A stretch of DNA of 64,000 nucleotides from Gammaproteobacteria bacterium (GCA_030595795.1 JAUVCH010000002.1:7216-71215), one strand, 5' to 3'; positions 1 to 64,000 are shown, counted from the stretch's first letter. Made by a program: numbers and translations. The notes: generated from the sequence alone by a model not told the origin.

Positions 1-163
1 CACTACAACGCAGCGATATTTTCCCGGCCAATGACCTGGCTTTGCAGGTCGCTATTCAACGCCTAAAGGGTCTGGAGTCCCGTCCGAGCGAAAAGCAGGC
101 GCGTCAGGCAATTGAGCATTGGGCGCCCTGTCGCAGCGCCGGTAGTTTGTTTCTATGGCATTT

Positions 164-1543
164 CTACCGAGGAGCGCCGACCTGAGCTGGTCTTAATGTG
201 AACCGATGGAAACGCCAGGCCAGTAGGTTCGAGGTGACAAATAATCCCGCAGCAAGACCCCACCAGAGGCCAGCGCCCTCGAATTCATATTTGAATGCGA
301 GTAAAGATCCACCGCCGACCCCGAGCACCCAGTAACCGAAGCCAGCAATCCATAATGGTGCGATATTGTCTTTTAGCGCCCGTAAGGCTCTGGCTGCGGC
401 AACCTGAAGTCCGTCGAAGACCTGGAATATTGCGGCGATGATAAGAAAATGCGATGCCAGTACGGCGACTTCTTCATAACCCGGATCGTCCAGATCGATA
501 AAGATTTGAATGATCGGTTCGGCAAAAAAGATGGGCACCAGCGCTAACAGTAATGTTAGCCCGGCCACTATCGCCATGCCCAGTAAGCCCGCACGGCGCG
601 CGGCCTCGGTTTGTTGGCGACCGACTGCGAGGGCTACGCGCACCATAGTTGCCTCGGATAAACCCAGGGCAATAACAAATGGAATGCCGGCCCATGCCAT
701 CACGACTTCGTAAGCTGCCAGGGTTTTTGCTCCGATGACGCCGGATAAAATTGATGTAGCGACGAATAACCCCGCTTCAAACAGCGTGAGCATCGCCACC
801 GGCACACCCAGTTTAAATATCTCTCGACAGAGTTCGCCTTTAAGTTGCCAACGACCTTTAAACACACCGTAGCCGCGCAAGGCCTGCTTGCGATAAATAT
901 GTAGAGCCAGTGCGAAAAACATTAACCAGCTTACGATTGTCGTCGCTAATCCAGCACCGAACAGTCCCAGCGGTTCGAGTCCACCGCCACCGTAGACAAA
1001 CCAGACCGTGAGCAGGTAGTTGAGGAGTACGGCCAGCAGAGTGATGACCATCACCGCGACGGTTTGCGACAGTGCGGCGATAAAGTTTCGAAATACAGCG
1101 AACCAGAGCACCGGTAGTGCCATGCCTGCGAGTCCCTGTAGATAAGGAATGGCCAGTTCGACTACGATTGCTTCCTGTCCGGTAGCCCTTAACACATAGT
1201 CAAGATTCCAGATACCTGCGATGGCCGGAATGCCAATCATAGTCGAGACGATAAACCCCTGGCGAACCGACTGACCGACTTCGTTGTGTCTTCCACCGCC
1301 TTCGGCCTGCGCTATCAGTACGCCAACAACCGAGAGCAGGGCCATTAAAACCACCAGTATCTCGAACGACAAATCCCCGGCGATGCCGACTGCCGCGAGT
1401 TCGTGATAACCCATTTTCCCGACTACCATCTTTGTCGTTATAAACATTGCGAACTCTGCCAGATAAGCGGCCGACAGAGGTATGGCGATTCCGAGGAACT
1501 GGCGAATTTCGGTCTTAAGGGGTGGTAAGGTAGCTGCCATCAA
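164..1543 (-). CDS. MATE family multidrug/toxin efflux transporter
   Basis: 459-aa polytopic membrane protein with about 12 hydrophobic segments and two-fold internal symmetry typical of NorM/MATE. A -10-like element lies upstream at about 1600. Confidence 0.75.
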   Translation of the reverse strand: MMAATLPPLKTEIRQFLGIAIPLSAAYLAEFAMFITTKMVVGKMGYHELAAVGIAGDLSFEILVVLMALLSVVGVLIAQAEGGGRHNEVGQSVRQGFIVSTMIGIPAIAGIWNLDYVLRATGQEAIVVELAIPYLQGLAGMALPVLWFAVFRNFIAALSQTVAVMVITLLAVLLNYLLTVWFVYGGGGLEPLGLFGAGLATTIVSWLMFFALALHIYRKQALRGYGVFKGRWQLKGELCREIFKLGVPVAMLTLFEAGLFVATSILSGVIGAKTLAAYEVVMAWAGIPFVIALGLSEATMVRVALAVGRQQTEAARRAGLLGMAIVAGLTLLLALVPIFFAEPIIQIFIDLDDPGYEEVAVLASHFLIIAAIFQVFDGLQVAAARALRALKDNIAPLWIAGFGYWVLGVGGGSLLAFKYEFEGAGLWWGLAAGLFVTSNLLAWRFHRFTLRPAQVGAPR

Positions 1544-1719
1544 TATGCCTGAGAAAACAATCGCATTCTAATTGAATGTAACAAAAAATACAGAAGTTTG
1601 ACTTTATGTGCATCAACTTTACAATAGCCGAAACCGACTGGTTTTTTAGCTGGAGGACTGCCGAAACTCCTACGCTTTTCGAACAATAATTAATCGGCAC
1701 AACCACAAAGGAGAATATC

Positions 1720-2694
1720 ATGAAAACATTACGTTCAATCGCAATTGCATCATTGGTTGCGACTTCGTTTACTGCTGGCTCAGCTATTGGGGCGCAGCAA
1801 TTTGTCACAATTGGAACTGGCGGTGTAACCGGCGTTTATTATCCAACCGGTGGCGCGATCTGTCGGCTGGTCAATAAAGGTCGTAAAACACACGGTGTCC
1901 GTTGCTCGGTAGAGTCAACTGGCGGCTCGGTTTACAACATTAATACCATCCGTGGCGGTGAGCTGGATATGGGTGTTGCTCAGTCTGACTGGCAATTCCA
2001 TGCATACAACGGTTCGGGTAAGCAGGCATTTATCGATGCTGGTCCCTTCAAAGAGTTGAGAGCGGTATTCTCGGTGCATCCAGAGCCTATTAGTATTGTT
2101 GCACGCAAAGACTCCAATATTAAACATGTCAGCGATCTGGTTGGTAAAAGAGTCAATATCGGTAATGCCGGTTCTGGCACCGAAGCGACCTGGAATGTTC
2201 TCTGGAAAGCGATGGGGCACACCAATAAGGATCTCAAACTGGCGGCACAAATGAAGTCATCGGAAACTCCCGGCGCTTTATGTGATAACAAAATAGACGC
2301 TTTTTTCTGGCTAGTCGGTAACCCTGCAGCCTTAAACAAGGAAGCCACAACTACCTGCGAAGCGAACTTTGTTGCTGTCGATGGGCCTGCTGTCGATAAG
2401 CTTGTCAAAAAGTTCCCTTTCTATGGAACGACTGTGATCCCTGGCGGTATGTATCGCGGCAATCCTGATGATGTTCCGACTTTTGGTGTGCTCGCTACAT
2501 TCGTGGCTTCAACCAATACTTCGGCTGACACCATTTACGCGGTAGTGAAAAGTGTATTCGATAACTTCGAAGACTTTAAAAAGCTTCACCCCGCTTTTGG
2601 TCATCTGGCTGAAAAAGACATGATTAGCAAGGGTATCTCCGCACCGCTACACGAAGGTGCTATTCGTTATTATAAAGAACGCGGCTGGATGTAA
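1720..2694 (+). CDS. TAXI-family TRAP transporter solute-binding protein
   Basis: 324 aa with an N-terminal signal peptide. Followed by fused TRAP permease. Confidence 0.8.
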   Translation: MKTLRSIAIASLVATSFTAGSAIGAQQFVTIGTGGVTGVYYPTGGAICRLVNKGRKTHGVRCSVESTGGSVYNINTIRGGELDMGVAQSDWQFHAYNGSGKQAFIDAGPFKELRAVFSVHPEPISIVARKDSNIKHVSDLVGKRVNIGNAGSGTEATWNVLWKAMGHTNKDLKLAAQMKSSETPGALCDNKIDAFFWLVGNPAALNKEATTTCEANFVAVDGPAVDKLVKKFPFYGTTVIPGGMYRGNPDDVPTFGVLATFVASTNTSADTIYAVVKSVFDNFEDFKKLHPAFGHLAEKDMISKGISAPLHEGAIRYYKERGWM

Positions 2695-2705
2695 GTCGAT
2701 CAGGT

Positions 2706-2738
2706 AAACAAGGGGCTTTTTAGCCCCTTGTTTTTTTA
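2706..2738 (+). terminator. Rho-independent terminator after the TAXI binding-protein gene
   Basis: Perfect hairpin caaggggct / agccccttg with TTTTT loop, followed by a run of 7 T. Confidence 0.7.
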
Positions 2739-2835
2739 AATCAAGCTCTAATCTGTCCGCACTGGAATAGAGTTTGATTTAGAAAAGTAGTATCAGCAAA
2801 AAATCAAAAATAGCCAAACTTAAGGAGTGACCGCA

Positions 2836-5451
2836 ATGGTCGAACAAACCGAAAAACCACAAGCTACCGAAGCAGAACTTGAGGCGATGATCGCCGCGAC
2901 CGATACCGGGGCGCGAAGCCCTCACGGTGCAGTCGGTAAATTATTGTTGATCACTGCATTTTGCTGGTCGGCTTTTCAGCTCTGGATCGCGTCGCCCTTG
3001 CCTTATATGGATATTTTTTCGTCCTGGCTACCCGTGTTGAATAATACTGACACGCGTTCGATACACCTGGCTTTTGCGATTTCACTGGCCTTTCTGGCTT
3101 ATCCGGCATTGAAAAGTTCGCCACGCGATAGTATTCCCATACAGGACTGGATATTCGCCGCTGCGGGCATCATGGTGACAATGTACCTGTCGGTTTTTGC
3201 GGCCGAACTGGGTGAGCGATCGGGCCTGCCGACTACGCTCGACCTGGTGATGGGGGGCATGGGCGTTGTACTGGTACTCGAGGCAGCACGCCGTGCTCTG
3301 GGACCACCGCTCATGGTGATCGCCGCGATCTTCCTCTGCTATGTGTTTTTTGGTCATTTAGGCCCGGACATTATCGCCTGGAAAGGTGCCTCGTTCGGCA
3401 AGGCCATGTCGCATATGTGGTTGACCCAGGAAGGCGTATTCGGTGTTGCACTCGGTGTCTCTACCTCGATGGTATTCCTCTTTGTCTTGTTTGGTTCGAT
3501 GCTGGAGAAAGCGGGTGCGGGTAATTACTTCATCTGGGTGGCATTTTCTTTATTAGGACATATGAAAGGCGGACCAGCCAAGGCCGCCGTAGTGTCGTCG
3601 GCGTTAACGGGGCTGGTTTCCGGTTCGTCGATCGCGAATGTAGTTACCACGGGTACATTTACCATTCCGTTAATGAAACGGGTTGGCTTTTCCGCAGAAA
3701 AAGCCGGTGCAGTAGAAGTGGCCTCTTCGACTAATGGTCAGTTAACGCCACCTGTTATGGGTGCTGCTGCTTTTTTGATGATTGAATTCGTCGGAATATC
3801 CTATATCGAAGTCATCAAGCATGCATTTCTTCCAGCCATTATTGCCTATATTGCGCTGGTTTATATTGTCCACCTGGAAGCTTCCAAGGCCGGCCTGAAA
3901 GGTTTGAAGAAAACCCAGCAAAGCACTTTTCTGCAAAGTTTGTTTGTGTATGCCACAGTAATCGTTGGCATTATTGTCACATCGGCTATCACTTACTACG
4001 GCTTCGGCTGGTTAAAAGGTGCTGCCGGTGATTTCACCTTCTGGATTGCCTCGGTCATTGTATTGGTAGTTTATGTGTTGCTGGTAAGATTCTCGACCAA
4101 ATTTCCCGAACTCGGGCGTAGCGATACCATTAAAGAATTGCCGGTACCCGGACCGATTGTCAAAGCCGGCCTTTACTACTTGCTGCCGGTACTCGTATTA
4201 ATCTGGTGCCTAACCGTGGAAAGACTTTCTCCGGGACTGTCTGCTTTTTACGCGTCGATATTCATGGCTATCGTATTGCTCACGCACAAGCCGTTGAAGG
4301 CTATTTTCCGTGGTGAGAGCGAACTAACTACCTACTTTAAGGAATGCCGGATCGATTTTGTCGAGGGCATGGTAGCTGGTGCCAGAAATATGATCGGTAT
4401 CGGTGTGGCCACGGCCTGTGCCGGTATTATTCTCGGTACGGTGACGCTGACCGGTATTGGCCTGGTTTTGGCTGAATTCGTCGAGTTTATCTCCGCCGGT
4501 AATTTGATCCTGATGCTGATATTTACCGCCATGATCAGTCTGATACTGGGTATGGGTTTGCCAACCACGGCCAATTATATTGTCGTCTCCTCGCTGATGG
4601 CTCCGGTCATTGTTTCGGTCGGCGCCAGTAATGGTTTGATTGTGCCACTGATAGCGGTTCACCTGTTTGTATTTTACTTTGGCATATTGGCGGACGATAC
4701 ACCCCCGGTGGGGCTGGCGGCTTATGCGGCCGCGGCAATATCAGGCGGTGACCCAATCAAGACCGGCGTGCAGGGCTTCACCTACGATATTCGTACCGGT
4801 ATTTTGCCGTTTATGTTTATTTTCAACACCGAGTTATTGATGATCGGTATTACCGGCCCGATACATCTTATCTCGGTGATTGTCTCGGCCACTGTGGCGA
4901 TGCTGCTTTTTGCCGCCGCGACTCAGGGCTTTTTCTTAACCTTTAATAAGAAATGGGAGACAGTTGCGTTATTGATGATTACCTTCACGCTGTTTCGACC
5001 GGGTTTTTTCATGGACATGATTTACGATCCGTTGGTTAAGGTTGAAGCCAGCCAGATTTATGAAGTTGCCGAACAACAGCCGAAAAATGGCCTGCTACGC
5101 GTGCATGTTGTCGGTGAAACCCTGGAAGGTGATGCAGTCGATAAGGTTGTGATGTTGCCGGTTGGTGATGTCGGCCCTGGTAAAGACCGGTTACAAATGG
5201 CCGCGGGGCTCGAGCTTCGTGAAGAAGACGGTAAATTATTTGTTGATAATATCGTTTTTGGTAGTGCCGCTAATAAGCAGGGACTAGATTTTGACTGGGA
5301 AATCGCCGATGTGCAGAAAAAGGCAGATACGCCCGATAAACGCTGGTTTTATATCCCGGCAATTTTACTGTTGATAGTTGTCTGGAAGGCTCAGGCCGCT
5401 CGACGCGATGAGGATGAAATTTCAGTTGAAACCGGAGCCAGCCATGTATAA
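2836..5451 (+). CDS. TRAP transporter fused permease subunit (TAXI type, DctQ-DctM-like fusion)
   Basis: About 870-aa highly hydrophobic protein immediately downstream of the TAXI receptor. The ORF track starts at GTG 2827, but ATG 2836 sits 8 nt after the AGGAG at 2823-2827 and is preferred. Confidence 0.8.
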   Translation: MVEQTEKPQATEAELEAMIAATDTGARSPHGAVGKLLLITAFCWSAFQLWIASPLPYMDIFSSWLPVLNNTDTRSIHLAFAISLAFLAYPALKSSPRDSIPIQDWIFAAAGIMVTMYLSVFAAELGERSGLPTTLDLVMGGMGVVLVLEAARRALGPPLMVIAAIFLCYVFFGHLGPDIIAWKGASFGKAMSHMWLTQEGVFGVALGVSTSMVFLFVLFGSMLEKAGAGNYFIWVAFSLLGHMKGGPAKAAVVSSALTGLVSGSSIANVVTTGTFTIPLMKRVGFSAEKAGAVEVASSTNGQLTPPVMGAAAFLMIEFVGISYIEVIKHAFLPAIIAYIALVYIVHLEASKAGLKGLKKTQQSTFLQSLFVYATVIVGIIVTSAITYYGFGWLKGAAGDFTFWIASVIVLVVYVLLVRFSTKFPELGRSDTIKELPVPGPIVKAGLYYLLPVLVLIWCLTVERLSPGLSAFYASIFMAIVLLTHKPLKAIFRGESELTTYFKECRIDFVEGMVAGARNMIGIGVATACAGIILGTVTLTGIGLVLAEFVEFISAGNLILMLIFTAMISLILGMGLPTTANYIVVSSLMAPVIVSVGASNGLIVPLIAVHLFVFYFGILADDTPPVGLAAYAAAAISGGDPIKTGVQGFTYDIRTGILPFMFIFNTELLMIGITGPIHLISVIVSATVAMLLFAAATQGFFLTFNKKWETVALLMITFTLFRPGFFMDMIYDPLVKVEASQIYEVAEQQPKNGLLRVHVVGETLEGDAVDKVVMLPVGDVGPGKDRLQMAAGLELREEDGKLFVDNIVFGSAANKQGLDFDWEIADVQKKADTPDKRWFYIPAILLLIVVWKAQAARRDEDEISVETGASHV

Positions 5452-5869
5452 GAAAATCCTATTCCCGATCGATTTACAGCATACTAAGGAAGCAAAAAAA
5501 TCTCTGAAAGTAGCGATTGATGAGGCCAGGCGTTCAAAAGCGAAATTAAGAGTCATGACCGCTGCCACCGGCTTCGGCATGCCCATCGTAGCCTCATTTT
5601 TTGATGATAAAACGGTGAAAAAAGCACTCAAGGAAGTCGCTCGTCAATTGAAGGCTTACGTCGATGAAAATATACCCGATGATATTGAGTCGAGCGCTGT
5701 GGTGGTAGAGGGGAATCCTGCCGAACTGATATTAAAACAGGCGAAAAAAGATAAGATCGATTTAATTGTGATGTCCGCACACAATAGTCAGATCGAAAAT
5801 ATATTGCTCGGTTCCTGCGCGGCTAAAGTGGTGCGACATTCAGATTGCTCTGTCAATGTCGTAAAATAA
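5444..5869 (+). CDS. Universal stress protein (UspA family)
   Basis: About 140 aa, start MYKKILFPIDL. ATG 5444 preceded by GGAG. Overlaps the end of the TRAP permease by 8 nt. Confidence 0.7.
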   Translation: MYKKILFPIDLQHTKEAKKSLKVAIDEARRSKAKLRVMTAATGFGMPIVASFFDDKTVKKALKEVARQLKAYVDENIPDDIESSAVVVEGNPAELILKQAKKDKIDLIVMSAHNSQIENILLGSCAAKVVRHSDCSVNVVK

Positions 5870-5924
5870 TAGAGTCGTCCGAATCGATCGGTATTGCCTC
5901 TGCTAGTTTGGGAGCAGGTAGAGA

Positions 5925-6770
5925 GTGACTTCGTTGCTTGTCGGCCTGGTATTATTCGCCGCGTTATTGCACGCCAGTTGGAATGCAATGGCAAAATCCG
6001 GTGGTACGCCGGAGTACAGTATCGCCGCCTATCAACTGGTCGGTGGCGTGGTTTGTTTAGGTTTGATCTTCACCGTACCGACACCACTGCCACAAAGCTG
6101 GCCGATGATTCTGGCCTCGGTAATTATTCATAACGCATATTACTTTACACTGGCGATGTCGTTTCGAACCGGCGACCTCTCGCAGGTTTATCCATTATTT
6201 CGCGGGTTGGCACCGGTACTGGTAGCCATTGGTGCCGCACTGTTTGCCGAAGAGTCGTTATCTCCTGGGTCGATGCTTGGCATCGGGTTGATCAGTTTTG
6301 GCCTAACCAGCCTCACTCTGTTCGGTGGCAAGCTGGGCAGAATTTCGCCAGCGGCGCTGCGCTGGGGTCTGGCGACTTCGGTATTGATTGCGTTTTACAC
6401 GGTGGTCGACGGATTGGGTGTGCGCGTAGCGGGTAATAGTTTCAGCTATATATTCTGGACCTTTCTGTTCGAACCTATTCCTATCTGCCTGTTCCTGCTG
6501 GTTTACAAAAGAGCACAGTGGCTGGCCTATCTACGACAAAAACCCGGTAAAGTTATTATCGGTGGTGTCGCGTCGTCGACGGCCTATGGTCTGGTCATCT
6601 ACGCAATGGGTTTCGGCTCGATGGCAATGGTGTCGTCGCTGCGCGAAACCAGTGTGATATTTGCGGCATTAATCGGCACACTATTGTTTCGAGAGCCCTT
6701 TGGACGGCAGAGGATTATCGCGGCGGTGCTGGTTACCATTGGGATTGTGTTGATTCGGTGGTTGGCCTGA
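5925..6770 (+). CDS. EamA/DMT superfamily transporter
   Basis: 281-aa, about 10-TM protein with two EamA-like halves. GTG start. Confidence 0.7.
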   Translation: MTSLLVGLVLFAALLHASWNAMAKSGGTPEYSIAAYQLVGGVVCLGLIFTVPTPLPQSWPMILASVIIHNAYYFTLAMSFRTGDLSQVYPLFRGLAPVLVAIGAALFAEESLSPGSMLGIGLISFGLTSLTLFGGKLGRISPAALRWGLATSVLIAFYTVVDGLGVRVAGNSFSYIFWTFLFEPIPICLFLLVYKRAQWLAYLRQKPGKVIIGGVASSTAYGLVIYAMGFGSMAMVSSLRETSVIFAALIGTLLFREPFGRQRIIAAVLVTIGIVLIRWLA

Positions 6771-6813
6771 TCATGCTACAATCACCGCCTTTATTTATCA
6801 TCCAATTCAAGCC

Positions 6814-7836
6814 ATGCTAACCGACCCATTTCCCCGAGTTAACCTCAGTCACAAGCCGACTCCATTGGAGCGTCTTGATAATCTCAGTGATGATTTCCAG
6901 ACCAATATCTGGATTAAGCGGGACGATTGTACCGGGCTTGCTTTTGGCGGCAATAAAAGCCGTCAACTCGAATATTACATCGGGCATGCTAAATCTAAGG
7001 GTGCCGATACCTTGCTGACGACGGGTGCGGTGCAGTCTAACCATGTGCGCATGACTGTCGCTGCGGCGCGAAAAATGAATATGGATGTCGAAGTGCAACT
7101 AGAGCATCGGGTCGAGCGCGATCAACCTGAATATCATCGTTCGGGTAACCCGTTTCTGGTTAAACTCATGGGCGCGAAGATTCATTATTATCCGGTCGGT
7201 GAAGACGAGAGTGGCGCCGATCAGGCGATGATCGACAGAGCTGAAGTACTTCGGGCAGAGGGCAAAAATCCGTACGTAATTCCGCTTTCGAATATACGGT
7301 CACCTTATGGTGCTCTGGGATATGTCGAGGCGGCTGAGGAGACTTTGCAGCAGTTGCAGATTTTGCAGGTGACGCCAAAACGTTTTTTCGTAGCGACAGG
7401 GAGCGCCTCGACGCATGCTGGATTTTTGCTGGGATTGCGTGCCAGTAATTGTTCGATTCCTGTGCAGGGAGTTTGTGTGCGGCGCGAAGGTAAGAGTCAG
7501 AAAGAACGCGTACTCGCCAAAATTCAATCTGTCGTTGAAATTATGGAGCTTGATATTAATATCGAATCCGATGACGTGATCTGTGATGATCGTTTTCTCG
7601 CGCCGGGGTATGGGCAGCCCAATCCTCCTACCCGGGCCGCCATCGAAAAGTTAGCGAGGCGAGAGGGTATTTTGCTGGATCCGACCTATTCCGGTAAGGC
7701 GTTTGCGGCCGTTTTAGATGCGCTCGAAAGTGGCGAATTTGGCAGTGATGACCATATCGTTTTTTTACATACCGGTGGTACGCCCTCGTTATTTGCCTAT
7801 CCTGAGTTAGTCGACCAGGAGGAGTCCGGGTTTTGA
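6814..7836 (+). CDS. PLP-dependent ACC deaminase / D-cysteine desulfhydrase family enzyme
   Basis: 340 aa. N-terminus TPLERLDNLSD...IWIKRDDCTGLAFGGNKSRQLEY...GAVQSNH matches the tryptophan-synthase-beta-fold family of ACC deaminase and D-cysteine desulfhydrase (PLP lysine in GNKSR). Confidence 0.75.
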   Translation: MLTDPFPRVNLSHKPTPLERLDNLSDDFQTNIWIKRDDCTGLAFGGNKSRQLEYYIGHAKSKGADTLLTTGAVQSNHVRMTVAAARKMNMDVEVQLEHRVERDQPEYHRSGNPFLVKLMGAKIHYYPVGEDESGADQAMIDRAEVLRAEGKNPYVIPLSNIRSPYGALGYVEAAEETLQQLQILQVTPKRFFVATGSASTHAGFLLGLRASNCSIPVQGVCVRREGKSQKERVLAKIQSVVEIMELDINIESDDVICDDRFLAPGYGQPNPPTRAAIEKLARREGILLDPTYSGKAFAAVLDALESGEFGSDDHIVFLHTGGTPSLFAYPELVDQEESGF

Positions 7837-8309
7837 CCGATAGTTTGCAGTGGAATATCGACACGATCGCGCATGTCATCGAAATTTCGGTTGCGCCGGT
7901 TTTTTTGCTCGCTGGTATATCGGGGCTTTTGATGGTGCTGACCAATAGACTAGCTCGCACCATCGACCGTTCGCGTTCGTTACAGGCTGCCACCAATTAC
8001 TCGGTAATACCGGAACATAAATCAGCCATTGAACGAGAAATGGTCAATCTGTTAACGCGCAGTCGATTTATTAATTTGTCCATCAACTTCGCCACCCTGA
8101 GTGCGCTGATGGTTTGTTTCGTTATCATCGCGCTTTTTTCGGGCAGTCTCGTTAACTCCAACGTGGCCATTGTGGTTGCCAGCCTGTTTATTGCCTGCAT
8201 GATTATGCTGGCAGCCGCATTTTCCTGTTTTCTTATGGAAGTGTTTGTCGCCAGTCGTTCGTTACGTTCCTCTCTTATCAGTACGGAAAGTTTCAAAAAC
8301 CTTAAATAA
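7833..8309 (+). CDS. DUF2721-type small membrane protein
   Basis: 158 aa with 3 TM segments, 4-nt overlap with the upstream gene. Resemblance to DUF2721 recalled from memory, not searched. Confidence 0.5.
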   Translation: MTDSLQWNIDTIAHVIEISVAPVFLLAGISGLLMVLTNRLARTIDRSRSLQAATNYSVIPEHKSAIEREMVNLLTRSRFINLSINFATLSALMVCFVIIALFSGSLVNSNVAIVVASLFIACMIMLAAAFSCFLMEVFVASRSLRSSLISTESFKNLK

Positions 8310-8413
8310 CAGGGGCGGCGATTTTTTAATAGTTTCAGCGGACGCTTATGGTTATGATGCCCGGCTGTTTTATTTGTATTCGATTAAATTAAACCGGAGA
8401 GAGGAGGTTTTGA

Positions 8414-9385
8414 ATGTCTAAACCCAAAATTATTGTTACTCGCCGCTGGCACGAAGCGGTCGAAAAAGAACTGCTGGCGCGTTTTGATACCCAGTTAAAT
8501 GAAGATGACCATCCGATGTCGGTGGCCGAATTACAGGCTGCACTGCGTAATGCAGATGCTGTATTGCCGACCGTTTGCGACAAGATCACAGCAGAAGTCC
8601 TCGGCGCCGATAATATTCAAGCCAAAATTATGGGTAGCAACGGCGTCGGCTTTAATCATATCGACCTCGATGCCGCTAAGGCTGCCGGGCTCACAGTCAC
8701 CAATACGCCTGAAGTACTTACCGATTGCACCGCAGACCTGGCGATGACGTTGCTGCTATCAGTCGCGCGCCGAGCAGGCGAGGGTGAGCGTCACTTGCGT
8801 AGCAAGTCCTGGACTGGCTGGCGTCCCACGCACATGATGGGCACCAGTGTTACCGGTAAGACGCTAGGTTTAATTGGCATGGGTCGAATCGCCCGTGCGG
8901 TTGCTGCTCGCGCCGCGCATGGCTTTAATATGAAAATTATCTTTCATGATCCATTCCCGCCGAGTGCTGATGATTTGGAGGGATTGAACGCGACGCAATG
9001 TAGCTCGCCGGAAGAAGTTTTTGCCAAAGCCGATTTCGTATCGCTGCATTGTCCAGGTGGCGAAGCTACCTATCATCTCATTAGCGACGATGCCTTTGCT
9101 GCGATGAAATCGGGTGCTTTTTTGATCAATACTGCGCGCGGCGACGTTGTCGAAGAAGCGGCTCTGGTGAGAGCGTTGCAGTCGGGCGCTATCGCCGGTG
9201 CTGGCCTCGATGTGTTCGAGAAAGAACCAAAGGTATCAGACGAATTGATGGCGATGGAAAACGTGGTGTTATTGCCTCATCTGGGTAGTGCGACTTCCGA
9301 AACTCGCTATGCGATGGGCATGCGCGTGGTAGAAAATCTCGAAGCTTTCTTTGCAGGTGATACGCCCCGCGACAAATTGGTTTAA
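8414..9385 (+). CDS. D-isomer-specific 2-hydroxyacid dehydrogenase (glyoxylate/hydroxypyruvate reductase-like)
   Basis: 323 aa. NAD-binding GLIGMGRIARAVAARA motif. RBS GGAGAGAGGAGG upstream. Confidence 0.8.
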   Translation: MSKPKIIVTRRWHEAVEKELLARFDTQLNEDDHPMSVAELQAALRNADAVLPTVCDKITAEVLGADNIQAKIMGSNGVGFNHIDLDAAKAAGLTVTNTPEVLTDCTADLAMTLLLSVARRAGEGERHLRSKSWTGWRPTHMMGTSVTGKTLGLIGMGRIARAVAARAAHGFNMKIIFHDPFPPSADDLEGLNATQCSSPEEVFAKADFVSLHCPGGEATYHLISDDAFAAMKSGAFLINTARGDVVEEAALVRALQSGAIAGAGLDVFEKEPKVSDELMAMENVVLLPHLGSATSETRYAMGMRVVENLEAFFAGDTPRDKLV

Positions 9386-9445
9386 TCACTAACGGGTTTA
9401 GTTCTAAGTGGCAGTGGAATTCTGTTTCCGCTGCCCTAACTTAAT

Positions 9446-11041
9446 TCAATTATCTAAAATCATTTGCGCACCTTTTTCGGCGATCATCATAGTCGGTGAC
9501 GAGGTATTACCACTAATAAGTTTCGGCATAATCGATGCGTCGATGACGCGTAAATTATCCATGCCTTTTACTTTTAGCGTCAGCGGGTCGACCACCGCCA
9601 TATCGTCTACACCCATCTTGCAGGTACCCACGGGGTGATAAACCGTGGATGTTGTCGCCTTTAGATAAGCCAGTATTTGTTTATCGGTTTGTACTTCTTT
9701 GCCAGGCGCCATTTCTTCACCACGAATATTATCAAACTGAGGAGAGGCGAGAATTTCCCGTGCTTTCTTCACGCCCTCGATGAGTATTTTCTGGTCTAGT
9801 TCGTCGGCAAAAAAGTTGTGATCTATCAATACATTTTTGCGACTACCATCGTTAGCTAATTTTACCGAACCGCTACTACGCGGGCGAAGTACGCAGGTGA
9901 ATAGCGAATAGCCGTGACCGAATTCGAAACGCTTGCCGCGATGGCTGCGATAAAGCGGAGTGAAGTGAAACTGGATGTCTGGGTCGTCCTCGGCATAGCG
10001 AGTTTTGGCGAAGCCACCAGCTTCGGTGTAATTGGTGGTCCACCAGCCCATGCGTTGAAAGATATATTCAAACGGCGCGATTAGCATTTTTGGAATACGA
10101 CGCCAGGAAACTCCTATCGATAATGGTCTGTCCGATCGTACCGTTACCATGCTGTCGATATGATCCTGTAAATTCTCGCCGACCCCAGGCAAGTGTTGAT
10201 GGCAGGGAATATTCAAATCTTCAAGTGCCTGGCGGTCGCCAATACCCGAGGCAAGCAGGATACGCGGTGAGGCTATCGCACCAGCGCTGAGAATAACTTC
10301 ACGATAGGCGGTGATGGTTTCTTGCTTGCCGCTTCTTTCTATCATAATACCCGTGATTCGATTGCCCTCGATATCTAGCGAAAGGACTTCGCTATTTTTT
10401 AAAATGGTGAGATTGGCTCGGTTTAAAATCGGTTTAACAAAAGCAGTATAGCTGCTAACACGTTCCCCTCTGTCTTGCTTAACGTTATAAATGCCCAGTC
10501 CAAGCTGACTGTCGGCATTGAAGTCTGTATTTTCAGGTAGGCCAGTAGACTTCCCGGCGGAGGCAAAAATGCGTGTTACCTGGTTTGGATCCTGTTGCGC
10601 GACGACTTTCAGCTCGCCATCAAAACCATGATATCGAGGATCTTGTTGCAACCGATTGTTTTCCAGTTTTTTGAAGGCTGGCAAGACATCTTTGTAAGCC
10701 CAGCCCTGGCAACCCAAAGCTGCCCAGTTGTCGTAATCATTCGCATTGCCGCGTATATAGACCATGCCGTTGATAGCACTGGATCCACCGAGACCCTTGC
10801 CACGATTGACTGCGATGATGCGGTTATTCAGGTGCTTTTGCGGAACACCGAGGTATCTGTAATCGTATCGACGATTACCATAGAGTCCAAAAACACCTGC
10901 TGGAATTCTAACTAAAGGGCTATCGGTGCTACCGCCGGCTTCTATCAGGCAAACACGGTGGTTGGGATTGGCACTGAGGCGGTTGGCTAGTACGCAACCG
11001 GCTGCTCCGGCGCCGATTATGATGTAGTCGTAGGCTTTCAT
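9446..11041 (-). CDS. GMC family FAD oxidoreductase (choline/alcohol dehydrogenase-like)
   Basis: 531 aa. N-terminal YDYIIIGAGAAGCVLANRLS FAD fold, GMC signature GKGLGGSSAINGMVYIRG, C-terminal catalytic His region. Confidence 0.85.
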   Translation of the reverse strand: MKAYDYIIIGAGAAGCVLANRLSANPNHRVCLIEAGGSTDSPLVRIPAGVFGLYGNRRYDYRYLGVPQKHLNNRIIAVNRGKGLGGSSAINGMVYIRGNANDYDNWAALGCQGWAYKDVLPAFKKLENNRLQQDPRYHGFDGELKVVAQQDPNQVTRIFASAGKSTGLPENTDFNADSQLGLGIYNVKQDRGERVSSYTAFVKPILNRANLTILKNSEVLSLDIEGNRITGIMIERSGKQETITAYREVILSAGAIASPRILLASGIGDRQALEDLNIPCHQHLPGVGENLQDHIDSMVTVRSDRPLSIGVSWRRIPKMLIAPFEYIFQRMGWWTTNYTEAGGFAKTRYAEDDPDIQFHFTPLYRSHRGKRFEFGHGYSLFTCVLRPRSSGSVKLANDGSRKNVLIDHNFFADELDQKILIEGVKKAREILASPQFDNIRGEEMAPGKEVQTDKQILAYLKATTSTVYHPVGTCKMGVDDMAVVDPLTLKVKGMDNLRVIDASIMPKLISGNTSSPTMMIAEKGAQMILDN

Positions 11042-11148
11042 GGGTGATGATTATATCTTGAAAGCCCATAACAAGGAGTTGTGGAGCGGGGGTTTGGAGT
11101 TAGGGATATTTTGCCAGTGCAGTAGGTGAAGTACGGGCTGCTTAAATT

Positions 11149-11847
11149 CTAAAGCGTATCACCACAGTTGGCTGATACTCCATAAGGGCTCGACGCGAAA
11201 GGATGAAATACACCTAGTTCTTCGGTCTCTGGTTTTGAGACCCCCAATAGAAATGTCTGTATCGCACGATTCTCAGGGAGACCGCCAGATACCGATGCAG
11301 TAAACTGGACTTCAACCCAGGAACCTTCTGCTTTTGGGTAGGTGATAGTGAAATACCCAAAACCATTGTCGTCGGTTACCAATCTTTGCGTACCCGAAAT
11401 TAATGTAGCTGTTTCTGTCGGATGGGAAGTAATTGATGGGATATGAGGTTCTAACAATCCGTTACCATTGAAGTCTTCGCCCGCATCAAGTACACCGTTA
11501 TTATTAGCATCTTCCACTGCACAGACAGCCATTCGAGTTTTCACTAATTCATCAAGCGTACCATCAAGTGGGATCGATGTGTCTGTTTCCAGGTAAAAAC
11601 CCTTCTCAAATTCGGTCGTTTTAAGGCTAAGGGATACAGTTGCGTTGGGGATCGATGCTCAATCCAGCTCCGCGACCTGGACTACCGCAGTTAATCTATA
11701 TTGTGTTTCATTCAACGCTGTTATTTCGTCGCCAATCGAGAGAACAACTTTGGAAGTGCTCGATTCATCATCGTCTGAGGCGCATCCGGTTAGAACAACA
11801 ATTATTCCGACGACAAATGACAAACGGTGTAACGCTTTGAAATTCAT
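11149..11847 (-). pseudogene. Lipoprotein gene with Ca-binding-like DxNxNG motifs, interrupted by an in-frame TGA at 11659-11661
   Basis: ORFs 11659..11847 (signal peptide plus lipobox LTGC) and 11149..11544 are in the same frame, separated by a single TGA. The 37 codons after the TGA are open with no start codon. The downstream part (NNNGVLDAGEDFNGNGLLE) looks extracellular but has no signal peptide of its own. Confidence 0.5.
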
Positions 11848-12094
11848 AGCTTATCTAGCCCTTAAATTGAACATTTGATTTCCTTGACACCCGAAGTGTA
11901 CGAACTCTTTTTTTAAAAGTCCAGAGAAGCAAGGGAATCGAAAAAGTTTCCCTTTAATATAATGCCAGAAGCCCTTATCAAGCAAACAGACTAAACAGAC
12001 AGTTGCTATATACATTCGTGTTGCATACTATAACGGCGCTTGTATACAGAATACCTAAAATATAATTAATCAATATTAACGGCGGAGGATTCAA

Positions 12095-13321
12095 ATGAAA
12101 AAAACAACTCTTTTAACTGGCCTGCTTGCGGGCAGTGCGATGCTAATCTCGCAAGGCGCGCTGGCAGCAAGCTGTGGTGAAATAGTAATAGGATCGGCTA
12201 TATCGCTAACCGGTAAATACGCGACTAATGGTGTCCATGCGCAGAAAGGATACGAATACGCGATTACAAAAATCAGAGAGAATGGTGGCGTTAAAGTCGG
12301 TGGCAAATGCTATAACTTTAAAGTTATCTACTACGATGACGAGTCCAAAGGCGACCGTGGCGCGACTCTGGCAGAGCGTTTGATCAGTCAGGACAAAGTG
12401 CAATACATGCTCGGACCCTATTCTTCGGGTCTGACCAAGGCAATCGCGCCGATCACCGAAAAGTACCAGATCCCGATGGTTGAAGCCGAGGGCGCGTCTC
12501 GCTCGCTGTTTAACAAGGGCTATAAATACCTGTTCGCGGTATTGTCGACTTCGGAGCAATATCTTGCTTCCGCAGTATCGCTGGCCGCCGAAAAAGCGAA
12601 GGAACAGGGCAAGTCCCCGTCTTCGGTTAAAGTGGCCATCGCGGTTGAAAACGATCCATTCTCGCTGGATATTCGGGCTGGAGTATCTGAAGACGCGGCA
12701 AAATTCGGCATGAAAGTGGTAGTCGATGAAAAACTGCCGCGCGACCTGTCGGATATGAGCGCGATCCTGACCAAGGTAAAATTGCTCAAACCCGATCTAC
12801 TCATCGTCAGCGGTCACTCGAAAGGTGCGGCAACCGCAGTACGCCAGATCAAGGAGCAAAATATCAAGGTGCCGATGATTGCGATCACGCACTGTGAAGC
12901 AGCGGATGTTACCGGCAAGTTTGGCGACGCGGCCAATGACTTCTTGTGTTCGACCCAGTGGTCCGAAACTCTGGCCTACAAGGATTCGTTATTCGGTACC
13001 GCTGCTGAATATGAAATAGGCTTCAAAAATGCCTACCCCGAGTATAAAGCCAAGAAAGTGCCCTACCAGACCGCTCAGGCAACGGCTGCGGTTTACGTCT
13101 ATAAGGATGCGTTTGAAAGAGCCAATTCGCTGGACAAGGAAAAGGTTCGCGACGCGCTTACAAAAACCGACATGCAGACCTTCTACGGTGGCATCAAGTT
13201 CTCGAAAGCGGGTAATAATATCGCCAAACCAATGGTATTGCGCCAGATTCAGAACGGCGAATATAATGTGGTGGCACCCTCGGCTTTTGCTTCGCATAAG
13301 TTGAACTGGCCACGTAACTAG
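12095..13321 (+). CDS. ABC transporter periplasmic substrate-binding protein, LivJ/LivK (type I PBP, branched-chain amino acid / amide) family
   Basis: 408 aa with signal peptide. Followed by livHMGF-like genes. Strong RBS GGAGG upstream. Confidence 0.8.
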   Translation: MKKTTLLTGLLAGSAMLISQGALAASCGEIVIGSAISLTGKYATNGVHAQKGYEYAITKIRENGGVKVGGKCYNFKVIYYDDESKGDRGATLAERLISQDKVQYMLGPYSSGLTKAIAPITEKYQIPMVEAEGASRSLFNKGYKYLFAVLSTSEQYLASAVSLAAEKAKEQGKSPSSVKVAIAVENDPFSLDIRAGVSEDAAKFGMKVVVDEKLPRDLSDMSAILTKVKLLKPDLLIVSGHSKGAATAVRQIKEQNIKVPMIAITHCEAADVTGKFGDAANDFLCSTQWSETLAYKDSLFGTAAEYEIGFKNAYPEYKAKKVPYQTAQATAAVYVYKDAFERANSLDKEKVRDALTKTDMQTFYGGIKFSKAGNNIAKPMVLRQIQNGEYNVVAPSAFASHKLNWPRN

Positions 13322-13407
13322 TGTTGGAACGATAAACTCGAACTGAGCAGGGTGTCGGCGTTGCTGACATCCTGTTTTTTTCGCATTGATAGCAAAGCTG
13401 TATTCCC

Positions 13408-14319
13408 ATGGATCAAGTCCTGAGTAATCTTTCCCTGCTGCTTGAATTTCCGATCGTGAATCTGAAAATTATTCTCGATGGGATAATGATCGGTGCCCTG
13501 TTTGCGCTCGCCGCCTACGGTCTCGCGTTGGTATGGGGCGTGATGAATGTCAAGAATCTGGCCCAGGGCGATTTCGTCATTGCCGGGGGCTATGTGTCCT
13601 GGTGGCTGGTGCAGCATGGATTTCCGGCGCTGCTCGGGGTTCCAGCGGCATTCATCGTGATGTGGGGAATCGGCTGGGTGGCCTATAAACTGGTTATTTC
13701 GCGGGTGATCGAGCGCGATCTGTTTACCTCTTTACTGGCGACATTCGGCCTTGCGATCATGCTCGCGCAAATCATGAATCTGTTGTTCGGTTCGGATACC
13801 CAAAGCGTCGATCTCGGTTATAAAACGCTTTATTTTTTCGACGGAATTGTCAATATACCGATAGCCAAGCTAATCGGCGTACTGATGGCTGCGGCATTGG
13901 CGACGGGCGTCATCATTTTCATGAAAACGAGCCGTATGGGCCAGGCGATTCGGGCAACCGCACAGGATGCGCGCGCGGCGCGCGTGATGGGCATCGACAC
14001 CGAGAAGGTTTACGCCTTTACCTTTTCCCTGAATTCGGCCATTTGCGGCGCGGCCGGGGCGATTATCGTCATGGTCTGGGTGATTCAGCCGTTTTATGGC
14101 ATTTCCTATGCCATTCGCGCCTTTGTTATCGTCACTGCGGCGGGCCTCGGTAATCTGCCGGGTGTCATCGCGGCGGGCCTCGGTATCGGGGTGTTCGAAC
14201 AGTACGGTGCACACATTTTCGGCATTAGCTATCAGCAGGCCATTGCGGTGTTGTTGTTACTGCTCGTGCTGATTTTTCGTCTGATCCAGCAGCGGCGTAA
14301 CCGGCAAGTATTGAAGTAG
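13408..14319 (+). CDS. Branched-chain amino acid ABC transporter permease (LivH-like)
   Basis: 303-aa polytopic membrane protein. Position in the operon. Confidence 0.8.
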   Translation: MDQVLSNLSLLLEFPIVNLKIILDGIMIGALFALAAYGLALVWGVMNVKNLAQGDFVIAGGYVSWWLVQHGFPALLGVPAAFIVMWGIGWVAYKLVISRVIERDLFTSLLATFGLAIMLAQIMNLLFGSDTQSVDLGYKTLYFFDGIVNIPIAKLIGVLMAAALATGVIIFMKTSRMGQAIRATAQDARAARVMGIDTEKVYAFTFSLNSAICGAAGAIIVMVWVIQPFYGISYAIRAFVIVTAAGLGNLPGVIAAGLGIGVFEQYGAHIFGISYQQAIAVLLLLLVLIFRLIQQRRNRQVLK

Positions 14320-14328
14320 GCGAAAACA

Positions 14329-15366
14329 ATGGCTAAAAAGAAAATTATCCTGTATGCGTTGATTCTGGCTTTCACCTTTATCGCGCCGTTTGCCTTCCCG
14401 AATTTTGGCACCCAGCTGGCAACCCTGTGGCTAATGATCATAGTCGCCTTGACCTGGGATATGACCGGCGGGCAAATGGGGTATAACTCGCTCGGTAATA
14501 TTTTCTTTTACGGCACCGGTATGTATGTCGCGGCGTTGATTTCGATTGGTCGGGTATACGATATCGGCGACTATACCAGCGCCGCGGGTGGTGGTATTTA
14601 CGAATTTACCGATGTTCAGTATTTTAGTGGAGTATTTCTTGGTGTGCTCGGAGCTGGGGTCTTCTGTTCGATAAGCGCAGTAATAATTGGCTACGTGACG
14701 TTTGGTTTGAGAGGGCCGTATTTCGCCATTGGCACGCTGGGCGTGGCCATCGCCGCCGGTGAACTGGTTTCCAACTGGGATTGGGTTGGCGGTGGACAGG
14801 GCATCTCCTTGCCTGGGTACCCGGGCGATCCCGATACCGGCAAGGTCTTCTTTTACTTTTTATTTGCCGCCGTGGGTGTAAGCGTTTTTGTTTTCGTAAA
14901 GTGGCTTTATGAGACCCGATTCGGCGCGGCGATCAATGCGATTCGCGACGATGAGGAAAAAGCGGAAGCGATGGGTATACATACGCTACGTTATAAACTC
15001 ATCACATGGTCGATGGCGGCATTTTTCGTGGGCATGGCCGGTGGCATATCTGCCTTTCAATTACTTCATTTCGAACCGCTGGAAACCGCATACCAGACCA
15101 TTTTTCTGGGTATTTTCATGGTGGTCTGCGTCTTGCTCGGCGGCAAGGGTACGCTCTGGGGACCTGTCATCGGGGCGATCTTATTCCATCTGTTCAAGGA
15201 GGTGACCTGGAATTACTTCCTCGGCTGGCAGTGGGTTGCGCTCGGTGCGTTGATTGTCGTTACCGTGGTTTATTTCCAGGACGGTGTCATGGGCTGGTTA
15301 GTACATAAACGCCCCGAATGGTTTGGTATCCAGGTCGAAGATAAAATTGCGGGGGAAACAGAATGA
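14329..15366 (+). CDS. Branched-chain amino acid ABC transporter permease (LivM-like)
   Basis: 345-aa polytopic membrane protein, second permease of the operon. Confidence 0.8.
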   Translation: MAKKKIILYALILAFTFIAPFAFPNFGTQLATLWLMIIVALTWDMTGGQMGYNSLGNIFFYGTGMYVAALISIGRVYDIGDYTSAAGGGIYEFTDVQYFSGVFLGVLGAGVFCSISAVIIGYVTFGLRGPYFAIGTLGVAIAAGELVSNWDWVGGGQGISLPGYPGDPDTGKVFFYFLFAAVGVSVFVFVKWLYETRFGAAINAIRDDEEKAEAMGIHTLRYKLITWSMAAFFVGMAGGISAFQLLHFEPLETAYQTIFLGIFMVVCVLLGGKGTLWGPVIGAILFHLFKEVTWNYFLGWQWVALGALIVVTVVYFQDGVMGWLVHKRPEWFGIQVEDKIAGETE

Positions 15367-16106
15367 CCGCAATTATAAACGTCCAGAACGTGTCGAAGTC
15401 CTTCGGCGGCGTGGTTGCGAATCATGACGTATCGCTCACCGTCAAACCAGGAACCATTACCGGATTGATCGGGCCGAACGGCTCGGGCAAAACAACCCTG
15501 TTTAATTCCATCGTCGGTTATCATCCGATTGATTCGGGATCGATCCAGTTTGAAGATGAGGAAATATCGCGCTTGCCGGTGCAACAGATCGCAAGACGGG
15601 GAATGTTGCGTACCTTCCAGCAAACCCGAATCTACGGCGAGATGAACGGTGTCGAGAATATGCTGATATCACTGCCGCATCGCAAGATGAGCATCTGGGA
15701 TGCGCTTAAAAGAAATACTAGTGAAGATTACGAGCGCGCCGATCATCTACTCGAGTTTGTCGGGCTTTACGAAAAAAGAAAGCTGAAAAGCGGGGACCTG
15801 TCCTTTGGCCAGCAAAAGCTGCTCGAATTTGCTATGGCGTTAATGAATGAACCGACCTGCTTGCTGCTCGATGAGCCCACGGCCGGGATCAACCCGACAT
15901 TGATCAATGGTTTGATCGATCGCTTGAAGCTCGCTAACTCCGAGTTTGGTATTACTCTTTTTGTCATCGAGCATAACATGCGCGTGATCATGAATCTGGC
16001 CGAATCGATTTATTGCCTTGCGCACGGCGAATTGCTGGCGCAGGGCACGCCCGACGAAATTCAAAACGACCAGAATGTCATCGACGCTTACCTCGGAGCG
16101 CATTAA
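15363..16106 (+). CDS. ABC transporter ATP-binding protein (LivG-like)
   Basis: Walker A GPNGSGKTT, LSFGQQKLLE signature, Walker B LLLDEP. 4-nt overlap with the permease gene. Confidence 0.85.
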   Translation: MTAIINVQNVSKSFGGVVANHDVSLTVKPGTITGLIGPNGSGKTTLFNSIVGYHPIDSGSIQFEDEEISRLPVQQIARRGMLRTFQQTRIYGEMNGVENMLISLPHRKMSIWDALKRNTSEDYERADHLLEFVGLYEKRKLKSGDLSFGQQKLLEFAMALMNEPTCLLLDEPTAGINPTLINGLIDRLKLANSEFGITLFVIEHNMRVIMNLAESIYCLAHGELLAQGTPDEIQNDQNVIDAYLGAH

Positions 16107-16973
16107 ATGACCGATAACGACAAGGTACGCGGTTACCACGGGGGTAATGTCGATTCGGTCATTTCGGTCGAAGAGGTTACTCGCCAGGCAGCGGCGATTG
16201 CCGAAGATATAACGCTCGAACAGCTCGATGAGCTGGCAGGTAATGAACCGTATTTGTCGATCAATAATCTGGTTGCCGGCTACGGTCAGATGGAGATTCT
16301 GCATAACCTGGATTTGCGAGTCGGTAAGGGGCAGTCTTTGTGTCTGATTGGCCCTAATGGAGCAGGAAAATCGACGATACTTCACGCTATTTTCGGCTTT
16401 AATAGAATATTTTCCGGTTCTATCGAAATTGGTAGCGGTGACGACAAAATGGATGTCACGAGTTTGACGCCGAATCAAAAGTTATCGCAGGCCGGCATCG
16501 CTTATATCCTTCAGGATAAGTCTATTTTTCCCGGTATGACGGTTGAAGAGAATCTATGGATGGGCGGTTTTCTGAAGGACAAACCACAGGAAGCCAAGGT
16601 CGCTGCTGAAGCGGTATTCGATAAGTATTCACGCCTTGCCGATCGGCGTAAACACAAGGCCGGTGTGCTATCCGGTGGCGAAAGACGCTTGCTTGAAATT
16701 TCCCGAGCACTGGTAATGAATCCCGAGATACTGCTTGTCGATGAACCTTCGATTGGTCTCGAACCACGCTTCATCGATATGGTTTTCGATATTCTCGATG
16801 ACCTGCAAAATAATGAAGGCAAGACCATTATCATGGTCGAGCAAAATGCCAAGAAGGGACTCGAGTTTGCCGATATCGGTTATGTGCTGGTTTCTGGCCA
16901 ACTGGCGATTGCCGGTAAGGGTGATGATTTATTGAAGAACCCTAAGGTCGGTGAGTTGTTTTTGGGTGGTTAA
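16107..16973 (+). CDS. ABC transporter ATP-binding protein (LivF-like) with about 50-aa N-terminal extension
   Basis: Walker A GPNGAGKST, signature LSGGERRLLE, Walker B LLVDEP. Confidence 0.85.
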   Translation: MTDNDKVRGYHGGNVDSVISVEEVTRQAAAIAEDITLEQLDELAGNEPYLSINNLVAGYGQMEILHNLDLRVGKGQSLCLIGPNGAGKSTILHAIFGFNRIFSGSIEIGSGDDKMDVTSLTPNQKLSQAGIAYILQDKSIFPGMTVEENLWMGGFLKDKPQEAKVAAEAVFDKYSRLADRRKHKAGVLSGGERRLLEISRALVMNPEILLVDEPSIGLEPRFIDMVFDILDDLQNNEGKTIIMVEQNAKKGLEFADIGYVLVSGQLAIAGKGDDLLKNPKVGELFLGG

Positions 16974-17026
16974 GCGTAGTTAGTCAAGAATGGCGCTAAG
17001 TTAAGCCGCTTTAATCACTTACAATT

Positions 17027-19282
17027 TTATTTCTGCGCCATATTTATTATGTGTGGGTTTTCCGACAATGACTTTGACTTTATTCTCAGCTGGCATTGGG
17101 AAAAATAAAAACGGGAAGGTCCATCATGAGGAAAGCTCCTTAATATCGACTTAAATTCTTCGGAAGCCTTTTTCCATTCCGCCCGCATAAACATATCAAA
17201 GCCTTTAGCAAATCGCTCGCAAAGTTCATTTTGTTGTGTGCTAGCTTCATTTGACAAACTAAGTATTTCGATGATGGGCAAGGGTTCGGTTTTCCCCACA
17301 AAAACAAAATGCCCTATGGGGCGAGTCAGTAAATAATCGATGCCTTCAATTTGGGGTTCAGTGGCGAGTATTTGCGTACCCACATGTTTATTTAACCCTT
17401 CAATGCGCGATGCGGTATTAGCACAGTCGCCTACGATACTGTAAACAAAGTGACCGCCACCGCCGGAGTGTCCGACATAAACTTCACCGGTTTCCATACC
17501 GATGCGCAAAGACGCATCAAAAGCATCGTGCCGGGCCTTGAAGTCCTCGATCGCATCAGCAGCTTGCAATGACGCGAGGATAGGCTTTTCACGTACGTCG
17601 ATATCAGATTCATCGCCGGTCCAGGCACACATAATGGCATCCGCGCGGAATTCGGTAACCGTGACATCATGATTACGCAAAGGTTGTGCCAGCGTGTCAA
17701 AATAATCATTTAAAAATTCAGCCAGTTCTCCGGGGGCCATGTTTTCGGCAATAGTCGAAAACCCTGCCATGTCGGTGGCCAGGCAGGTGCTAAAGATGAC
17801 CTGATTAATGTTTTCAGGAATAAGGTCGTTGCCGGTTAAGGCTTTTGATACTTCTTCGGGTACATAAAGACTAATCGCTTCGCTGATGTGTTTTACCTTG
17901 TGGCGCTGTTGTAAATACTGGGCTATCAAGCCGACAAACAACGCCAGAGGGAACTGAACTAGTAAGGGTATCGACAGGGGTAGCCATAGATAATCATTAT
18001 TGAACAGGGTTTGCGCATAAATCACATACCCACTAACAGCCAGAACCGAGACAGGCACGCCTATAATGGCGGGTGCCAGGTAAATTAACAGGCTGATCAT
18101 GAGCCCGAAACTGAATATAAAAATCAGATAGTTTTCAATTTTTGGGACTCTCAGGGACTGATTGTGTCGTAAGTTTCCGTATGCAGTTGCAGCTATCTCG
18201 ACACCGCTAAGATCAACACCATTTTCGTTGGTAAAAACAGTATAAAAGCGATCAGGCTGGCCAGGGTCATACAGATCCGAGAAGCCTACGAATACTACCT
18301 TGTTGGTCATATCCAGATCTTTGGCTGAGGTATTAGCGTCGGGGCCATTGATAACCGCGTAGTAGGGAACGCTTTTGATCGATCCGGGCGTTCCATAAAA
18401 ATTTAGATAACGTTCGTTCCTTCCAAGGTACATAGAAGTCAGCGAATGGAGTAATTGCTGAATTTCCTCGGATTCTTGCCCGACCCAGGGTTGTTGTAGT
18501 TCTCGTATCAAATTGTTTGCCAGGGTCGGAGATCGAGAAAGAGTACTCCGGATTCCAGTCATGAACCCATGCAGAGATTCTGCATCAGATATTTCGGCTG
18601 CAGATTGAGGGATTTTAAACTCCTGAGTCAATCGACTGTTCTTGAGTAAACGGTAAAATTGATTGTAGGCCTTTAGCGCTTGTACCTGTAATGCCACGGC
18701 GGGCATCGTAGGTGCTCCATACGCGCTATCTTTAAAGACCCAAGATTCGTAAACGGCCGCCTCTTGCTTGGGTAAGGGAAAAGGCCCCAGGCCTCGAGCG
18801 GCTTCCGACAGGACCGGCACAGGTGACAGAAGCTGTTCTACCCACACACTGCCACTGATTTTCCCCGATTTATCTTCAATCGGATTACCTTTGCCGGTCA
18901 GATACTGAAAAAGCACGACTCGTTCCGAGCGCTTTACTGAATCAGCAAAAATCTTTTCGTCACCTGGCGAACGTGGTTTGTGGAAATTAATATCAAAAAC
19001 AATAGTGGATGCGCCCAGTTTCACCAGAGCATCGACCAGCTTTCCGTGAATTGATCGGGGCCAGTCCCGGGGTAGCGGGGGGATATTCAGTTTCTTGCTG
19101 GTTAAACCATTGATTGCAATTACAACAGTTTCCGGCGGGGAGGGGATTTCACCGCGAATGGAAAATAACCAGCCCAGTCCAATGCTTCTTTCAAAAACTG
19201 TTCCGTAGGGTGACAGAGCTAACAGGCTACCAATCAAACCTATCGTCATGCCAAGGAGCAGACCTTTAATACCGCGTCGCAT
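17027..19282 (-). CDS. CHASE2 sensor domain-containing class III adenylate/guanylate cyclase
   Basis: 751 aa. N-terminal TM, then a large periplasmic CHASE2-like domain. Three TM helices follow (approx. aa 380-450). C-terminal cyclase homology domain (FSTCLATDMAGFS...GDCANTASRIEGLNK). Confidence 0.8.
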   Translation of the reverse strand: MRRGIKGLLLGMTIGLIGSLLALSPYGTVFERSIGLGWLFSIRGEIPSPPETVVIAINGLTSKKLNIPPLPRDWPRSIHGKLVDALVKLGASTIVFDINFHKPRSPGDEKIFADSVKRSERVVLFQYLTGKGNPIEDKSGKISGSVWVEQLLSPVPVLSEAARGLGPFPLPKQEAAVYESWVFKDSAYGAPTMPAVALQVQALKAYNQFYRLLKNSRLTQEFKIPQSAAEISDAESLHGFMTGIRSTLSRSPTLANNLIRELQQPWVGQESEEIQQLLHSLTSMYLGRNERYLNFYGTPGSIKSVPYYAVINGPDANTSAKDLDMTNKVVFVGFSDLYDPGQPDRFYTVFTNENGVDLSGVEIAATAYGNLRHNQSLRVPKIENYLIFIFSFGLMISLLIYLAPAIIGVPVSVLAVSGYVIYAQTLFNNDYLWLPLSIPLLVQFPLALFVGLIAQYLQQRHKVKHISEAISLYVPEEVSKALTGNDLIPENINQVIFSTCLATDMAGFSTIAENMAPGELAEFLNDYFDTLAQPLRNHDVTVTEFRADAIMCAWTGDESDIDVREKPILASLQAADAIEDFKARHDAFDASLRIGMETGEVYVGHSGGGGHFVYSIVGDCANTASRIEGLNKHVGTQILATEPQIEGIDYLLTRPIGHFVFVGKTEPLPIIEILSLSNEASTQQNELCERFAKGFDMFMRAEWKKASEEFKSILRSFPHDGPSRFYFSQCQLRIKSKSLSENPHIINMAQK

Positions 19283-19630
19283 AAGTTTAGTGTCTATAGT
19301 TTTTAAATATTATTTTAGTCGCATCACTCACCGATGCGAAATCTACCTTACATGAAATTTTTTTTCAGCGTTAAGGTTTTAGCGAAAAGAAATTGCTATC
19401 AGTCCGCTGAATCCGGATTTTATATTTATCACTTATTACGAATAATAAATCAGTTAACATTATTATTTAGGTAGGTTGTCTATGACAATCGCTATCCGTT
19501 GTATAATCCTTTAGGGGTAGAGCACTGCTCCAATATTCGTCATATGATTTAGTTATAAAAATATAATCAAAAAAAACAAATAAGAATGCCATGCAAATGC
19601 AGGCATCGAAGTTTATTGGAGGGGGACGCG
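19283..19630. promoter_or_regulatory. AT-rich divergent promoter region between the CHASE2 cyclase and the FecR/TPR/barrel gene
   Basis: About 300 bp, over 70% AT. Perfect TATAAT at about 19508 preceded by TTGTCT/TGACAA-like -35 candidates. GGAGGGGGA Shine-Dalgarno at 19618-19626. Confidence 0.4.
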
Positions 19631-22600
19631 TTGTTTACTTTATCGGTTCGATTTTATTCGAAATTAATCACTATATTCTTCATAACTCTGGTCGGTATAT
19701 CTGTCAGCAGACCAGCTATGGCCGCATGCGCCGAACTAGCAGGGAAATTCGTCTCCATCCAGGGCCAGGTAGATGTTCAGGCTCAGAATGGAAGTGCCTG
19801 GGATCTCGCCAAACTTGATGACGCTCTATGCGAAGGGGACAGTGTAAGGGTTGGTAAAGAAAGTCGAGCGGCTCTTTCTCTTGCAAATGATGCCGTACTG
19901 CGAATCGATGAAAACACAACCGTTCGGCTGGTTGATATAAATCAGGAGAAAAAAGAAAAATCACTTCTCGAACTGATATCGGGAGCAATCCAGTCTTTCA
20001 GCCGTAAACCTCGTGAGTTAGTAGTCAATACGCCATATCTCAATGGTTCTATCGAGGGTACTGAATTTATTATTAAAGTCGCTGACAACCAGACCCAGAT
20101 TACCGTATTTGAAGGTTTTGTCGTCGCGGCTAATGACCAGGGGGAAGTTCGGCTGGAGAGCGGACAGTCGGCTTCGGCCAGCGAGGGTAGCGCACCGGTA
20201 TCTCGAACCGTGATCAATCCCCGGGATCAGGTGCAGTGGGGATTATATTATCCGCCAATACTGTCGGCGGAAGGCGGCGCCAACGAACAGCGAGCCGCCG
20301 AATTACTGGCTTTAGGACAGATTAACGAAGCCAGTCAGATACTTGAAAGTGGTGCGGATTCACCGGTTGGGTTAGCCCTGCAGTCGGTAATTGCAATCAC
20401 TCTGAATGACCTGGAGGGGGCTCAGAATTACGCCGATAGAGCCGCTGCCCTGGACGCCAGCAGTGTCGCAGTAGCTATTGCTATGTCTTACGTGAAACAG
20501 GCACGGTTCGAACTAGAGCAGGCTCTGGCGGTCATTGACGCGGCGTTGCAGAAAGAATCTGGCAATGCATTACTGTGGGCTCGCGCTGGAGAATTGCGCC
20601 TGATGTCGGGGTTGAGCAGTGAGGCATTATCAGCAGCGAATAAAGCCAGCGAACTGGATCCGAATTCATCGCAGGCTAATCTGGTCAATGGTTTTGCTGC
20701 TTTATCGATTTTCGATACCGATCAGGCCGCGAGTAGTTTCAAAAATGCCATTGCACTCAATTCAGCTGATCCGATGGGTTACCTGGGACAGGGGTTGACT
20801 AAAATTAGCCAGGGTGATCTAGAAACCGGTCGCCATGACCTCGAAGTCGCTGTGAGCCTCGGTTCCAATAGTGCAATACTCCGCTCTTATCTGGGTAAAG
20901 CCTATTACGAAGAAAAGCGTAGTCCGCTGGAAGATCAGCAGTATAAAATTGCCCAACAACTCGATAGCAACGACCCGACCCCGTGGTTCTATCAGTCGAT
21001 TTCACAGCAAACACAAAATAATCCGGTAGAGGCCTTACAGAGTCAGCAAAAAGCGTTTGAGTTGAATGATAACCGCGCAGTTTATCGTTCGCGACTGTTG
21101 CTTGATTCTGACCGCGCAGCGCGCGGTGTTAGTTTGGGTCGGGTTTATAACGATCTGGGGTTTGAGCAACAAGCATTGGCGGAAGGTTGGAAATCAGTTA
21201 ATACCGATCCAACCAATTCCTCGGCGCATTTGTTTCTAGCCGACTCTTATGGAGCGTTACCGCGCCATGAAATCGCCAGAGTCAGCGAAGCGCTACAGGC
21301 TCAGATGTTGCAACCGGTTAATGCAGCTCCCGTTAGCCCAACCAAAGCGGAAGGTAAATTATTACTAGCTGCCAGTGGCCCCGCAGCAGTTGGATTCAAT
21401 GAATACAATGCGCTATTTGACCGTAATCAGACCAACGCGGTGATCAGTGGTATGGCGGGTGAGCATGGAACCAGTAGTGCAGAAGCTATAGTCTCGGGCT
21501 TACACGGTAAAACGGCATTCAGTGCAGGTATTTATCACTTTGAGACTGACGGTTTTCGTGACAGTGCTTTTCAGGAAGATGATATTGGCAACCTGTTCGT
21601 CCAGCATGATTTTAGTCTGGATACTAGTGTTCAGCTCGAATTCCGCTCGAGAGAAACCGAATACGGTGATGTTCGCCAGAAATTTCATGAGCATAGTATT
21701 TATCCAGACAAGTTAATTGTCGAGGAAACCGATACGCTACGTCTGGGTGCACGGCATTCTTTTGCGCCGGGGTCGGTGCTTCTTGTGTCACTAACTGATC
21801 AGGAAGGTAGCTTTAACGAGACCGATGAACCCTTCCCTCAGCCGGGGGTTCTCTTTTCCGAACTCGATAGCCCTGATCTTGAAGCAAAAGGCAGCGAGCT
21901 CCAGTACCTGTATCGTTCGCCTAAATTCAATGTTACTGCTGGTGTAGGTAATGTTGATTCTAAGGAGGATGTAACGAATAGAGCTTTACTTGATTTAGGC
22001 TTTTTTGGTGGTCCGCCTGGACTTTTATTGCCAATAGAAAGCGTCATTGAGGCAGATATCAAGCACGATAATGCTTATGCGTATTCGAATATCAATCTGA
22101 ACAACCAGATGATCATGACGCTTGGCGTTAGCTATGATGATGTTGATAGTGAATTTCTTGGAGAACCTGTAACGAAAACTAATCCAAAATTTGGCATGAC
22201 ATGGACACCGAATTCACAGACTACGGTGCGTTTGGCATCCTTCGAAACCATGAAACGTACCTTGTCTACGCAACAGACTCTGGAACCGACCCAGGTAGCT
22301 GGTTTTAATCAATTCTTCGATGACTATAACCTGACCGAAACAAAGCGCACAGGTATTGCGGTTGATTACAAATTTAATGCTAACCTGTCAGGTGGGCTGG
22401 AAATTTCAAAGCGGGAACTGGAGATACCCTACGTTGATTTGACCGCTTCACCACCCACGATAGAGGCTGCTGACTGGGAAGAGCGAACGAACCGAGCCTA
22501 TCTCTACTGGACACCCAATAAACAATGGGCACTGCGGGCTGAATATCTGTTTGAAAAACTGGAAAGGGGAGGCGGCACCTTTGTTGATGGTGTCATTGAA

Positions 22601-22921
22601 TCGGAGACGCATCGAGTTCCTTTTGGAGTCAGTTACTTTCACTCCGACAGGCTAAGTGCCTCTCTGACAGCGACTTATTATGATCAGGAGGGAGTATTCG
22701 GTGGTTTCTGGACCACGGATGCCATAGAGCCGGGTGAAGATGATTTCTGGATCGTCGATGCTGCGATTAATTACCTGCTACCCGGGAGGCGAGGTTTCGT
22801 CACAGTCGGTGCGACTAATTTAACCGATGAGGATTTCTCGTATTTCGACACGGACACGAATAACGCCAGCATACAACCCGCAAGCATGGTGTATGGCAAG
22901 TTGACATTATCGTTCCAATAA
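19631..22921 (+). CDS. Secreted FecR-domain / TPR / C-terminal beta-barrel protein (putative outer-membrane sensor or scaffold)
   Basis: ORF 19586..22921. Preferred start is TTG 19631, 8 nt after GGAGG, giving a classic signal peptide MFTLSVRFYSKLITIFFITLVGISVSRPAMA|A. Residues about 45-170 are FecR-like (VRVGKESRAALSLANDAVLRIDENTTVRL...GTEFII). Residues about 230-560 are TPR-like. The C-terminal about 500 aa has an alternating beta-strand pattern and ends KLTLSFQ, like an OM barrel. Confidence 0.65.
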   Translation: MFTLSVRFYSKLITIFFITLVGISVSRPAMAACAELAGKFVSIQGQVDVQAQNGSAWDLAKLDDALCEGDSVRVGKESRAALSLANDAVLRIDENTTVRLVDINQEKKEKSLLELISGAIQSFSRKPRELVVNTPYLNGSIEGTEFIIKVADNQTQITVFEGFVVAANDQGEVRLESGQSASASEGSAPVSRTVINPRDQVQWGLYYPPILSAEGGANEQRAAELLALGQINEASQILESGADSPVGLALQSVIAITLNDLEGAQNYADRAAALDASSVAVAIAMSYVKQARFELEQALAVIDAALQKESGNALLWARAGELRLMSGLSSEALSAANKASELDPNSSQANLVNGFAALSIFDTDQAASSFKNAIALNSADPMGYLGQGLTKISQGDLETGRHDLEVAVSLGSNSAILRSYLGKAYYEEKRSPLEDQQYKIAQQLDSNDPTPWFYQSISQQTQNNPVEALQSQQKAFELNDNRAVYRSRLLLDSDRAARGVSLGRVYNDLGFEQQALAEGWKSVNTDPTNSSAHLFLADSYGALPRHEIARVSEALQAQMLQPVNAAPVSPTKAEGKLLLAASGPAAVGFNEYNALFDRNQTNAVISGMAGEHGTSSAEAIVSGLHGKTAFSAGIYHFETDGFRDSAFQEDDIGNLFVQHDFSLDTSVQLEFRSRETEYGDVRQKFHEHSIYPDKLIVEETDTLRLGARHSFAPGSVLLVSLTDQEGSFNETDEPFPQPGVLFSELDSPDLEAKGSELQYLYRSPKFNVTAGVGNVDSKEDVTNRALLDLGFFGGPPGLLLPIESVIEADIKHDNAYAYSNINLNNQMIMTLGVSYDDVDSEFLGEPVTKTNPKFGMTWTPNSQTTVRLASFETMKRTLSTQQTLEPTQVAGFNQFFDDYNLTETKRTGIAVDYKFNANLSGGLEISKRELEIPYVDLTASPPTIEAADWEERTNRAYLYWTPNKQWALRAEYLFEKLERGGGTFVDGVIESETHRVPFGVSYFHSDRLSASLTATYYDQEGVFGGFWTTDAIEPGEDDFWIVDAAINYLLPGRRGFVTVGATNLTDEDFSYFDTDTNNASIQPASMVYGKLTLSFQ

Positions 22922-23144
22922 CTATTTGAATTAGAGATTATTTTATAAATTTAATGCAAATTTACACCATATGGGTGATGAATTAAGAAGCTGTACCTAA
23001 TAACATAGATGAGTTACTGGAAATGATAATTACTTTCTCAGATTTTGAGTGGTTGCAGAATATTTATGGAGTTGGTTATCAAGGAAAAGTATTTTCAGGA
23101 AATGTTTTGTTTTGCAATTTTTTTTATAGTGGGGAGTAAGTATT

Positions 23145-23909
23145 ATGATGAAGAAAGTAATATTCTTGAGTGTTTTTCTATGCGTAGTAAGTACGGGGGC
23201 CCATGCTTGGTCTTACGGTGTGAGTTGGTATTCGGATATTGACTTCACGTTTGCCGCAAAAGGCAATAAATTAAAACTCGCGAATGGTAATTTCGTGGTC
23301 AGCGAGGTCTACGCTTTCAATTATGTGTCTATATGTATTGCTACCAATTCGAATAAAAAGACGATTCATAATGGTCAAGGTAATAATGGTGACAGCGTTG
23401 TAATCGCCGAGTTAGGTGAGGAGAATACAGACGATTCTGGTAAAAATAAAGGATCCTTCTTTGCAACGGGAACGCAATCATTGGTAAATATGTACCAGCA
23501 TTATAGTCTTTTTAATGGAATAAGCGGGGATGGATCGTTGAGTTGTTATGAAGGTGATAGTCCGTTAAATGCTCCGACGGGAAATTGCACGGAGGAAGAT
23601 AGAAGCCTGTCGCATTTGGAACACTTTTGTCATGCCGAAGCAGATCAAAAGGTTGAATATAAAGATAACCTGTATATGCCGGAAATCGCAGTGTATGTCC
23701 GGGTTGTAGAGGGTGATGGGGTTAATCCGGTACTAGTTGATGGTGAATATATCGTCAAAGCGCACGGCATAGCCGAATGTACATACACTGGAGCCGTATC
23801 GCTGGATAATGGCGATTTTGTTACCGAAACGAAGCCTACGGACTGCGATGTAAACGAATATCCATTGTCAGTAGAGGATCCACGCTTTGATCATATTCTC
23901 AGTTTTTAA
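23145..23909 (+). CDS. Secreted hypothetical protein (8 Cys) in an AT-rich islet
   Basis: 254 aa with signal peptide MMKKVIFLSVFLCVVSTGAHA. Local GC about 35% versus about 50% elsewhere. No family recognised. Confidence 0.5.
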   Translation: MMKKVIFLSVFLCVVSTGAHAWSYGVSWYSDIDFTFAAKGNKLKLANGNFVVSEVYAFNYVSICIATNSNKKTIHNGQGNNGDSVVIAELGEENTDDSGKNKGSFFATGTQSLVNMYQHYSLFNGISGDGSLSCYEGDSPLNAPTGNCTEEDRSLSHLEHFCHAEADQKVEYKDNLYMPEIAVYVRVVEGDGVNPVLVDGEYIVKAHGIAECTYTGAVSLDNGDFVTETKPTDCDVNEYPLSVEDPRFDHILSF

Positions 23910-24379
23910 ATAAAAACAATATTAGGTCTCGAAAGAGGTATTTATTGAGTGCGAAAAGGGGGCGGCGACAAATGCGAGTTATTCGCGTTTATCGCCGACC
24001 CGTTTTAAACTCACTATAAAAATCACCAAAGTTTAATAATTCATGAGCTTCCAGAAAAGGGGGTTGTTAGCTGTTCGCTGGAACAGGATCACATGGAACA
24101 GGATCAGGTCTTTCGAGATCACATTATTCATATCGCTTTATAAACTGCCTCAGGAAACAGCCCCAGCAAACCCCTTCCGACGCTTCACATATCCCACGCT
24201 CGGTAATCAACCCGGTTTTACCAGTCGCGCTGGCGTCATATCGAATGCCGGATTCGCTGCGGGGCTATTACCAGGCGTCAATCGCACAATCACCTGTTCA
24301 TTAACTAAGTAGCCGTTAATAAACGAAACCTCATCAGCTTTCCGTTGCTCGATGGGTATCTGCTCACCCAACGCCCAGG

Positions 24380-24406
24380 CTCGCGCCCTGATAGCGAGGG
24401 CGCGAC
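24380..24406. other. GC-rich stem-loop in the long aprM upstream region
   Basis: tcgcgccct-gatagcg-agggcgcga: 9-bp perfect stem, 7-nt loop, not followed by a T-run on either strand. Confidence 0.35.
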
Positions 24407-24688
24407 TTAATTAATGCATAGCGCCAGAGACCATTTGCAGGCAAAAGATGGTAGTATATTCGGTTTTAACATTGGTACGAATGCCGGTAAAAGTGCAGGG
24501 CAATTCATGTTTCATGGCATATCCACCTGATTCCCCGGCGCGATAGTGATCAGGAGAACCCACAGGGTGGCGTGCGGAAAATTGTTCCCGAAAATGGTGA
24601 GCTATCGTTGGAAGTAATATGCGTCAATTCTCCTTTTAAATCGGGTCATCACTGATAGACATAAAATTTTTTTTATCTACCAATAAAT

Positions 24689-24738
24689 ATTATCAGGTTG
24701 TAACGGTTCAAGAATTCCCACAAAATCAACCTGATAAA
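24689..24738. promoter_or_regulatory. 11-bp inverted repeat (TTATCAGGTTG N26 CAACCTGATAA), candidate operator about 30-80 bp upstream of aprM
   Basis: Perfect 11-bp inverted repeat at 24690-24700 and 24727-24737. The spacer is AT-rich. aprM RBS GGGGAG at 24756 and ATG at 24770 lie just downstream. Confidence 0.4.
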
Positions 24739-24769
24739 TAATACGCCTTCTACCTGGGGAGTTTAATCC

Positions 24770-25600
24770 ATGTTCGATACCAACCCTTTTTACGATTTGT
24801 CAGGTTTCCTGACGCCGGCCATTATGCAAATGTATGTTGTAGCCATGTTCCTGGCTGTGATCGCCGGTACCATCATCGATACGATTCACAAGAAGAGCGC
24901 TCAGTACTTCTTTGAGAACGCTCAAAAGGCTCAGAAATCTGCCACGCGTACCGTAACTGGCGGCGAGAAGGTTTCATTGGCTATTTCTACCGTGGCCAGC
25001 GAGGTGCTGACTTCTTCTGAGTTTGCCAACCCAAAACGTCGCATGTCGCATTTACTGACTATGTATGGTTTCATTATTTTCCTTGTCACTACTGTGGCCA
25101 TGATTTTTGCTTACCCGACACCTGCTGAAGCCGCCCCTGAAATACTCACGGTTCTGTGGCATGTCGGTGCTCTAATGGTCTGTGTCGGCGGCTACTGGTT
25201 CTGGTTCTTCATCCGTTGCGATGTAAATTCCGAGGGTAAGCCCTGGTATCAGCTGGTTCGTGCTGACCTGTTCATCCTTTCATTGTTGATGACCGCCACC
25301 TTTGCCCTGCTGTGGTCTTACTTCGGCGGTATTTTACTGTTCACCATCTTCATTCTGGCCAGTACCTTTTTGTTTACTACCGTATTGTGGTCAAAGTTTG
25401 CTCATATGTTCTTCAAGCCAATGGCGGCCTACCAGAAGAAAATCACCAAGGCAGATGGTTCGCAAGAGAATCTTCCCGATTTGGGTGAGCTTACAGATCC
25501 TGATCTTCAAGCCAGATTTCCAGATATCCCGACATATATGGGTGAAAAACCAGTCCATATGGGACTTGGAATAAAGCGTGAATCTCCAAACCATTTCTAA
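24770..25600 (+). CDS. aprM: Adenylylsulfate reductase membrane anchor AprM
   Basis: 276-aa, 5-TM protein immediately upstream of aprB and aprA, the arrangement described for aprMBA in sulfur-oxidising gammaproteobacteria. Identity inferred from synteny plus topology. Confidence 0.65.
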   Translation: MFDTNPFYDLSGFLTPAIMQMYVVAMFLAVIAGTIIDTIHKKSAQYFFENAQKAQKSATRTVTGGEKVSLAISTVASEVLTSSEFANPKRRMSHLLTMYGFIIFLVTTVAMIFAYPTPAEAAPEILTVLWHVGALMVCVGGYWFWFFIRCDVNSEGKPWYQLVRADLFILSLLMTATFALLWSYFGGILLFTIFILASTFLFTTVLWSKFAHMFFKPMAAYQKKITKADGSQENLPDLGELTDPDLQARFPDIPTYMGEKPVHMGLGIKRESPNHF

Positions 25601-25652
25601 TCAAACAATTGCTGAATTGTAATTAACCAATAATTTAAGAAAGAGGAATATT

Positions 25653-26135
25653 ATGCCTACATTTGTATATATGACTCGTTGCGATGGTTGTGGACATTGC
25701 GTTGATATCTGTCCTTCAGACATCATGCACATCGACAAAACCACGCGTCGTGCGTACAACATCGAACCAAACATGTGCTGGGAATGCTACTCATGTGTTA
25801 AAGCCTGCCCTCACAATGCCATCGACGTTCGTGGTTACGCAGACTTTGCGCCACTAGGTCACTCGGTACGCGTTATCCGTGATGAAGAAAAAGGTGTTAT
25901 TGCGTGGCGGATCAAATCCCGTAACGGCGAAACCGACATGAATCTGCTCGCACCTATCACAACAAAGCCCTGGGGTACGGCAATTCCAAAACTAGCTGAT
26001 GCACCTGCACCCAGCCAGGAAATGCGTGATAGCCAATTGTTATTTAACGAGCCTAAATATATTCGTATGGATGAGGGCGATATCCATACATTGGAGTCTA
26101 ACAAGCTCACGATGAAAGTTGGAGTTTACTACTAA
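25653..26135 (+). CDS. aprB: Adenylylsulfate reductase beta subunit (iron-sulfur) AprB
   Basis: 160 aa. MPTFVYMTRCDGCGHCVDICPSDIM...CWECYSCVKACPHNAI two [4Fe-4S] motifs plus the AprB-specific C-terminal tail. Confidence 0.9.
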   Translation: MPTFVYMTRCDGCGHCVDICPSDIMHIDKTTRRAYNIEPNMCWECYSCVKACPHNAIDVRGYADFAPLGHSVRVIRDEEKGVIAWRIKSRNGETDMNLLAPITTKPWGTAIPKLADAPAPSQEMRDSQLLFNEPKYIRMDEGDIHTLESNKLTMKVGVYY

Positions 26136-28000
26136 TGCCTAAAACTATCATAGAAGACAATATCGACGTCCTGGTCGCGGGCGCTGGCCTCGGTGGAACC
26201 GGTGCGGCTTTCGAAGCACGCTACTGGGGTAAAGATAAGAAGATCGTTATCGCCGAAAAAGCCAACATCGACCGTTCCGGCGCTGTGGCACAAGGGCTAT
26301 ACGCGATCAACTGTTACATGGGAACTCGTTTCGGTGAAAACAATCCTGAAGATCACGTGCGTTATGCACGTATGGATTTAATGGGTATGGTTCGCGAAGA
26401 CCTGTTGTTTGATATGGCCAGGCACGTCGACTCAACCGTGCACCAGTTCGAAGAATGGGGTCTGCCAATCATGCGCGATCCTAAGAGTGGATCCTATCTA
26501 CGCGAAGGACGCTGGCAGATCATGATTCACGGCGAGTCCTACAAGCCTATCGTGGCTGAAGCCGCAAAGAAATCGGCTGACAAGGTATTCAACCGTATTT
26601 GTGTCACCCATCTGCTAATGGATGATGCCAAAGAAAATCGGGTTGCCGGAGCTGTCGGCTTCAACGTACGTACTGGCGACTATCACGTATTCAAATCTAA
26701 AGCCGTTATCGTTGGTGCCGGTGGCGCATCCAACATCTTCAGGCCACGTTCGGTTGGTGAAGGTGCGGGTCGTGTCTGGTATGCACCCTGGTCCTCGGGC
26801 TCAGCCTATGGTTTGATGATCAATGCTGGCGCGAAAATGACCCAGATGGAAAACCGTATTGTACTGGCTCGATTCAAAGATGGTTACGGCCCGGTTGGTG
26901 CTTACTTTCTACATTTAAAAACTTACACTCAAAACTGTAATGGTGAAGAGTACGAGTCAAAGTGGTTTCCTGAACTGACGAAAATGGTGGGTAAGGAATA
27001 CCTGGATACAGAAGGTCAGCATTTATCGCATAAGCCAATTCCAACCTGTCTGCGTAACCATGCATTTATCAATGAGGTGAATGCTGGTCGTGGTCCTATC
27101 CACATGGTTACCATGGAAGCCTTCCAGGATCCACATCTGGAAGAGATCGGCTGGCACAACTTCCTCGGTATGACCATTGGTCAGGCTGTATTATGGGCGG
27201 CAACTGATGTCAATCCGAAGTACGAGAACCCAGAACTGACAACCTCCGAGCCGTACGTCATGGGTTCCCACGCAACCGGTAGTGGTGCCTGGTGTTCCGG
27301 TCCTGAAGATATCTCTCCTGACGAGTATTTCTGGGGCTATAACCGTATGACTACCGTCGAAGGTCTATTCGGTGCCGGTGACGCTGTTGGCGGTACACCG
27401 CATGCATTCTCTTCAGGCTCATTTACCGAAGGTCGCCTGGCTGCCAAGGCTGCCTGTAAGTACATTGACGATGGTAAGGCCGATGGTATTCGTGTTTCTC
27501 AGGAGCAGATCGATCGTCGCAAGAAAGAGATCTTCAAGCCAATGGAGCATTACAAGGTTTACCGTAACGAAATAACAGCGGGAAGTGTTAACCCTAACTA
27601 CATCAACCCGCGCCAGGGTCTTGATCGCTTGCAGAAGCTGATGGACGAGTACGCCGGTGGTGTAATAGTTAACTACATGACCAACGATAAGCTTTTGCAC
27701 ATCGGTCTGAAGAAATTGAAACTCCTGGAAGAGGATCTTGAGAAGGTTGCAGCAGAGGACATTCACGAACTACTTCGTGCATGGGAACTGAAGCATCGTC
27801 ATCTTACCTCTGAGTCTGTCGTGCAACATACCCTGTTCCGCAAGGAAACCCGTTGGCCGGGTTACTACTACCGCGGTGATGCGATGAAACTGGATGATGA
27901 GAACTGGCATGTACTGACAGTTTCCCATCGTGATCCAAAAACTGGTGAATACACCATGGAAAAAGCACCTCTTTATCACCTTGTAGACGATAAAGAATAG
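26135..28000 (+). CDS. aprA: Adenylylsulfate reductase alpha subunit (FAD) AprA
   Basis: 621 aa. DVLVAGAGLGGTGAAFEA FAD fold, fumarate-reductase-family flavoprotein. Start overlaps the aprB stop (ATGA). Confidence 0.9.
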   Translation: MPKTIIEDNIDVLVAGAGLGGTGAAFEARYWGKDKKIVIAEKANIDRSGAVAQGLYAINCYMGTRFGENNPEDHVRYARMDLMGMVREDLLFDMARHVDSTVHQFEEWGLPIMRDPKSGSYLREGRWQIMIHGESYKPIVAEAAKKSADKVFNRICVTHLLMDDAKENRVAGAVGFNVRTGDYHVFKSKAVIVGAGGASNIFRPRSVGEGAGRVWYAPWSSGSAYGLMINAGAKMTQMENRIVLARFKDGYGPVGAYFLHLKTYTQNCNGEEYESKWFPELTKMVGKEYLDTEGQHLSHKPIPTCLRNHAFINEVNAGRGPIHMVTMEAFQDPHLEEIGWHNFLGMTIGQAVLWAATDVNPKYENPELTTSEPYVMGSHATGSGAWCSGPEDISPDEYFWGYNRMTTVEGLFGAGDAVGGTPHAFSSGSFTEGRLAAKAACKYIDDGKADGIRVSQEQIDRRKKEIFKPMEHYKVYRNEITAGSVNPNYINPRQGLDRLQKLMDEYAGGVIVNYMTNDKLLHIGLKKLKLLEEDLEKVAAEDIHELLRAWELKHRHLTSESVVQHTLFRKETRWPGYYYRGDAMKLDDENWHVLTVSHRDPKTGEYTMEKAPLYHLVDDKE

Positions 28001-28017
28001 GCCGCTTTGCAGGTATC

Positions 28018-28079
28018 AAGGGTTGAACAATCAACCCTCAGTTGAAAAGAAGATCAACACTATTGTTGGTCTTTTTTTT
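28018..28079 (+). terminator. Tandem hairpins / terminator after aprA
   Basis: agggttga-acaa-tcaaccct 8-bp perfect hairpin, then caaca-ctat-tgttg hairpin followed by a run of 8 T. Confidence 0.55.
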
Positions 28080-28123
28080 CCTCCGATAATCCTGTTTAAT
28101 CTTAAAATTTAAAGCGAGTTTGT

Positions 28124-28474
28124 ATGAATATTATTGACAAGACTGATGAAGAACTTCAGAAAATCGCCTTTGCTTTCTTCGATGACCTGATCAAGTATTC
28201 CAATAAAGGACAGTATGGAAAGTTCATTCTGAACTTCTCCTACGACCTGCTGCTTGGCCTGAATGAGATGGAAGTCGGAAAGCAATTTGCCAAAAGTGAA
28301 TTGACTCGAAGCCTTGTGCCTGAATATAATTTTCTCGGCTTTATCCGTCGTGGCGAACATGTGACCTGCCTGTTTAGAGTACGCAGTACCAAGAAGGAAG
28401 GCGAATGGCTGGGACGTATGGTCATTGGTTACGAAAGAGGCGAAGTCAAAATTTTTGCAGCTTCAATTTTTTAG
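28124..28474 (+). CDS. Hypothetical cytoplasmic protein
   Basis: 116-aa ORF with reasonable codon usage downstream of aprA. No family recognised. Confidence 0.4.
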   Translation: MNIIDKTDEELQKIAFAFFDDLIKYSNKGQYGKFILNFSYDLLLGLNEMEVGKQFAKSELTRSLVPEYNFLGFIRRGEHVTCLFRVRSTKKEGEWLGRMVIGYERGEVKIFAASIF

Positions 28475-28486
28475 GATATACCGGAT

Positions 28487-29011
28487 ATGGCTAAGGAAAT
28501 TATCGAGGACGGCAAATATGTTGAGCTCACCTATAAAGTAATCGACCAGAATTCGGGCGCTGTACTAACAATGGTCGAGTATCCGATAGGATATGTTCAC
28601 GGCACCAACGAGATACTGGCGCCAGCGGTAATGGCAGAACTCAAGGGTAAATCTGTCAATGAAGTTATAGAAGTACCAATTGATTGCAATGAGTTATACG
28701 GCCCTCGTGACGAATCGCTGGTAATTACCTCTAGTAGACAAGATGTCCCTAAAGAATACCAGGAAGTCGGTATGGCCATTCTGATGGAAAATGACCAGGG
28801 ACAGAGTAAAAGTTTCCTGGTTACCCGTGTTGATGCAAAATCTGTCACTATCGATGGCAACAATCCGCTGTGTGGTCGAGAAGTTATTTTTCGATTGGAG
28901 ATATCGCTGGTTCGCGATGCGTCCGATGAAGAAATCGAGTATGGCGGCAAGATAGAAGAAGGCCCGGATCTTGATGGTGTAGAGGGCGTTACTCCCGTGT
29001 CCCTTAACTAA
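28487..29011 (+). CDS. FKBP-type peptidyl-prolyl cis-trans isomerase (SlyD/FkpB-like)
   Basis: 174 aa. ...NPLCGREVIFRLEISLVRDASDEEIEYGG matches the SlyD C-terminal FKBP segment (HPLAGK..F.V.L..VR.AT.EEL.HGH). Confidence 0.65.
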   Translation: MAKEIIEDGKYVELTYKVIDQNSGAVLTMVEYPIGYVHGTNEILAPAVMAELKGKSVNEVIEVPIDCNELYGPRDESLVITSSRQDVPKEYQEVGMAILMENDQGQSKSFLVTRVDAKSVTIDGNNPLCGREVIFRLEISLVRDASDEEIEYGGKIEEGPDLDGVEGVTPVSLN

Positions 29012-29035
29012 TCGACCCAGTTGCCCTAAAAAGTA

Positions 29036-29452
29036 ATGATCGAACAAACAGTACTTGCCGAAGACGAAGAATGTCGTTTCTGCCTATCCTATTCCGGTCG
29101 TCGCATCATAACCGAAGGAAAATTTGGCTTTGCTGCCTGGGATCGGCATCCGGCCAGCGAGGGACACTTTCTTGTCATCCCTTATCGTCATTTTTCCGAC
29201 TATTTTGACATCACCGACGAGGAACTGGTAGAACTTTGGGGGCTGGTCGCCGAAGGAAAGAGAATAGCCGACGAAAAGTTTAACCCTGATGGTTACAATA
29301 TCGGCATCAACGTCGGTAAATGGGCCGGACAGTCAATTCCTCATCTGCATATTCATGTTATTCCCCGATACAAGGGAGACGTCGAGAATCCGAAAGGGGG
29401 GGTTCGCGGGGTTATTCCTCAGAATAAGCTTTATGCGTTTAAGCCGGATTAA
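29036..29452 (+). CDS. HIT family (histidine triad) nucleotide hydrolase/transferase
   Basis: 138 aa. HLHIHVIPR histidine triad, N-terminal CRFC zinc motif. Confidence 0.8.
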   Translation: MIEQTVLAEDEECRFCLSYSGRRIITEGKFGFAAWDRHPASEGHFLVIPYRHFSDYFDITDEELVELWGLVAEGKRIADEKFNPDGYNIGINVGKWAGQSIPHLHIHVIPRYKGDVENPKGGVRGVIPQNKLYAFKPD

Positions 29453-29466
29453 ACGGCGCGCAAAAA

Positions 29467-29500
29467 AAGCCGTCAAAGACTAAAATCCTCGACGGCTTTC
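29467..29500 (+). terminator. Hairpin after the HIT gene
   Basis: aagccgtc ... gacggctt stem with a 15-nt loop, followed by TCG. Weak T-tract. Confidence 0.4.
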
Positions 29501-29565
29501 GCGATACGCTTACTTTAACTTACAGGATTTCACTCAGCCTGGCAGTTGAGCGCACCCGAATAAAA

Positions 29566-29727
29566 TCATGGACGTTTAGGCGTCTCGTATTTAACTTCTT
29601 TTTGAAACGATTCCCAGATTGTGTCATAACCAATGTAACCTTTATCATTGGCTTCTTTCTGGCGAGTAATTAAATACCGCGACTTGCCATCGGGAACCTT
29701 TATTCTGGTTTTCTTTGCTTCGCTCAT
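29566..29727 (-). CDS. Small basic ORF (53 aa), hypothetical
   Basis: Not in the ORF track (<60 aa). Reverse-strand translation MSEAKKTRIKVPDGKSRYLITRQKEANDKGYIGYDTIWESFQKEVKYETPKRP from ATG 29727 to TGA 29566, in an otherwise empty 440-bp gap. Confidence 0.3.
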   Translation of the reverse strand: MSEAKKTRIKVPDGKSRYLITRQKEANDKGYIGYDTIWESFQKEVKYETPKRP

Positions 29728-29897
29728 AAATCACCTTATGTTGTTCAATTTATCGGTGGATTATATCAATAACAGTCTGGAAGTCCCATCACTCCTTTTT
29801 ATGGGCTGAACACTATATTGAATGGGATTTGAGAATTGTTCATTATGTTTTAAACTACTCTAACCGTTAGAATTAGCAATATTTTCAAATAGATATT

Positions 29898-30539
29898 TTG
29901 GTGACCATGAAACTCATACAAAAACAGTTTTTAAAAGGAAGCAGTCAATTCGAGATCACTGACGATGTGGTTGAGATTCGAATTAAAACCCTGATTAAAG
30001 AAGAAAAACTGACCGTCATGTTGTCGATGCTGGATCCCGACCCTGTCGTCAATAAACCTTTCCTCGAGTTTCATAGCCGCGTTAAATGTGGCCCATTACT
30101 TTCACTTGTTCTGGATAAACCCGATAGAAAAACATTTAATACCTTTGTCGATCAATTAAAAATACGTGCCCGCGACGAATACAATGCTTTTGCCGGCCTG
30201 AAGCCAGGCTCTTTGTCTGAAGGACTTGTAGGGAATGTTAATACAGCGCCAGCAAAATTTGACAAGTCAGGTAAGAATTCAACGACTAAAAACCGCAAAC
30301 CGGTCGATATCGCCAATATTGAAATTGCAATACAGATGCTTGAACAGTATCTGGATGCTAAAGAGGTCGAGCCCCTGCTCTCTGCCTTAAAAGCGATAAA
30401 GTCAGAGCCGAAAAAAGAATCGCATTTTTCTCAATTGGTGGACGCATTCGATAGTCTGGGGCCTCAGCAAGGTGCTGTTTTAACCTACGCACCCTATGTT
30501 GGCACACTGCTGTCTGAAGATCCGTTTGGGTATTTATGA
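29898..30539 (+). CDS. Hypothetical protein
   Basis: 213-aa ORF whose stop overlaps the start of the next gene (ATGA), suggesting co-transcription with the dehydrogenase. No family recognised. Confidence 0.5.
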   Translation: MVTMKLIQKQFLKGSSQFEITDDVVEIRIKTLIKEEKLTVMLSMLDPDPVVNKPFLEFHSRVKCGPLLSLVLDKPDRKTFNTFVDQLKIRARDEYNAFAGLKPGSLSEGLVGNVNTAPAKFDKSGKNSTTKNRKPVDIANIEIAIQMLEQYLDAKEVEPLLSALKAIKSEPKKESHFSQLVDAFDSLGPQQGAVLTYAPYVGTLLSEDPFGYL

Positions 30540-31606
30540 TGGCTAATCATCGCATCGCGGTTATTCCTGGCGACGGTATCGGTAACGAAGTGGTTCCGGA
30601 AGGCCTCAAAGTGCTACAGGCGGTCGCCTCTCGGTTCGACATAGATTTCGAATTCCAACACTTTGACTGGAGTTGCGAGCGTTACCTGGAAACGGGTGCG
30701 ATGATGCCCGATGACGGAATCGAACAACTGGCTAAGTTCGACGCCATATTTCTCGGGGCGGTTGGCTTCCCAACCGTGCTCGATCATGTTTCGCTGTGGG
30801 GATTGCTGATTCCGATTCGACGTGAATTTCAACAGTATATAAATCTGCGCCCGGTTCGCCTGTTCGAGGGTATGCACTGTCCACTGGCAGGTAAAAAACC
30901 AGGCGACATCGACTTTTATGTGGTGCGTGAAAACTGCGAAGGCGAGTATTCCAATATCGGCGGCAGGTTATACGAAGGCACTGATAACGAAATGGCTATG
31001 CAGCAATCGATTTTCACCCGAAAGGGCGTGGATCGAGTATTGAAATATGCCTTCGAACTGGCAAGCCAAAGTGAGCGCAAGATGCTGACTTCTGCGACCA
31101 AGTCGAATGGTATTATTCATACTATGCCCTACTGGGACGAACGTGTCGTAGCCATGGCTGAGCATTACCCCAACATAGCCGTTGATAAATACCATATCGA
31201 TATTCTGGTTGCGCATTTTGTCAATCGACCGGAAATATTCAATGTGGTTGTCGGCTCCAACCTGTTTGGAGACATATTGTCAGACCTGGGGCCAGGCATT
31301 ACGGGTACGATTGCTATCGCACCTTCAGCCAATATCAATCCCGAAAAAGACTTCCCGTCGATGTTCGAGCCAGTGCACGGTTCAGCACCCGACATTGCCG
31401 GGCAGGGTATTGCCAACCCGATTGGTCAGATATGGTCGGGAGCGATGATGCTCGAGCACCTGGGTCATAAAGAGGCGCACGATGCGGTGATACGTGCCAT
31501 CGAAGATACGATTCGCGAACGCGATCATTTAACTGCCGATATGGGTGGAAGTGCCAATTGCGAGCAATGCGGTGATGCGATTATTGGGCGTCTACTAGCC
31601 AAGTAA
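30536..31606 (+). CDS. Tartrate dehydrogenase/decarboxylase / D-malate dehydrogenase (isocitrate-isopropylmalate dehydrogenase family)
   Basis: 356 aa. HRIAVIPGDGIGNEVVPEGLKVL N-terminus, NLRPVR, and GSAPDIAGQGIANPIG motifs of the beta-decarboxylating dehydrogenase family. Closest to the TtuC type. Confidence 0.8.
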   Translation: MMANHRIAVIPGDGIGNEVVPEGLKVLQAVASRFDIDFEFQHFDWSCERYLETGAMMPDDGIEQLAKFDAIFLGAVGFPTVLDHVSLWGLLIPIRREFQQYINLRPVRLFEGMHCPLAGKKPGDIDFYVVRENCEGEYSNIGGRLYEGTDNEMAMQQSIFTRKGVDRVLKYAFELASQSERKMLTSATKSNGIIHTMPYWDERVVAMAEHYPNIAVDKYHIDILVAHFVNRPEIFNVVVGSNLFGDILSDLGPGITGTIAIAPSANINPEKDFPSMFEPVHGSAPDIAGQGIANPIGQIWSGAMMLEHLGHKEAHDAVIRAIEDTIRERDHLTADMGGSANCEQCGDAIIGRLLAK

Positions 31607-31608
31607 AT

Positions 31609-32511
31609 CTAACCTAGTAAAATTAAAACAATACTTGCGGTTATCAGCGCGATGCCCAGCAGTTCGCCGGCTATGATTTTCTCCCGAAAGAAAAAAACCG
31701 TCGCCATAAAAGTAAACAGCAATTCGATCTGCCCAAGCGCGCGCACATAGGTTGCGTTTTGCAGGGTGAATGCGGTAAACCAGCCTATCGAAGTCAGGCC
31801 ACCGCTGACGCCTACTGCCACCGCTGGCCGCCAGTGGATAAAGACCTTCGCCAGATTATCTCTGTCCCGAGTCCACATCCCAACGCCCATGATGAGTGTT
31901 TGCAGAATCAACACGACAAACAGCGTAAACGAAGCCGACAGTAAATAGTCATCGAGCTCCAGCGACAGCGAAGCTGCTCGGAAAAAGACCACACTCGCAC
32001 CCAGAAAGGTAGCGCAAAATAGTCCGATTAAAGTCGTTTTCTGCCATAAGCCAGAGAGTAGGCCGCGTAAGGTCAACATCGATTGGGCGGCACTTAGAAC
32101 AATCAGTCCGACGGTACTCATGGCAATCGCAAAGACGACGATACTAGTCAATTCATCGCCTAGCAAGATCAGGCCAAAAATTGCCACCATGACGGTTTCA
32201 AGCTTGGAAAAAGTGGTGCCGACCGCGAAATTATGGAAGGAAAATAGCCACAGCAGAAACACCGTGAATGCGATCTGGAAGAGTCCACCGAGCAGGCTGT
32301 AAAGCAGAAATGGAGGGGAGAGATTAGGTATCAGCTGTCCGCTGTAAAAATATACTCCGACCAGGTAAACAAAGGCGACGGGCAGGGCATATATAAATCG
32401 AACGTAAGCGGCCCCCAGCGTTGACAACCGGCCTTTTAAATTCTTTTGCAATGCCGAACGAATGTTCTGGAAAAATGCGGCGGCGATGGTTAGGGGGATC
32501 CAGAGTTCCAA
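31609..32511 (-). CDS. EamA/DMT superfamily transporter
   Basis: 300-aa, 10-TM protein with duplicated EamA-like halves. Confidence 0.7.
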   Translation of the reverse strand: MELWIPLTIAAAFFQNIRSALQKNLKGRLSTLGAAYVRFIYALPVAFVYLVGVYFYSGQLIPNLSPPFLLYSLLGGLFQIAFTVFLLWLFSFHNFAVGTTFSKLETVMVAIFGLILLGDELTSIVVFAIAMSTVGLIVLSAAQSMLTLRGLLSGLWQKTTLIGLFCATFLGASVVFFRAASLSLELDDYLLSASFTLFVVLILQTLIMGVGMWTRDRDNLAKVFIHWRPAVAVGVSGGLTSIGWFTAFTLQNATYVRALGQIELLFTFMATVFFFREKIIAGELLGIALITASIVLILLG

Positions 32512-32580
32512 TGGCTATAGTGCTTATTATTTTTGACAGGATAGATTACCATGATTTTATTACCTGGCTGGCTCTAAACT

Positions 32581-33003
32581 GTGATTAAGATTAGGCAATT
32601 TACTATTGAAGACAAAGATGCAGTAATGCAGCTCTGGCACAGTTCTAATCTCGTCGTACCCTGGAATGACCCAGAAAAAGATATCCAGCGAAAAATCAAT
32701 GTCAGTACGGATTTATTCCTGGTAGGCGAGCTAGATGGTGGAATAATCGCGTCGGTAATGGGTGGTTACGAGGGGCATCGAGGTTGGGCTAACTATCTGG
32801 CGATATCACCCGGTTACCAGCACAGGGGTTTTGCGAAAACGATGATGGCTGAACTTGAAAGTCGTCTAAAAGCGCTGGGCTGTCCGAAAATCAACTTGCT
32901 GGTTCGTAATACTAATACCGAGGTAATCGAGTTTTATCAATCCCTTGGTTATACCGTCGATGCCTCGGTAAGTCTGGGTAAGCGTCTTATTCCCGATAAC
33001 TAA
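32581..33003 (+). CDS. GNAT family N-acetyltransferase
   Basis: 140 aa. Acetyl-CoA-binding motif QHRGFAKTMM. Confidence 0.8.
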   Translation: MIKIRQFTIEDKDAVMQLWHSSNLVVPWNDPEKDIQRKINVSTDLFLVGELDGGIIASVMGGYEGHRGWANYLAISPGYQHRGFAKTMMAELESRLKALGCPKINLLVRNTNTEVIEFYQSLGYTVDASVSLGKRLIPDN

Positions 33004-33017
33004 CTCAGAGATTAAAC

Positions 33018-33485
33018 ATGAAGCAATACCACCTGGCACAGCTCAATATTGCCAAAATGAAATTCGCGATCGACGATCCAGGGATGGTCGAATTTGTTAA
33101 TCAGCTCGACAAAATTAACGCCCTGGCCGACTCCACAGCTGGTTTTGTCTGGCGTCTACAAACAGAAGAGGGTAATGCCACTGCGCTGGATTTCTTTGGT
33201 AGTGATATTCTGGTCAACATGAGTGTCTGGCAGGATATGCAGTCGTTACATGAGTATGTTTATCGGAGTGCCCATACTCAGGTGATGAGTCGGCGCAAGC
33301 AATGGTTCGACCGCATGGACGAGTTTTACGCGGTTTTGTGGTGGGTGCCAGCGGGCCATGTACCAACACTCGAAGAGGCCGATGACAGATTGCAGAATTT
33401 GAATCAGCATGGTTCGAGTGAAAGGGCGTTCACCTTCAAAAAAAGTTTCCCAGCCCTGGCCCCGACTCCGGTTACTGAAGACTAA
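33018..33485 (+). CDS. DUF3291 domain protein
   Basis: 155 aa. MKQYHLAQLNIAKMKF...VNMSVWQDMQSLHEYVY, family assignment recalled from memory. Confidence 0.55.
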   Translation: MKQYHLAQLNIAKMKFAIDDPGMVEFVNQLDKINALADSTAGFVWRLQTEEGNATALDFFGSDILVNMSVWQDMQSLHEYVYRSAHTQVMSRRKQWFDRMDEFYAVLWWVPAGHVPTLEEADDRLQNLNQHGSSERAFTFKKSFPALAPTPVTED

Positions 33486-33489
33486 ACCA

Positions 33490-34632
33490 TTGATCTTTTC
33501 CCGCAATTTATTAATCGCATTATGTGCGACGGTAGTATCGTTTAGCACTTTGTATATTCCACAGCCGATGTTGCCTTTGCTGGCGAATCTATTTTCTATT
33601 TCATCCAGCCAGGTGGGATTGTTGATAACAGTAACTTTTTTGCCTTTGGGTCTGGCGCCTGTGGTCTATGGTTATTTCCTGCAGGCGATACCAGCTCGGT
33701 TGATGTTAATCGTCGCGATGACCTTGTTAATGCTCGATCAACTGGCGTTTTATTTTGCCAGTGAATTTTGGCATCTGCTTATCCTTCGCGGCATCCAGGG
33801 ATTGATACTGCCAGCTGTATTTACCGCTCTAATGACTTACTGTGCGAGCATGGCTTCGCCAGGCACTGTTCGTCGTACCATGGGTCTTTATATCGGCGCT
33901 ACCATACTCGGTGGTTTTATCGGGCGCGCAATAGGTGGTTTTTTTGCGACCGGGTTTGCCTGGTATACGGCCTATGTTGTGATGGGTTTCGCAATGCTAC
34001 TGCCACTATTTTTAATGCGCTTCGCCAGTGCAGATGCCGAGATTAGTTTTCAGCGTCTGGATATCCGTAGCATTTCGCGCGTCATGGCTAATCGTGATTT
34101 TCGTTATGTATATCTGGTTTTGTCGGCGGTCTTTTTCGTCTATGCGAGTATTTTGAATTTAATCCCCTTCCGATTACTCGAAATCGATGCTTCGGTGTCA
34201 CCTGCATTCATATCCAGTCTTTACATTGGCTATCTTGTCGGCATTCCAATAGCGCTTTACTCTGAATCTCTGTCAAAGTTTTTAGGCGATGAACGGCGTG
34301 GTTTGATGCTGGGTGTGATGATGAATGGTATAGGGCTGGTGTCCTATTTGCTCACCGACTTCTCAATAATGTTCGTTATGATGTTTTGCTTTGCCGGGGG
34401 GTTCTTTTTCATCCACTCGACTCTCTCCGGTTTGGTCAACCATTTGGCTACCGAGCACAAGGGTGTGGTGAACGGCTTGTACGTATCGATTTACTATCTC
34501 AGTGGTGCGCTGGCTTCATGGCTACCGGGAATTGTTTATGATGAATTCGGCTGGTATGCCGTTATGACTGGGTTGATAGTTATGCTGATGATCGGTGGCT
34601 GGTTTGTTTCACGATTGAAATTCGACAGTTAG
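33490..34632 (+). CDS. MFS transporter
   Basis: 12-TM pattern. The ORF track start (33409) overlaps the upstream gene and precedes TM1 by 30 residues. TTG 33490, directly after the upstream stop, gives a sensible N-terminus (start uncertain). Confidence 0.65.
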   Translation: MIFSRNLLIALCATVVSFSTLYIPQPMLPLLANLFSISSSQVGLLITVTFLPLGLAPVVYGYFLQAIPARLMLIVAMTLLMLDQLAFYFASEFWHLLILRGIQGLILPAVFTALMTYCASMASPGTVRRTMGLYIGATILGGFIGRAIGGFFATGFAWYTAYVVMGFAMLLPLFLMRFASADAEISFQRLDIRSISRVMANRDFRYVYLVLSAVFFVYASILNLIPFRLLEIDASVSPAFISSLYIGYLVGIPIALYSESLSKFLGDERRGLMLGVMMNGIGLVSYLLTDFSIMFVMMFCFAGGFFFIHSTLSGLVNHLATEHKGVVNGLYVSIYYLSGALASWLPGIVYDEFGWYAVMTGLIVMLMIGGWFVSRLKFDS

Positions 34633-34662
34633 AGCAGGGCGTTCTGATCTTATGTTCCGGCC

Positions 34663-35541
34663 TTATTCATCTCCCCAGAGTAGTTTTCCACATTGTTCGA
34701 TTTTGTAACCGCCCAATTCGTTAGCTATCTGTAGGCCTTCTTCAGAACCGATTTTTTCGATTAGATTATGAAATAAATGCCTGAACCAGATATCGCGGGG
34801 TATCGCAAAATCGAAATGTTCCCAGCCTAGGCTGAGAAAGTCGAGGCCAAATTCGTTGGCGGTTGCACGTGAACCCAGTGCGATATCGCATTGTTGCAGG
34901 TTAATGGCTGCTGCGGCTTCGCGGTCTGAATGCGAGTGTGATTTTACGTTTAAACTATCGATGTTAAGACCGTGCTTGCTCAATATTTCTAATAAAAAGC
35001 GCTGCGAACCCGAACCCATGCGGTGAATATCCCAACTGAATTTTTGATCGAACATTTCGGGAATATCGAGACTTCGCTTCTGCGCATTAGCATCGAATAG
35101 CAAACCCTGCTCGCGTCGGTAAGCGCGGATCAGTATCCAGTTATGGCTGGCCGTATATTGCTGCAGCAGCGAGGGATGACGGGTAGCACTTTCTTTGGCG
35201 GGGCCCCAGTGTATACAACAGGCATCGACCCGATTAGCATTTAATAGTTCGAGCCCGGCGCGAGTGCTGGTATTGGTATAGGTGATGATAGCCTTGTTGC
35301 CAAGCGATTCCGAAAAGTCATTGATAATACGGTAGAGGAAAGGGTCATCACTACCGGCGATGATGAGTCGGTCACGTAGCAGACCATTGTGCGTTGAATC
35401 GAGCATCCACTTGTCGATCAACTCCTTGGGGAACATCCATTTACCGGTGATCTTGGTCGCGGGGATAATACCCCGATTGACCATGTCGTAAATTTTCTTC
35501 TCGTTTAAATGCAAATATCCCGAGACTTGTTTGACGTTCAT
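34663..35541 (-). CDS. Transcriptional regulator: excisionase-family HTH (HTH_17-like) N-terminal domain plus periplasmic-binding-protein-like (possibly ModA/TupA-type oxyanion-binding) C-terminal domain
   Basis: Start preferred at MNVKQVSGYLHLNEKKIYDMVNRGIIPATKITGKWMFPKELIDKWM (ATG 35541; ORF track gives 35583). The C-terminal 220 aa resemble a type-2 PBP fold. Divergently oriented to the FDH locus. Confidence 0.55.
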   Translation of the reverse strand: MNVKQVSGYLHLNEKKIYDMVNRGIIPATKITGKWMFPKELIDKWMLDSTHNGLLRDRLIIAGSDDPFLYRIINDFSESLGNKAIITYTNTSTRAGLELLNANRVDACCIHWGPAKESATRHPSLLQQYTASHNWILIRAYRREQGLLFDANAQKRSLDIPEMFDQKFSWDIHRMGSGSQRFLLEILSKHGLNIDSLNVKSHSHSDREAAAAINLQQCDIALGSRATANEFGLDFLSLGWEHFDFAIPRDIWFRHLFHNLIEKIGSEEGLQIANELGGYKIEQCGKLLWGDE

Positions 35542-35846
35542 GAATACGTCGATAGATTGATTTGTGATCAAGACCATAAGCATTGTTGAAGCAATAAATA
35601 TACCTGAATGAATTTTTGGGAAATAAATCTACAAGGACGGTAAGGTCTCTAGGGAAAAACGCTTTTAATGAGTTTAGATCTATTACATGTGGGTCGAATT
35701 GTCTCAACTTCACTGAGTGCCTGAGTCATTTTGTTCCAGGTTTCTGGTGGACGATGCAAATATAAAAGCTTTAATAACCCCTGGTGGCAGTGGTACGACT
35801 ATTGCAATTATGTATTGTATGAATCAGCGACTAAACAGATTGACCT

Positions 35847-36383
35847 ATGGGTGATATTCATTTGGAGGATTTTAATCAAACCCTGCCGCGGCAGAAAACT
35901 GTGTCAGCGGTAATTGAAAAGCGTGCCTCTGATAATGTCTGGTTAGACTTTACTTACAAAGCTATCGGTGTGGTGGTTGGTGAAGCTGGGCAGGAAAAGC
36001 AGGTTAAGCGGATATATCAGGACGGTAAGGTAGAGCATTTCCTGGTCACCGGGCTGGAGCTCAGGCTTCACGAAGATGAATGCGAGAGCTACTATCATAA
36101 TTTAATGTCACCGAAACCGGGTTGTTTTATCGTAGCTGAGGCCGTAGATGACCCGGATGAAATGCCGGTGCCCTACCTGGTGAGTTTGAGTTTTGATGAA
36201 GTCCATGCCTATCTCGAAGGCGACGAACAGGTTTACGCAGTAGAGATTCCCGCCGAGCTATATCAGTGGGCTGAAGCCTATGTGTTAACGCATTATGTCG
36301 CGATCAAAAAGACCAAACGAAAATTGAGGAACTGGACAGAGGAAGCCTCGGTAGCTGGAAAAGGCGCGCAAAAAACATCATGA
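35847..36383 (+). CDS. DUF3305-like protein (FDH-locus associated)
   Basis: 178 aa. First gene of the FDH-oriented block, overlaps the next gene by 4 nt. Family name recalled from memory. Confidence 0.5.
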   Translation: MGDIHLEDFNQTLPRQKTVSAVIEKRASDNVWLDFTYKAIGVVVGEAGQEKQVKRIYQDGKVEHFLVTGLELRLHEDECESYYHNLMSPKPGCFIVAEAVDDPDEMPVPYLVSLSFDEVHAYLEGDEQVYAVEIPAELYQWAEAYVLTHYVAIKKTKRKLRNWTEEASVAGKGAQKTS

Positions 36384-36967
36384 GCCAGAAGGAAGAGGAA
36401 GGCCTGTTATCGCGCTGGTCACGACGTAAATTACAAACACAGGAAGAGAGCCTCAAGGAAGAAGCAGTTTTGGCCACAGAACACCCGGATGTCGTCAATG
36501 CGATCAGTGTTGATGCGCCGCAGGCCGAAGTGCCCGACCAACCAGTTCTATCTGACGAAGATATGCCACCCATCGAATCGCTTACCGAAGACTCGGATTT
36601 TAGCGGATTCATGTCCTCAGGAGTGAGCGATAAATTACGCAATTTGGCTTTGCGAAAAATGTTTCATGCGCCGGTTTTCAATATACGTGATGGCCTCGAT
36701 GAATACGACGAAGACTATACATTTTTCGAACCGCTGGGTGATATTGTCACTTGTGATATGAAGCATCAAGTCGAAATGCTGGAGAAGAAGCGACTTGAAG
36801 AAGCGGAGCTGGAGGCGGCTGAAGAGCCAGTCGAAGCCGAGCTTGAGCCAGTCGAAGCTGAGCTTGAGCAGGCCGACGATGAGGATGATGAGCCCGAGCT
36901 TATCGACGACGAACCCGAACAACCCGAACAACCCGATCAAAGTGATATAACAGTAGAAAAATTATGA
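36380..36967 (+). CDS. DUF3306-like acidic protein (FDH-locus associated)
   Basis: 195 aa. N-terminal LSRWSRRK, very acidic C-terminal region (EAELEAAEEPVEAELEPVEAELEQADDEDDEPELIDDE). 4-nt overlap with both neighbours. Confidence 0.5.
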   Translation: MSQKEEEGLLSRWSRRKLQTQEESLKEEAVLATEHPDVVNAISVDAPQAEVPDQPVLSDEDMPPIESLTEDSDFSGFMSSGVSDKLRNLALRKMFHAPVFNIRDGLDEYDEDYTFFEPLGDIVTCDMKHQVEMLEKKRLEEAELEAAEEPVEAELEPVEAELEQADDEDDEPELIDDEPEQPEQPDQSDITVEKL

Positions 36968-38523
36968 GCCAGTCTAATCTTGATGCACGCGAATCGGCGC
37001 TTTCCGTACTCGATAGCTTTCAGACCACTGCGACCAGTCTGGTTAGCTATCAGTCTAACGGGCGAGCCATTGCCATCGGGGACGATGAGGCACTAGCCTG
37101 TTGTCGGCAATGGTCAGATCAATCCATTTTGACTCTGGTGTCTGCATCCGAGAAGGAGATTGTTGTGCAGGGTTATCTGGGTTCTTTTATTGTCAGGCTA
37201 ATTGACTCGAATGGTAACCCGCAAAATCTGGAAGCCGATATCGTGCTTGATCTAAATCCAGATCCGATAAATCAGAATGAAATATTGCCGCCAGGTTATC
37301 TACATACCTCGATAAACGAAGAAAATCAGCGCGAGGTCGAGGCACAGGTATTAGATCTGGTGGGTGAGTTCGAAAAGCCGAAATACTTTATCTATGATCC
37401 ATCGATTTGCGCGCACTCGGTGAATGGGGTCACTGTTTGCAGTCGGTGCATCGATGCCTGTCCAGCGGGTGCAATCCAAAGTGGCGGCAGTGAGATCGAA
37501 GTCGTGCCGTTTCTCTGTCAGGGTGGTGGAACCTGCGCCACGGTTTGTCCATCGGGAGCGATTCAGTACGCCTATCCGAATCTGTCGGATAGTGGTAATC
37601 AGATCCGCAAAATGTTGCAGGCTTACCGTGAAGCACAGGGAGAACGGGCTGCTGTACTATTTCATGGGGAAGCTTTTTCACCGCAGGCGTTAATGCGGCA
37701 ACACGATAATCTATTACCAGTCCGGGTTGAGGAGCTTGCCAGCGTAGGAGTCGAGTTATGTATGTCGGCACTCGCCTATGGTGCCTCTCAGGTGGTATTG
37801 ATGCTCGACGAAACAGTACCAGGGCTGTCTATAGAAAATCTTAAGCGGCAAGTCGACTGGATGCAGGTTTTGCTAAAAAGTATTGGCATTAATCCCCAGC
37901 AGATTAGCCTTCAGTCCGATTTGATGGCGTTGTCCATGATCGATTCCGCTATCGCTATTGATCCTGCTATACACAGCATGGCGGATGGTAAACGTAATGC
38001 TTTTTATCAGGCACTGGATCACCTGGTCACACAGTTCGGTTGTGCTGACGTGGTTGCTGACCTGCCCGCGGGTGCGCCATTTGGCACGGTGGTCATCGAC
38101 GAAAATAAATGCACGCTGTGCATGGCCTGTATTGGTGCTTGTCCGGGTCGAGCCTTGCAGGATGGTTCTAATCGGGAAGTGCCCGAAGTGTTTTTCATCG
38201 AGAATCATTGCATTCAATGCGGTGCCTGCACTCAGACTTGCCCGGAGCAGGCGATTACCCTGGCGCCTCGCCTCATATTTGATCGGGAAAGCAGAAATAA
38301 ATCGCAGGCGCTCAATCGTGATGAACCGTTTGGTTGTATCGAATGCGGGAAACCTTTCGCGCCGACTTCGGTGATTGAAAAAATGCTGACACAACTAGAA
38401 GACCATCATATGTTTAATACGCCTCGCGCGCTGGATCGACTGAAGATGTGCGAAGACTGTCGAGTGGTGGATATTGTCCAGGATCCAGAAGCGATGAAGG
38501 GTGATTTTGACGCACTTAATTAG
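36964..38523 (+). CDS. Multi-cluster 4Fe-4S ferredoxin-domain protein
   Basis: 519 aa with at least four CxxCxxCxxxCP motifs. Confidence 0.7.
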   Translation: MSQSNLDARESALSVLDSFQTTATSLVSYQSNGRAIAIGDDEALACCRQWSDQSILTLVSASEKEIVVQGYLGSFIVRLIDSNGNPQNLEADIVLDLNPDPINQNEILPPGYLHTSINEENQREVEAQVLDLVGEFEKPKYFIYDPSICAHSVNGVTVCSRCIDACPAGAIQSGGSEIEVVPFLCQGGGTCATVCPSGAIQYAYPNLSDSGNQIRKMLQAYREAQGERAAVLFHGEAFSPQALMRQHDNLLPVRVEELASVGVELCMSALAYGASQVVLMLDETVPGLSIENLKRQVDWMQVLLKSIGINPQQISLQSDLMALSMIDSAIAIDPAIHSMADGKRNAFYQALDHLVTQFGCADVVADLPAGAPFGTVVIDENKCTLCMACIGACPGRALQDGSNREVPEVFFIENHCIQCGACTQTCPEQAITLAPRLIFDRESRNKSQALNRDEPFGCIECGKPFAPTSVIEKMLTQLEDHHMFNTPRALDRLKMCEDCRVVDIVQDPEAMKGDFDALN

Positions 38524-38632
38524 TATGTAAGTTATTTATTACCCATTATGGTTATAAATAGTTATTATTCCCCTATATATTTTGGAATGCAGGTTGCTAT
38601 ATATTTTGGATAAAAACAATGAAACCGAAGAC

Positions 38633-39295
38633 ATGACATCAATCGCCACTGCCCTGCCTATAGAAAGTGGTTCTATAGAGGCAACCGACTTGCTGGGTGA
38701 GTGCCCAGATAGCGAGACTATTAGCGAGGAGCAGCGTTACCGTGCGTCCGCCTATGGTTTGCTGGCCGCGTTGCTACGTAGCTCTCCCGATCAGGTTATG
38801 CTCAGTCAATTGTGTGATCTTTGTGAAACTACCAGCGAAGGCGACGAGCTTATGCTGTCGATGTCGATGCTTGCGCTGGCGGCAAAGGTGCATAACGCTG
38901 AAGATGTTGAGGATGAATTTCATCAATTGTTTATCGGTTTGGGTAAGGGTGAAGTTGTCCCGTATGGATCGTGGTATTTGACCGGGTTTCTCATGGAGAA
39001 GCCGCTGAGCGATCTACGAGAAGATTTGGCGAGACTCGGTTTTGAGCGAAGTGACGATGTCGCCGAGCCGGAAGATCACGCCGCTGCGTTGTGCGAAGTG
39101 ATTTCGATCATGATCGGCGATGCGAGCGAGCTTTCGGAGCAGGATCAATTTTTTCAAACCCATATGGCCAACTGGCTGGATCGATTTTTTAATGACCTGG
39201 GTAATGCCGGTTCTGCCGTTTTTTATAAATCTGTTGCACGTTTTGGTGCCGCATTTATCGCATTGGAAAAACAGTATTTTTCCATGCAAGTATGA
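38633..39295 (+). CDS. TorD/DmsD-family redox enzyme maturation chaperone
   Basis: About 220 aa. EPEDHAAALCEVISIM motif typical of the TorD/NarJ family. Lies directly upstream of the Tat-dependent FDH catalytic subunit. ORF track start TTG 38582, ATG 38633 preferred. Confidence 0.6.
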   Translation: MTSIATALPIESGSIEATDLLGECPDSETISEEQRYRASAYGLLAALLRSSPDQVMLSQLCDLCETTSEGDELMLSMSMLALAAKVHNAEDVEDEFHQLFIGLGKGEVVPYGSWYLTGFLMEKPLSDLREDLARLGFERSDDVAEPEDHAAALCEVISIMIGDASELSEQDQFFQTHMANWLDRFFNDLGNAGSAVFYKSVARFGAAFIALEKQYFSMQV

Positions 39296-39338
39296 GTTGT
39301 TGATAGCAATCTAATCGACCTTTCGAGGGGAGTATCTG

Positions 39339-39545
39339 GTGAAAAAGACAAATGAGACGTTAAACAATAATAGACGGGATTTCATAAAGAAATCAGCTCT
39401 GGTTGGTGTGGGTGTCGCTGCCAGTACGGTCGCAAGTGGCGAGGCCATGGCGGCAGTGACGACTGACACTGTCGAAACCGGGAAAAATAAAGGCTATCAA
39501 CTAACACAACATGTTGCTGATTATTACAAATCAGCAGCAAGCTAA
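39339..39545 (+). CDS. Small twin-arginine signal protein ('formate dehydrogenase region TAT target' type)
   Basis: 68 aa, NNNRRDFIKKSALVGVGVAA Tat motif. GTG start after GAGGGGAG. Confidence 0.55.
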   Translation: MKKTNETLNNNRRDFIKKSALVGVGVAASTVASGEAMAAVTTDTVETGKNKGYQLTQHVADYYKSAAS

Positions 39546-39563
39546 ACGCGAGGAGATTGAAAT

Positions 39564-42443
39564 ATGAGTAAATTAACCAAAAAATCGAATCGCCCGGCCC
39601 AGGTCGCTTTGAAGAAGAGTCCAGGCGAAGCGATTAGTCGTCGTTCCTTTTTAAAGAATTCCAGTCTGATGGCCGGCGGCGCAGCATTAACTTCCACTGT
39701 TGCACCCGTCATGATGAAAAAAGTCCAGGCCGCTTCGGTAACCGGTGGCGATGCGGAGCAGATCAAAACCATATGCACGCACTGTTCGGTGGGTTGTGGC
39801 ATTATTGCCGAGGTGCAAAACGGAGTGTGGACGGGTCAGGAGCCTGCTTTCGACCACCCTTTTAACAAGGGCGCGCATTGTGCTAAAGGTGCTTCGATTC
39901 GCGAGCACGGCCACGGCGAGCGCCGTCTCAAATACCCAACTAAACTGGTTGGTGGCAAATGGAAGAGGGTTTCCTGGGAAGAAGCGATCAATGAGATTGG
40001 CGACAAGCTACTCGATATTCGTGAAAAATCCGGCCCCGATTCGGTTTACTGGCTAGGTTCGGCTAAACACAGTAATGAGCAGGCCTATCTGTTCCGTAAG
40101 ATGGCGGCGATGTGGGGAACCAATAATGTCGATCACCAGGCGCGAATCTGTCACTCCACTACGGTTGCCGGGGTAGCCAATACCTGGGGTTATGGTGCGA
40201 TGACCAATTCCTACAACGATATCCACTTCTCCAAATCGGTATTGTTGATCGGTTCTAATCCGGCCGAAGCGCATCCGGTGGCTTTACAGCATATTTTTAA
40301 AGCCAAGGAAGAAAATAATGCACCGATTATTGTTATCGACCCGCGTTACACTCGTACTGCCGCGCATGCCGATCATTACCTGAAAATCCGCCCTGGTACC
40401 GACGTACCGATCATCTGGGGCATGCTCTGGCACATATTCGAAAACGGTTGGGAAGATAAGGAATTTATCCGTCAGCGTGTTTACGGCCTTGACGATGTTA
40501 TGGCCGAAGTGAAGAACTGGACGCCCGATGAAGTTGAACGCGTCACTGACGTACCTGGACATCTGGTTAAGGCTGCGGCTAAGGCCATGGCCGACAATCG
40601 TCCCGGTACCTTTATCTGGTGCATGGGTGGTACTCAGCACACGGTCGGTAATAATAATACACGTGCTTATTGTGCCTTCCAGCTGGCACTTGGCAATATG
40701 GGTGTGTCTGGTGGTGGTGCGAATATTTTCCGTGGACACGATAACGTACAGGGCGCTACCGATCTGGGTGTATTGTCGAACACCTTGCCCGGTTATTACG
40801 GTCTGAGTTCGGGGTCATGGAAGCATTGGTCTCGGGTCTGGGATCTGGATTACGAATGGGTTAAAGGCCAGTTCGATGGCGGTAGCTATGAGCAGAGTAA
40901 AGGCAAGGATGTCCATGTCATGAACACCAAGGGTATTCCGGTTTCGCGCTGGATTGATGGTGTACTCGAAGAGAAATCAAATATCGCTCAGAAAGACAAT
41001 GTTAAGGCGATGATCCTCTGGGGCCATGCACCTAACAGTCAGACCCGTGGTGTGGAACAGAAAAAGGCGATGGAAAAGCTTGATTTAATGGTAGTCGTCG
41101 ATCCTTATCCAACCGTATCGGCAGTTATGCATGACCGTACCGACGGAGTGTATTTATTACCGGCCGCCACGCAAATGGAAACTTATGGATCGGTTACCGC
41201 TTCAAACCGTTCTTTCCAATGGCGTTCGAAGGTTATCGATCCATTGTTCGAGTCACTGCCAGACCATACCATCATGTATAAGCTCACCAGGAAGCTTGGT
41301 TTATCTGACCAGTTGTTTAAAAACATTAAGATTAATGGCGAGGAGCCGCTGGTCGAAGACGTGTTGCGAGAAATCAATAGTGGTATGTGGACTATCGGTT
41401 ACACAGGACAAAGTCCTGAGCGGCTGAAGAAGCATCAGGAAAACTGGGGTACCTTCGATTACGATACATTACAGGCTGAGGGCGGCCCTGCTGATGGTGA
41501 TTACTACGGGTTACCATGGCCATCCTGGGGAACACCGGAGATGAACCATCCGGGCACGCCGAATCTGTATGATACCTCTAAGTCAGTCGCTGAGGGTGGT
41601 TTGACCTTCCGTGCTCGATTCGGTGTAGAACGCGATGGCGTTAATTTGCTGGCCGAAGGTTCTTACGGTAAGGACTCGGAAATCAAAGATGGTTACCCGG
41701 AATTCAGTGATAAGATGCTGAAAAAACTGGGTTGGTGGGATGACCTGACCGCTGAAGAAAAAGCAGCAGCAGAAGGCAGAAACTGGAAAACCGATCTCTC
41801 CGGTGGCATACAACGTGTTGCGATTAAACACGGTTGTTCGCCATTTGGTAATGCCAAGGCGCGAGCGATGGTCTGGACCTTCCCGGATCCGGTACCGATT
41901 CATCGAGAGCCGCTTTATACCTCGCGGCGCGATCTGGTGGACAAGTATCCGACTTATGAAGATCGAAAATCATTCTGGAGACTGCCAACTCGGTATAAGT
42001 CTATCCAGGAGCAGGATTTCTCCAAAGACTATCCTCTTATTCTAACTTCCGGGCGACTGGTCGAGTACGAGGGTGGTGGTGATGAGACTCGCTCTAATGC
42101 CTGGCTTGCCGAGTTACAGCAGGACATGTTTGTCGAAATCCATCCGCGCGATGCCAACAACGCGGGTATTAAAGACGGCGACGACGTTTGGGTCGAAGGT
42201 GCTGAATCCGCAAAGGTTAAAGTTAAGGCACAGGTTACTCGAAGGGTCGGTTCCGGCGTGGCATTTATGCCATTCCACTTCGCTGGTCATATGCAGGGTG
42301 AAGACAGGAGCTCTAAATATCCAGAGGGTGCCGCACCGTATGTTTCGGGTGAAGCAGCCAATACTGCGATGACCTACGGTTACGACTCAGTGACACAAAT
42401 GCAAGAATCAAAATGCAGCTTGTGCCGCATTACCAAAGCTTAA
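39564..42443 (+). CDS. Formate dehydrogenase catalytic (alpha) subunit, molybdopterin, Tat-exported, Cys-type (FdnG/FdoG-like)
   Basis: 959 aa. Tat signal SRRSFLKNSSLMAGGAAL, N-terminal [4Fe-4S] motif CTHCSVGCGI. Active-site region HQARICHSTTVAG with Cys (TGT at 40150-40152) where E. coli FdnG has Sec. Confidence 0.9.
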   Translation: MSKLTKKSNRPAQVALKKSPGEAISRRSFLKNSSLMAGGAALTSTVAPVMMKKVQAASVTGGDAEQIKTICTHCSVGCGIIAEVQNGVWTGQEPAFDHPFNKGAHCAKGASIREHGHGERRLKYPTKLVGGKWKRVSWEEAINEIGDKLLDIREKSGPDSVYWLGSAKHSNEQAYLFRKMAAMWGTNNVDHQARICHSTTVAGVANTWGYGAMTNSYNDIHFSKSVLLIGSNPAEAHPVALQHIFKAKEENNAPIIVIDPRYTRTAAHADHYLKIRPGTDVPIIWGMLWHIFENGWEDKEFIRQRVYGLDDVMAEVKNWTPDEVERVTDVPGHLVKAAAKAMADNRPGTFIWCMGGTQHTVGNNNTRAYCAFQLALGNMGVSGGGANIFRGHDNVQGATDLGVLSNTLPGYYGLSSGSWKHWSRVWDLDYEWVKGQFDGGSYEQSKGKDVHVMNTKGIPVSRWIDGVLEEKSNIAQKDNVKAMILWGHAPNSQTRGVEQKKAMEKLDLMVVVDPYPTVSAVMHDRTDGVYLLPAATQMETYGSVTASNRSFQWRSKVIDPLFESLPDHTIMYKLTRKLGLSDQLFKNIKINGEEPLVEDVLREINSGMWTIGYTGQSPERLKKHQENWGTFDYDTLQAEGGPADGDYYGLPWPSWGTPEMNHPGTPNLYDTSKSVAEGGLTFRARFGVERDGVNLLAEGSYGKDSEIKDGYPEFSDKMLKKLGWWDDLTAEEKAAAEGRNWKTDLSGGIQRVAIKHGCSPFGNAKARAMVWTFPDPVPIHREPLYTSRRDLVDKYPTYEDRKSFWRLPTRYKSIQEQDFSKDYPLILTSGRLVEYEGGGDETRSNAWLAELQQDMFVEIHPRDANNAGIKDGDDVWVEGAESAKVKVKAQVTRRVGSGVAFMPFHFAGHMQGEDRSSKYPEGAAPYVSGEAANTAMTYGYDSVTQMQESKCSLCRITKA

Positions 42444-42461
42444 CTAGCGAGGAACTATAAA

Positions 42462-43055
42462 ATGGCTAGAATGAAATTTTATTGCGATGCGGAACGCTGT
42501 ATTGAGTGTAATGCCTGTGTCACCGCCTGTAAGAATGAGCACGAAATCCCCTGGGGTGTTAATCGTCGCCGTGTGGTAACGATTAAAGATGGTCAGCAGG
42601 GTGAGCGATCACTCTCGGTGGCCTGTATGCATTGTTCCGATGCACCCTGTGCGGCTGTTTGCCCTGTCGATTGTTTTTACACGACGGACGATGGTGTGGT
42701 TTTGCACGACAAGGATATCTGTATCGGTTGTGGCTACTGTTTTTACGCCTGTCCTTTTGGCGCACCACAGTTCCCCGAAAATGCTGCATTTTCGTCGCGT
42801 GGCAAAATGGATAAGTGTACTTTCTGTGCTGGTGGCCCAGAAGATGACCATAGTTCCGACGAGTACAAGAAATACGGTCGCAACCGTCTTGCCGAAGGTA
42901 AGTTGCCGCTTTGTGCTGAAATGTGTTCGACTAAGGCGCTACTGGCTGGTGATGCCAATATGCTGTCCGATATCTATCGGAAACGCATTATCAACCGTGG
43001 AGCCAGCGTACTCAATTGGGGTGTCAACTATGACAAGGTCAAGTTGAATACCTAA
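42462..43055 (+). CDS. Formate dehydrogenase iron-sulfur (beta) subunit
   Basis: 197 aa with four Cys clusters (CIECNACVTAC, CMHCSDAPCAAVCP, CIGCGYCFYACP, CTFCAGG...CAEMC). No C-terminal TM helix. Confidence 0.85.
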   Translation: MARMKFYCDAERCIECNACVTACKNEHEIPWGVNRRRVVTIKDGQQGERSLSVACMHCSDAPCAAVCPVDCFYTTDDGVVLHDKDICIGCGYCFYACPFGAPQFPENAAFSSRGKMDKCTFCAGGPEDDHSSDEYKKYGRNRLAEGKLPLCAEMCSTKALLAGDANMLSDIYRKRIINRGASVLNWGVNYDKVKLNT

Positions 43056-43156
43056 AGGGTAATCAATAATAAAATAGTTTGGCCGGGTTTTGATAATAAA
43101 AGATATCAGAACTCGGCTTGATTTTTGGCTAAGAGACAATAACGAGAGGTTGTCGC

Positions 43157-44245
43157 ATGCTTAAACAGAATATGGTCAGCCCTGTGGGAGATATCTTGAA
43201 ATTTTTATCGATATTGATGCTGCTGGTTATCACCGTCATTTCACAGCCGACATTTGCTGCTGTAGAAGGTGAACCCGAAGGTGTCATCATGAAGAATCCC
43301 GGTGCGGATTTATGGCGTGAGGTTCGGCAAAGAAATATAGCCATAGAAGGCATTAGCCAGATCAAGAGTGTCGATAGCGGAATTTTGATTAACCCAGAAG
43401 CTGACCGTTGGACCAGATTTCGAGTTGACCAGTTAGTAAACTATGCTGCAATCATATTGGCTGGATTGGCGCTATTGCTGCTAGTATTCTATTTGTTGCG
43501 CGGAAAAATAAAAGTTGAGGGTGGGCTGTCGAGACAGATGTTGCACCGATTTAGTGACTACGAGAGAGTATTACACTGGACCCTGGCGATTGTCTTCCTC
43601 TTTCTAGCTATAACGGGATTAACCCTGTTGTTAGGAAGAACTTTCCTGATCCCCCTGTTTGGACAGGAATTTTTCTCCTTACTGGCTTCGTCGAGTAAAG
43701 AAGGTCATAACTTATTCGGGCCAATTTTCTTTGCATCCCTGATAATGATGATACTTCGATTTGTGAAAAGGAATATTTATGAAAAAGGAGACCTTACCTG
43801 GCTGGTAAAAGGAGGTGGGATTATCGGCAAGTCTCATGTTTCTGGTGGATTTTTTAACATGGGTGAGAAGACCTGGTACTGGATAGTTATACTGATCGGG
43901 CTGCTTATTTCCGTCAGTGGGTTGATTCTGGTTTCCCCTAACTTTGGTCAGGGGCGAGTGATCATGGAGTTGTCACACATCGTGCATGTGATTAGTGCAA
44001 TTATTCTGATCGCGGTTTCTTTCGGACATATGTATTTGGGTTCGGTGGGTACAGAGGGCGCCCTTGAAAGCATGAAAACTGGCTACGTTGATGTTAATTG
44101 GGCAGAGTCACATCATGACCGCTGGGCAAAGGAGTGCCGCGACAATAATAGAGTGATCTCGGCCGATAAATTTAACAGGTTGCAGGGTAAGATTAACAGT
44201 GGAACGGAAGAGTCCGGCTCGGTAGCAGTGGAGGGTAATAAATAA
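43157..44245 (+). CDS. Formate dehydrogenase cytochrome b (gamma) subunit with N-terminal periplasmic extension
   Basis: 362 aa. Signal peptide plus about 90-aa extension, then a 4-TM b-type cytochrome core with conserved His (RVLHWTLA..., HIVHVISAIIL...GHMYLG). Confidence 0.8.
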   Translation: MLKQNMVSPVGDILKFLSILMLLVITVISQPTFAAVEGEPEGVIMKNPGADLWREVRQRNIAIEGISQIKSVDSGILINPEADRWTRFRVDQLVNYAAIILAGLALLLLVFYLLRGKIKVEGGLSRQMLHRFSDYERVLHWTLAIVFLFLAITGLTLLLGRTFLIPLFGQEFFSLLASSSKEGHNLFGPIFFASLIMMILRFVKRNIYEKGDLTWLVKGGGIIGKSHVSGGFFNMGEKTWYWIVILIGLLISVSGLILVSPNFGQGRVIMELSHIVHVISAIILIAVSFGHMYLGSVGTEGALESMKTGYVDVNWAESHHDRWAKECRDNNRVISADKFNRLQGKINSGTEESGSVAVEGNK

Positions 44246-44883
44246 TGGCAACTTTCATTGATGGGTTCTTGTGGTATTTTGCGCTGGCTGTTTTTGTAAT
44301 TGGGGTAAGCGGAAACCTGGTCACGATCATTCTGGCCAGTCGGAAAGTAGATTTATCGGTACCGCGCGATTCAGCTTTTTCGGGCGCCTTAAGAACCTTA
44401 TTTTCTCGCTTCCTGCCAGATCAACATATGTTGTCTCGCATCGGTATACAGGTTGTGGCGGGTTATATGTTTCATCTGGGATTATTCATCTTATTGTTTT
44501 TCGCCGCGCCGCATGTTGCTTTTCTCGAAGAAAATATTCTTGGGTTTGGCTGGACAGCGGCACCTCACTGGCTCTTTATAGTAGCGTCCCAATTTGCCTT
44601 TCTCGGCATAATCATGCTGTGGCTGTATCGTATGACGAATTCGGTATCACGGTTAATTTCAAAACTGGACGATCATGTTGCAACCATATTGACATTTCTA
44701 GTGATGCTTAGCGGTTGCCTGGCATTGCTGGAGTCGTTCGAAACATTGCGCCTACTACACCGGTTTCTAGTTGAGTTACTGTTAATTTATTTCCCCTTTA
44801 GCCGTTTAATGCATGCATTTACTTTTGTTCCTAGTCGGCTTTTCACCGGTGCATGGTTTGGCCGAAGAGGTGTTGATTCATGA
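44245..44883 (+). CDS. NarI-fold membrane cytochrome b (DsrM/HdrE/HmeC-like)
   Basis: 212 aa, 5 TM helices, His in TM2 (MFHLG, PHVAF) and the C-terminal PFSRLMHAF motif matching the NarI-family PF(T/S)RLVH heme-ligand motif. Start overlaps the stop of fdh-gamma (ATAATGG). Confidence 0.6.
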   Translation: MATFIDGFLWYFALAVFVIGVSGNLVTIILASRKVDLSVPRDSAFSGALRTLFSRFLPDQHMLSRIGIQVVAGYMFHLGLFILLFFAAPHVAFLEENILGFGWTAAPHWLFIVASQFAFLGIIMLWLYRMTNSVSRLISKLDDHVATILTFLVMLSGCLALLESFETLRLLHRFLVELLLIYFPFSRLMHAFTFVPSRLFTGAWFGRRGVDS

Positions 44884-44899
44884 TAACCGGAGGTCAACT

Positions 44900-46168
44900 A
44901 TGAGTGAGAGACTGGAACGAGGCCTTAGTAAGCTAAGGTCTCAAATTGATCCAAAGGTTAAATCGTTTTTCTCGAGCTGTGTGCACTGTGGAATTTGTGC
45001 AGAATCCTGTTTGTTTTTTACTGAAACCCGTGATCCTCGCTATACACCTATTTATAAAACCGAGCCATTGCGTAAGGTCTGGCAACAGGAATATACGTTC
45101 TGGGGAAAGTTAGCCAGTAAGTTGGGGATAGCAGCGCCGATAGCAGAGCAGGATTTAGCCGACTGGGAGGAACTGGTTTACGATGGTTGCTCGATGTGCG
45201 GTCGCTGTAGCATGGTTTGCCCAATGGGTATAGATATTGCGCAGATTATCTTCAAGGTCAAAACTGGTCTGTCGGCGGCAGGATTCTCGCCACCAGATCT
45301 TGCCGAAACCACTCAACGTGCAGTCGATATTGGTAGCCCGATGGGTGTGAAGCTCCCCGCATTGCAAGCTCAAATAGGCCATATCGAAGAAGAAATAAAT
45401 TTAAAAATCCCGGTCGATGTCGAAGGGTCAGAGTATATGGCGCTGCTGTCGTCGATGGAAATTATGTATTTCCCGGAGTATATTTCGGCCCTTGCAAAAA
45501 TATTCCATCAGGCTGGCGTTAGCTGGACACTTTGCTCCGATGCGTTTGAGGCAACAAACTCCGGTCTGCAAATTGGTAATACCGAGGTAGCCGGGGTTTT
45601 GGTCGAAAGGATTGTTGCCGGTGCCGAGAAGCTGAAGGTGAAAAACGTGATTAGCCCGGAATGCGGTCACGCTTATACAGCGATTCGATGGGAGGGGCCT
45701 AATTTCATCGGCAGACCTTATTCCTTTAAAGTCGTGCATATCCTGGAACTACTCGACGAACTACTCCAGTCAGGCCGTCTGAAAACAACGGGTAAGGAAT
45801 CTTCTCGACTCACTTTTCACGATCCGTGTTCTATCGTGCGTAGGGGTGGGGTTGAGACGCAACCACGTCATATATTAAATGCTATAGCAGAAAATGCGGT
45901 TGAAATGACCGAGCACGGTGCTATGAACTGGTGCTGTGGCGGTGGTGGTGGCGTCAGTGGCAATGAAAGAGCAGAGCCGCTAAAACTAAAAGTCTTTAAC
46001 CGAAAAAAATCACAGCTCGAGGAGCTTGATGTTGAAACTATTGTAACTTCCTGTTCCAATTGCCGATTGGTCATCGAAGATGGTCTGGAAGCAAATGATA
46101 TGGAAATTAATATAGTCGGTTTAACCGAAATGCTTGCTGACCACCTGGTTGTAGATAATTCTCAATAG
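44900..46168 (+). CDS. CCG-domain iron-sulfur oxidoreductase (HdrD/DsrK/GlpC-like)
   Basis: About 420 aa. Two ferredoxin-like motifs (CVHCGICAESC, CSMCGRCSMVCP) followed by Cys-rich CCG-type regions (HDPCS..., NWCCGGGGG, TSCSNCR). ATG 44900 after GGAGG; ORF track start 44813 overlaps the upstream gene. Confidence 0.7.
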   Translation: MSERLERGLSKLRSQIDPKVKSFFSSCVHCGICAESCLFFTETRDPRYTPIYKTEPLRKVWQQEYTFWGKLASKLGIAAPIAEQDLADWEELVYDGCSMCGRCSMVCPMGIDIAQIIFKVKTGLSAAGFSPPDLAETTQRAVDIGSPMGVKLPALQAQIGHIEEEINLKIPVDVEGSEYMALLSSMEIMYFPEYISALAKIFHQAGVSWTLCSDAFEATNSGLQIGNTEVAGVLVERIVAGAEKLKVKNVISPECGHAYTAIRWEGPNFIGRPYSFKVVHILELLDELLQSGRLKTTGKESSRLTFHDPCSIVRRGGVETQPRHILNAIAENAVEMTEHGAMNWCCGGGGGVSGNERAEPLKLKVFNRKKSQLEELDVETIVTSCSNCRLVIEDGLEANDMEINIVGLTEMLADHLVVDNSQ

Positions 46169-46184
46169 GTTCAGATTATAGTAT

Positions 46185-46496
46185 ATGAATGATCAGGAAA
46201 TGGGTGACGAAGAGCTAGATGTACAATACCGTGCGATGATCGACCAGTTTATCGATCAATCCAATCAATTTGCTGAAACTAATAGCCCGGAGAATGTCGG
46301 TATGGCGCTCTTATTTGCGGCTTCTCGGTTTAATGCTTTTGTGGTTTCGCAGCACGCGGAATCATTAGCAGATTATGAAAAAGACCTTGGTAAAGCGAAG
46401 TCGTTTTTCTCGACACAATACGGGGAAATGCTCGACGAAAATCTGGATGATTACAAAAAAACATACGATAAGTATCACCAGTTTATGAAACAGTAG
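46185..46496 (+). CDS. Small acidic cytoplasmic protein (DUF3144-like)
   Basis: 103-aa ORF 17 nt downstream of the HdrD-like gene. Family assignment from memory is weak. Confidence 0.4.
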   Translation: MNDQEMGDEELDVQYRAMIDQFIDQSNQFAETNSPENVGMALLFAASRFNAFVVSQHAESLADYEKDLGKAKSFFSTQYGEMLDENLDDYKKTYDKYHQFMKQ

Positions 46497-46665
46497 GCCA
46501 GATTTCCCTGATTTTCCGTGGACATGCTACTACGAGAAATATCTACATAGGGTAATTGGGAACTATTTAGCTTAAAAAACAGCAATTTCAGGCTACAATA
46601 TATAGTGATATATAATGTTAATAGGAATTGCGTACTAGCGATATAGGATCTCAAGGCTCAAAGTT

Positions 46666-47208
46666 ATGAAAAAAAAATATATCAATAAAATATCTCTCGT
46701 AATCGTGCTGATCGCCTTAAGCGTTGTGCCGTTCCTTGCGAAGGCGGCTGAAGTTACACAAGAGCAGATAAAAGGACTGGATGAACAGGTTCAGGATATC
46801 AAGGAAGATGTACTCGATCTAACAACCGAGCTAAGCCTGCTCGAAGAGAAGCTGTTATTTCCCTCCAATACTCAGGTCTCGCTGTTTGTTTCTCTCGATA
46901 GCGGTAAGAAGTTTGTACTTGATGCCATGCAGATTAAGCTTGACGACAAGGTTGTCGCCAAGCATTTATATACTTTCAAGGAGCTAGAGGCTTTAAGGTT
47001 AGGTGGTGTTCAGCGCATTTATACAGGTAATATCAACACTGGGGATCATTCGATGATAGCCAGTTTCTTAGGTCGCGATGCTTCGGGCGAGCAATTCAAA
47101 GGCGTGGCTGATTTTACGGTTAACAAAGCGGTTGGGCCAAAATTTGTCGAAATCAAAATTACCGGCGGCGACTCGGCTGATCAGACGATCAGTTTCCAAG
47201 ACTGGTAA
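46666..47208 (+). CDS. Secreted coiled-coil protein, first gene of the TPR/Ton-like cluster
   Basis: 180 aa. Signal peptide KISLVIVLIALSVVPFLAKA|AE, N-terminal coiled coil, C-terminal beta-rich domain. Reminiscent of the small periplasmic proteins that lead TonB2-type clusters. Confidence 0.5.
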   Translation: MKKKYINKISLVIVLIALSVVPFLAKAAEVTQEQIKGLDEQVQDIKEDVLDLTTELSLLEEKLLFPSNTQVSLFVSLDSGKKFVLDAMQIKLDDKVVAKHLYTFKELEALRLGGVQRIYTGNINTGDHSMIASFLGRDASGEQFKGVADFTVNKAVGPKFVEIKITGGDSADQTISFQDW

Positions 47209-47214
47209 GTAATC

Positions 47215-49290
47215 TTGAAGCGGAATGTAATATTTATCGCCGCTTTTTTCTGCAGCCTGTCAAGCTATGCGGCAAGTGGGCTAAAAGATGTCGAGCTGCG
47301 TGACCTGTATTTCGGCGAGGTGCTTTTTTATGCCTATCAGGATAAGTATTTTGAGGCGCTGGAACGGCTCGATAGCGAACTAATACAATATTACAGGGTA
47401 GACGAATCCAATCTTGACCCGTTATCCCAGAATCTGGGACAGGCCGAGTTTTCGGTCGGCGATATAGAATTGCAATATCGTATGGATAAGCGCGCTGGAA
47501 AAGCCATACAGGCGGTGCTCGGCAGCGGTATCAACCTGGCAATGCGGAATCAGGCTGCGTTGCAGCTGGCGCGAATGTATTTTCGTAAGAATGATGCGGA
47601 AAGAGCGCTATATGCGCTCGATCTGATACACAATAGAGTCGATATGACGAAGTACCCGGATAAGTCAGTCGACGATCTTCGGGGTGTAGAACCGGAAAAC
47701 TTCAAGATAGATGTTCTTTATCTGCGTGCTCTGGCCTATATTAGCACCGGGCAGTTTACCAATGCTGTCGAAATTCTCGATTCCCTGCGTAATGAAAAAT
47801 CAATAAAAGGCTATGTATTGTATAACCTGGGTATTGCGCTGATTCAGGCTCAACAGGAACTACAAGGATTAGAAGTACTCGATGAGCTGGGCATGCTGGA
47901 AACCCAGGATAAAAATCTGCAGGCACTCAAGGATAAAGCCAATTTAAAGATCGCCTATCGATTGCTCGATTCCGGCAATGCGGAGCAGGCTCGGATCTAT
48001 TTTCAACGAATTCGTCTCGATGGGCCATACTCAAATCAGGCGCTGCTGGGCGCAGGCTGGGCTGAAGCTGCACTGGATCGCTATGAGCGAGCTCTGGTAC
48101 CCTGGACAATTCTGCACAAAAGAGAAAAAACCAATCATTCGGTACAGGAATCGTTAATGTCGGTGCCTTATGCCTATGGGAAATTACAGGCCTACGGCAA
48201 ATCGGCCAATATGTATGCCGAGGCAATGGATATGTTTGCCTATGAAATATCCCGGCTCGACGACTCAATAAAGGCCATTCGAGGTGGAAAATTTCTCGAA
48301 GCATTAGTCGATGAGAAATCCAGACAGGATGAAAACTGGGTAGTAAATTTGCGAGAATTGCCCGATGCGCCGGAAACCCGTTATATCCTCGATCTGTTGG
48401 CATCGAGTGATTTTCAGACTTCGTATAATAACTACCGAGATTTGGCGGATTTGAAAGTACGAATCGAAACCTGGTTGGCTAACCTTAAGGTTTTCGAGGA
48501 AATTATTGATATTCGTCGAGCCTATCAAGAGCCTTTGCTACCCATAGTCGGGGAGCGTTTCGAGAAGATCGATGCCAGGGCAAAACTACGCCTGGAACAA
48601 CGAAACAGTCTGGCTGATAAAATTAAGAATATATTGATTGCGCCGCGACCAGATTTTCTGGCGACGGCTGACGAACGCCTGGCGTCGGATCGGGTAACGG
48701 CATTCGAGCAATACATAGCCGAGCACCCTGGAAAAGTCACTGGTGAACAGATCTATCGCGTTAAACGCCTGCGCGGTTTGTTGTCGTGGCGCTTGCAAAG
48801 CGAATATGACCAACGCCTAACCGAAGCTTATGATCATTTGTTGTCGCTGGATGAGACTACCGAGGCATTCAAAAAACGATATGGTTCTTTTATTCGTACC
48901 CGCCAGGCTGCGACGCAAAGTTATGAAGGATATCAATCAGTCATTAGACAGCTCCGCACCGGATTGTTTTCTGCGCAACGAAAGTTGAAAGGTGTTATGG
49001 CCAAACAGGGCAGGTTCCTCGAAACTATGGCGGAGAATGAGCTTGATCGTCGCCGCAAGCGCCTCGAAGATTATCAGATTAAGGCGCGATTTGCGTTGGC
49101 AGAAAACTATGACCGAGTAACCAAGGCGGATCAGGATAAGTTAATCGAGGAACAGAATCAGCTTCGGGAGGAAAAGCAAAAGCAACTTGAGCTTGAAAAA
49201 GAAGCCCAGAAGGCCGAGGAGTCGGCGCCATCAGCGGAAGATAGCTTAGATAAGGGTTCTTCAATTTTGAATAATGTACCCGCCAACTGA
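47215..49290 (+). CDS. Secreted TPR-repeat protein with C-terminal K/E-rich coiled coil
   Basis: 691 aa. TTG start, signal peptide, repeated A/L/Y-rich 34-residue helical-hairpin pattern. C-terminal EEQNQLREEKQKQLELEKEAQKAEE. Confidence 0.6.
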   Translation: MKRNVIFIAAFFCSLSSYAASGLKDVELRDLYFGEVLFYAYQDKYFEALERLDSELIQYYRVDESNLDPLSQNLGQAEFSVGDIELQYRMDKRAGKAIQAVLGSGINLAMRNQAALQLARMYFRKNDAERALYALDLIHNRVDMTKYPDKSVDDLRGVEPENFKIDVLYLRALAYISTGQFTNAVEILDSLRNEKSIKGYVLYNLGIALIQAQQELQGLEVLDELGMLETQDKNLQALKDKANLKIAYRLLDSGNAEQARIYFQRIRLDGPYSNQALLGAGWAEAALDRYERALVPWTILHKREKTNHSVQESLMSVPYAYGKLQAYGKSANMYAEAMDMFAYEISRLDDSIKAIRGGKFLEALVDEKSRQDENWVVNLRELPDAPETRYILDLLASSDFQTSYNNYRDLADLKVRIETWLANLKVFEEIIDIRRAYQEPLLPIVGERFEKIDARAKLRLEQRNSLADKIKNILIAPRPDFLATADERLASDRVTAFEQYIAEHPGKVTGEQIYRVKRLRGLLSWRLQSEYDQRLTEAYDHLLSLDETTEAFKKRYGSFIRTRQAATQSYEGYQSVIRQLRTGLFSAQRKLKGVMAKQGRFLETMAENELDRRRKRLEDYQIKARFALAENYDRVTKADQDKLIEEQNQLREEKQKQLELEKEAQKAEESAPSAEDSLDKGSSILNNVPAN

Positions 49291-52200
49291 TGTCTGTCAA
49301 AAATCACAAATGTATCAATTTCTGTAAAGCGGCATTAGTCCTGGCGCTAGTTTGGATGCTGGCGTCTTGCGCCACAGGAACCGACGGTACAACCCTGGCC
49401 AGTCTGGAAAATGTCGAATTCGAAGTAATTGACGAAAAGGTTACGGACAGTCTCGAAAAAGCACTGGCAAGCTATCAGGACTTTTTGGAGAATACCCCCG
49501 ATACCGAAATGACGCCGGAAGCCTTGCGTCGCCTGGCTGATCTGAAAATTCAGAAAGAGCAATTCAACGAGAATACTCAAATTATCGAGTCGGAGGCGCT
49601 CGCAACTACAAGCACCCAAAGAAACGTTACTGGTACAGAGACAAGCACTGTGCAGTCCATCACCGAGATAGAGATGCCGGAAACTGTGTCCGTGCCTGAT
49701 AATGGCAATACCTCAGAACAACAAAGCATTACCGATCAGGCGAGCCCTATTGCGGCAATCGACGAAAGTGATAAAGCTTTCGACGAAAGGGCGGGTGAGA
49801 AAATCGAAATCAGCGACTCTAGTCAACAGCTAGAACTGCCTGAAGACGAGAGTGCTGAGGTAGGACAGGACTTACAAACCGTCGGTGCAATGGAAGCCAT
49901 CGAGATATATAAGAACCTACTGAAAAACCATCCGTTATTTGAACGTAATGATCAGGTGGTTTACCAATTGTCGCGCGCTTATGAGGATACCGGGCAGATA
50001 GATATCGCCATGGATACGATCATATTGCTGCTTTCGAAATACCCGAACTCGCGTCATGTCGATGAATCGCAGTTTCGACTGGCTGAATTCTATTTCTCCC
50101 GTAAAAAATATCTCGATGCCGAAGAGTCATACCAGGCTGTGGCGGCGCGTGGAGAAGACACGGAGTTTTATGAGTTATCACTTTATAAACTCGGGTGGTC
50201 TTATTTCAAACAGGAATTATATGAAGAAGCATTACAGGCTTTTATCAAAATGCTGGACTATAAAATCGAGAATGGTTTTGAACTGGATAATATTGAAAGC
50301 CAGATAGATGGAAAAAGGGTTGAAGATACTTATCGAGTTATCAGTTTAAGTTTCTCCTACCTCGAAGGGCCTCAGTCCATTGTCGAATTTTTTAACCAAA
50401 ATGGCCCTAGATCTTATGAGTCGAGTATCTATAGCCACCTGGGAGAATACTACTTTTCTAAGAGGCGTTTTGCCGATGCAAGCAATACCTATAAGACTTT
50501 TATTGAGCGTAATCCTCTATCCGCCGAATCGGCTTATTTCAGTATTCGTATTATCGAAATTTACGACAAAGGTGGTTTTCCCAAGCTGGTTATAGATACC
50601 AAAAAGGCCTTCGCCAAAACATATAGCCCCGATTCCACCTACTGGACATATTTCGACATTAATGAACATCCAGATATCCGCTTCTATGTGAAGACTAATC
50701 TGACTGATTTGGCGAATCACTATCATGCTTTGTATCAGAATAAGAAGTTGGAGAAGGCAAAGGGTGAAAATTATGAGGAGGCGATATACTGGTATCGGGA
50801 ATTTCTGGCCTCTTTCTTTGATGACTCCGAAGCTCCGGGTCTCAATAACCAACTGGCCGGTTTGATGCTAGAGCAAAAGGACTTTTTCCAGGCGGCGGGT
50901 GAATACGAGCGCACTGCGTACGAATATCCACCCCATGATGGATCGTCCGGTGCGGGCTATGCGGCTGTCTATGCGTATCGAGAGTACTATAAAGTTGTTG
51001 AACAATCACAGAGATACAATATCAGCCGGGAAATTGTGCGCAGTTCGATACGATTTTTTGAGGTATTTCCCGATCATAAACATGCCCCGGTGGTACTTGT
51101 TGCCGCTGTAGAAGACCTATATGGACTCGAAGATTTTGAACGTGCCATCGTCTATGGTCAGCGTGCAATCGAAACTTACCCCCGAGCCGACCGGAAATTG
51201 CTGCGTTCTGCCTGGATGGCTGTGGCGCATTCTTCATTTAATATCGCTAATTACCAGGGGGCTGAAATTGCCTATAGCGAAACACTGATTCTTACCGATA
51301 TAAATGACAAGAGTTACGAATCACTTAACGAAAACCTGGCTGCCTCTATTTATAAACAGGGTGAACAGGCGCTCAAGCTGGAAGACCATCAGTTAGCCGC
51401 CGATCATTTCCTGCGGGTCGCTAAAGTCGTGCCCAAATCTAAAATTCGTCCGACAGCCGAATACGACGCCGCCACTTCGTTGTTAATACTGAAACAGTGG
51501 AAGAATGTTGCCAACTTGCTTGAAGGCTTCAGAAAACGTTTTCCTCAGCATAAACTGCTACCGGATATCACCAAAAAACTGGCAATTGTTTATAAGGAGG
51601 ATGGTCGTTATTTGCTATCGGCAGCAGAATTTGAGCGTATAGAAAGAGAAAATCCAGAAAACGAAGCCTTGCGCCGCGAAGCCTTATACCAGGCTGCTGA
51701 ACTGTATGACCGGGCTGACGCTAAAGGTAGAGTTTTATTGACCTATCAAAAACTGGTTAACTATTTTCCCGATCCAATCGAAGAGGCGCTAGAAACACGC
51801 CAGAAAATGGCCGATATTTATCAGCAGCAGGGTAATCAAATTGAATATCTGGCTCAGCTCGAAAGAATTGTCGAGATCGACGCCACCGGTGGCAGTGGAC
51901 GTACAGACAGAACCCAATATCTTGCCGCGCATGCCGCGTTGGTATTAGCAGTTCCCAAATGGGAAGCATTTACGCGAGTGGCCCTTGTGGAGCCTTTCAA
52001 GGCCAATTTGGCTAAAAAGAAAAAGCGAATGAGTATTGCTATCGATTCGTTTGCAAAGCTGGTTGATTATCAGGTTGGCGACGTTACTGCTGCGGCAACT
52101 TTTTACCTTGCCGAAATATATTTTGACTTTAATGTGTCTCTGGTCGAATCAGAAAGACCGACTAACCTGAATGATGAAGAACTGGAAGAATATGAGCTGA

Positions 52201-52469
52201 TTATCGAAGATCAGGCTTATCCTTTTGAGGCAAAGGCTATCGATGTTCATGAAAAAAATATGGAATTACTGGATATTGGGGTCTATAACGAATGGATCGA
52301 TAAGAGTATCGCAAAACTATCGGTGTTGTTGCCCGCGCGATACGCTAAAACTGAGCAAGACAGTACTGTTATCACTTTGATACAGCCTCCGAATATCGTC
52401 AATGCAGCGGTTAATGAAACCGAGGACTCGACAGTAATCGAATCCTTACCGGAACCGGTGGAGCAATAG
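49290..52469 (+). CDS. Large TPR-repeat lipoprotein with acidic disordered N-terminal region
   Basis: 1059 aa. Lipobox MLASC, about 200-aa D/E/S/T-rich segment, then about 800 aa of TPR-like repeats. Start overlaps the upstream stop. Confidence 0.6.
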   Translation: MSVKNHKCINFCKAALVLALVWMLASCATGTDGTTLASLENVEFEVIDEKVTDSLEKALASYQDFLENTPDTEMTPEALRRLADLKIQKEQFNENTQIIESEALATTSTQRNVTGTETSTVQSITEIEMPETVSVPDNGNTSEQQSITDQASPIAAIDESDKAFDERAGEKIEISDSSQQLELPEDESAEVGQDLQTVGAMEAIEIYKNLLKNHPLFERNDQVVYQLSRAYEDTGQIDIAMDTIILLLSKYPNSRHVDESQFRLAEFYFSRKKYLDAEESYQAVAARGEDTEFYELSLYKLGWSYFKQELYEEALQAFIKMLDYKIENGFELDNIESQIDGKRVEDTYRVISLSFSYLEGPQSIVEFFNQNGPRSYESSIYSHLGEYYFSKRRFADASNTYKTFIERNPLSAESAYFSIRIIEIYDKGGFPKLVIDTKKAFAKTYSPDSTYWTYFDINEHPDIRFYVKTNLTDLANHYHALYQNKKLEKAKGENYEEAIYWYREFLASFFDDSEAPGLNNQLAGLMLEQKDFFQAAGEYERTAYEYPPHDGSSGAGYAAVYAYREYYKVVEQSQRYNISREIVRSSIRFFEVFPDHKHAPVVLVAAVEDLYGLEDFERAIVYGQRAIETYPRADRKLLRSAWMAVAHSSFNIANYQGAEIAYSETLILTDINDKSYESLNENLAASIYKQGEQALKLEDHQLAADHFLRVAKVVPKSKIRPTAEYDAATSLLILKQWKNVANLLEGFRKRFPQHKLLPDITKKLAIVYKEDGRYLLSAAEFERIERENPENEALRREALYQAAELYDRADAKGRVLLTYQKLVNYFPDPIEEALETRQKMADIYQQQGNQIEYLAQLERIVEIDATGGSGRTDRTQYLAAHAALVLAVPKWEAFTRVALVEPFKANLAKKKKRMSIAIDSFAKLVDYQVGDVTAAATFYLAEIYFDFNVSLVESERPTNLNDEELEEYELIIEDQAYPFEAKAIDVHEKNMELLDIGVYNEWIDKSIAKLSVLLPARYAKTEQDSTVITLIQPPNIVNAAVNETEDSTVIESLPEPVEQ

Positions 52470-52473
52470 GGTT

Positions 52474-53085
52474 ATGATAAAAACATTTCATACTGGGGTG
52501 GTGATATTAGGCTGTTTGATCTTAATTTCCTGTGCCGGGGGTCAGGCACCGCGTGTTGAAAAAGCTGCGGCAGTAAAGTTATCCCCACCGCCAGAAGATT
52601 CGGCATATATTAATCTGGACGCAGATATTGAGTCGGATTTCCTCGATGCAGTAGACAGGATGGAAAATAGTGACTATGTATCGGCAATAGAAAAGCTGGA
52701 ATCGGTTATAGGTCGCGAAAAACGGTTGATTGCACCGTTTGTCAATATTGCGATTGCGTATCGCAAAACAGGTGAAGTTGAGCAGGCAGAAAAAAATCTG
52801 GCCAAAGCCCTGGAGTTGGACCCTGTGCATCCCGTTGCGAATAACGAGCTGGGTTTAATTTACCGTCAGGCCGGAAAATTTGAGGAAGCCAGAGCGGTCT
52901 ATGAGCTGGTGATCAAAAACCATCCAGATTCCACTGCGGCAATGATTAATCTAGGCGTATTATGTGATTTGTATATGCACGATTATGAATGTGCCCTCGA
53001 ACAATTTGAGCGTTATCTGGCGCTAAATCCGGATGATAAGAAAATTTTCATCTGGGTAGCTGATGTAAAACAAAGAGTAAAATAA
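52474..53085 (+). CDS. Small TPR-repeat lipoprotein
   Basis: 203 aa. Lipobox LILISC, three to four clear TPR units. Confidence 0.6.
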   Translation: MIKTFHTGVVILGCLILISCAGGQAPRVEKAAAVKLSPPPEDSAYINLDADIESDFLDAVDRMENSDYVSAIEKLESVIGREKRLIAPFVNIAIAYRKTGEVEQAEKNLAKALELDPVHPVANNELGLIYRQAGKFEEARAVYELVIKNHPDSTAAMINLGVLCDLYMHDYECALEQFERYLALNPDDKKIFIWVADVKQRVK

Positions 53086-53104
53086 TAGCGGAGGTACTAA
53101 TATT

Positions 53105-53389
53105 ATGTTAATTAGAATTCTATTTAGTTTAGTAATTGCCGGAGTAACCTTGCAAGCGCCCGTCATGGCCCAGGAAAAAAAAATTGATTCCGACGTTAAG
53201 GAACTATCTGGCATCTCGATCATAGGTAATCAGGAAGCGCCCAAATCGCTTTACATTATACCCTGGCAAAACTCCGAAGTTGGGGTGGCCAGCAGTTTAC
53301 AATCAGGTCTGTTTGACGACAGTATGAAACCTTTGTCCAAAGAAGTGTTTCTGAGAGAGCTTAATTTTTACGAATTAAGTCATAATTGA
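53105..53389 (+). CDS. Small secreted protein of the Ton-like cluster
   Basis: 94 aa with signal peptide. Confidence 0.4.
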   Translation: MLIRILFSLVIAGVTLQAPVMAQEKKIDSDVKELSGISIIGNQEAPKSLYIIPWQNSEVGVASSLQSGLFDDSMKPLSKEVFLRELNFYELSHN

Positions 53390-53431
53390 TAATCGATATA
53401 ATATGAATAGTGACACATTGAGGGTTTCGTA

Positions 53432-54442
53432 ATGAGTGAACACAATACCAATCAGAGTGAGCTGGATACTTCAGTAGACACAGAGGCTCCGAGCGGTCAG
53501 GAAAATTTGAGCGAGCCGAGCACTACGGACGGTAATGAGATTACCGAATCTCCAGATGTAGCAGAAATTCTGGAGTCTTCTGGAGTCGTGGATGCGGCTG
53601 GTGGCTTCGACCCCCTAAGCTATGTTGAAACCATCGTGTCGTTTTTCCAGACTGGTGGTGCGTTTATGTATCCAATACTGATCGTCTTATCGGTGGGGTT
53701 AGCGATATCAATCGAGCGTTACATCAAACTCACTTACGAGCGCGGGATTAATCGCAAAATGTGGAATAAGCTGCAGCCAGTTCTGGCTGAAGCAGATTTT
53801 GACACGGCTCGAGAATTAGTTGCCCTCGACGATAAATCGACCATCAGTAAATTAATGTCTATGGGCCTGGCAAGAGAAGGGCTGGTCAGGCGAAGGGACG
53901 ATATCGAAATCGCCATGGAAGAAAGTATGATGGAAATTATTCCTCAACTCGAAAAACGCACACCTTACATCGCGTTGTTTTCAAATATTTGCACCCTGCT
54001 TGGACTGCTTGGTACGATTATGGGCCTGATCGAGGCTTTCACCGCTGTCGCGAATGCCAATCCTGCAGAAAAAGCGGATTTGCTATCAGCAAGTATATCG
54101 GTTGCGATGAATACTACCGCTTTTGGTTTGATGGCGGGTATCCCTCTTTTGATAATCCATGCATTTTTGACTTCGCGAACCGGAGAAATAATAGACAGCC
54201 TGGAAATGGCGTCGGTTAAAACACTGAATGTCATCACCTCTGCCAGTAAGCGTAGGGGTGATAAGAATCTATCTCCCCCAGAAGTAACAATGAGTGATTT
54301 TACGGATACGGGTACTTTTATGGCTAATGTTGAAAAAGATGTTACCCGGGTTAGTGAATCGACCGCAACACCAGGTGTTGAAGGTTCAGCATCAGAGCCA
54401 GGCGTAGCTGCTGATACAGATGTGCCTAAAAAGCCCGATTAA
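53432..54442 (+). CDS. MotA/TolQ/ExbB proton-channel family protein with acidic N- and C-terminal extensions
   Basis: 336 aa, 3 TM helices. Conserved ExbB core ...ALFSNICTLLGLLGTIMGLIEAF...AMNTTAFGLMAGIPLLIIHAFL. Confidence 0.8.
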   Translation: MSEHNTNQSELDTSVDTEAPSGQENLSEPSTTDGNEITESPDVAEILESSGVVDAAGGFDPLSYVETIVSFFQTGGAFMYPILIVLSVGLAISIERYIKLTYERGINRKMWNKLQPVLAEADFDTARELVALDDKSTISKLMSMGLAREGLVRRRDDIEIAMEESMMEIIPQLEKRTPYIALFSNICTLLGLLGTIMGLIEAFTAVANANPAEKADLLSASISVAMNTTAFGLMAGIPLLIIHAFLTSRTGEIIDSLEMASVKTLNVITSASKRRGDKNLSPPEVTMSDFTDTGTFMANVEKDVTRVSESTATPGVEGSASEPGVAADTDVPKKPD

Positions 54443-54467
54443 GCGACCAGCGCAATAGATAATAATC

Positions 54468-55022
54468 ATGAACAGAAGGAAACACGGTAAATCCAGGGAA
54501 GCTCCGGAGCTTGATATCACGGCATTCCTGAATTTAATGGTTGTGCTGGTGCCTTTTCTTCTTGTCTCGGCAGTATTTTCTCGTATCACGATACTGGAGC
54601 TCAATATGCCTCCGGGCGCTGGTGCGGCAGCAGCTATCCCTCCCAAGATTAGTATTGAAGTTGTAATTCGTGACGAGGTCATGGAAATTAGTGACGGGCG
54701 AAAGGTAATCGTTCGTTTTCCGAAAATTGGAAATACTGACCCCAAAACACTCGAGGAGGATCCCAGAGTCTATGACCTGATTCAGCTCACTAATTATCTG
54801 TTAAAGATTAAGGCGAACTATCCCGACAAGACCGATTCCATTATTTTAATGGAACCTGGCATTGAATACAGGCATCTGGTCACTGTTATGGATGCGATGA
54901 GAAATGCTGAAATTCCTTTGAATGAGGCTTCCGCCGGTGGCACGGAAGGGGCTGGCGAAGTTCAACCCGAATTTCAGAAAATCGAATTGTTCCCCGATAT
55001 ATCGATAGGCGATGCACCATGA
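54468..55022 (+). CDS. ExbD/TolR-family protein (long form)
   Basis: 184 aa. N-terminal LDITAFLNLMVVLVPFLLV single TM typical of ExbD/TolR, periplasmic domain. Confidence 0.65.
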   Translation: MNRRKHGKSREAPELDITAFLNLMVVLVPFLLVSAVFSRITILELNMPPGAGAAAAIPPKISIEVVIRDEVMEISDGRKVIVRFPKIGNTDPKTLEEDPRVYDLIQLTNYLLKIKANYPDKTDSIILMEPGIEYRHLVTVMDAMRNAEIPLNEASAGGTEGAGEVQPEFQKIELFPDISIGDAP

Positions 55023-55510
55023 GAAACAGTAATCGTCGTATCGCGCGTATGGGGCGAAGCCGAAAAAAATTACCTGGCATGAATCTGACATCGCTGATGG
55101 ATGTATTTACTATTCTGGTATTTTTTCTGCTGACAAATTCGGCAACTAACGAAGCACTGGAGGCGCCTAAATCGATTTCCTTGCCCGCATCGGTGGTAGA
55201 GACCAAGCCACAGGAAACGGTAGTGATACTGGTGACGCCTGAAAATATACTGGTTCAGGGTAAAATAGTTTCGAGCACAGTAGATGTTAATAATAGCCCG
55301 GCAGTTGTGGTGGAAGCGATAAAGAAAGCGTTGTTAGTACAGCGAAGCAGGGCAATCGGTATCGATGTAAGCAAAGAACCTGAAGTAAACATATTGGCCG
55401 ACAGGAAAATACCTTTCAGTCTGCTGAAAAAAATTATGTCCAGTTGTACCAGTGCAGGATATAGCAAGATCTCGTTGGCTGTAATTCAGAAAGCATCGCA
55501 GAGTTCGTAG
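55019..55510 (+). CDS. ExbD/TolR-family protein
   Basis: 163 aa. MNLTSLMDVFTILVFFLL TM helix, ExbD-like periplasmic domain. 4-nt overlaps with both neighbours. Confidence 0.75.
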   Translation: MRNSNRRIARMGRSRKKLPGMNLTSLMDVFTILVFFLLTNSATNEALEAPKSISLPASVVETKPQETVVILVTPENILVQGKIVSSTVDVNNSPAVVVEAIKKALLVQRSRAIGIDVSKEPEVNILADRKIPFSLLKKIMSSCTSAGYSKISLAVIQKASQSS

Positions 55511-55516
55511 CTCACC

Positions 55517-56923
55517 ATGGACGATATCAGTAAAAGAAAGAAAAAAGTCAGGGCCAAGCAAAAGCGAGCCTGGCGACTCCTTTTGGAATGCAAAAGTCAA
55601 CAGCGGGATATTGAGGCTGAACATGTCAGGTTACTAAAGAAAAGAGTGCGTTACGACGCGCTTATTGAGGTATCGACAAATCTGGCCAGATTAGACGCGT
55701 TAGGCGCGTCAGATCTTTTCTGGGGTGGGTTGGGTGAAGAGAGGCGTGGGCGAGATCACCTCGCTCGCGTGCATAATCTGGTTACTGAATACGAGAGTCG
55801 ACTCGAAGCCTCAATACAGGCTCGCCAGGATATCTGGAATAAAATTCAGGTACTCAACGATAAAACTAGTGAATACAAAGAGCAGGGCCAGGTACTACTC
55901 GAAGTAGAGGAAGAATCTCGTGATGAGTTTGTTATTGATCGGGAACCAGGGGGGTCGTTATATCGTACCTCAGTCATGCCCTGGACGGTTCATGGAGAGG
56001 ATGAGAAGCGCTTTCGAAAAATATTACTGCTGATATTGTTTTTAACTATTTTGCTGGGTTACCTGGTTCCTTCGTGGAATATAACGGTAGTCGAAAGAGA
56101 GGTAAAAATAGAAGTGCCTGAGCGCCTCGCCAGGCTATTGCTTGAGAAGGCGCCACCACCACCTCCACCGAAGAAAGAAGAAGTCGAGGAAGAGAAAGAG
56201 GAAGAGGAAGAGCCAAAACCGGAGAAAAAAGAGGAGAAGAAGGAAGAAATTGAGAAGAAGCCTGAACCCGAGCAAAAGCCGAAGCCGACCAAGGAGAAAA
56301 AGCCGGTCAAGAAAAAGGCCCAAAGTGCCGGTGTGCTGGCCTTCAAGAATGACTTTGCTGGGTTGCTGGATCTCGATAGTGATGTAGATAGCAAGCTGGG
56401 AGCTAAAGCCAGTCTTACCAATCTTGGGGCCACTGCAAAGAAAAGCACCAGATCAATAATTACTTCTCAGTCAACATCGGGCTCAGGTGGAATCAATACT
56501 GCGGCGATTAGTAAAAATGTCGGCGGCACGGGCAGTGGCCTTGAAGGAGTTGGCTTCTCTCGTGTCGAAAGTACAATCGGCACAGAATATGCGACTGACG
56601 ATCGACCTTTAAGTGAAGGGCCAGGACCTTCCCGTACAGACGAAGAAATCCAGATCGTATTTGATAAATACAAATCTGCGCTATACCGAATTTATAATCG
56701 GGAACTACGTAAGAATCCCACCCTACAGGGCAAAATGGTGCTACGTTTGACTATTGAGCCCGATGGTAAGGTATCCGCTGCTAGTGTGGAATCTAGCGAT
56801 ATGGATGCCCCGGATCTGGATAAAAAGATTGTCGCCAGGGTAAAGAAGTTTAAGTTCGGAGCGAAGGAGGGAGTGCCTACCATAACGATTCTCTTCCCCA
56901 TTGACTTTCTACCCGCAAACTAG
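55517..56923 (+). CDS. TonB-family energy transducer-like protein with long Pro/Glu/Lys-rich linker
   Basis: 468 aa. Cytoplasmic coiled-coil N-terminus, TM helix ILLLILFLTILLGYLV, PPPPPPKKEEVEEEKEEEEEPKPEKKEEKK... linker, S/T/G-rich segment, C-terminal TonB-like domain (...KMVLRLTIEPDGKVSAASVESSDMD...). Confidence 0.7.
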   Translation: MDDISKRKKKVRAKQKRAWRLLLECKSQQRDIEAEHVRLLKKRVRYDALIEVSTNLARLDALGASDLFWGGLGEERRGRDHLARVHNLVTEYESRLEASIQARQDIWNKIQVLNDKTSEYKEQGQVLLEVEEESRDEFVIDREPGGSLYRTSVMPWTVHGEDEKRFRKILLLILFLTILLGYLVPSWNITVVEREVKIEVPERLARLLLEKAPPPPPPKKEEVEEEKEEEEEPKPEKKEEKKEEIEKKPEPEQKPKPTKEKKPVKKKAQSAGVLAFKNDFAGLLDLDSDVDSKLGAKASLTNLGATAKKSTRSIITSQSTSGSGGINTAAISKNVGGTGSGLEGVGFSRVESTIGTEYATDDRPLSEGPGPSRTDEEIQIVFDKYKSALYRIYNRELRKNPTLQGKMVLRLTIEPDGKVSAASVESSDMDAPDLDKKIVARVKKFKFGAKEGVPTITILFPIDFLPAN

Positions 56924-57232
56924 GGCGGAATCATCTGCCTATTCTTCCCGCTTCGCAAATAAACGTAAATTTTCGGTTCTGCTGGCATGTATAATGAAAA
57001 ATTTAACATTATTAGTTAAACTATTGAAAATAATAAGGAAAGCGTAACTATTTTTATTGTTGTTCAGACCTCATCGTCTATACTAAATTGTGCAATATGC
57101 CCCAGTGGCCCGCGTTGCTAAATGAAAGGCCTTTTCTATTGAATTAAAGATCCGATAACCAGAACTGACACTGTTGTGAAAAAAATATTATCAGCACTTC
57201 TGAGTTGGTTCGCCCTTAAAGCTGAGGGCGAA

Positions 57233-60200
57233 ATGCTCTCAGATGCCCGGGAATCCAATACCAGAACTACAGGCAGATCGAAGTCTGGGTTATGGCTGCT
57301 ACTTTTGTTGATGCTGTTTGGGGTGGCATCACCGGCGCTTGCGGGTGAGTTTTGCGTACAAAACCCCAGCTTTTTTGGCGTCGACGATACTGGTGACGGC
57401 ATTAACGATTTTGGTATTGTTGATGGTGAAGATCCTGCCACTGTGCAATTCATTAACGACAACAATGTTACTCAGATCACTATCGATGGTGATTGTACTT
57501 TTCGCAACTGGACGGCTAGCAACCCGTTAACTGTCACCCTCAATTTTCAGACTAGCGACCCGTCGATTTATCTCATCACGTTTGATAATGTGGTTTTTAC
57601 CGGCAACATGGCCTGCGCCAGCATCGACCATCGTATCTGGTTTGTTAATGGCGACCCAGCTGATTTTAATAGCTCCTGTCAGGATTTGTTTATACCGGTC
57701 GAATCTATCAATAAAGCTGTTCCTGCCGGCAAAACCACGGTTGGTATTGGTGAAGTCTTTACCTACACGCTGAAGGTACCCGTTTTATACGACCCGGCGA
57801 ATGACGTGGTGATTAGTGATTCGGGTTCGTTGAACGAGTTGCATAGCATTGTCGTTACCGATGATATCAACGAAATTGGCGCTAACCTGACCCTGGTAGG
57901 GGCACCTACCGTAGTGTGGGCGGCCGGTAGTTCTCAAAGCGGATCTGTATCGCACAATTTTACTAATAGTGCAGGGCTACTTACTTTTGAAATTCTGCCA
58001 ACTGGTATAGCACAGGTGTCAATAGGCGACCAGTTCGAAATCAAAATTACGCTTTCGGTCGACGATACTAATGTTATCGGTACGCAGTTTTTTAATACGG
58101 CAAGGTGGGTATTCGGGCGGTTAATCGAGTTAGACCCGAATGATGATAATGGTGATGGCGATCTCGAACTGACTTTCTTCGACCCCTTACCCGGTGAAAA
58201 TGGTGTCTCCGAACTATTAACTATCGGTGCCCCGGATCTGACTGTTACCAAGTCGAGTCCTGACACCGCGTTAAATATCGGTATACAGGGGACATTTTTT
58301 ATCGATGTGCAGAATACGGGTAATACCGATGCCTGGGATTTCACTATCATCGATGAAATTCCGGGTGCCGCGGATAATCCGGCTCTACCGTTAGTCGCGG
58401 GTATGTGTCAATTCGATCCGAGTGCCACGGTCACCGCACAGATTTTTGAAGCCGATGGTACGACGGCTGTCAGCCCTGTGTTAACAGCTGGTGCCGATTA
58501 TTCGATTAGTTTCAATAATGCAATACCCCTGCCCTGTGAGTTGACGCTAGTCTTTGACAGTTCCGGCCCCAATGCGGCTGTGCTCGCGCCCGGCGAACGT
58601 CTGATCATTAGCTATCAGTCAGAACTCGACAGTGCTCCACCGATGGATCAGGATGGTGCCTTACTAACCAATGTCGCGGGTGCGACCCAATGGTATAGCT
58701 CGGATCCCAACGGTACGCCAATAGCTACTGTTACTAATGAAACGCTAACTGATGGTACGCCTGGTGACACCACCGATCACGAATCCAGCTATACCATTAC
58801 CGCTGGTTTATCGGGTTACTTTTTTACCAAGTCCGTGCAAAACATTACTACCGGGGCGAACCCAGCAAGCACCGCAGCGGCCGGTGATACCCTGCGGTAC
58901 CAATTGCGCGTATTTAATATCGACCAGACGATCTCTTCTATCAACATTGTCGACAATGACTTAATCGCTGCTAATTTTGATACAGGTTCTTTTTCGATTG
59001 TCTCTTCGAATGCGGTTTCAGAAAATTACGACCCAGGCACCGGAACATTAACCATCGATGGTGGCAGCGTGTCAGCGCTGAATTTTCTGCTGGTCGAATA
59101 CGATATTAATCTCGCGGCAGGCCTGACTAATGGCGCAGTCGTATCCAACCAGGCGTCAATGACAGCGACCGGCACGATATCGCCTACCACGTTAAGTGAC
59201 GATCCCAATATTAACGGTGTCGATGACCCAACCACTCTACCCAATCCAGACCCAACCGTCATTACCATACTGCAGCCCGGCCCTCTGCTGAAAACCGGCG
59301 GCCCTGCAACAGCAACCATTGGTAATGAAATCACCTACAGAATCACGGTGCCAGAAGTTCCGCTTGCAACGCCGTTATACGATGTACGCATGCTGGATAA
59401 TTTGACGACCTCGAGTGCCGATCTGGAATTTGTTAGCGCGACGGTTGTTTCCGGTGGTAGCTGGACTCTGACCAATACCGGAACCAGTAATAACCTGGTC
59501 ATCGAAGATACCGGAGCAGGTATCGATATACCGACCAGCGGACAGGCGGTGATCGATGTCACGGTACGCGTATCGAACACCGTGAATAATCAAATTGGAG
59601 ATAGCTTCAACAATACGGCAACCTATACCTACAACCGCACCAACAATCTACTTGCGTCGCAGACACTGGGTAGTGGTGATACCACCCCTGTAACTACAGT
59701 AATCACTGAACCCGATATCTCGACAATTACCAAAATAGCTGACAATACGACACCGACCGCCGGCAGCACCATTCGCTATAGCGTGACGTTGACAGCAACT
59801 AGTGGCGCTAATATTTCGGACGTATTCGATGTCACTCTCAGTGATTCTTTGGATCTGGGGCTGGCATACGCAGGTAGCCCGACTGTTACAATCGGCAGTG
59901 GTGTCGGGAGTGATAATATCATTACCGACCCGGATGTCACCGGTGATGGTATCACCATACCGCAGTCGCTGGTGTGGAGCACGGTAGAAGCGGATATCGA
60001 CATCGATGCTGGCGAAACCATTATCATCGCCTACGATGTGCTTGTGCTGAACAATGTTTTGGCGAACCAGTCTCTAAGCAACAGTGTCATCGCGCAATGG
60101 ACCGGCATCGACGGTGTCAACACCTTCGAGCGCACCGGCATAGACGGTGTTGGCGGCGTGCTTAACGATTACGCGGTCGCACCTGTCGTGGAAACTGTAA

Positions 60201-63200
60201 CCACTGCGGATATCGTTACTACGATTAATAAAATTCGTAGCTCCGACACTTTTGTTGCGGGTGACGATAATGTCCGTATCGGCGATGTGATCGATTACAC
60301 ACTCACCATTCCGGTACCGGAAGGCACGCTTGGTAATTTGCAACTGGTCGATACCCTGAGCCAGGGTCTGGACTTCCTTGGTGTCGTCAGCATCAACGGT
60401 AATATCGGCCCGGCACCTTATTCTGCAATAGCACCATTTACCCATACCGATATTGCGGCTCCGGTCGAAGCGGGGGACCCTGCAACAGGCCCGAGCACGG
60501 TGACCTGGAATATTGGCAATTTATCGAATGCAGTCAATGATGGTCTTAGCGACAACTTCGTCATCGTTTATCAGGCGCAGGTACTTAACAACGATGTACT
60601 GGTGCAGGTCAACAGCACGGCGCTTAGCAACGGCATCACCATGACCTACGATACGGCAACGGGTACTGTTATTAGTACAGACAATGACACCGTCATCAAC
60701 GTGCTGCAGCCGAATGTGGCAGTGAACAAATCGGCTACACCCGCCAATGGTGATGTCTTCATTGATACCGGAGAAGTCATCACTTACAGCGTTGATCTGG
60801 TCAACACCGGTGCAGCGCCTGCCTATGACCTGGTACTCGAAGATATTATTCCGGTTGGCTTGCGGGCCGCAGTCCCGACTACCACCAGCATTACCCGGCA
60901 CACGACATCGACCGATGCCCTGGTCGCCACTCTGGCAGTTCTCGCCCCGACCTATAGCGTTGCTACCGGCCTCGCCACCTGGAATTTCGATACGGGCGTG
61001 GCTGATACCTATACCATCCCGGTCGGTGAAACTCTGCGTATCGTCTATACCGTGACCGCCGATGCCGGTATCGCTCAGGGCCTGATTCTGACTAATGCGG
61101 CCACTGCTACGCTTTACTATTCCTTCGATGATGAGGCGATACCAGCGGGTGCAGCTTCCACTGATCGCGAAATCTATGGCCCCAGCAATACCGCCAGCAC
61201 TACTTTGTTTACCTCTGCTCCACCGAGCAAGACTCTGATCACGCCAGCGGAAGCGACTATCGGTGAAGAGGTTGTCTATCAGGTTACCGTTCCCGGCGTA
61301 GCAAGTTCGAGTGCGCTATTCGATGTCAGTATTACCGATACGCTCGATACGAATCTGGAAATCACCAGTGTCACCGTCGCTGGCGTAGCTGGTGCTGTGG
61401 ACGCTAGCACCGCCAGCCAGATGAATATTGCTATCCCGACAATTCCGGCCGGACAACAGGCAACCATAGAACTGCGTACGCGACTACTCAATGTGCTTAG
61501 TGCGCAACAGGGCGTCGATATCAATAATACGGTTAGTTACAGCTACGCGTTTACTCCGGGTGGGACAGTGCAACCTACTCTGGCCAGTACCGACATAGTC
61601 ACGGTTAATATTGTCGAGCCGAACATTAGCGCGATCAGCAAGACCGTAGATATTCCTGCGCCAACATCGGGTGAAACGATTCGTTATAGCGTGCAGTTAG
61701 CCGCCAGTGGTGGTGTTGACTCATCCGATGTATTCGATGTGACGCTCACTGATAATCTCGATCTCGGTTTGATTTACGTCGGCAACCCGACGGTTACCGG
61801 GGCGTTGAACACCATTGGTGTGCCAGTGATTACTGGTAATGGAATCACGATTGCACAGACGCTGGTGTGGAGTTCGGCTGCTGTCGATACGAACATAGAT
61901 ATTGTCGAGGGCACGCCGATAACCATCGATTACGATGTGCGTCTCGACAACAGTGTCCTGGCTGGGCAAATTCTGAATAACAGCGCCGTCGCGCAGTGGA
62001 CCGGCATCGATGGTGCCAATGGCTTCGAACGCGATGGCTCCGATGGTATCGGCGGGTTAAATGACTACATCACCGTACCTGCCACGGTCGCACTCAATTT
62101 ACCCGGCATCAACACCACTATTAGCAAGCTACGTAGTAGCGATACCTTCGGTGCTGCCGATGACGATGTGCGAATTGGGGATATCGTCGAATATACGCTA
62201 ACAATTCCGATGCCAGAAGGTTCAATAAGCAATTTGCAACTGGTCGACACGCTGCCGCAGGGGCTCGATTTTGAAGGTATCGTCAGTATCAATGGCAATA
62301 TCGGTCCGGCACCTTATACGGCGGTCGCACCGTTCAGTCATGGCAATATCGATGCCACAGATGTAGTGGAATCTGGCGACCCGGCGTTAGGCGCTACGAC
62401 AATCACCTGGACTATTGGCACGCTCTCCAATCTACCGGTGGATAATCTGGCAAATGACTTTGTCATCGTGTACCGCGCACGGGTGATGAATCTCGTATTT
62501 GCGCACTCGCTCCTCAGTTTCTCGCTGAATAATATCGTTACCATGAGCTACGATACGGCTAGCGGCACGATCATCACTTCAGATCTGGGCACCGTCATTA
62601 CCGCTGGGCAGCCACTGTTGACGGTTAGCAAGACTGCGGCTCCTGCTGGCGGAGACACTATTATCGATGCGAGTGAGCTGATTGAATATACGATAGAGGT
62701 GGTCAACGGCGGCACGGCGCCAGCCTATGATTTGCTGTTACAGGATATTATTCCGCTGGGTATGCGCAATGGCGCGGCAACCGTAACCATGGTTAGCACC
62801 GAGTTACTGGTGGCGGGAGCTCTGGCCAATCCACCGCTGGTTTACAACGCCGCAACCGGATTGATACTCTGGGATCTGGATACTGGTGTCGCGGATACCT
62901 ACACGATTCCACCAGGAGACACCCTGAGATTAGTATACCGGGTGCAGGCAGATGCCGATCTGGGGCCGGGTCAAACCATGACCAATGCGGCGACCGCGAA
63001 TCTCTACTACTCCTTCGATGACGATGCGGTGCCAACACTCGGTTCAGTGAGCGGTATACGCGAGATTTACGGGCCGAGTAATACCGCCACGACCACGTTG
63101 ACTACTGCTGCCCCTGCGGCGCTACTAAAAGAGACTACACAAACGACGGCTTTCATTGGCGAACAGTTTACCTATCGCATTACCGTGCCTGCGACACCGC

Positions 63201-64000
63201 AGACCACGTCGCTGGAAGATGTCCGCATCCTCGATGACCTCTCTACTTCGTTGGCCGACCTGAGTTTTGTCAGCGTGACCAAAATTTCGGGATCCGAGCC
63301 ATGGACACCCGTGAATACCAGCGGTGATTCGACCAATTTGGTGATCGAAGATACTAGTATTGGCATCGATATTCCCGCAGGCGATCAGGCGGTAATCGAG
63401 ATTACCGTGGTAGTGAATGATAGCGTCGATAATTTTGCTGGTCTGGTGTTCAACAATACTGCCGATTATACCTACACGGTAGCTCAGACTCCCGGTTTAC
63501 CAGGTACCAGCGGCGATATGACGATCATTGGCGCAGATACGCTAGTGCTACAGAAAACCGGCCCAGTCACCATGCGCATCGGTCTTCCTGAAACCTTTAC
63601 CATCGATATTCAAAACACTGCCACGGCTACAGCCTGGGATATCACCATTGAGGATGTATTACCCGATCCGTCACCGGGTGGTATGTGCGATACCGCGCCA
63701 ACTATTCTCAGTGCCCAGGTTTTCGAGGCCGATGGTGTTACAGCCGTGTCGGGCCTCCTGTCCGAAGGCAGTGATTTTACCAGCAGTTTCATCGGCGTTC
63801 CTGTTTGTAGCTTAACCATCGTCATGCAATCTCCGAGTACCGCAATCGCACCCACGCAAAAATTAATCATTACCTACGAAGCCTTTATCAATAACGACAG
63901 TATCGGCGGCACCAGCCTGACTAATATTGCCGCCGCAACGCAATGGTTTAGCGACGATACCGCTGGTGGTGGCGCAACTGGTGAAATACGAACCTATACC
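57233..64000 (+). CDS. Giant secreted DUF11-like ('conserved repeat domain') surface protein / putative adhesin, 3' end beyond window
   Basis: Single open frame from GTG 57176 / ATG 57233 (signal peptide GRSKSGLWLLLLLMLFGVASPALA|GEF) to the window edge with no stop, over 2250 aa. Absent from the ORF track only because it is unterminated. Repeated modules with the DUF11-type signature, e.g. LTVSKTAAPAGGDTIIDASELIEYTIEVVNGGTAPAYDLLLQDIIPLGM. Ala/Thr/Val/Asp/Gly-rich, almost Cys-free. Confidence 0.7.
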   Translation, partial: MLSDARESNTRTTGRSKSGLWLLLLLMLFGVASPALAGEFCVQNPSFFGVDDTGDGINDFGIVDGEDPATVQFINDNNVTQITIDGDCTFRNWTASNPLTVTLNFQTSDPSIYLITFDNVVFTGNMACASIDHRIWFVNGDPADFNSSCQDLFIPVESINKAVPAGKTTVGIGEVFTYTLKVPVLYDPANDVVISDSGSLNELHSIVVTDDINEIGANLTLVGAPTVVWAAGSSQSGSVSHNFTNSAGLLTFEILPTGIAQVSIGDQFEIKITLSVDDTNVIGTQFFNTARWVFGRLIELDPNDDNGDGDLELTFFDPLPGENGVSELLTIGAPDLTVTKSSPDTALNIGIQGTFFIDVQNTGNTDAWDFTIIDEIPGAADNPALPLVAGMCQFDPSATVTAQIFEADGTTAVSPVLTAGADYSISFNNAIPLPCELTLVFDSSGPNAAVLAPGERLIISYQSELDSAPPMDQDGALLTNVAGATQWYSSDPNGTPIATVTNETLTDGTPGDTTDHESSYTITAGLSGYFFTKSVQNITTGANPASTAAAGDTLRYQLRVFNIDQTISSINIVDNDLIAANFDTGSFSIVSSNAVSENYDPGTGTLTIDGGSVSALNFLLVEYDINLAAGLTNGAVVSNQASMTATGTISPTTLSDDPNINGVDDPTTLPNPDPTVITILQPGPLLKTGGPATATIGNEITYRITVPEVPLATPLYDVRMLDNLTTSSADLEFVSATVVSGGSWTLTNTGTSNNLVIEDTGAGIDIPTSGQAVIDVTVRVSNTVNNQIGDSFNNTATYTYNRTNNLLASQTLGSGDTTPVTTVITEPDISTITKIADNTTPTAGSTIRYSVTLTATSGANISDVFDVTLSDSLDLGLAYAGSPTVTIGSGVGSDNIITDPDVTGDGITIPQSLVWSTVEADIDIDAGETIIIAYDVLVLNNVLANQSLSNSVIAQWTGIDGVNTFERTGIDGVGGVLNDYAVAPVVETVTTADIVTTINKIRSSDTFVAGDDNVRIGDVIDYTLTIPVPEGTLGNLQLVDTLSQGLDFLGVVSINGNIGPAPYSAIAPFTHTDIAAPVEAGDPATGPSTVTWNIGNLSNAVNDGLSDNFVIVYQAQVLNNDVLVQVNSTALSNGITMTYDTATGTVISTDNDTVINVLQPNVAVNKSATPANGDVFIDTGEVITYSVDLVNTGAAPAYDLVLEDIIPVGLRAAVPTTTSITRHTTSTDALVATLAVLAPTYSVATGLATWNFDTGVADTYTIPVGETLRIVYTVTADAGIAQGLILTNAATATLYYSFDDEAIPAGAASTDREIYGPSNTASTTLFTSAPPSKTLITPAEATIGEEVVYQVTVPGVASSSALFDVSITDTLDTNLEITSVTVAGVAGAVDASTASQMNIAIPTIPAGQQATIELRTRLLNVLSAQQGVDINNTVSYSYAFTPGGTVQPTLASTDIVTVNIVEPNISAISKTVDIPAPTSGETIRYSVQLAASGGVDSSDVFDVTLTDNLDLGLIYVGNPTVTGALNTIGVPVITGNGITIAQTLVWSSAAVDTNIDIVEGTPITIDYDVRLDNSVLAGQILNNSAVAQWTGIDGANGFERDGSDGIGGLNDYITVPATVALNLPGINTTISKLRSSDTFGAADDDVRIGDIVEYTLTIPMPEGSISNLQLVDTLPQGLDFEGIVSINGNIGPAPYTAVAPFSHGNIDATDVVESGDPALGATTITWTIGTLSNLPVDNLANDFVIVYRARVMNLVFAHSLLSFSLNNIVTMSYDTASGTIITSDLGTVITAGQPLLTVSKTAAPAGGDTIIDASELIEYTIEVVNGGTAPAYDLLLQDIIPLGMRNGAATVTMVSTELLVAGALANPPLVYNAATGLILWDLDTGVADTYTIPPGDTLRLVYRVQADADLGPGQTMTNAATANLYYSFDDDAVPTLGSVSGIREIYGPSNTATTTLTTAAPAALLKETTQTTAFIGEQFTYRITVPATPQTTSLEDVRILDDLSTSLADLSFVSVTKISGSEPWTPVNTSGDSTNLVIEDTSIGIDIPAGDQAVIEITVVVNDSVDNFAGLVFNNTADYTYTVAQTPGLPGTSGDMTIIGADTLVLQKTGPVTMRIGLPETFTIDIQNTATATAWDITIEDVLPDPSPGGMCDTAPTILSAQVFEADGVTAVSGLLSEGSDFTSSFIGVPVCSLTIVMQSPSTAIAPTQKLIITYEAFINNDSIGGTSLTNIAAATQWFSDDTAGGGATGEIRTYT
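59288..64000 (+). repeat. In-frame tandem super-repeats (about 1938 and about 1899 nt units, third unit truncated by the window) inside the giant gene
   Basis: Homologous anchor codons at 59291, 61229 and 63128, e.g. LKTGGPATATIGNEITYRITVP / SKTLITPAEATIGEEVVYQVTVP / LKETTQTTAFIGEQFTYRITVP. Long stretches, e.g. gcgcagtggaccggcatcga at 60096 and 61993, are about 80% identical at nucleotide level. 57.4-59.3 kb holds a more divergent copy. Confidence 0.7.

Follow-up and report, generated by a model that had tools for sequence, protein, structure and literature searches.

The window analysed here is a stretch of 64,000 nucleotides from a gammaproteobacterium, the distal end of which is occupied by a giant gene (X) that is cut by the window edge (Table 1). 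On the + strand the frame contains no stop from 57143 to 64000, a length of 2,286 codons, in agreement with an earlier sequence-only reading of a 6.8-kb frame open to the edge. The start proposed in that reading (57176) is an in-frame GTG, but the database protein starts at the ATG at 57233, which has a GAGGG Shine–Dalgarno sequence 6 nt upstream. The window product is 100% identical to this database protein (P0001, 3,526 aa). A further contig (L084) is 100% identical to window positions 56072–64000 and reaches past the edge, and the continuation taken from it gives an expected gene end at ~67,813 in window coordinates. The window ORF is the N-terminal 64% of a real exported protein of 3,526 residues, as anticipated by the suggestion that the product runs past the window. 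The full protein is acidic, with a mass of 364 kDa, and is rich in Thr, Gly, Ala, Asp and Val. This composition accounts for the slightly raised GC content of the giant gene (50–53% versus 47.8%), and horizontal transfer was set aside as an explanation for it.

Table 1. Features of the core cluster and of the giant gene, in window coordinates.
Feature	Coordinates	Strand	Remarks
'a', exported, 180 aa	46666..47208	+	First gene of the core cluster; signal peptide
'C', GltC-like exported TPR protein, 691 aa	47215..49290	+	Size and order as GM21_0438, Gura_3077
'D', GltD-like TPR lipoprotein, 1,059 aa	49290..52469	+	Lipobox LASC; YbgF-/BamD-like TPR matches
'E', GltE-like TPR lipoprotein, 203 aa	52474..53085	+	Lipobox LISC
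'f', exported, 94 aa	53105..53389	+	Between GltE-like and AglR-like genes
'R', AglR-like MotA/TolQ/ExbB proton channel, 336 aa	53432..54442	+	PF01618, E 3.4e-24; 3 hydrophobic helices
'Q' and 'S', ExbD/TolR-like	54468..55022, 55019..55510	+	PF02472, E 4e-13 and 3.8e-14; 4-nt overlap
'G', GltG-like TonB-type transducer, 468 aa	55517..56923	+	NF033768 and NF033760 matches
Intergenic region	56924..57232	+	309 nt ahead of the giant gene
Giant gene 'X'	57233..64000	+	Codons 1–2256 of 3526; cut by the window edge
Sec-type signal peptide	57233..57343	+	aa 1–37; predicted cleavage after ALA; read from sequence
Family-specific N-terminal cap	57344..57742	+	aa 38–170; four conserved Cys
Stalk unit A	57746..59299	+	aa 172–689; self-built HMM map
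Stalk unit B1	59300..61192	+	aa 690–1320
Stalk unit B2	61193..63091	+	aa 1321–1953; ancient B1 duplicate
Stalk unit A', start	63092..64000	+	A' is aa 1954–2470 in the full protein

Upstream of X lie nine tightly spaced genes (46666–56923). Their families, sizes and order are those of GM21_0438–0443 and Gura_3070–3077 (Luciano 2011), and as judged from sequence and gene order they match the Agl–Glt 'core complex' of that study. This complex consists of seven genes (aglR, Q and S together with gltC, D, E and G) and one extra gene (PMC3169522); its carriers include Cellvibrio japonicus, Saccharophagus degradans, Geotalea uraniireducens and Marinobacter (PMC3169522). Both its function and its cargo were declared unknown (PMC3169522, PMC3858216), and the Myxococcus-field papers of 2011 and 2013 and a 2020 preprint describe an ancestral core that is widespread, its function and cargo unknown.

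The assignment of the motor and transducer genes is drawn from family models. The Q and S proteins each contain one N-terminal helix, and G has a cytoplasmic N-terminus followed by one membrane helix, a Pro/Lys/Glu-rich spacer and a TonB_C-like domain. This protein scores 68 bits against NF033768 (AgmX/PglI C-terminal domain, cut-off 40) and matches NF033760 (GltG) with an E-value of 1.6e-19, below the equivalog cut-off. E likewise matches NF033758 (GltE) below the equivalog cut-off (E 2.8e-8), while no such model matched the GltC- and GltD-like proteins; the GltC/D/E homology of the TPR genes was judged from the published tables and from gene order, D corresponding to GM21_0439 and Gura_3076 by size and position. 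The small gene f sits where Luciano 2011 places the extra core gene lacking a Myxococcus homologue, the tags GM21_0441 and Gura_3074 being skipped at this point, and it has 574 metagenome relatives. The first gene, a, is similar to a 244-aa Geomonas protein encoded between the OmpA-domain gene described below and the GltC-like gene (E 6.5e-52).

The core cluster is separated from X by an intergenic region that contains a promoter-like site (57003–57031) and a near-invariant block (~56996–57066). No Rfam family matched a riboswitch or other RNA in this leader. The gap and the promoter-like site suggest that the giant gene may be transcribed apart from the core operon.

The stop codon of X overlaps the start codon of the following gene (TGATG), which is translationally coupled to it. 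This partner gene (O) encodes an exported protein of ~1,700 residues with a signal peptide and OmpA-like domains at aa 94–213 and 271–378. No Pfam family was found in its last ~1,200 residues, and no PDB match beyond the OmpA-like domains. One homologue gives a faint OMP_b-brl match, and the long C-terminal region looks like a putative outer-membrane barrel. The genes after X encode this OmpA-domain protein, a multicopper oxidase, cytochromes c and an aminotransferase.

The arrangement is conserved well beyond this genome. Loci were collected by scanning genomes with a conserved region of the giant protein (aa 2995–3112), and in 75 of 77 the giant gene has the OmpA-domain gene immediately after it; L048 and L073 contain a giant gene with no partner within the visible range. 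The core cluster adjoins the giant gene in every adequately covered locus (48/48), in the order a-C-D-E-f-R-Q-S-G-X-O in 13 and X-O-a-C-D... in 35. These linked loci span Gammaproteobacteria, Thermodesulfobacteriota, Nitrospirota, Acidobacteriota, Verrucomicrobiota and others, and include Microbulbifer yueqingensis (L065), Geomonas (L003) and Geotalea (L056). Five loci were counted as indeterminate for core adjacency. In L010, L011, L018 and L026 a long + strand ORF abuts the called giant ORF, which lacks the N-terminal cap, and these are taken as indeterminate rather than negative because they are read as split or frameshifted giant genes; in L042 the giant ORF is fragmented. Conversely, a giant ORF follows each of the 15 core clusters for which downstream DNA is visible. 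The giant gene, its OmpA-domain partner and the nine core genes constitute, on the evidence of these comparisons, a conserved 11-gene system. No literature linking DUF11/CLIPPER giants with Glt/Exb/TPR clusters was found in a search that covered few subscription journals, so an earlier description is possible.

The giant protein consists of a signal peptide, an N-terminal cap, a long stalk and a C-terminal base. The signal peptide ends ...LWLLLLLMLFGVASPALA, with GE following the predicted cleavage site, and homologues have an equivalent hydrophobic segment ending in AQA. Only one other strongly hydrophobic 19-mer stretch is present (aa 2717–2737), which lies inside an Ig-like domain. The earlier description of a secreted product is therefore upheld in so far as the protein carries a Sec-type signal for export. 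The cap is found at the N-terminus of 118 of 121 proteins compared. Within the stalk, a self-built HMM identifies 17 CLIPPER/DUF11 Ig-like domains in the full protein, accompanied by further TIGR04226-type domains. Unit A contains three CLIPPER-like Ig domains (aa 172–290, 349–482 and 550–641), and unit B1 another three (aa 696–796, 843–952 and 1179–1290) with a TIGR04226-type domain at ~1009–1140. The DUF11 modules noted in the sequence-only reading are confirmed by established models well above their cut-offs: PF01345 (DUF11/CLIPPER) scores 93.5 bits (cut-off 24.6) with five stretches, TIGR01451 139.4 bits (cut-off 24) with nine, and TIGR04226 206 bits, also with nine.

The stalk domains carry Lys, Asp and Asn residues predicted to be able to form an internal isopeptide bond. 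Across 15 aligned domains the Lys and Asp are invariant and the Asn is present in at least 90%, and on inspection the triad is seen in 17/17. Lys makes up 1.0% of the giant protein (~35 residues), of which 17 occupy the strand-A position in the mapped domains. In the CLIPPER reference structure 9IFR the triad is formed by K715 (strand A), D748 (catalytic) and N806 (last strand) (PMC12617251). The stalk-domain profile matches this CLIPPER domain with an E-value of 1.2e-4, the Lys-bearing strand included, and the grappling-hook protein GhpA (9flp) with an E-value of 5.4e-15. It was the only query to give a useful PDB match; searching with the sequences of the window protein, cap and base yielded none.

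The C-terminal base (~640 residues) contains two SdrD_B/CnaB-like sandwiches, a Cys-rich insert and a terminal domain with a βαβαβ arrangement. Its end is the most conserved part of the protein, with a mean identity of 61% over the last 316 residues compared with 41–50% in units A, B1, B2 and A' and 56% in the distal stalk. A C-terminal module of 240 residues identifies 1,262 clusters (50% identity) at E ≤ 1e-30 and, among the matches listed, lies mostly at the C-terminus of proteins of ~2,000–6,900 aa. The terminal domain weakly resembles a peptidoglycan-binding fold. An assignment of this domain as OmpA-like was rejected; hhalign placed it against the OmpA-like domains of the partner in the expected register, but with a probability of 2%.

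The near-invariant linkage in both directions provides a concrete candidate cargo and outer-membrane partner for the core complex. From this gene neighbourhood it seems somewhat probable that the giant protein is the cargo, or the output fibril, of the proton-driven core machine. It would enter the periplasm via Sec, and its conserved base would dock onto the OmpA-domain partner, which may act as conduit or anchor in the outer membrane. The stalk and cap would be exposed on the cell exterior as a force-bearing fibril, covalently locked and roughly 70–100 nm long. The proton-driven motor, coupled via the TonB-like arm and the TPR lipoproteins, could then power passage across the outer membrane or pull the fibril.

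It is possible, although unlikely, that the giant protein and the OmpA-domain protein are instead a self-sufficient adhesin and anchor, with the core merely co-located or co-regulated, for example in Tol–Pal-like envelope maintenance. The OmpA-domain protein would then serve as both passage and anchor for the fibril, in the way of two-partner systems. X and O do shift as a unit relative to the core, giving the two arrangements, X has its own upstream gap and promoter-like site, and the large TPR protein is YbgF/CpoB-like, scoring 85.5 bits against TIGR02795 (cut-off 90.1). Such independence is difficult to reconcile with modules that stay adjacent in all adequately covered loci across many phyla despite rearrangement, or with the giant ORF beside every core cluster in the reverse test. 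In addition, the periplasm has no ATP, so that moving a 364-kDa protein across the outer membrane needs an energy source.

A role for the giant protein wholly inside the periplasm, as a covalently locked, force-bearing tether or track running from the motor to peptidoglycan and the outer-membrane partner, appears less likely again. It would fit the lack of a recognised outer-membrane sorting signal, the resemblance of the terminal domain to a peptidoglycan-binding fold, and the isopeptide-type domains, which suggest load bearing. However, ~20 Ig-like domains would, going by their number, far exceed the width of the periplasm, the stalk domains are structurally nearest to those of surface fibrils, namely GhpA and the CLIPPER adhesin of Acinetobacter, and a cap conserved at the N-terminus typifies a distal tip.

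The repeats of the stalk had suggested a phase-variable adhesin or S-layer-like protein, in which near-identical units drive copy-number change and may have been collapsed during assembly. The repeat period of ~1.9 kb on which this idea was founded is real, with spacings of 1893–1908 nt. The description of at least three super-units at ~80% nucleotide identity is not, and only two full units of ~633 residues are present (aa 690–1320 and 1321–1953). Over 607 aligned codons, B1 and B2 are 55% identical in amino acids and 58% identical in nucleotides, the latter rising to 69% in the best 300-nt window. The presumed third unit has only its first ~130 residues in common with the B units (57% identity), after which it follows the layout of the proximal unit (aa 172–689) at 34% identity and is accordingly termed A'. 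The longest exact direct repeat within 57233–64000 is 17 nt, and Tandem Repeats Finder reports nothing in the giant gene. Repeats so far from identical are not plausible substrates for collapse or recombination. Orthologues at 84, 81 and 80% identity (3,529, 3,560 and 3,563 aa) have B1 and B2 at unchanged positions, and those at 52–59% identity also have both units in place. Each unit is closer to its orthologous partner than to the other. As orthologues down to 52% keep both units, the duplication is ancient and stable. A contig built separately from SRR18920793, possibly from the same reads, is 100% identical over 7,929 nt across the repeats. There are no homopolymers of eight or more bases and no short sequence repeats in 56901–64000, and no invertible-promoter-like repeat was seen, the only feature of this kind being one weak 16-nt inverted repeat upstream of the giant gene. 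Stalk-domain number does change over deep time, as the range of lengths in the wider family indicates. In these data there is no support for phase variation, for collapse in the assembly or for repeat copy number changing by recombination, and a phase-variable surface protein is very improbable.

The sequence-only reading had regarded the export route as undecidable. The present analysis narrows the choice, since for each of the type 1, type 5, T9SS and sortase routes a defining feature is missing. The 3' flank, proposed as the place to look for a type 1 system, contains no ABC transporter, membrane-fusion or TolC-like gene within 10 kb downstream, and the giant protein has no RTX-type GGxGxD repeats. 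Neither the giant protein nor its partner has a Pfam match to a TPS, autotransporter or POTRA family. The last 750 residues contain no T9SS sorting domain (Por_Secre_tail/TIGR04183; Pfam and NCBIfam, E ≤ 0.01), the protein has no LPxTG motif and no strongly hydrophobic 19-mer near its C-terminus, and none of the genes called in the 10 kb to each side of X is a sortase. The giant size, the Ig-like repeat stalk and a large, separate outer-membrane protein gene directly downstream, in the manner of TpsB, recall a classical adhesin of the type 1 (RTX, LapA/SiiE-like) or type 5 (autotransporter or two-partner) kind, but such an adhesin is barely credible in view of these absences and of the N-terminal Sec signal.

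If the giant protein is indeed the cargo of the core, then giant surface fibrils would be handled by the Agl–Glt core that gave rise to the gliding and spore-coat machines of Myxococcus. Very large proteins may have a further path through the outer membrane that belongs to none of the numbered secretion systems, and the linkage suggests a way in which a machine for handling adhesins could have become a gliding motor. The question of the core and its cargo can now be addressed in culturable carriers such as Microbulbifer, Geomonas and Geotalea. A broader proposal, which is offered tentatively and falls short of being probable, is that the core represents a widespread, unrecognised proton-driven system that exports, anchors or pulls one giant isopeptide-locked surface fibril via an OmpA-domain protein, in its logic a proteobacterial counterpart of the T9SS with SprB or GhpA. 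The window ORF would be its cargo, and gliding would have emerged when the Glt outer-membrane platform and CglB took the place of the fibril and its anchor.

The NCBI name for the family, 'isopeptide-forming domain-containing fimbrial protein', originates from the sortase pilins of Gram-positive bacteria (RrgB, SpaA), and the term 'fimbrial protein' is misleading. Unlike these pilins, the protein has neither LPXTG nor sortase, forms a single giant chain instead of polymerising from subunits, and has relatives mostly in diderm lineages. With the CLIPPER adhesins (Acinetobacter silvestris B9T28_05395, 9IFR; PMC12617251) it shares a tandem CnaA-like Ig stalk, the Lys–Asp–Asn triad and the form of a long Gram-negative protein with a signal peptide. 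It differs in having no CshA-like head and in its C-terminal base, and the OmpA-like domains are found on a separate downstream protein instead of being fused. The paper on CLIPPER makes no mention of a gene-context link to a Tol/Exb-like motor (PMC12617251).

The upstream genes are of the same families, sizes and order as the Agl–Glt core, the extra small gene included (PMC3169522), and the giant family also adjoins the core cluster in the related genera Geomonas and Geotalea. The text, tables and legends of Luciano 2011 make no mention by name of X, of its OmpA-domain partner or of the 180-aa gene a (PMC3169522). Myxococcus gliding involves extra Glt proteins and the CglB adhesin, none of which is present here. 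The cluster also resembles Tol–Pal and TonB–ExbBD in its MotA/TolQ/ExbB channel, ExbD/TolR pair, Pro-rich TonB/TolA-like transducer, YbgF-like TPR repeats and OmpA-like peptidoglycan-binding module. By contrast, no TolB, Pal lipoprotein or TonB-dependent receptor is found among the cluster genes, and nothing in those systems corresponds to the giant fibril gene or to the large TPR proteins.

The PorL/M and GldL/M motors are related to the Mot/Tol/Exb family. Export of Aureispira GhpA and Flavobacterium SprB depends on these proton-driven inner-membrane motors (10.1101/2024.01.29.577165), and both fibrils resemble the giant protein in their Sec signal, giant Ig-like chain, N-terminal distal head and conserved C-terminal docking region (10.1101/2024.01.29.577165). 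Here, however, there is no T9SS C-terminal domain, the hosts are not Bacteroidota, the cluster contains no T9SS-type genes, and a TonB-like arm and TPR lipoproteins accompany a TolQR/ExbBD-like motor. As with GhpA, which is accompanied by GhpB (a PorP-like barrel) and GhpC (with a PorE-like OmpA domain), the DNA just downstream of the fibril gene encodes putative barrel and OmpA-like anchor functions, although in the present system they would reside on one protein of ~1,700 aa.

The giant gene X lies on the + strand, where one frame opens at 57143 and stays free of stops for 2,286 codons, up to the window edge. A very long open frame of DUF11-type modules, as described in the sequence-only reading, is thereby borne out, with the DUF11/CLIPPER, TIGR01451 and TIGR04226 models each matching many copies at scores far beyond their cut-offs. 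The GTG at 57176 proposed as the start is in frame, but the identical database protein begins at ATG 57233, just preceded by GAGGG, and residues are numbered here from this codon. This protein (P0001, 3,526 aa) gives 100% identity across the entire query and differs by a single residue from its cluster mate P0121. The latter is encoded on L084, a contig built from run SRR18920793 that matches window positions 56072-64000 at 100% identity and continues beyond them. The length of P0001 and this continuation place the end of X at ~67,813 in window coordinates. Its stop overlaps the next start (TGATG), and X is translationally coupled to the gene for an exported OmpA-domain protein (O).

As written in the sequence-only reading, X would be an ordinary giant repeat protein, with overstated claims for its repeats. 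Its setting is not ordinary: X and its partner almost always accompany a widespread machine that has lacked an assigned function since 2011. Nine genes upstream of X (a-C-D-E-f-R-Q-S-G), packed closely at spacings between -4 and 42 nt, equal GM21_0438-0443 and Gura_3070-3077 of the Agl-Glt 'core complex' in order and sizes (Luciano et al., 2011, PMC3169522); a skipped locus tag points to an extra small gene in the GM21 and Gura clusters. In 2011 this core was presented as one functional unit 'of unknown function' (PMC3169522), and in 2013 as a possible 'basal transport machinery', its cargo not known (PMC3858216). No report linking it to a giant DUF11/CLIPPER or OmpA-domain protein was found in a literature search confined mostly to journals without subscription, and a prior description is possible.

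Coordinates of the features described (window positions unless residues or a contig are named)
Feature	Location	Description
ORF	19586-22921	1,111 aa; weak PEP-CTERM-system TPR (PrsT) and Lsa33-like matches
Metabolic genes	26135-28000, 39564-44245, 44245-46168	AprA (1,092 bits), FDH3-type formate dehydrogenase, HmcE/F- or TmcC/B-like, DsrK-like proteins
Core genes	46666-56923	nine genes
a		exported protein, 180 aa
C		exported TPR protein, 691 aa
D		TPR lipoprotein, 1,059 aa
E		TPR lipoprotein, 203 aa
f		exported protein, 94 aa
R		MotA/TolQ/ExbB channel
Q, S		two ExbD/TolR proteins
G		TonB-like, at 55517-56923: cytoplasmic N-terminus, one helix, Pro/Lys/Glu spacer, AgmX/PglI-type C-terminal domain at aa ~380-468
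Intergenic region	56924-57232	before X
Conserved block	56996-57066	~70 nt
Promoter-like site	57003-57031	TTAACA-17-GAAAAT
Signal peptide of X	aa 1-37
Stalk of X	A aa 172-689, B1 690-1320, B2 1321-1953, A' 1954-2470, then four further domains	17 CLIPPER-like domains and TIGR04226-type domains
Base of X	aa 2888-3526	two SdrD_B/CnaB-like sandwiches, Cys-rich insert, another CLIPPER domain, terminal beta-alpha-beta-alpha-beta domain
Partner gene O	L084 11742-16913	just past the window 3' end; product ends ...GVFINLVGKI
Joint X and O frame	L077 1478-16699	MAG; one continuous open frame
Long ORFs outside the X family after the core	L104 14150-20272, L106 13937-20233, L116 13557-20192, L111 4809-9863, L105 8806-10203, L151 10741-12327

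The association was scored in both directions. Among 83 loci with the giant gene, the partner was scored only where at least 1 kb downstream was visible, and an OmpA-domain gene directly follows X in 75 of 77. The core adjoins X in all 48 loci with sufficient flank, a set that leaves aside five apparent exceptions with split or fragmented giant ORFs, re-scored as indeterminate. Thirteen of these 48 have the order of the window (a-C-D-E-f-R-Q-S-G-X-O) and 35 the order X-O-a-C-D... For the reverse comparison the small core-specific gene f was used as query on metagenome contigs, giving 574 relatives, of which 15 loci had the required 1.4 kb or more visible after the TonB-like gene. The family of X stands beside the core in nine of the 15; the other six have a long ORF at the same place (466 to >2,200 aa visible), and none is without one. 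The three inspected (L104, L106 and L116) are giant; each carries CLIPPER-like motifs as well as a signal peptide, and none has the N-terminal cap specific to the X family. The six seem to form another family of giants partnering this machine. In every locus that could be judged, X neighbours a motor of the Tol/Exb type together with a TonB-like arm and TPR lipoproteins. That X and O are an autonomous adhesin-anchor pair simply parked beside the core is unlikely, though the likeliest of the alternatives: the two modules stay adjacent across phyla despite changes in their relative order, which argues for a functional link.

Ahead of X, the conserved block is ~98% identical to that of an orthologous locus (L001), against ~79% for coding DNA. 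It overlaps the promoter-like site, matches no Rfam family, and may be a conserved promoter/operator with a ~200-nt leader. AprA and the proteins tabulated with it identify the host as a sulfur-metabolising bacterium.

Nothing in Pfam, NCBIfam or the PDB matches the last ~1,200 residues of the partner by sequence, and this region may form an outer-membrane barrel of very large size and uncharacterised type. By reading of the sequence, a third OmpA-like domain is suggested near aa 440-540. The joint frame in L077 reflects either a fusion that occurs in nature or an error in sequencing. Two further loci (L048 and L073) have X and no OmpA-domain gene across the 8.8-9.2 kb visible downstream; the L073 giant is short (2,061 aa), with the core still upstream.

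The giant protein is an acidic chain of 364 kDa with ~20 Ig-like domains, the mature form having a predicted pI of 4.05 and 12% Thr. Its stalk-domain profile matches the solved CLIPPER domain 9ifr, and the grappling-hook protein GhpA more strongly. The CLIPPER fold (DUF11, renamed in a 2025 survey) carries a Lys-Asn isopeptide bond that confers heat and protease resistance (PMC12617251). In 15 aligned stalk domains the Asp and the first-strand Lys are invariant and the last-strand Asn nearly so, a pattern that agrees when all 17 CLIPPER-like domains are read by eye. Lys is strikingly rare in P0001 (1.0%, ~35 residues), with 17 of them occupying the strand-A position in the mapped Ig-like domains. 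From the conserved triad, isopeptide bonds probably form in the stalk domains. The cap is N-terminal in 118 of 121 family proteins compared, and among those compared the distance from the base to the C-terminus is constant. Mean identity is highest in the last 316 residues (61%), followed by the distal stalk (56%) and units A, B1, B2 and A' (41-50%). X encodes a Sec-exported chain that bears isopeptide triads; its tip is conserved and its base more so. The last 240 residues are modelled by AlphaFold2 with a pLDDT of 82; profile comparison gave no confirmation of the weak resemblance of the terminal domain to a peptidoglycan-binding/OmpA-like fold.

At a threshold of E <= 1e-30, 1,262 clusters (50% identity) match a profile of these 240 residues, and the module is C-terminal in most matches listed, in proteins of roughly 2,000-6,900 aa. 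When each species was represented by a single genome, the giant family was found at at least 447 loci. The closest relatives of X are in Gammaproteobacteria and Thiotrichaceae MAGs, with further carriers in Desulfobacterales, Desulfuromonadales, Geotalea, Nitrospirota, Woeseiaceae, Microbulbifer, Acidobacteriota, Gemmatimonadota and Verrucomicrobiota.

Solely from gene neighbourhood, we infer that the base docks onto the partner, which would hold peptidoglycan via its OmpA-like domains and whose C-terminal region would cross the outer membrane. Stalk and cap would sit outside the cell, and the motor would supply the energy that the periplasm otherwise lacks for moving the fibril or putting it under tension. 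Less probable than the parked pair is that the giant protein serves as an envelope-internal tether.

The sequence-only reading had proposed a recombining, phase-variable adhesin with at least three super-units at ~80% nucleotide identity. The stalk instead has two B units plus A and A', and B1 and B2 are 55% identical in amino acids and 58% in nucleotides (69% in the best 300-nt stretch). The supposed assembly hazard finds no support, exact repeats here reaching 17 nt at most and Tandem Repeats Finder reporting nothing; nor does phase variation, with simple repeats and homopolymer tracts absent. Orthologues at 84, 81 and 80% identity (3,529, 3,560 and 3,563 aa) have B1 and B2 at the same positions, as do those at 52-59%, which speaks against copy-number variation; a Geomonas protein has one B unit only. 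Since orthologues retain both units and their B1 resembles B1 of X more closely (58-59%) than B2 of X does (53%), the duplication is ancient and un-homogenised, with no recombination hot spot. An adhesin of that kind is very improbable.

A motor-driven external fibril is the preferred reading, and we give hardly any credence to cargo of a T1SS or T5SS. The 3' flank on L084 has no T1SS genes; the OmpA-domain partner is followed there, on the opposite strand, by genes for a multicopper oxidase, cytochromes c and an aminotransferase. The closest working analogy is the T9SS with GhpA or SprB. There, a Sec signal is combined with a giant Ig-like chain that has its head at the N-terminus and its docking domain at the C-terminus; genes for a barrel and an OmpA-like anchor (GhpB/C) come immediately after, and the inner-membrane motor is driven by protons. 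Membership of the T9SS is excluded because both a C-terminal sorting domain and any T9SS gene in the cluster are absent. The parts list of X, partner and core also recalls Tol-Pal.
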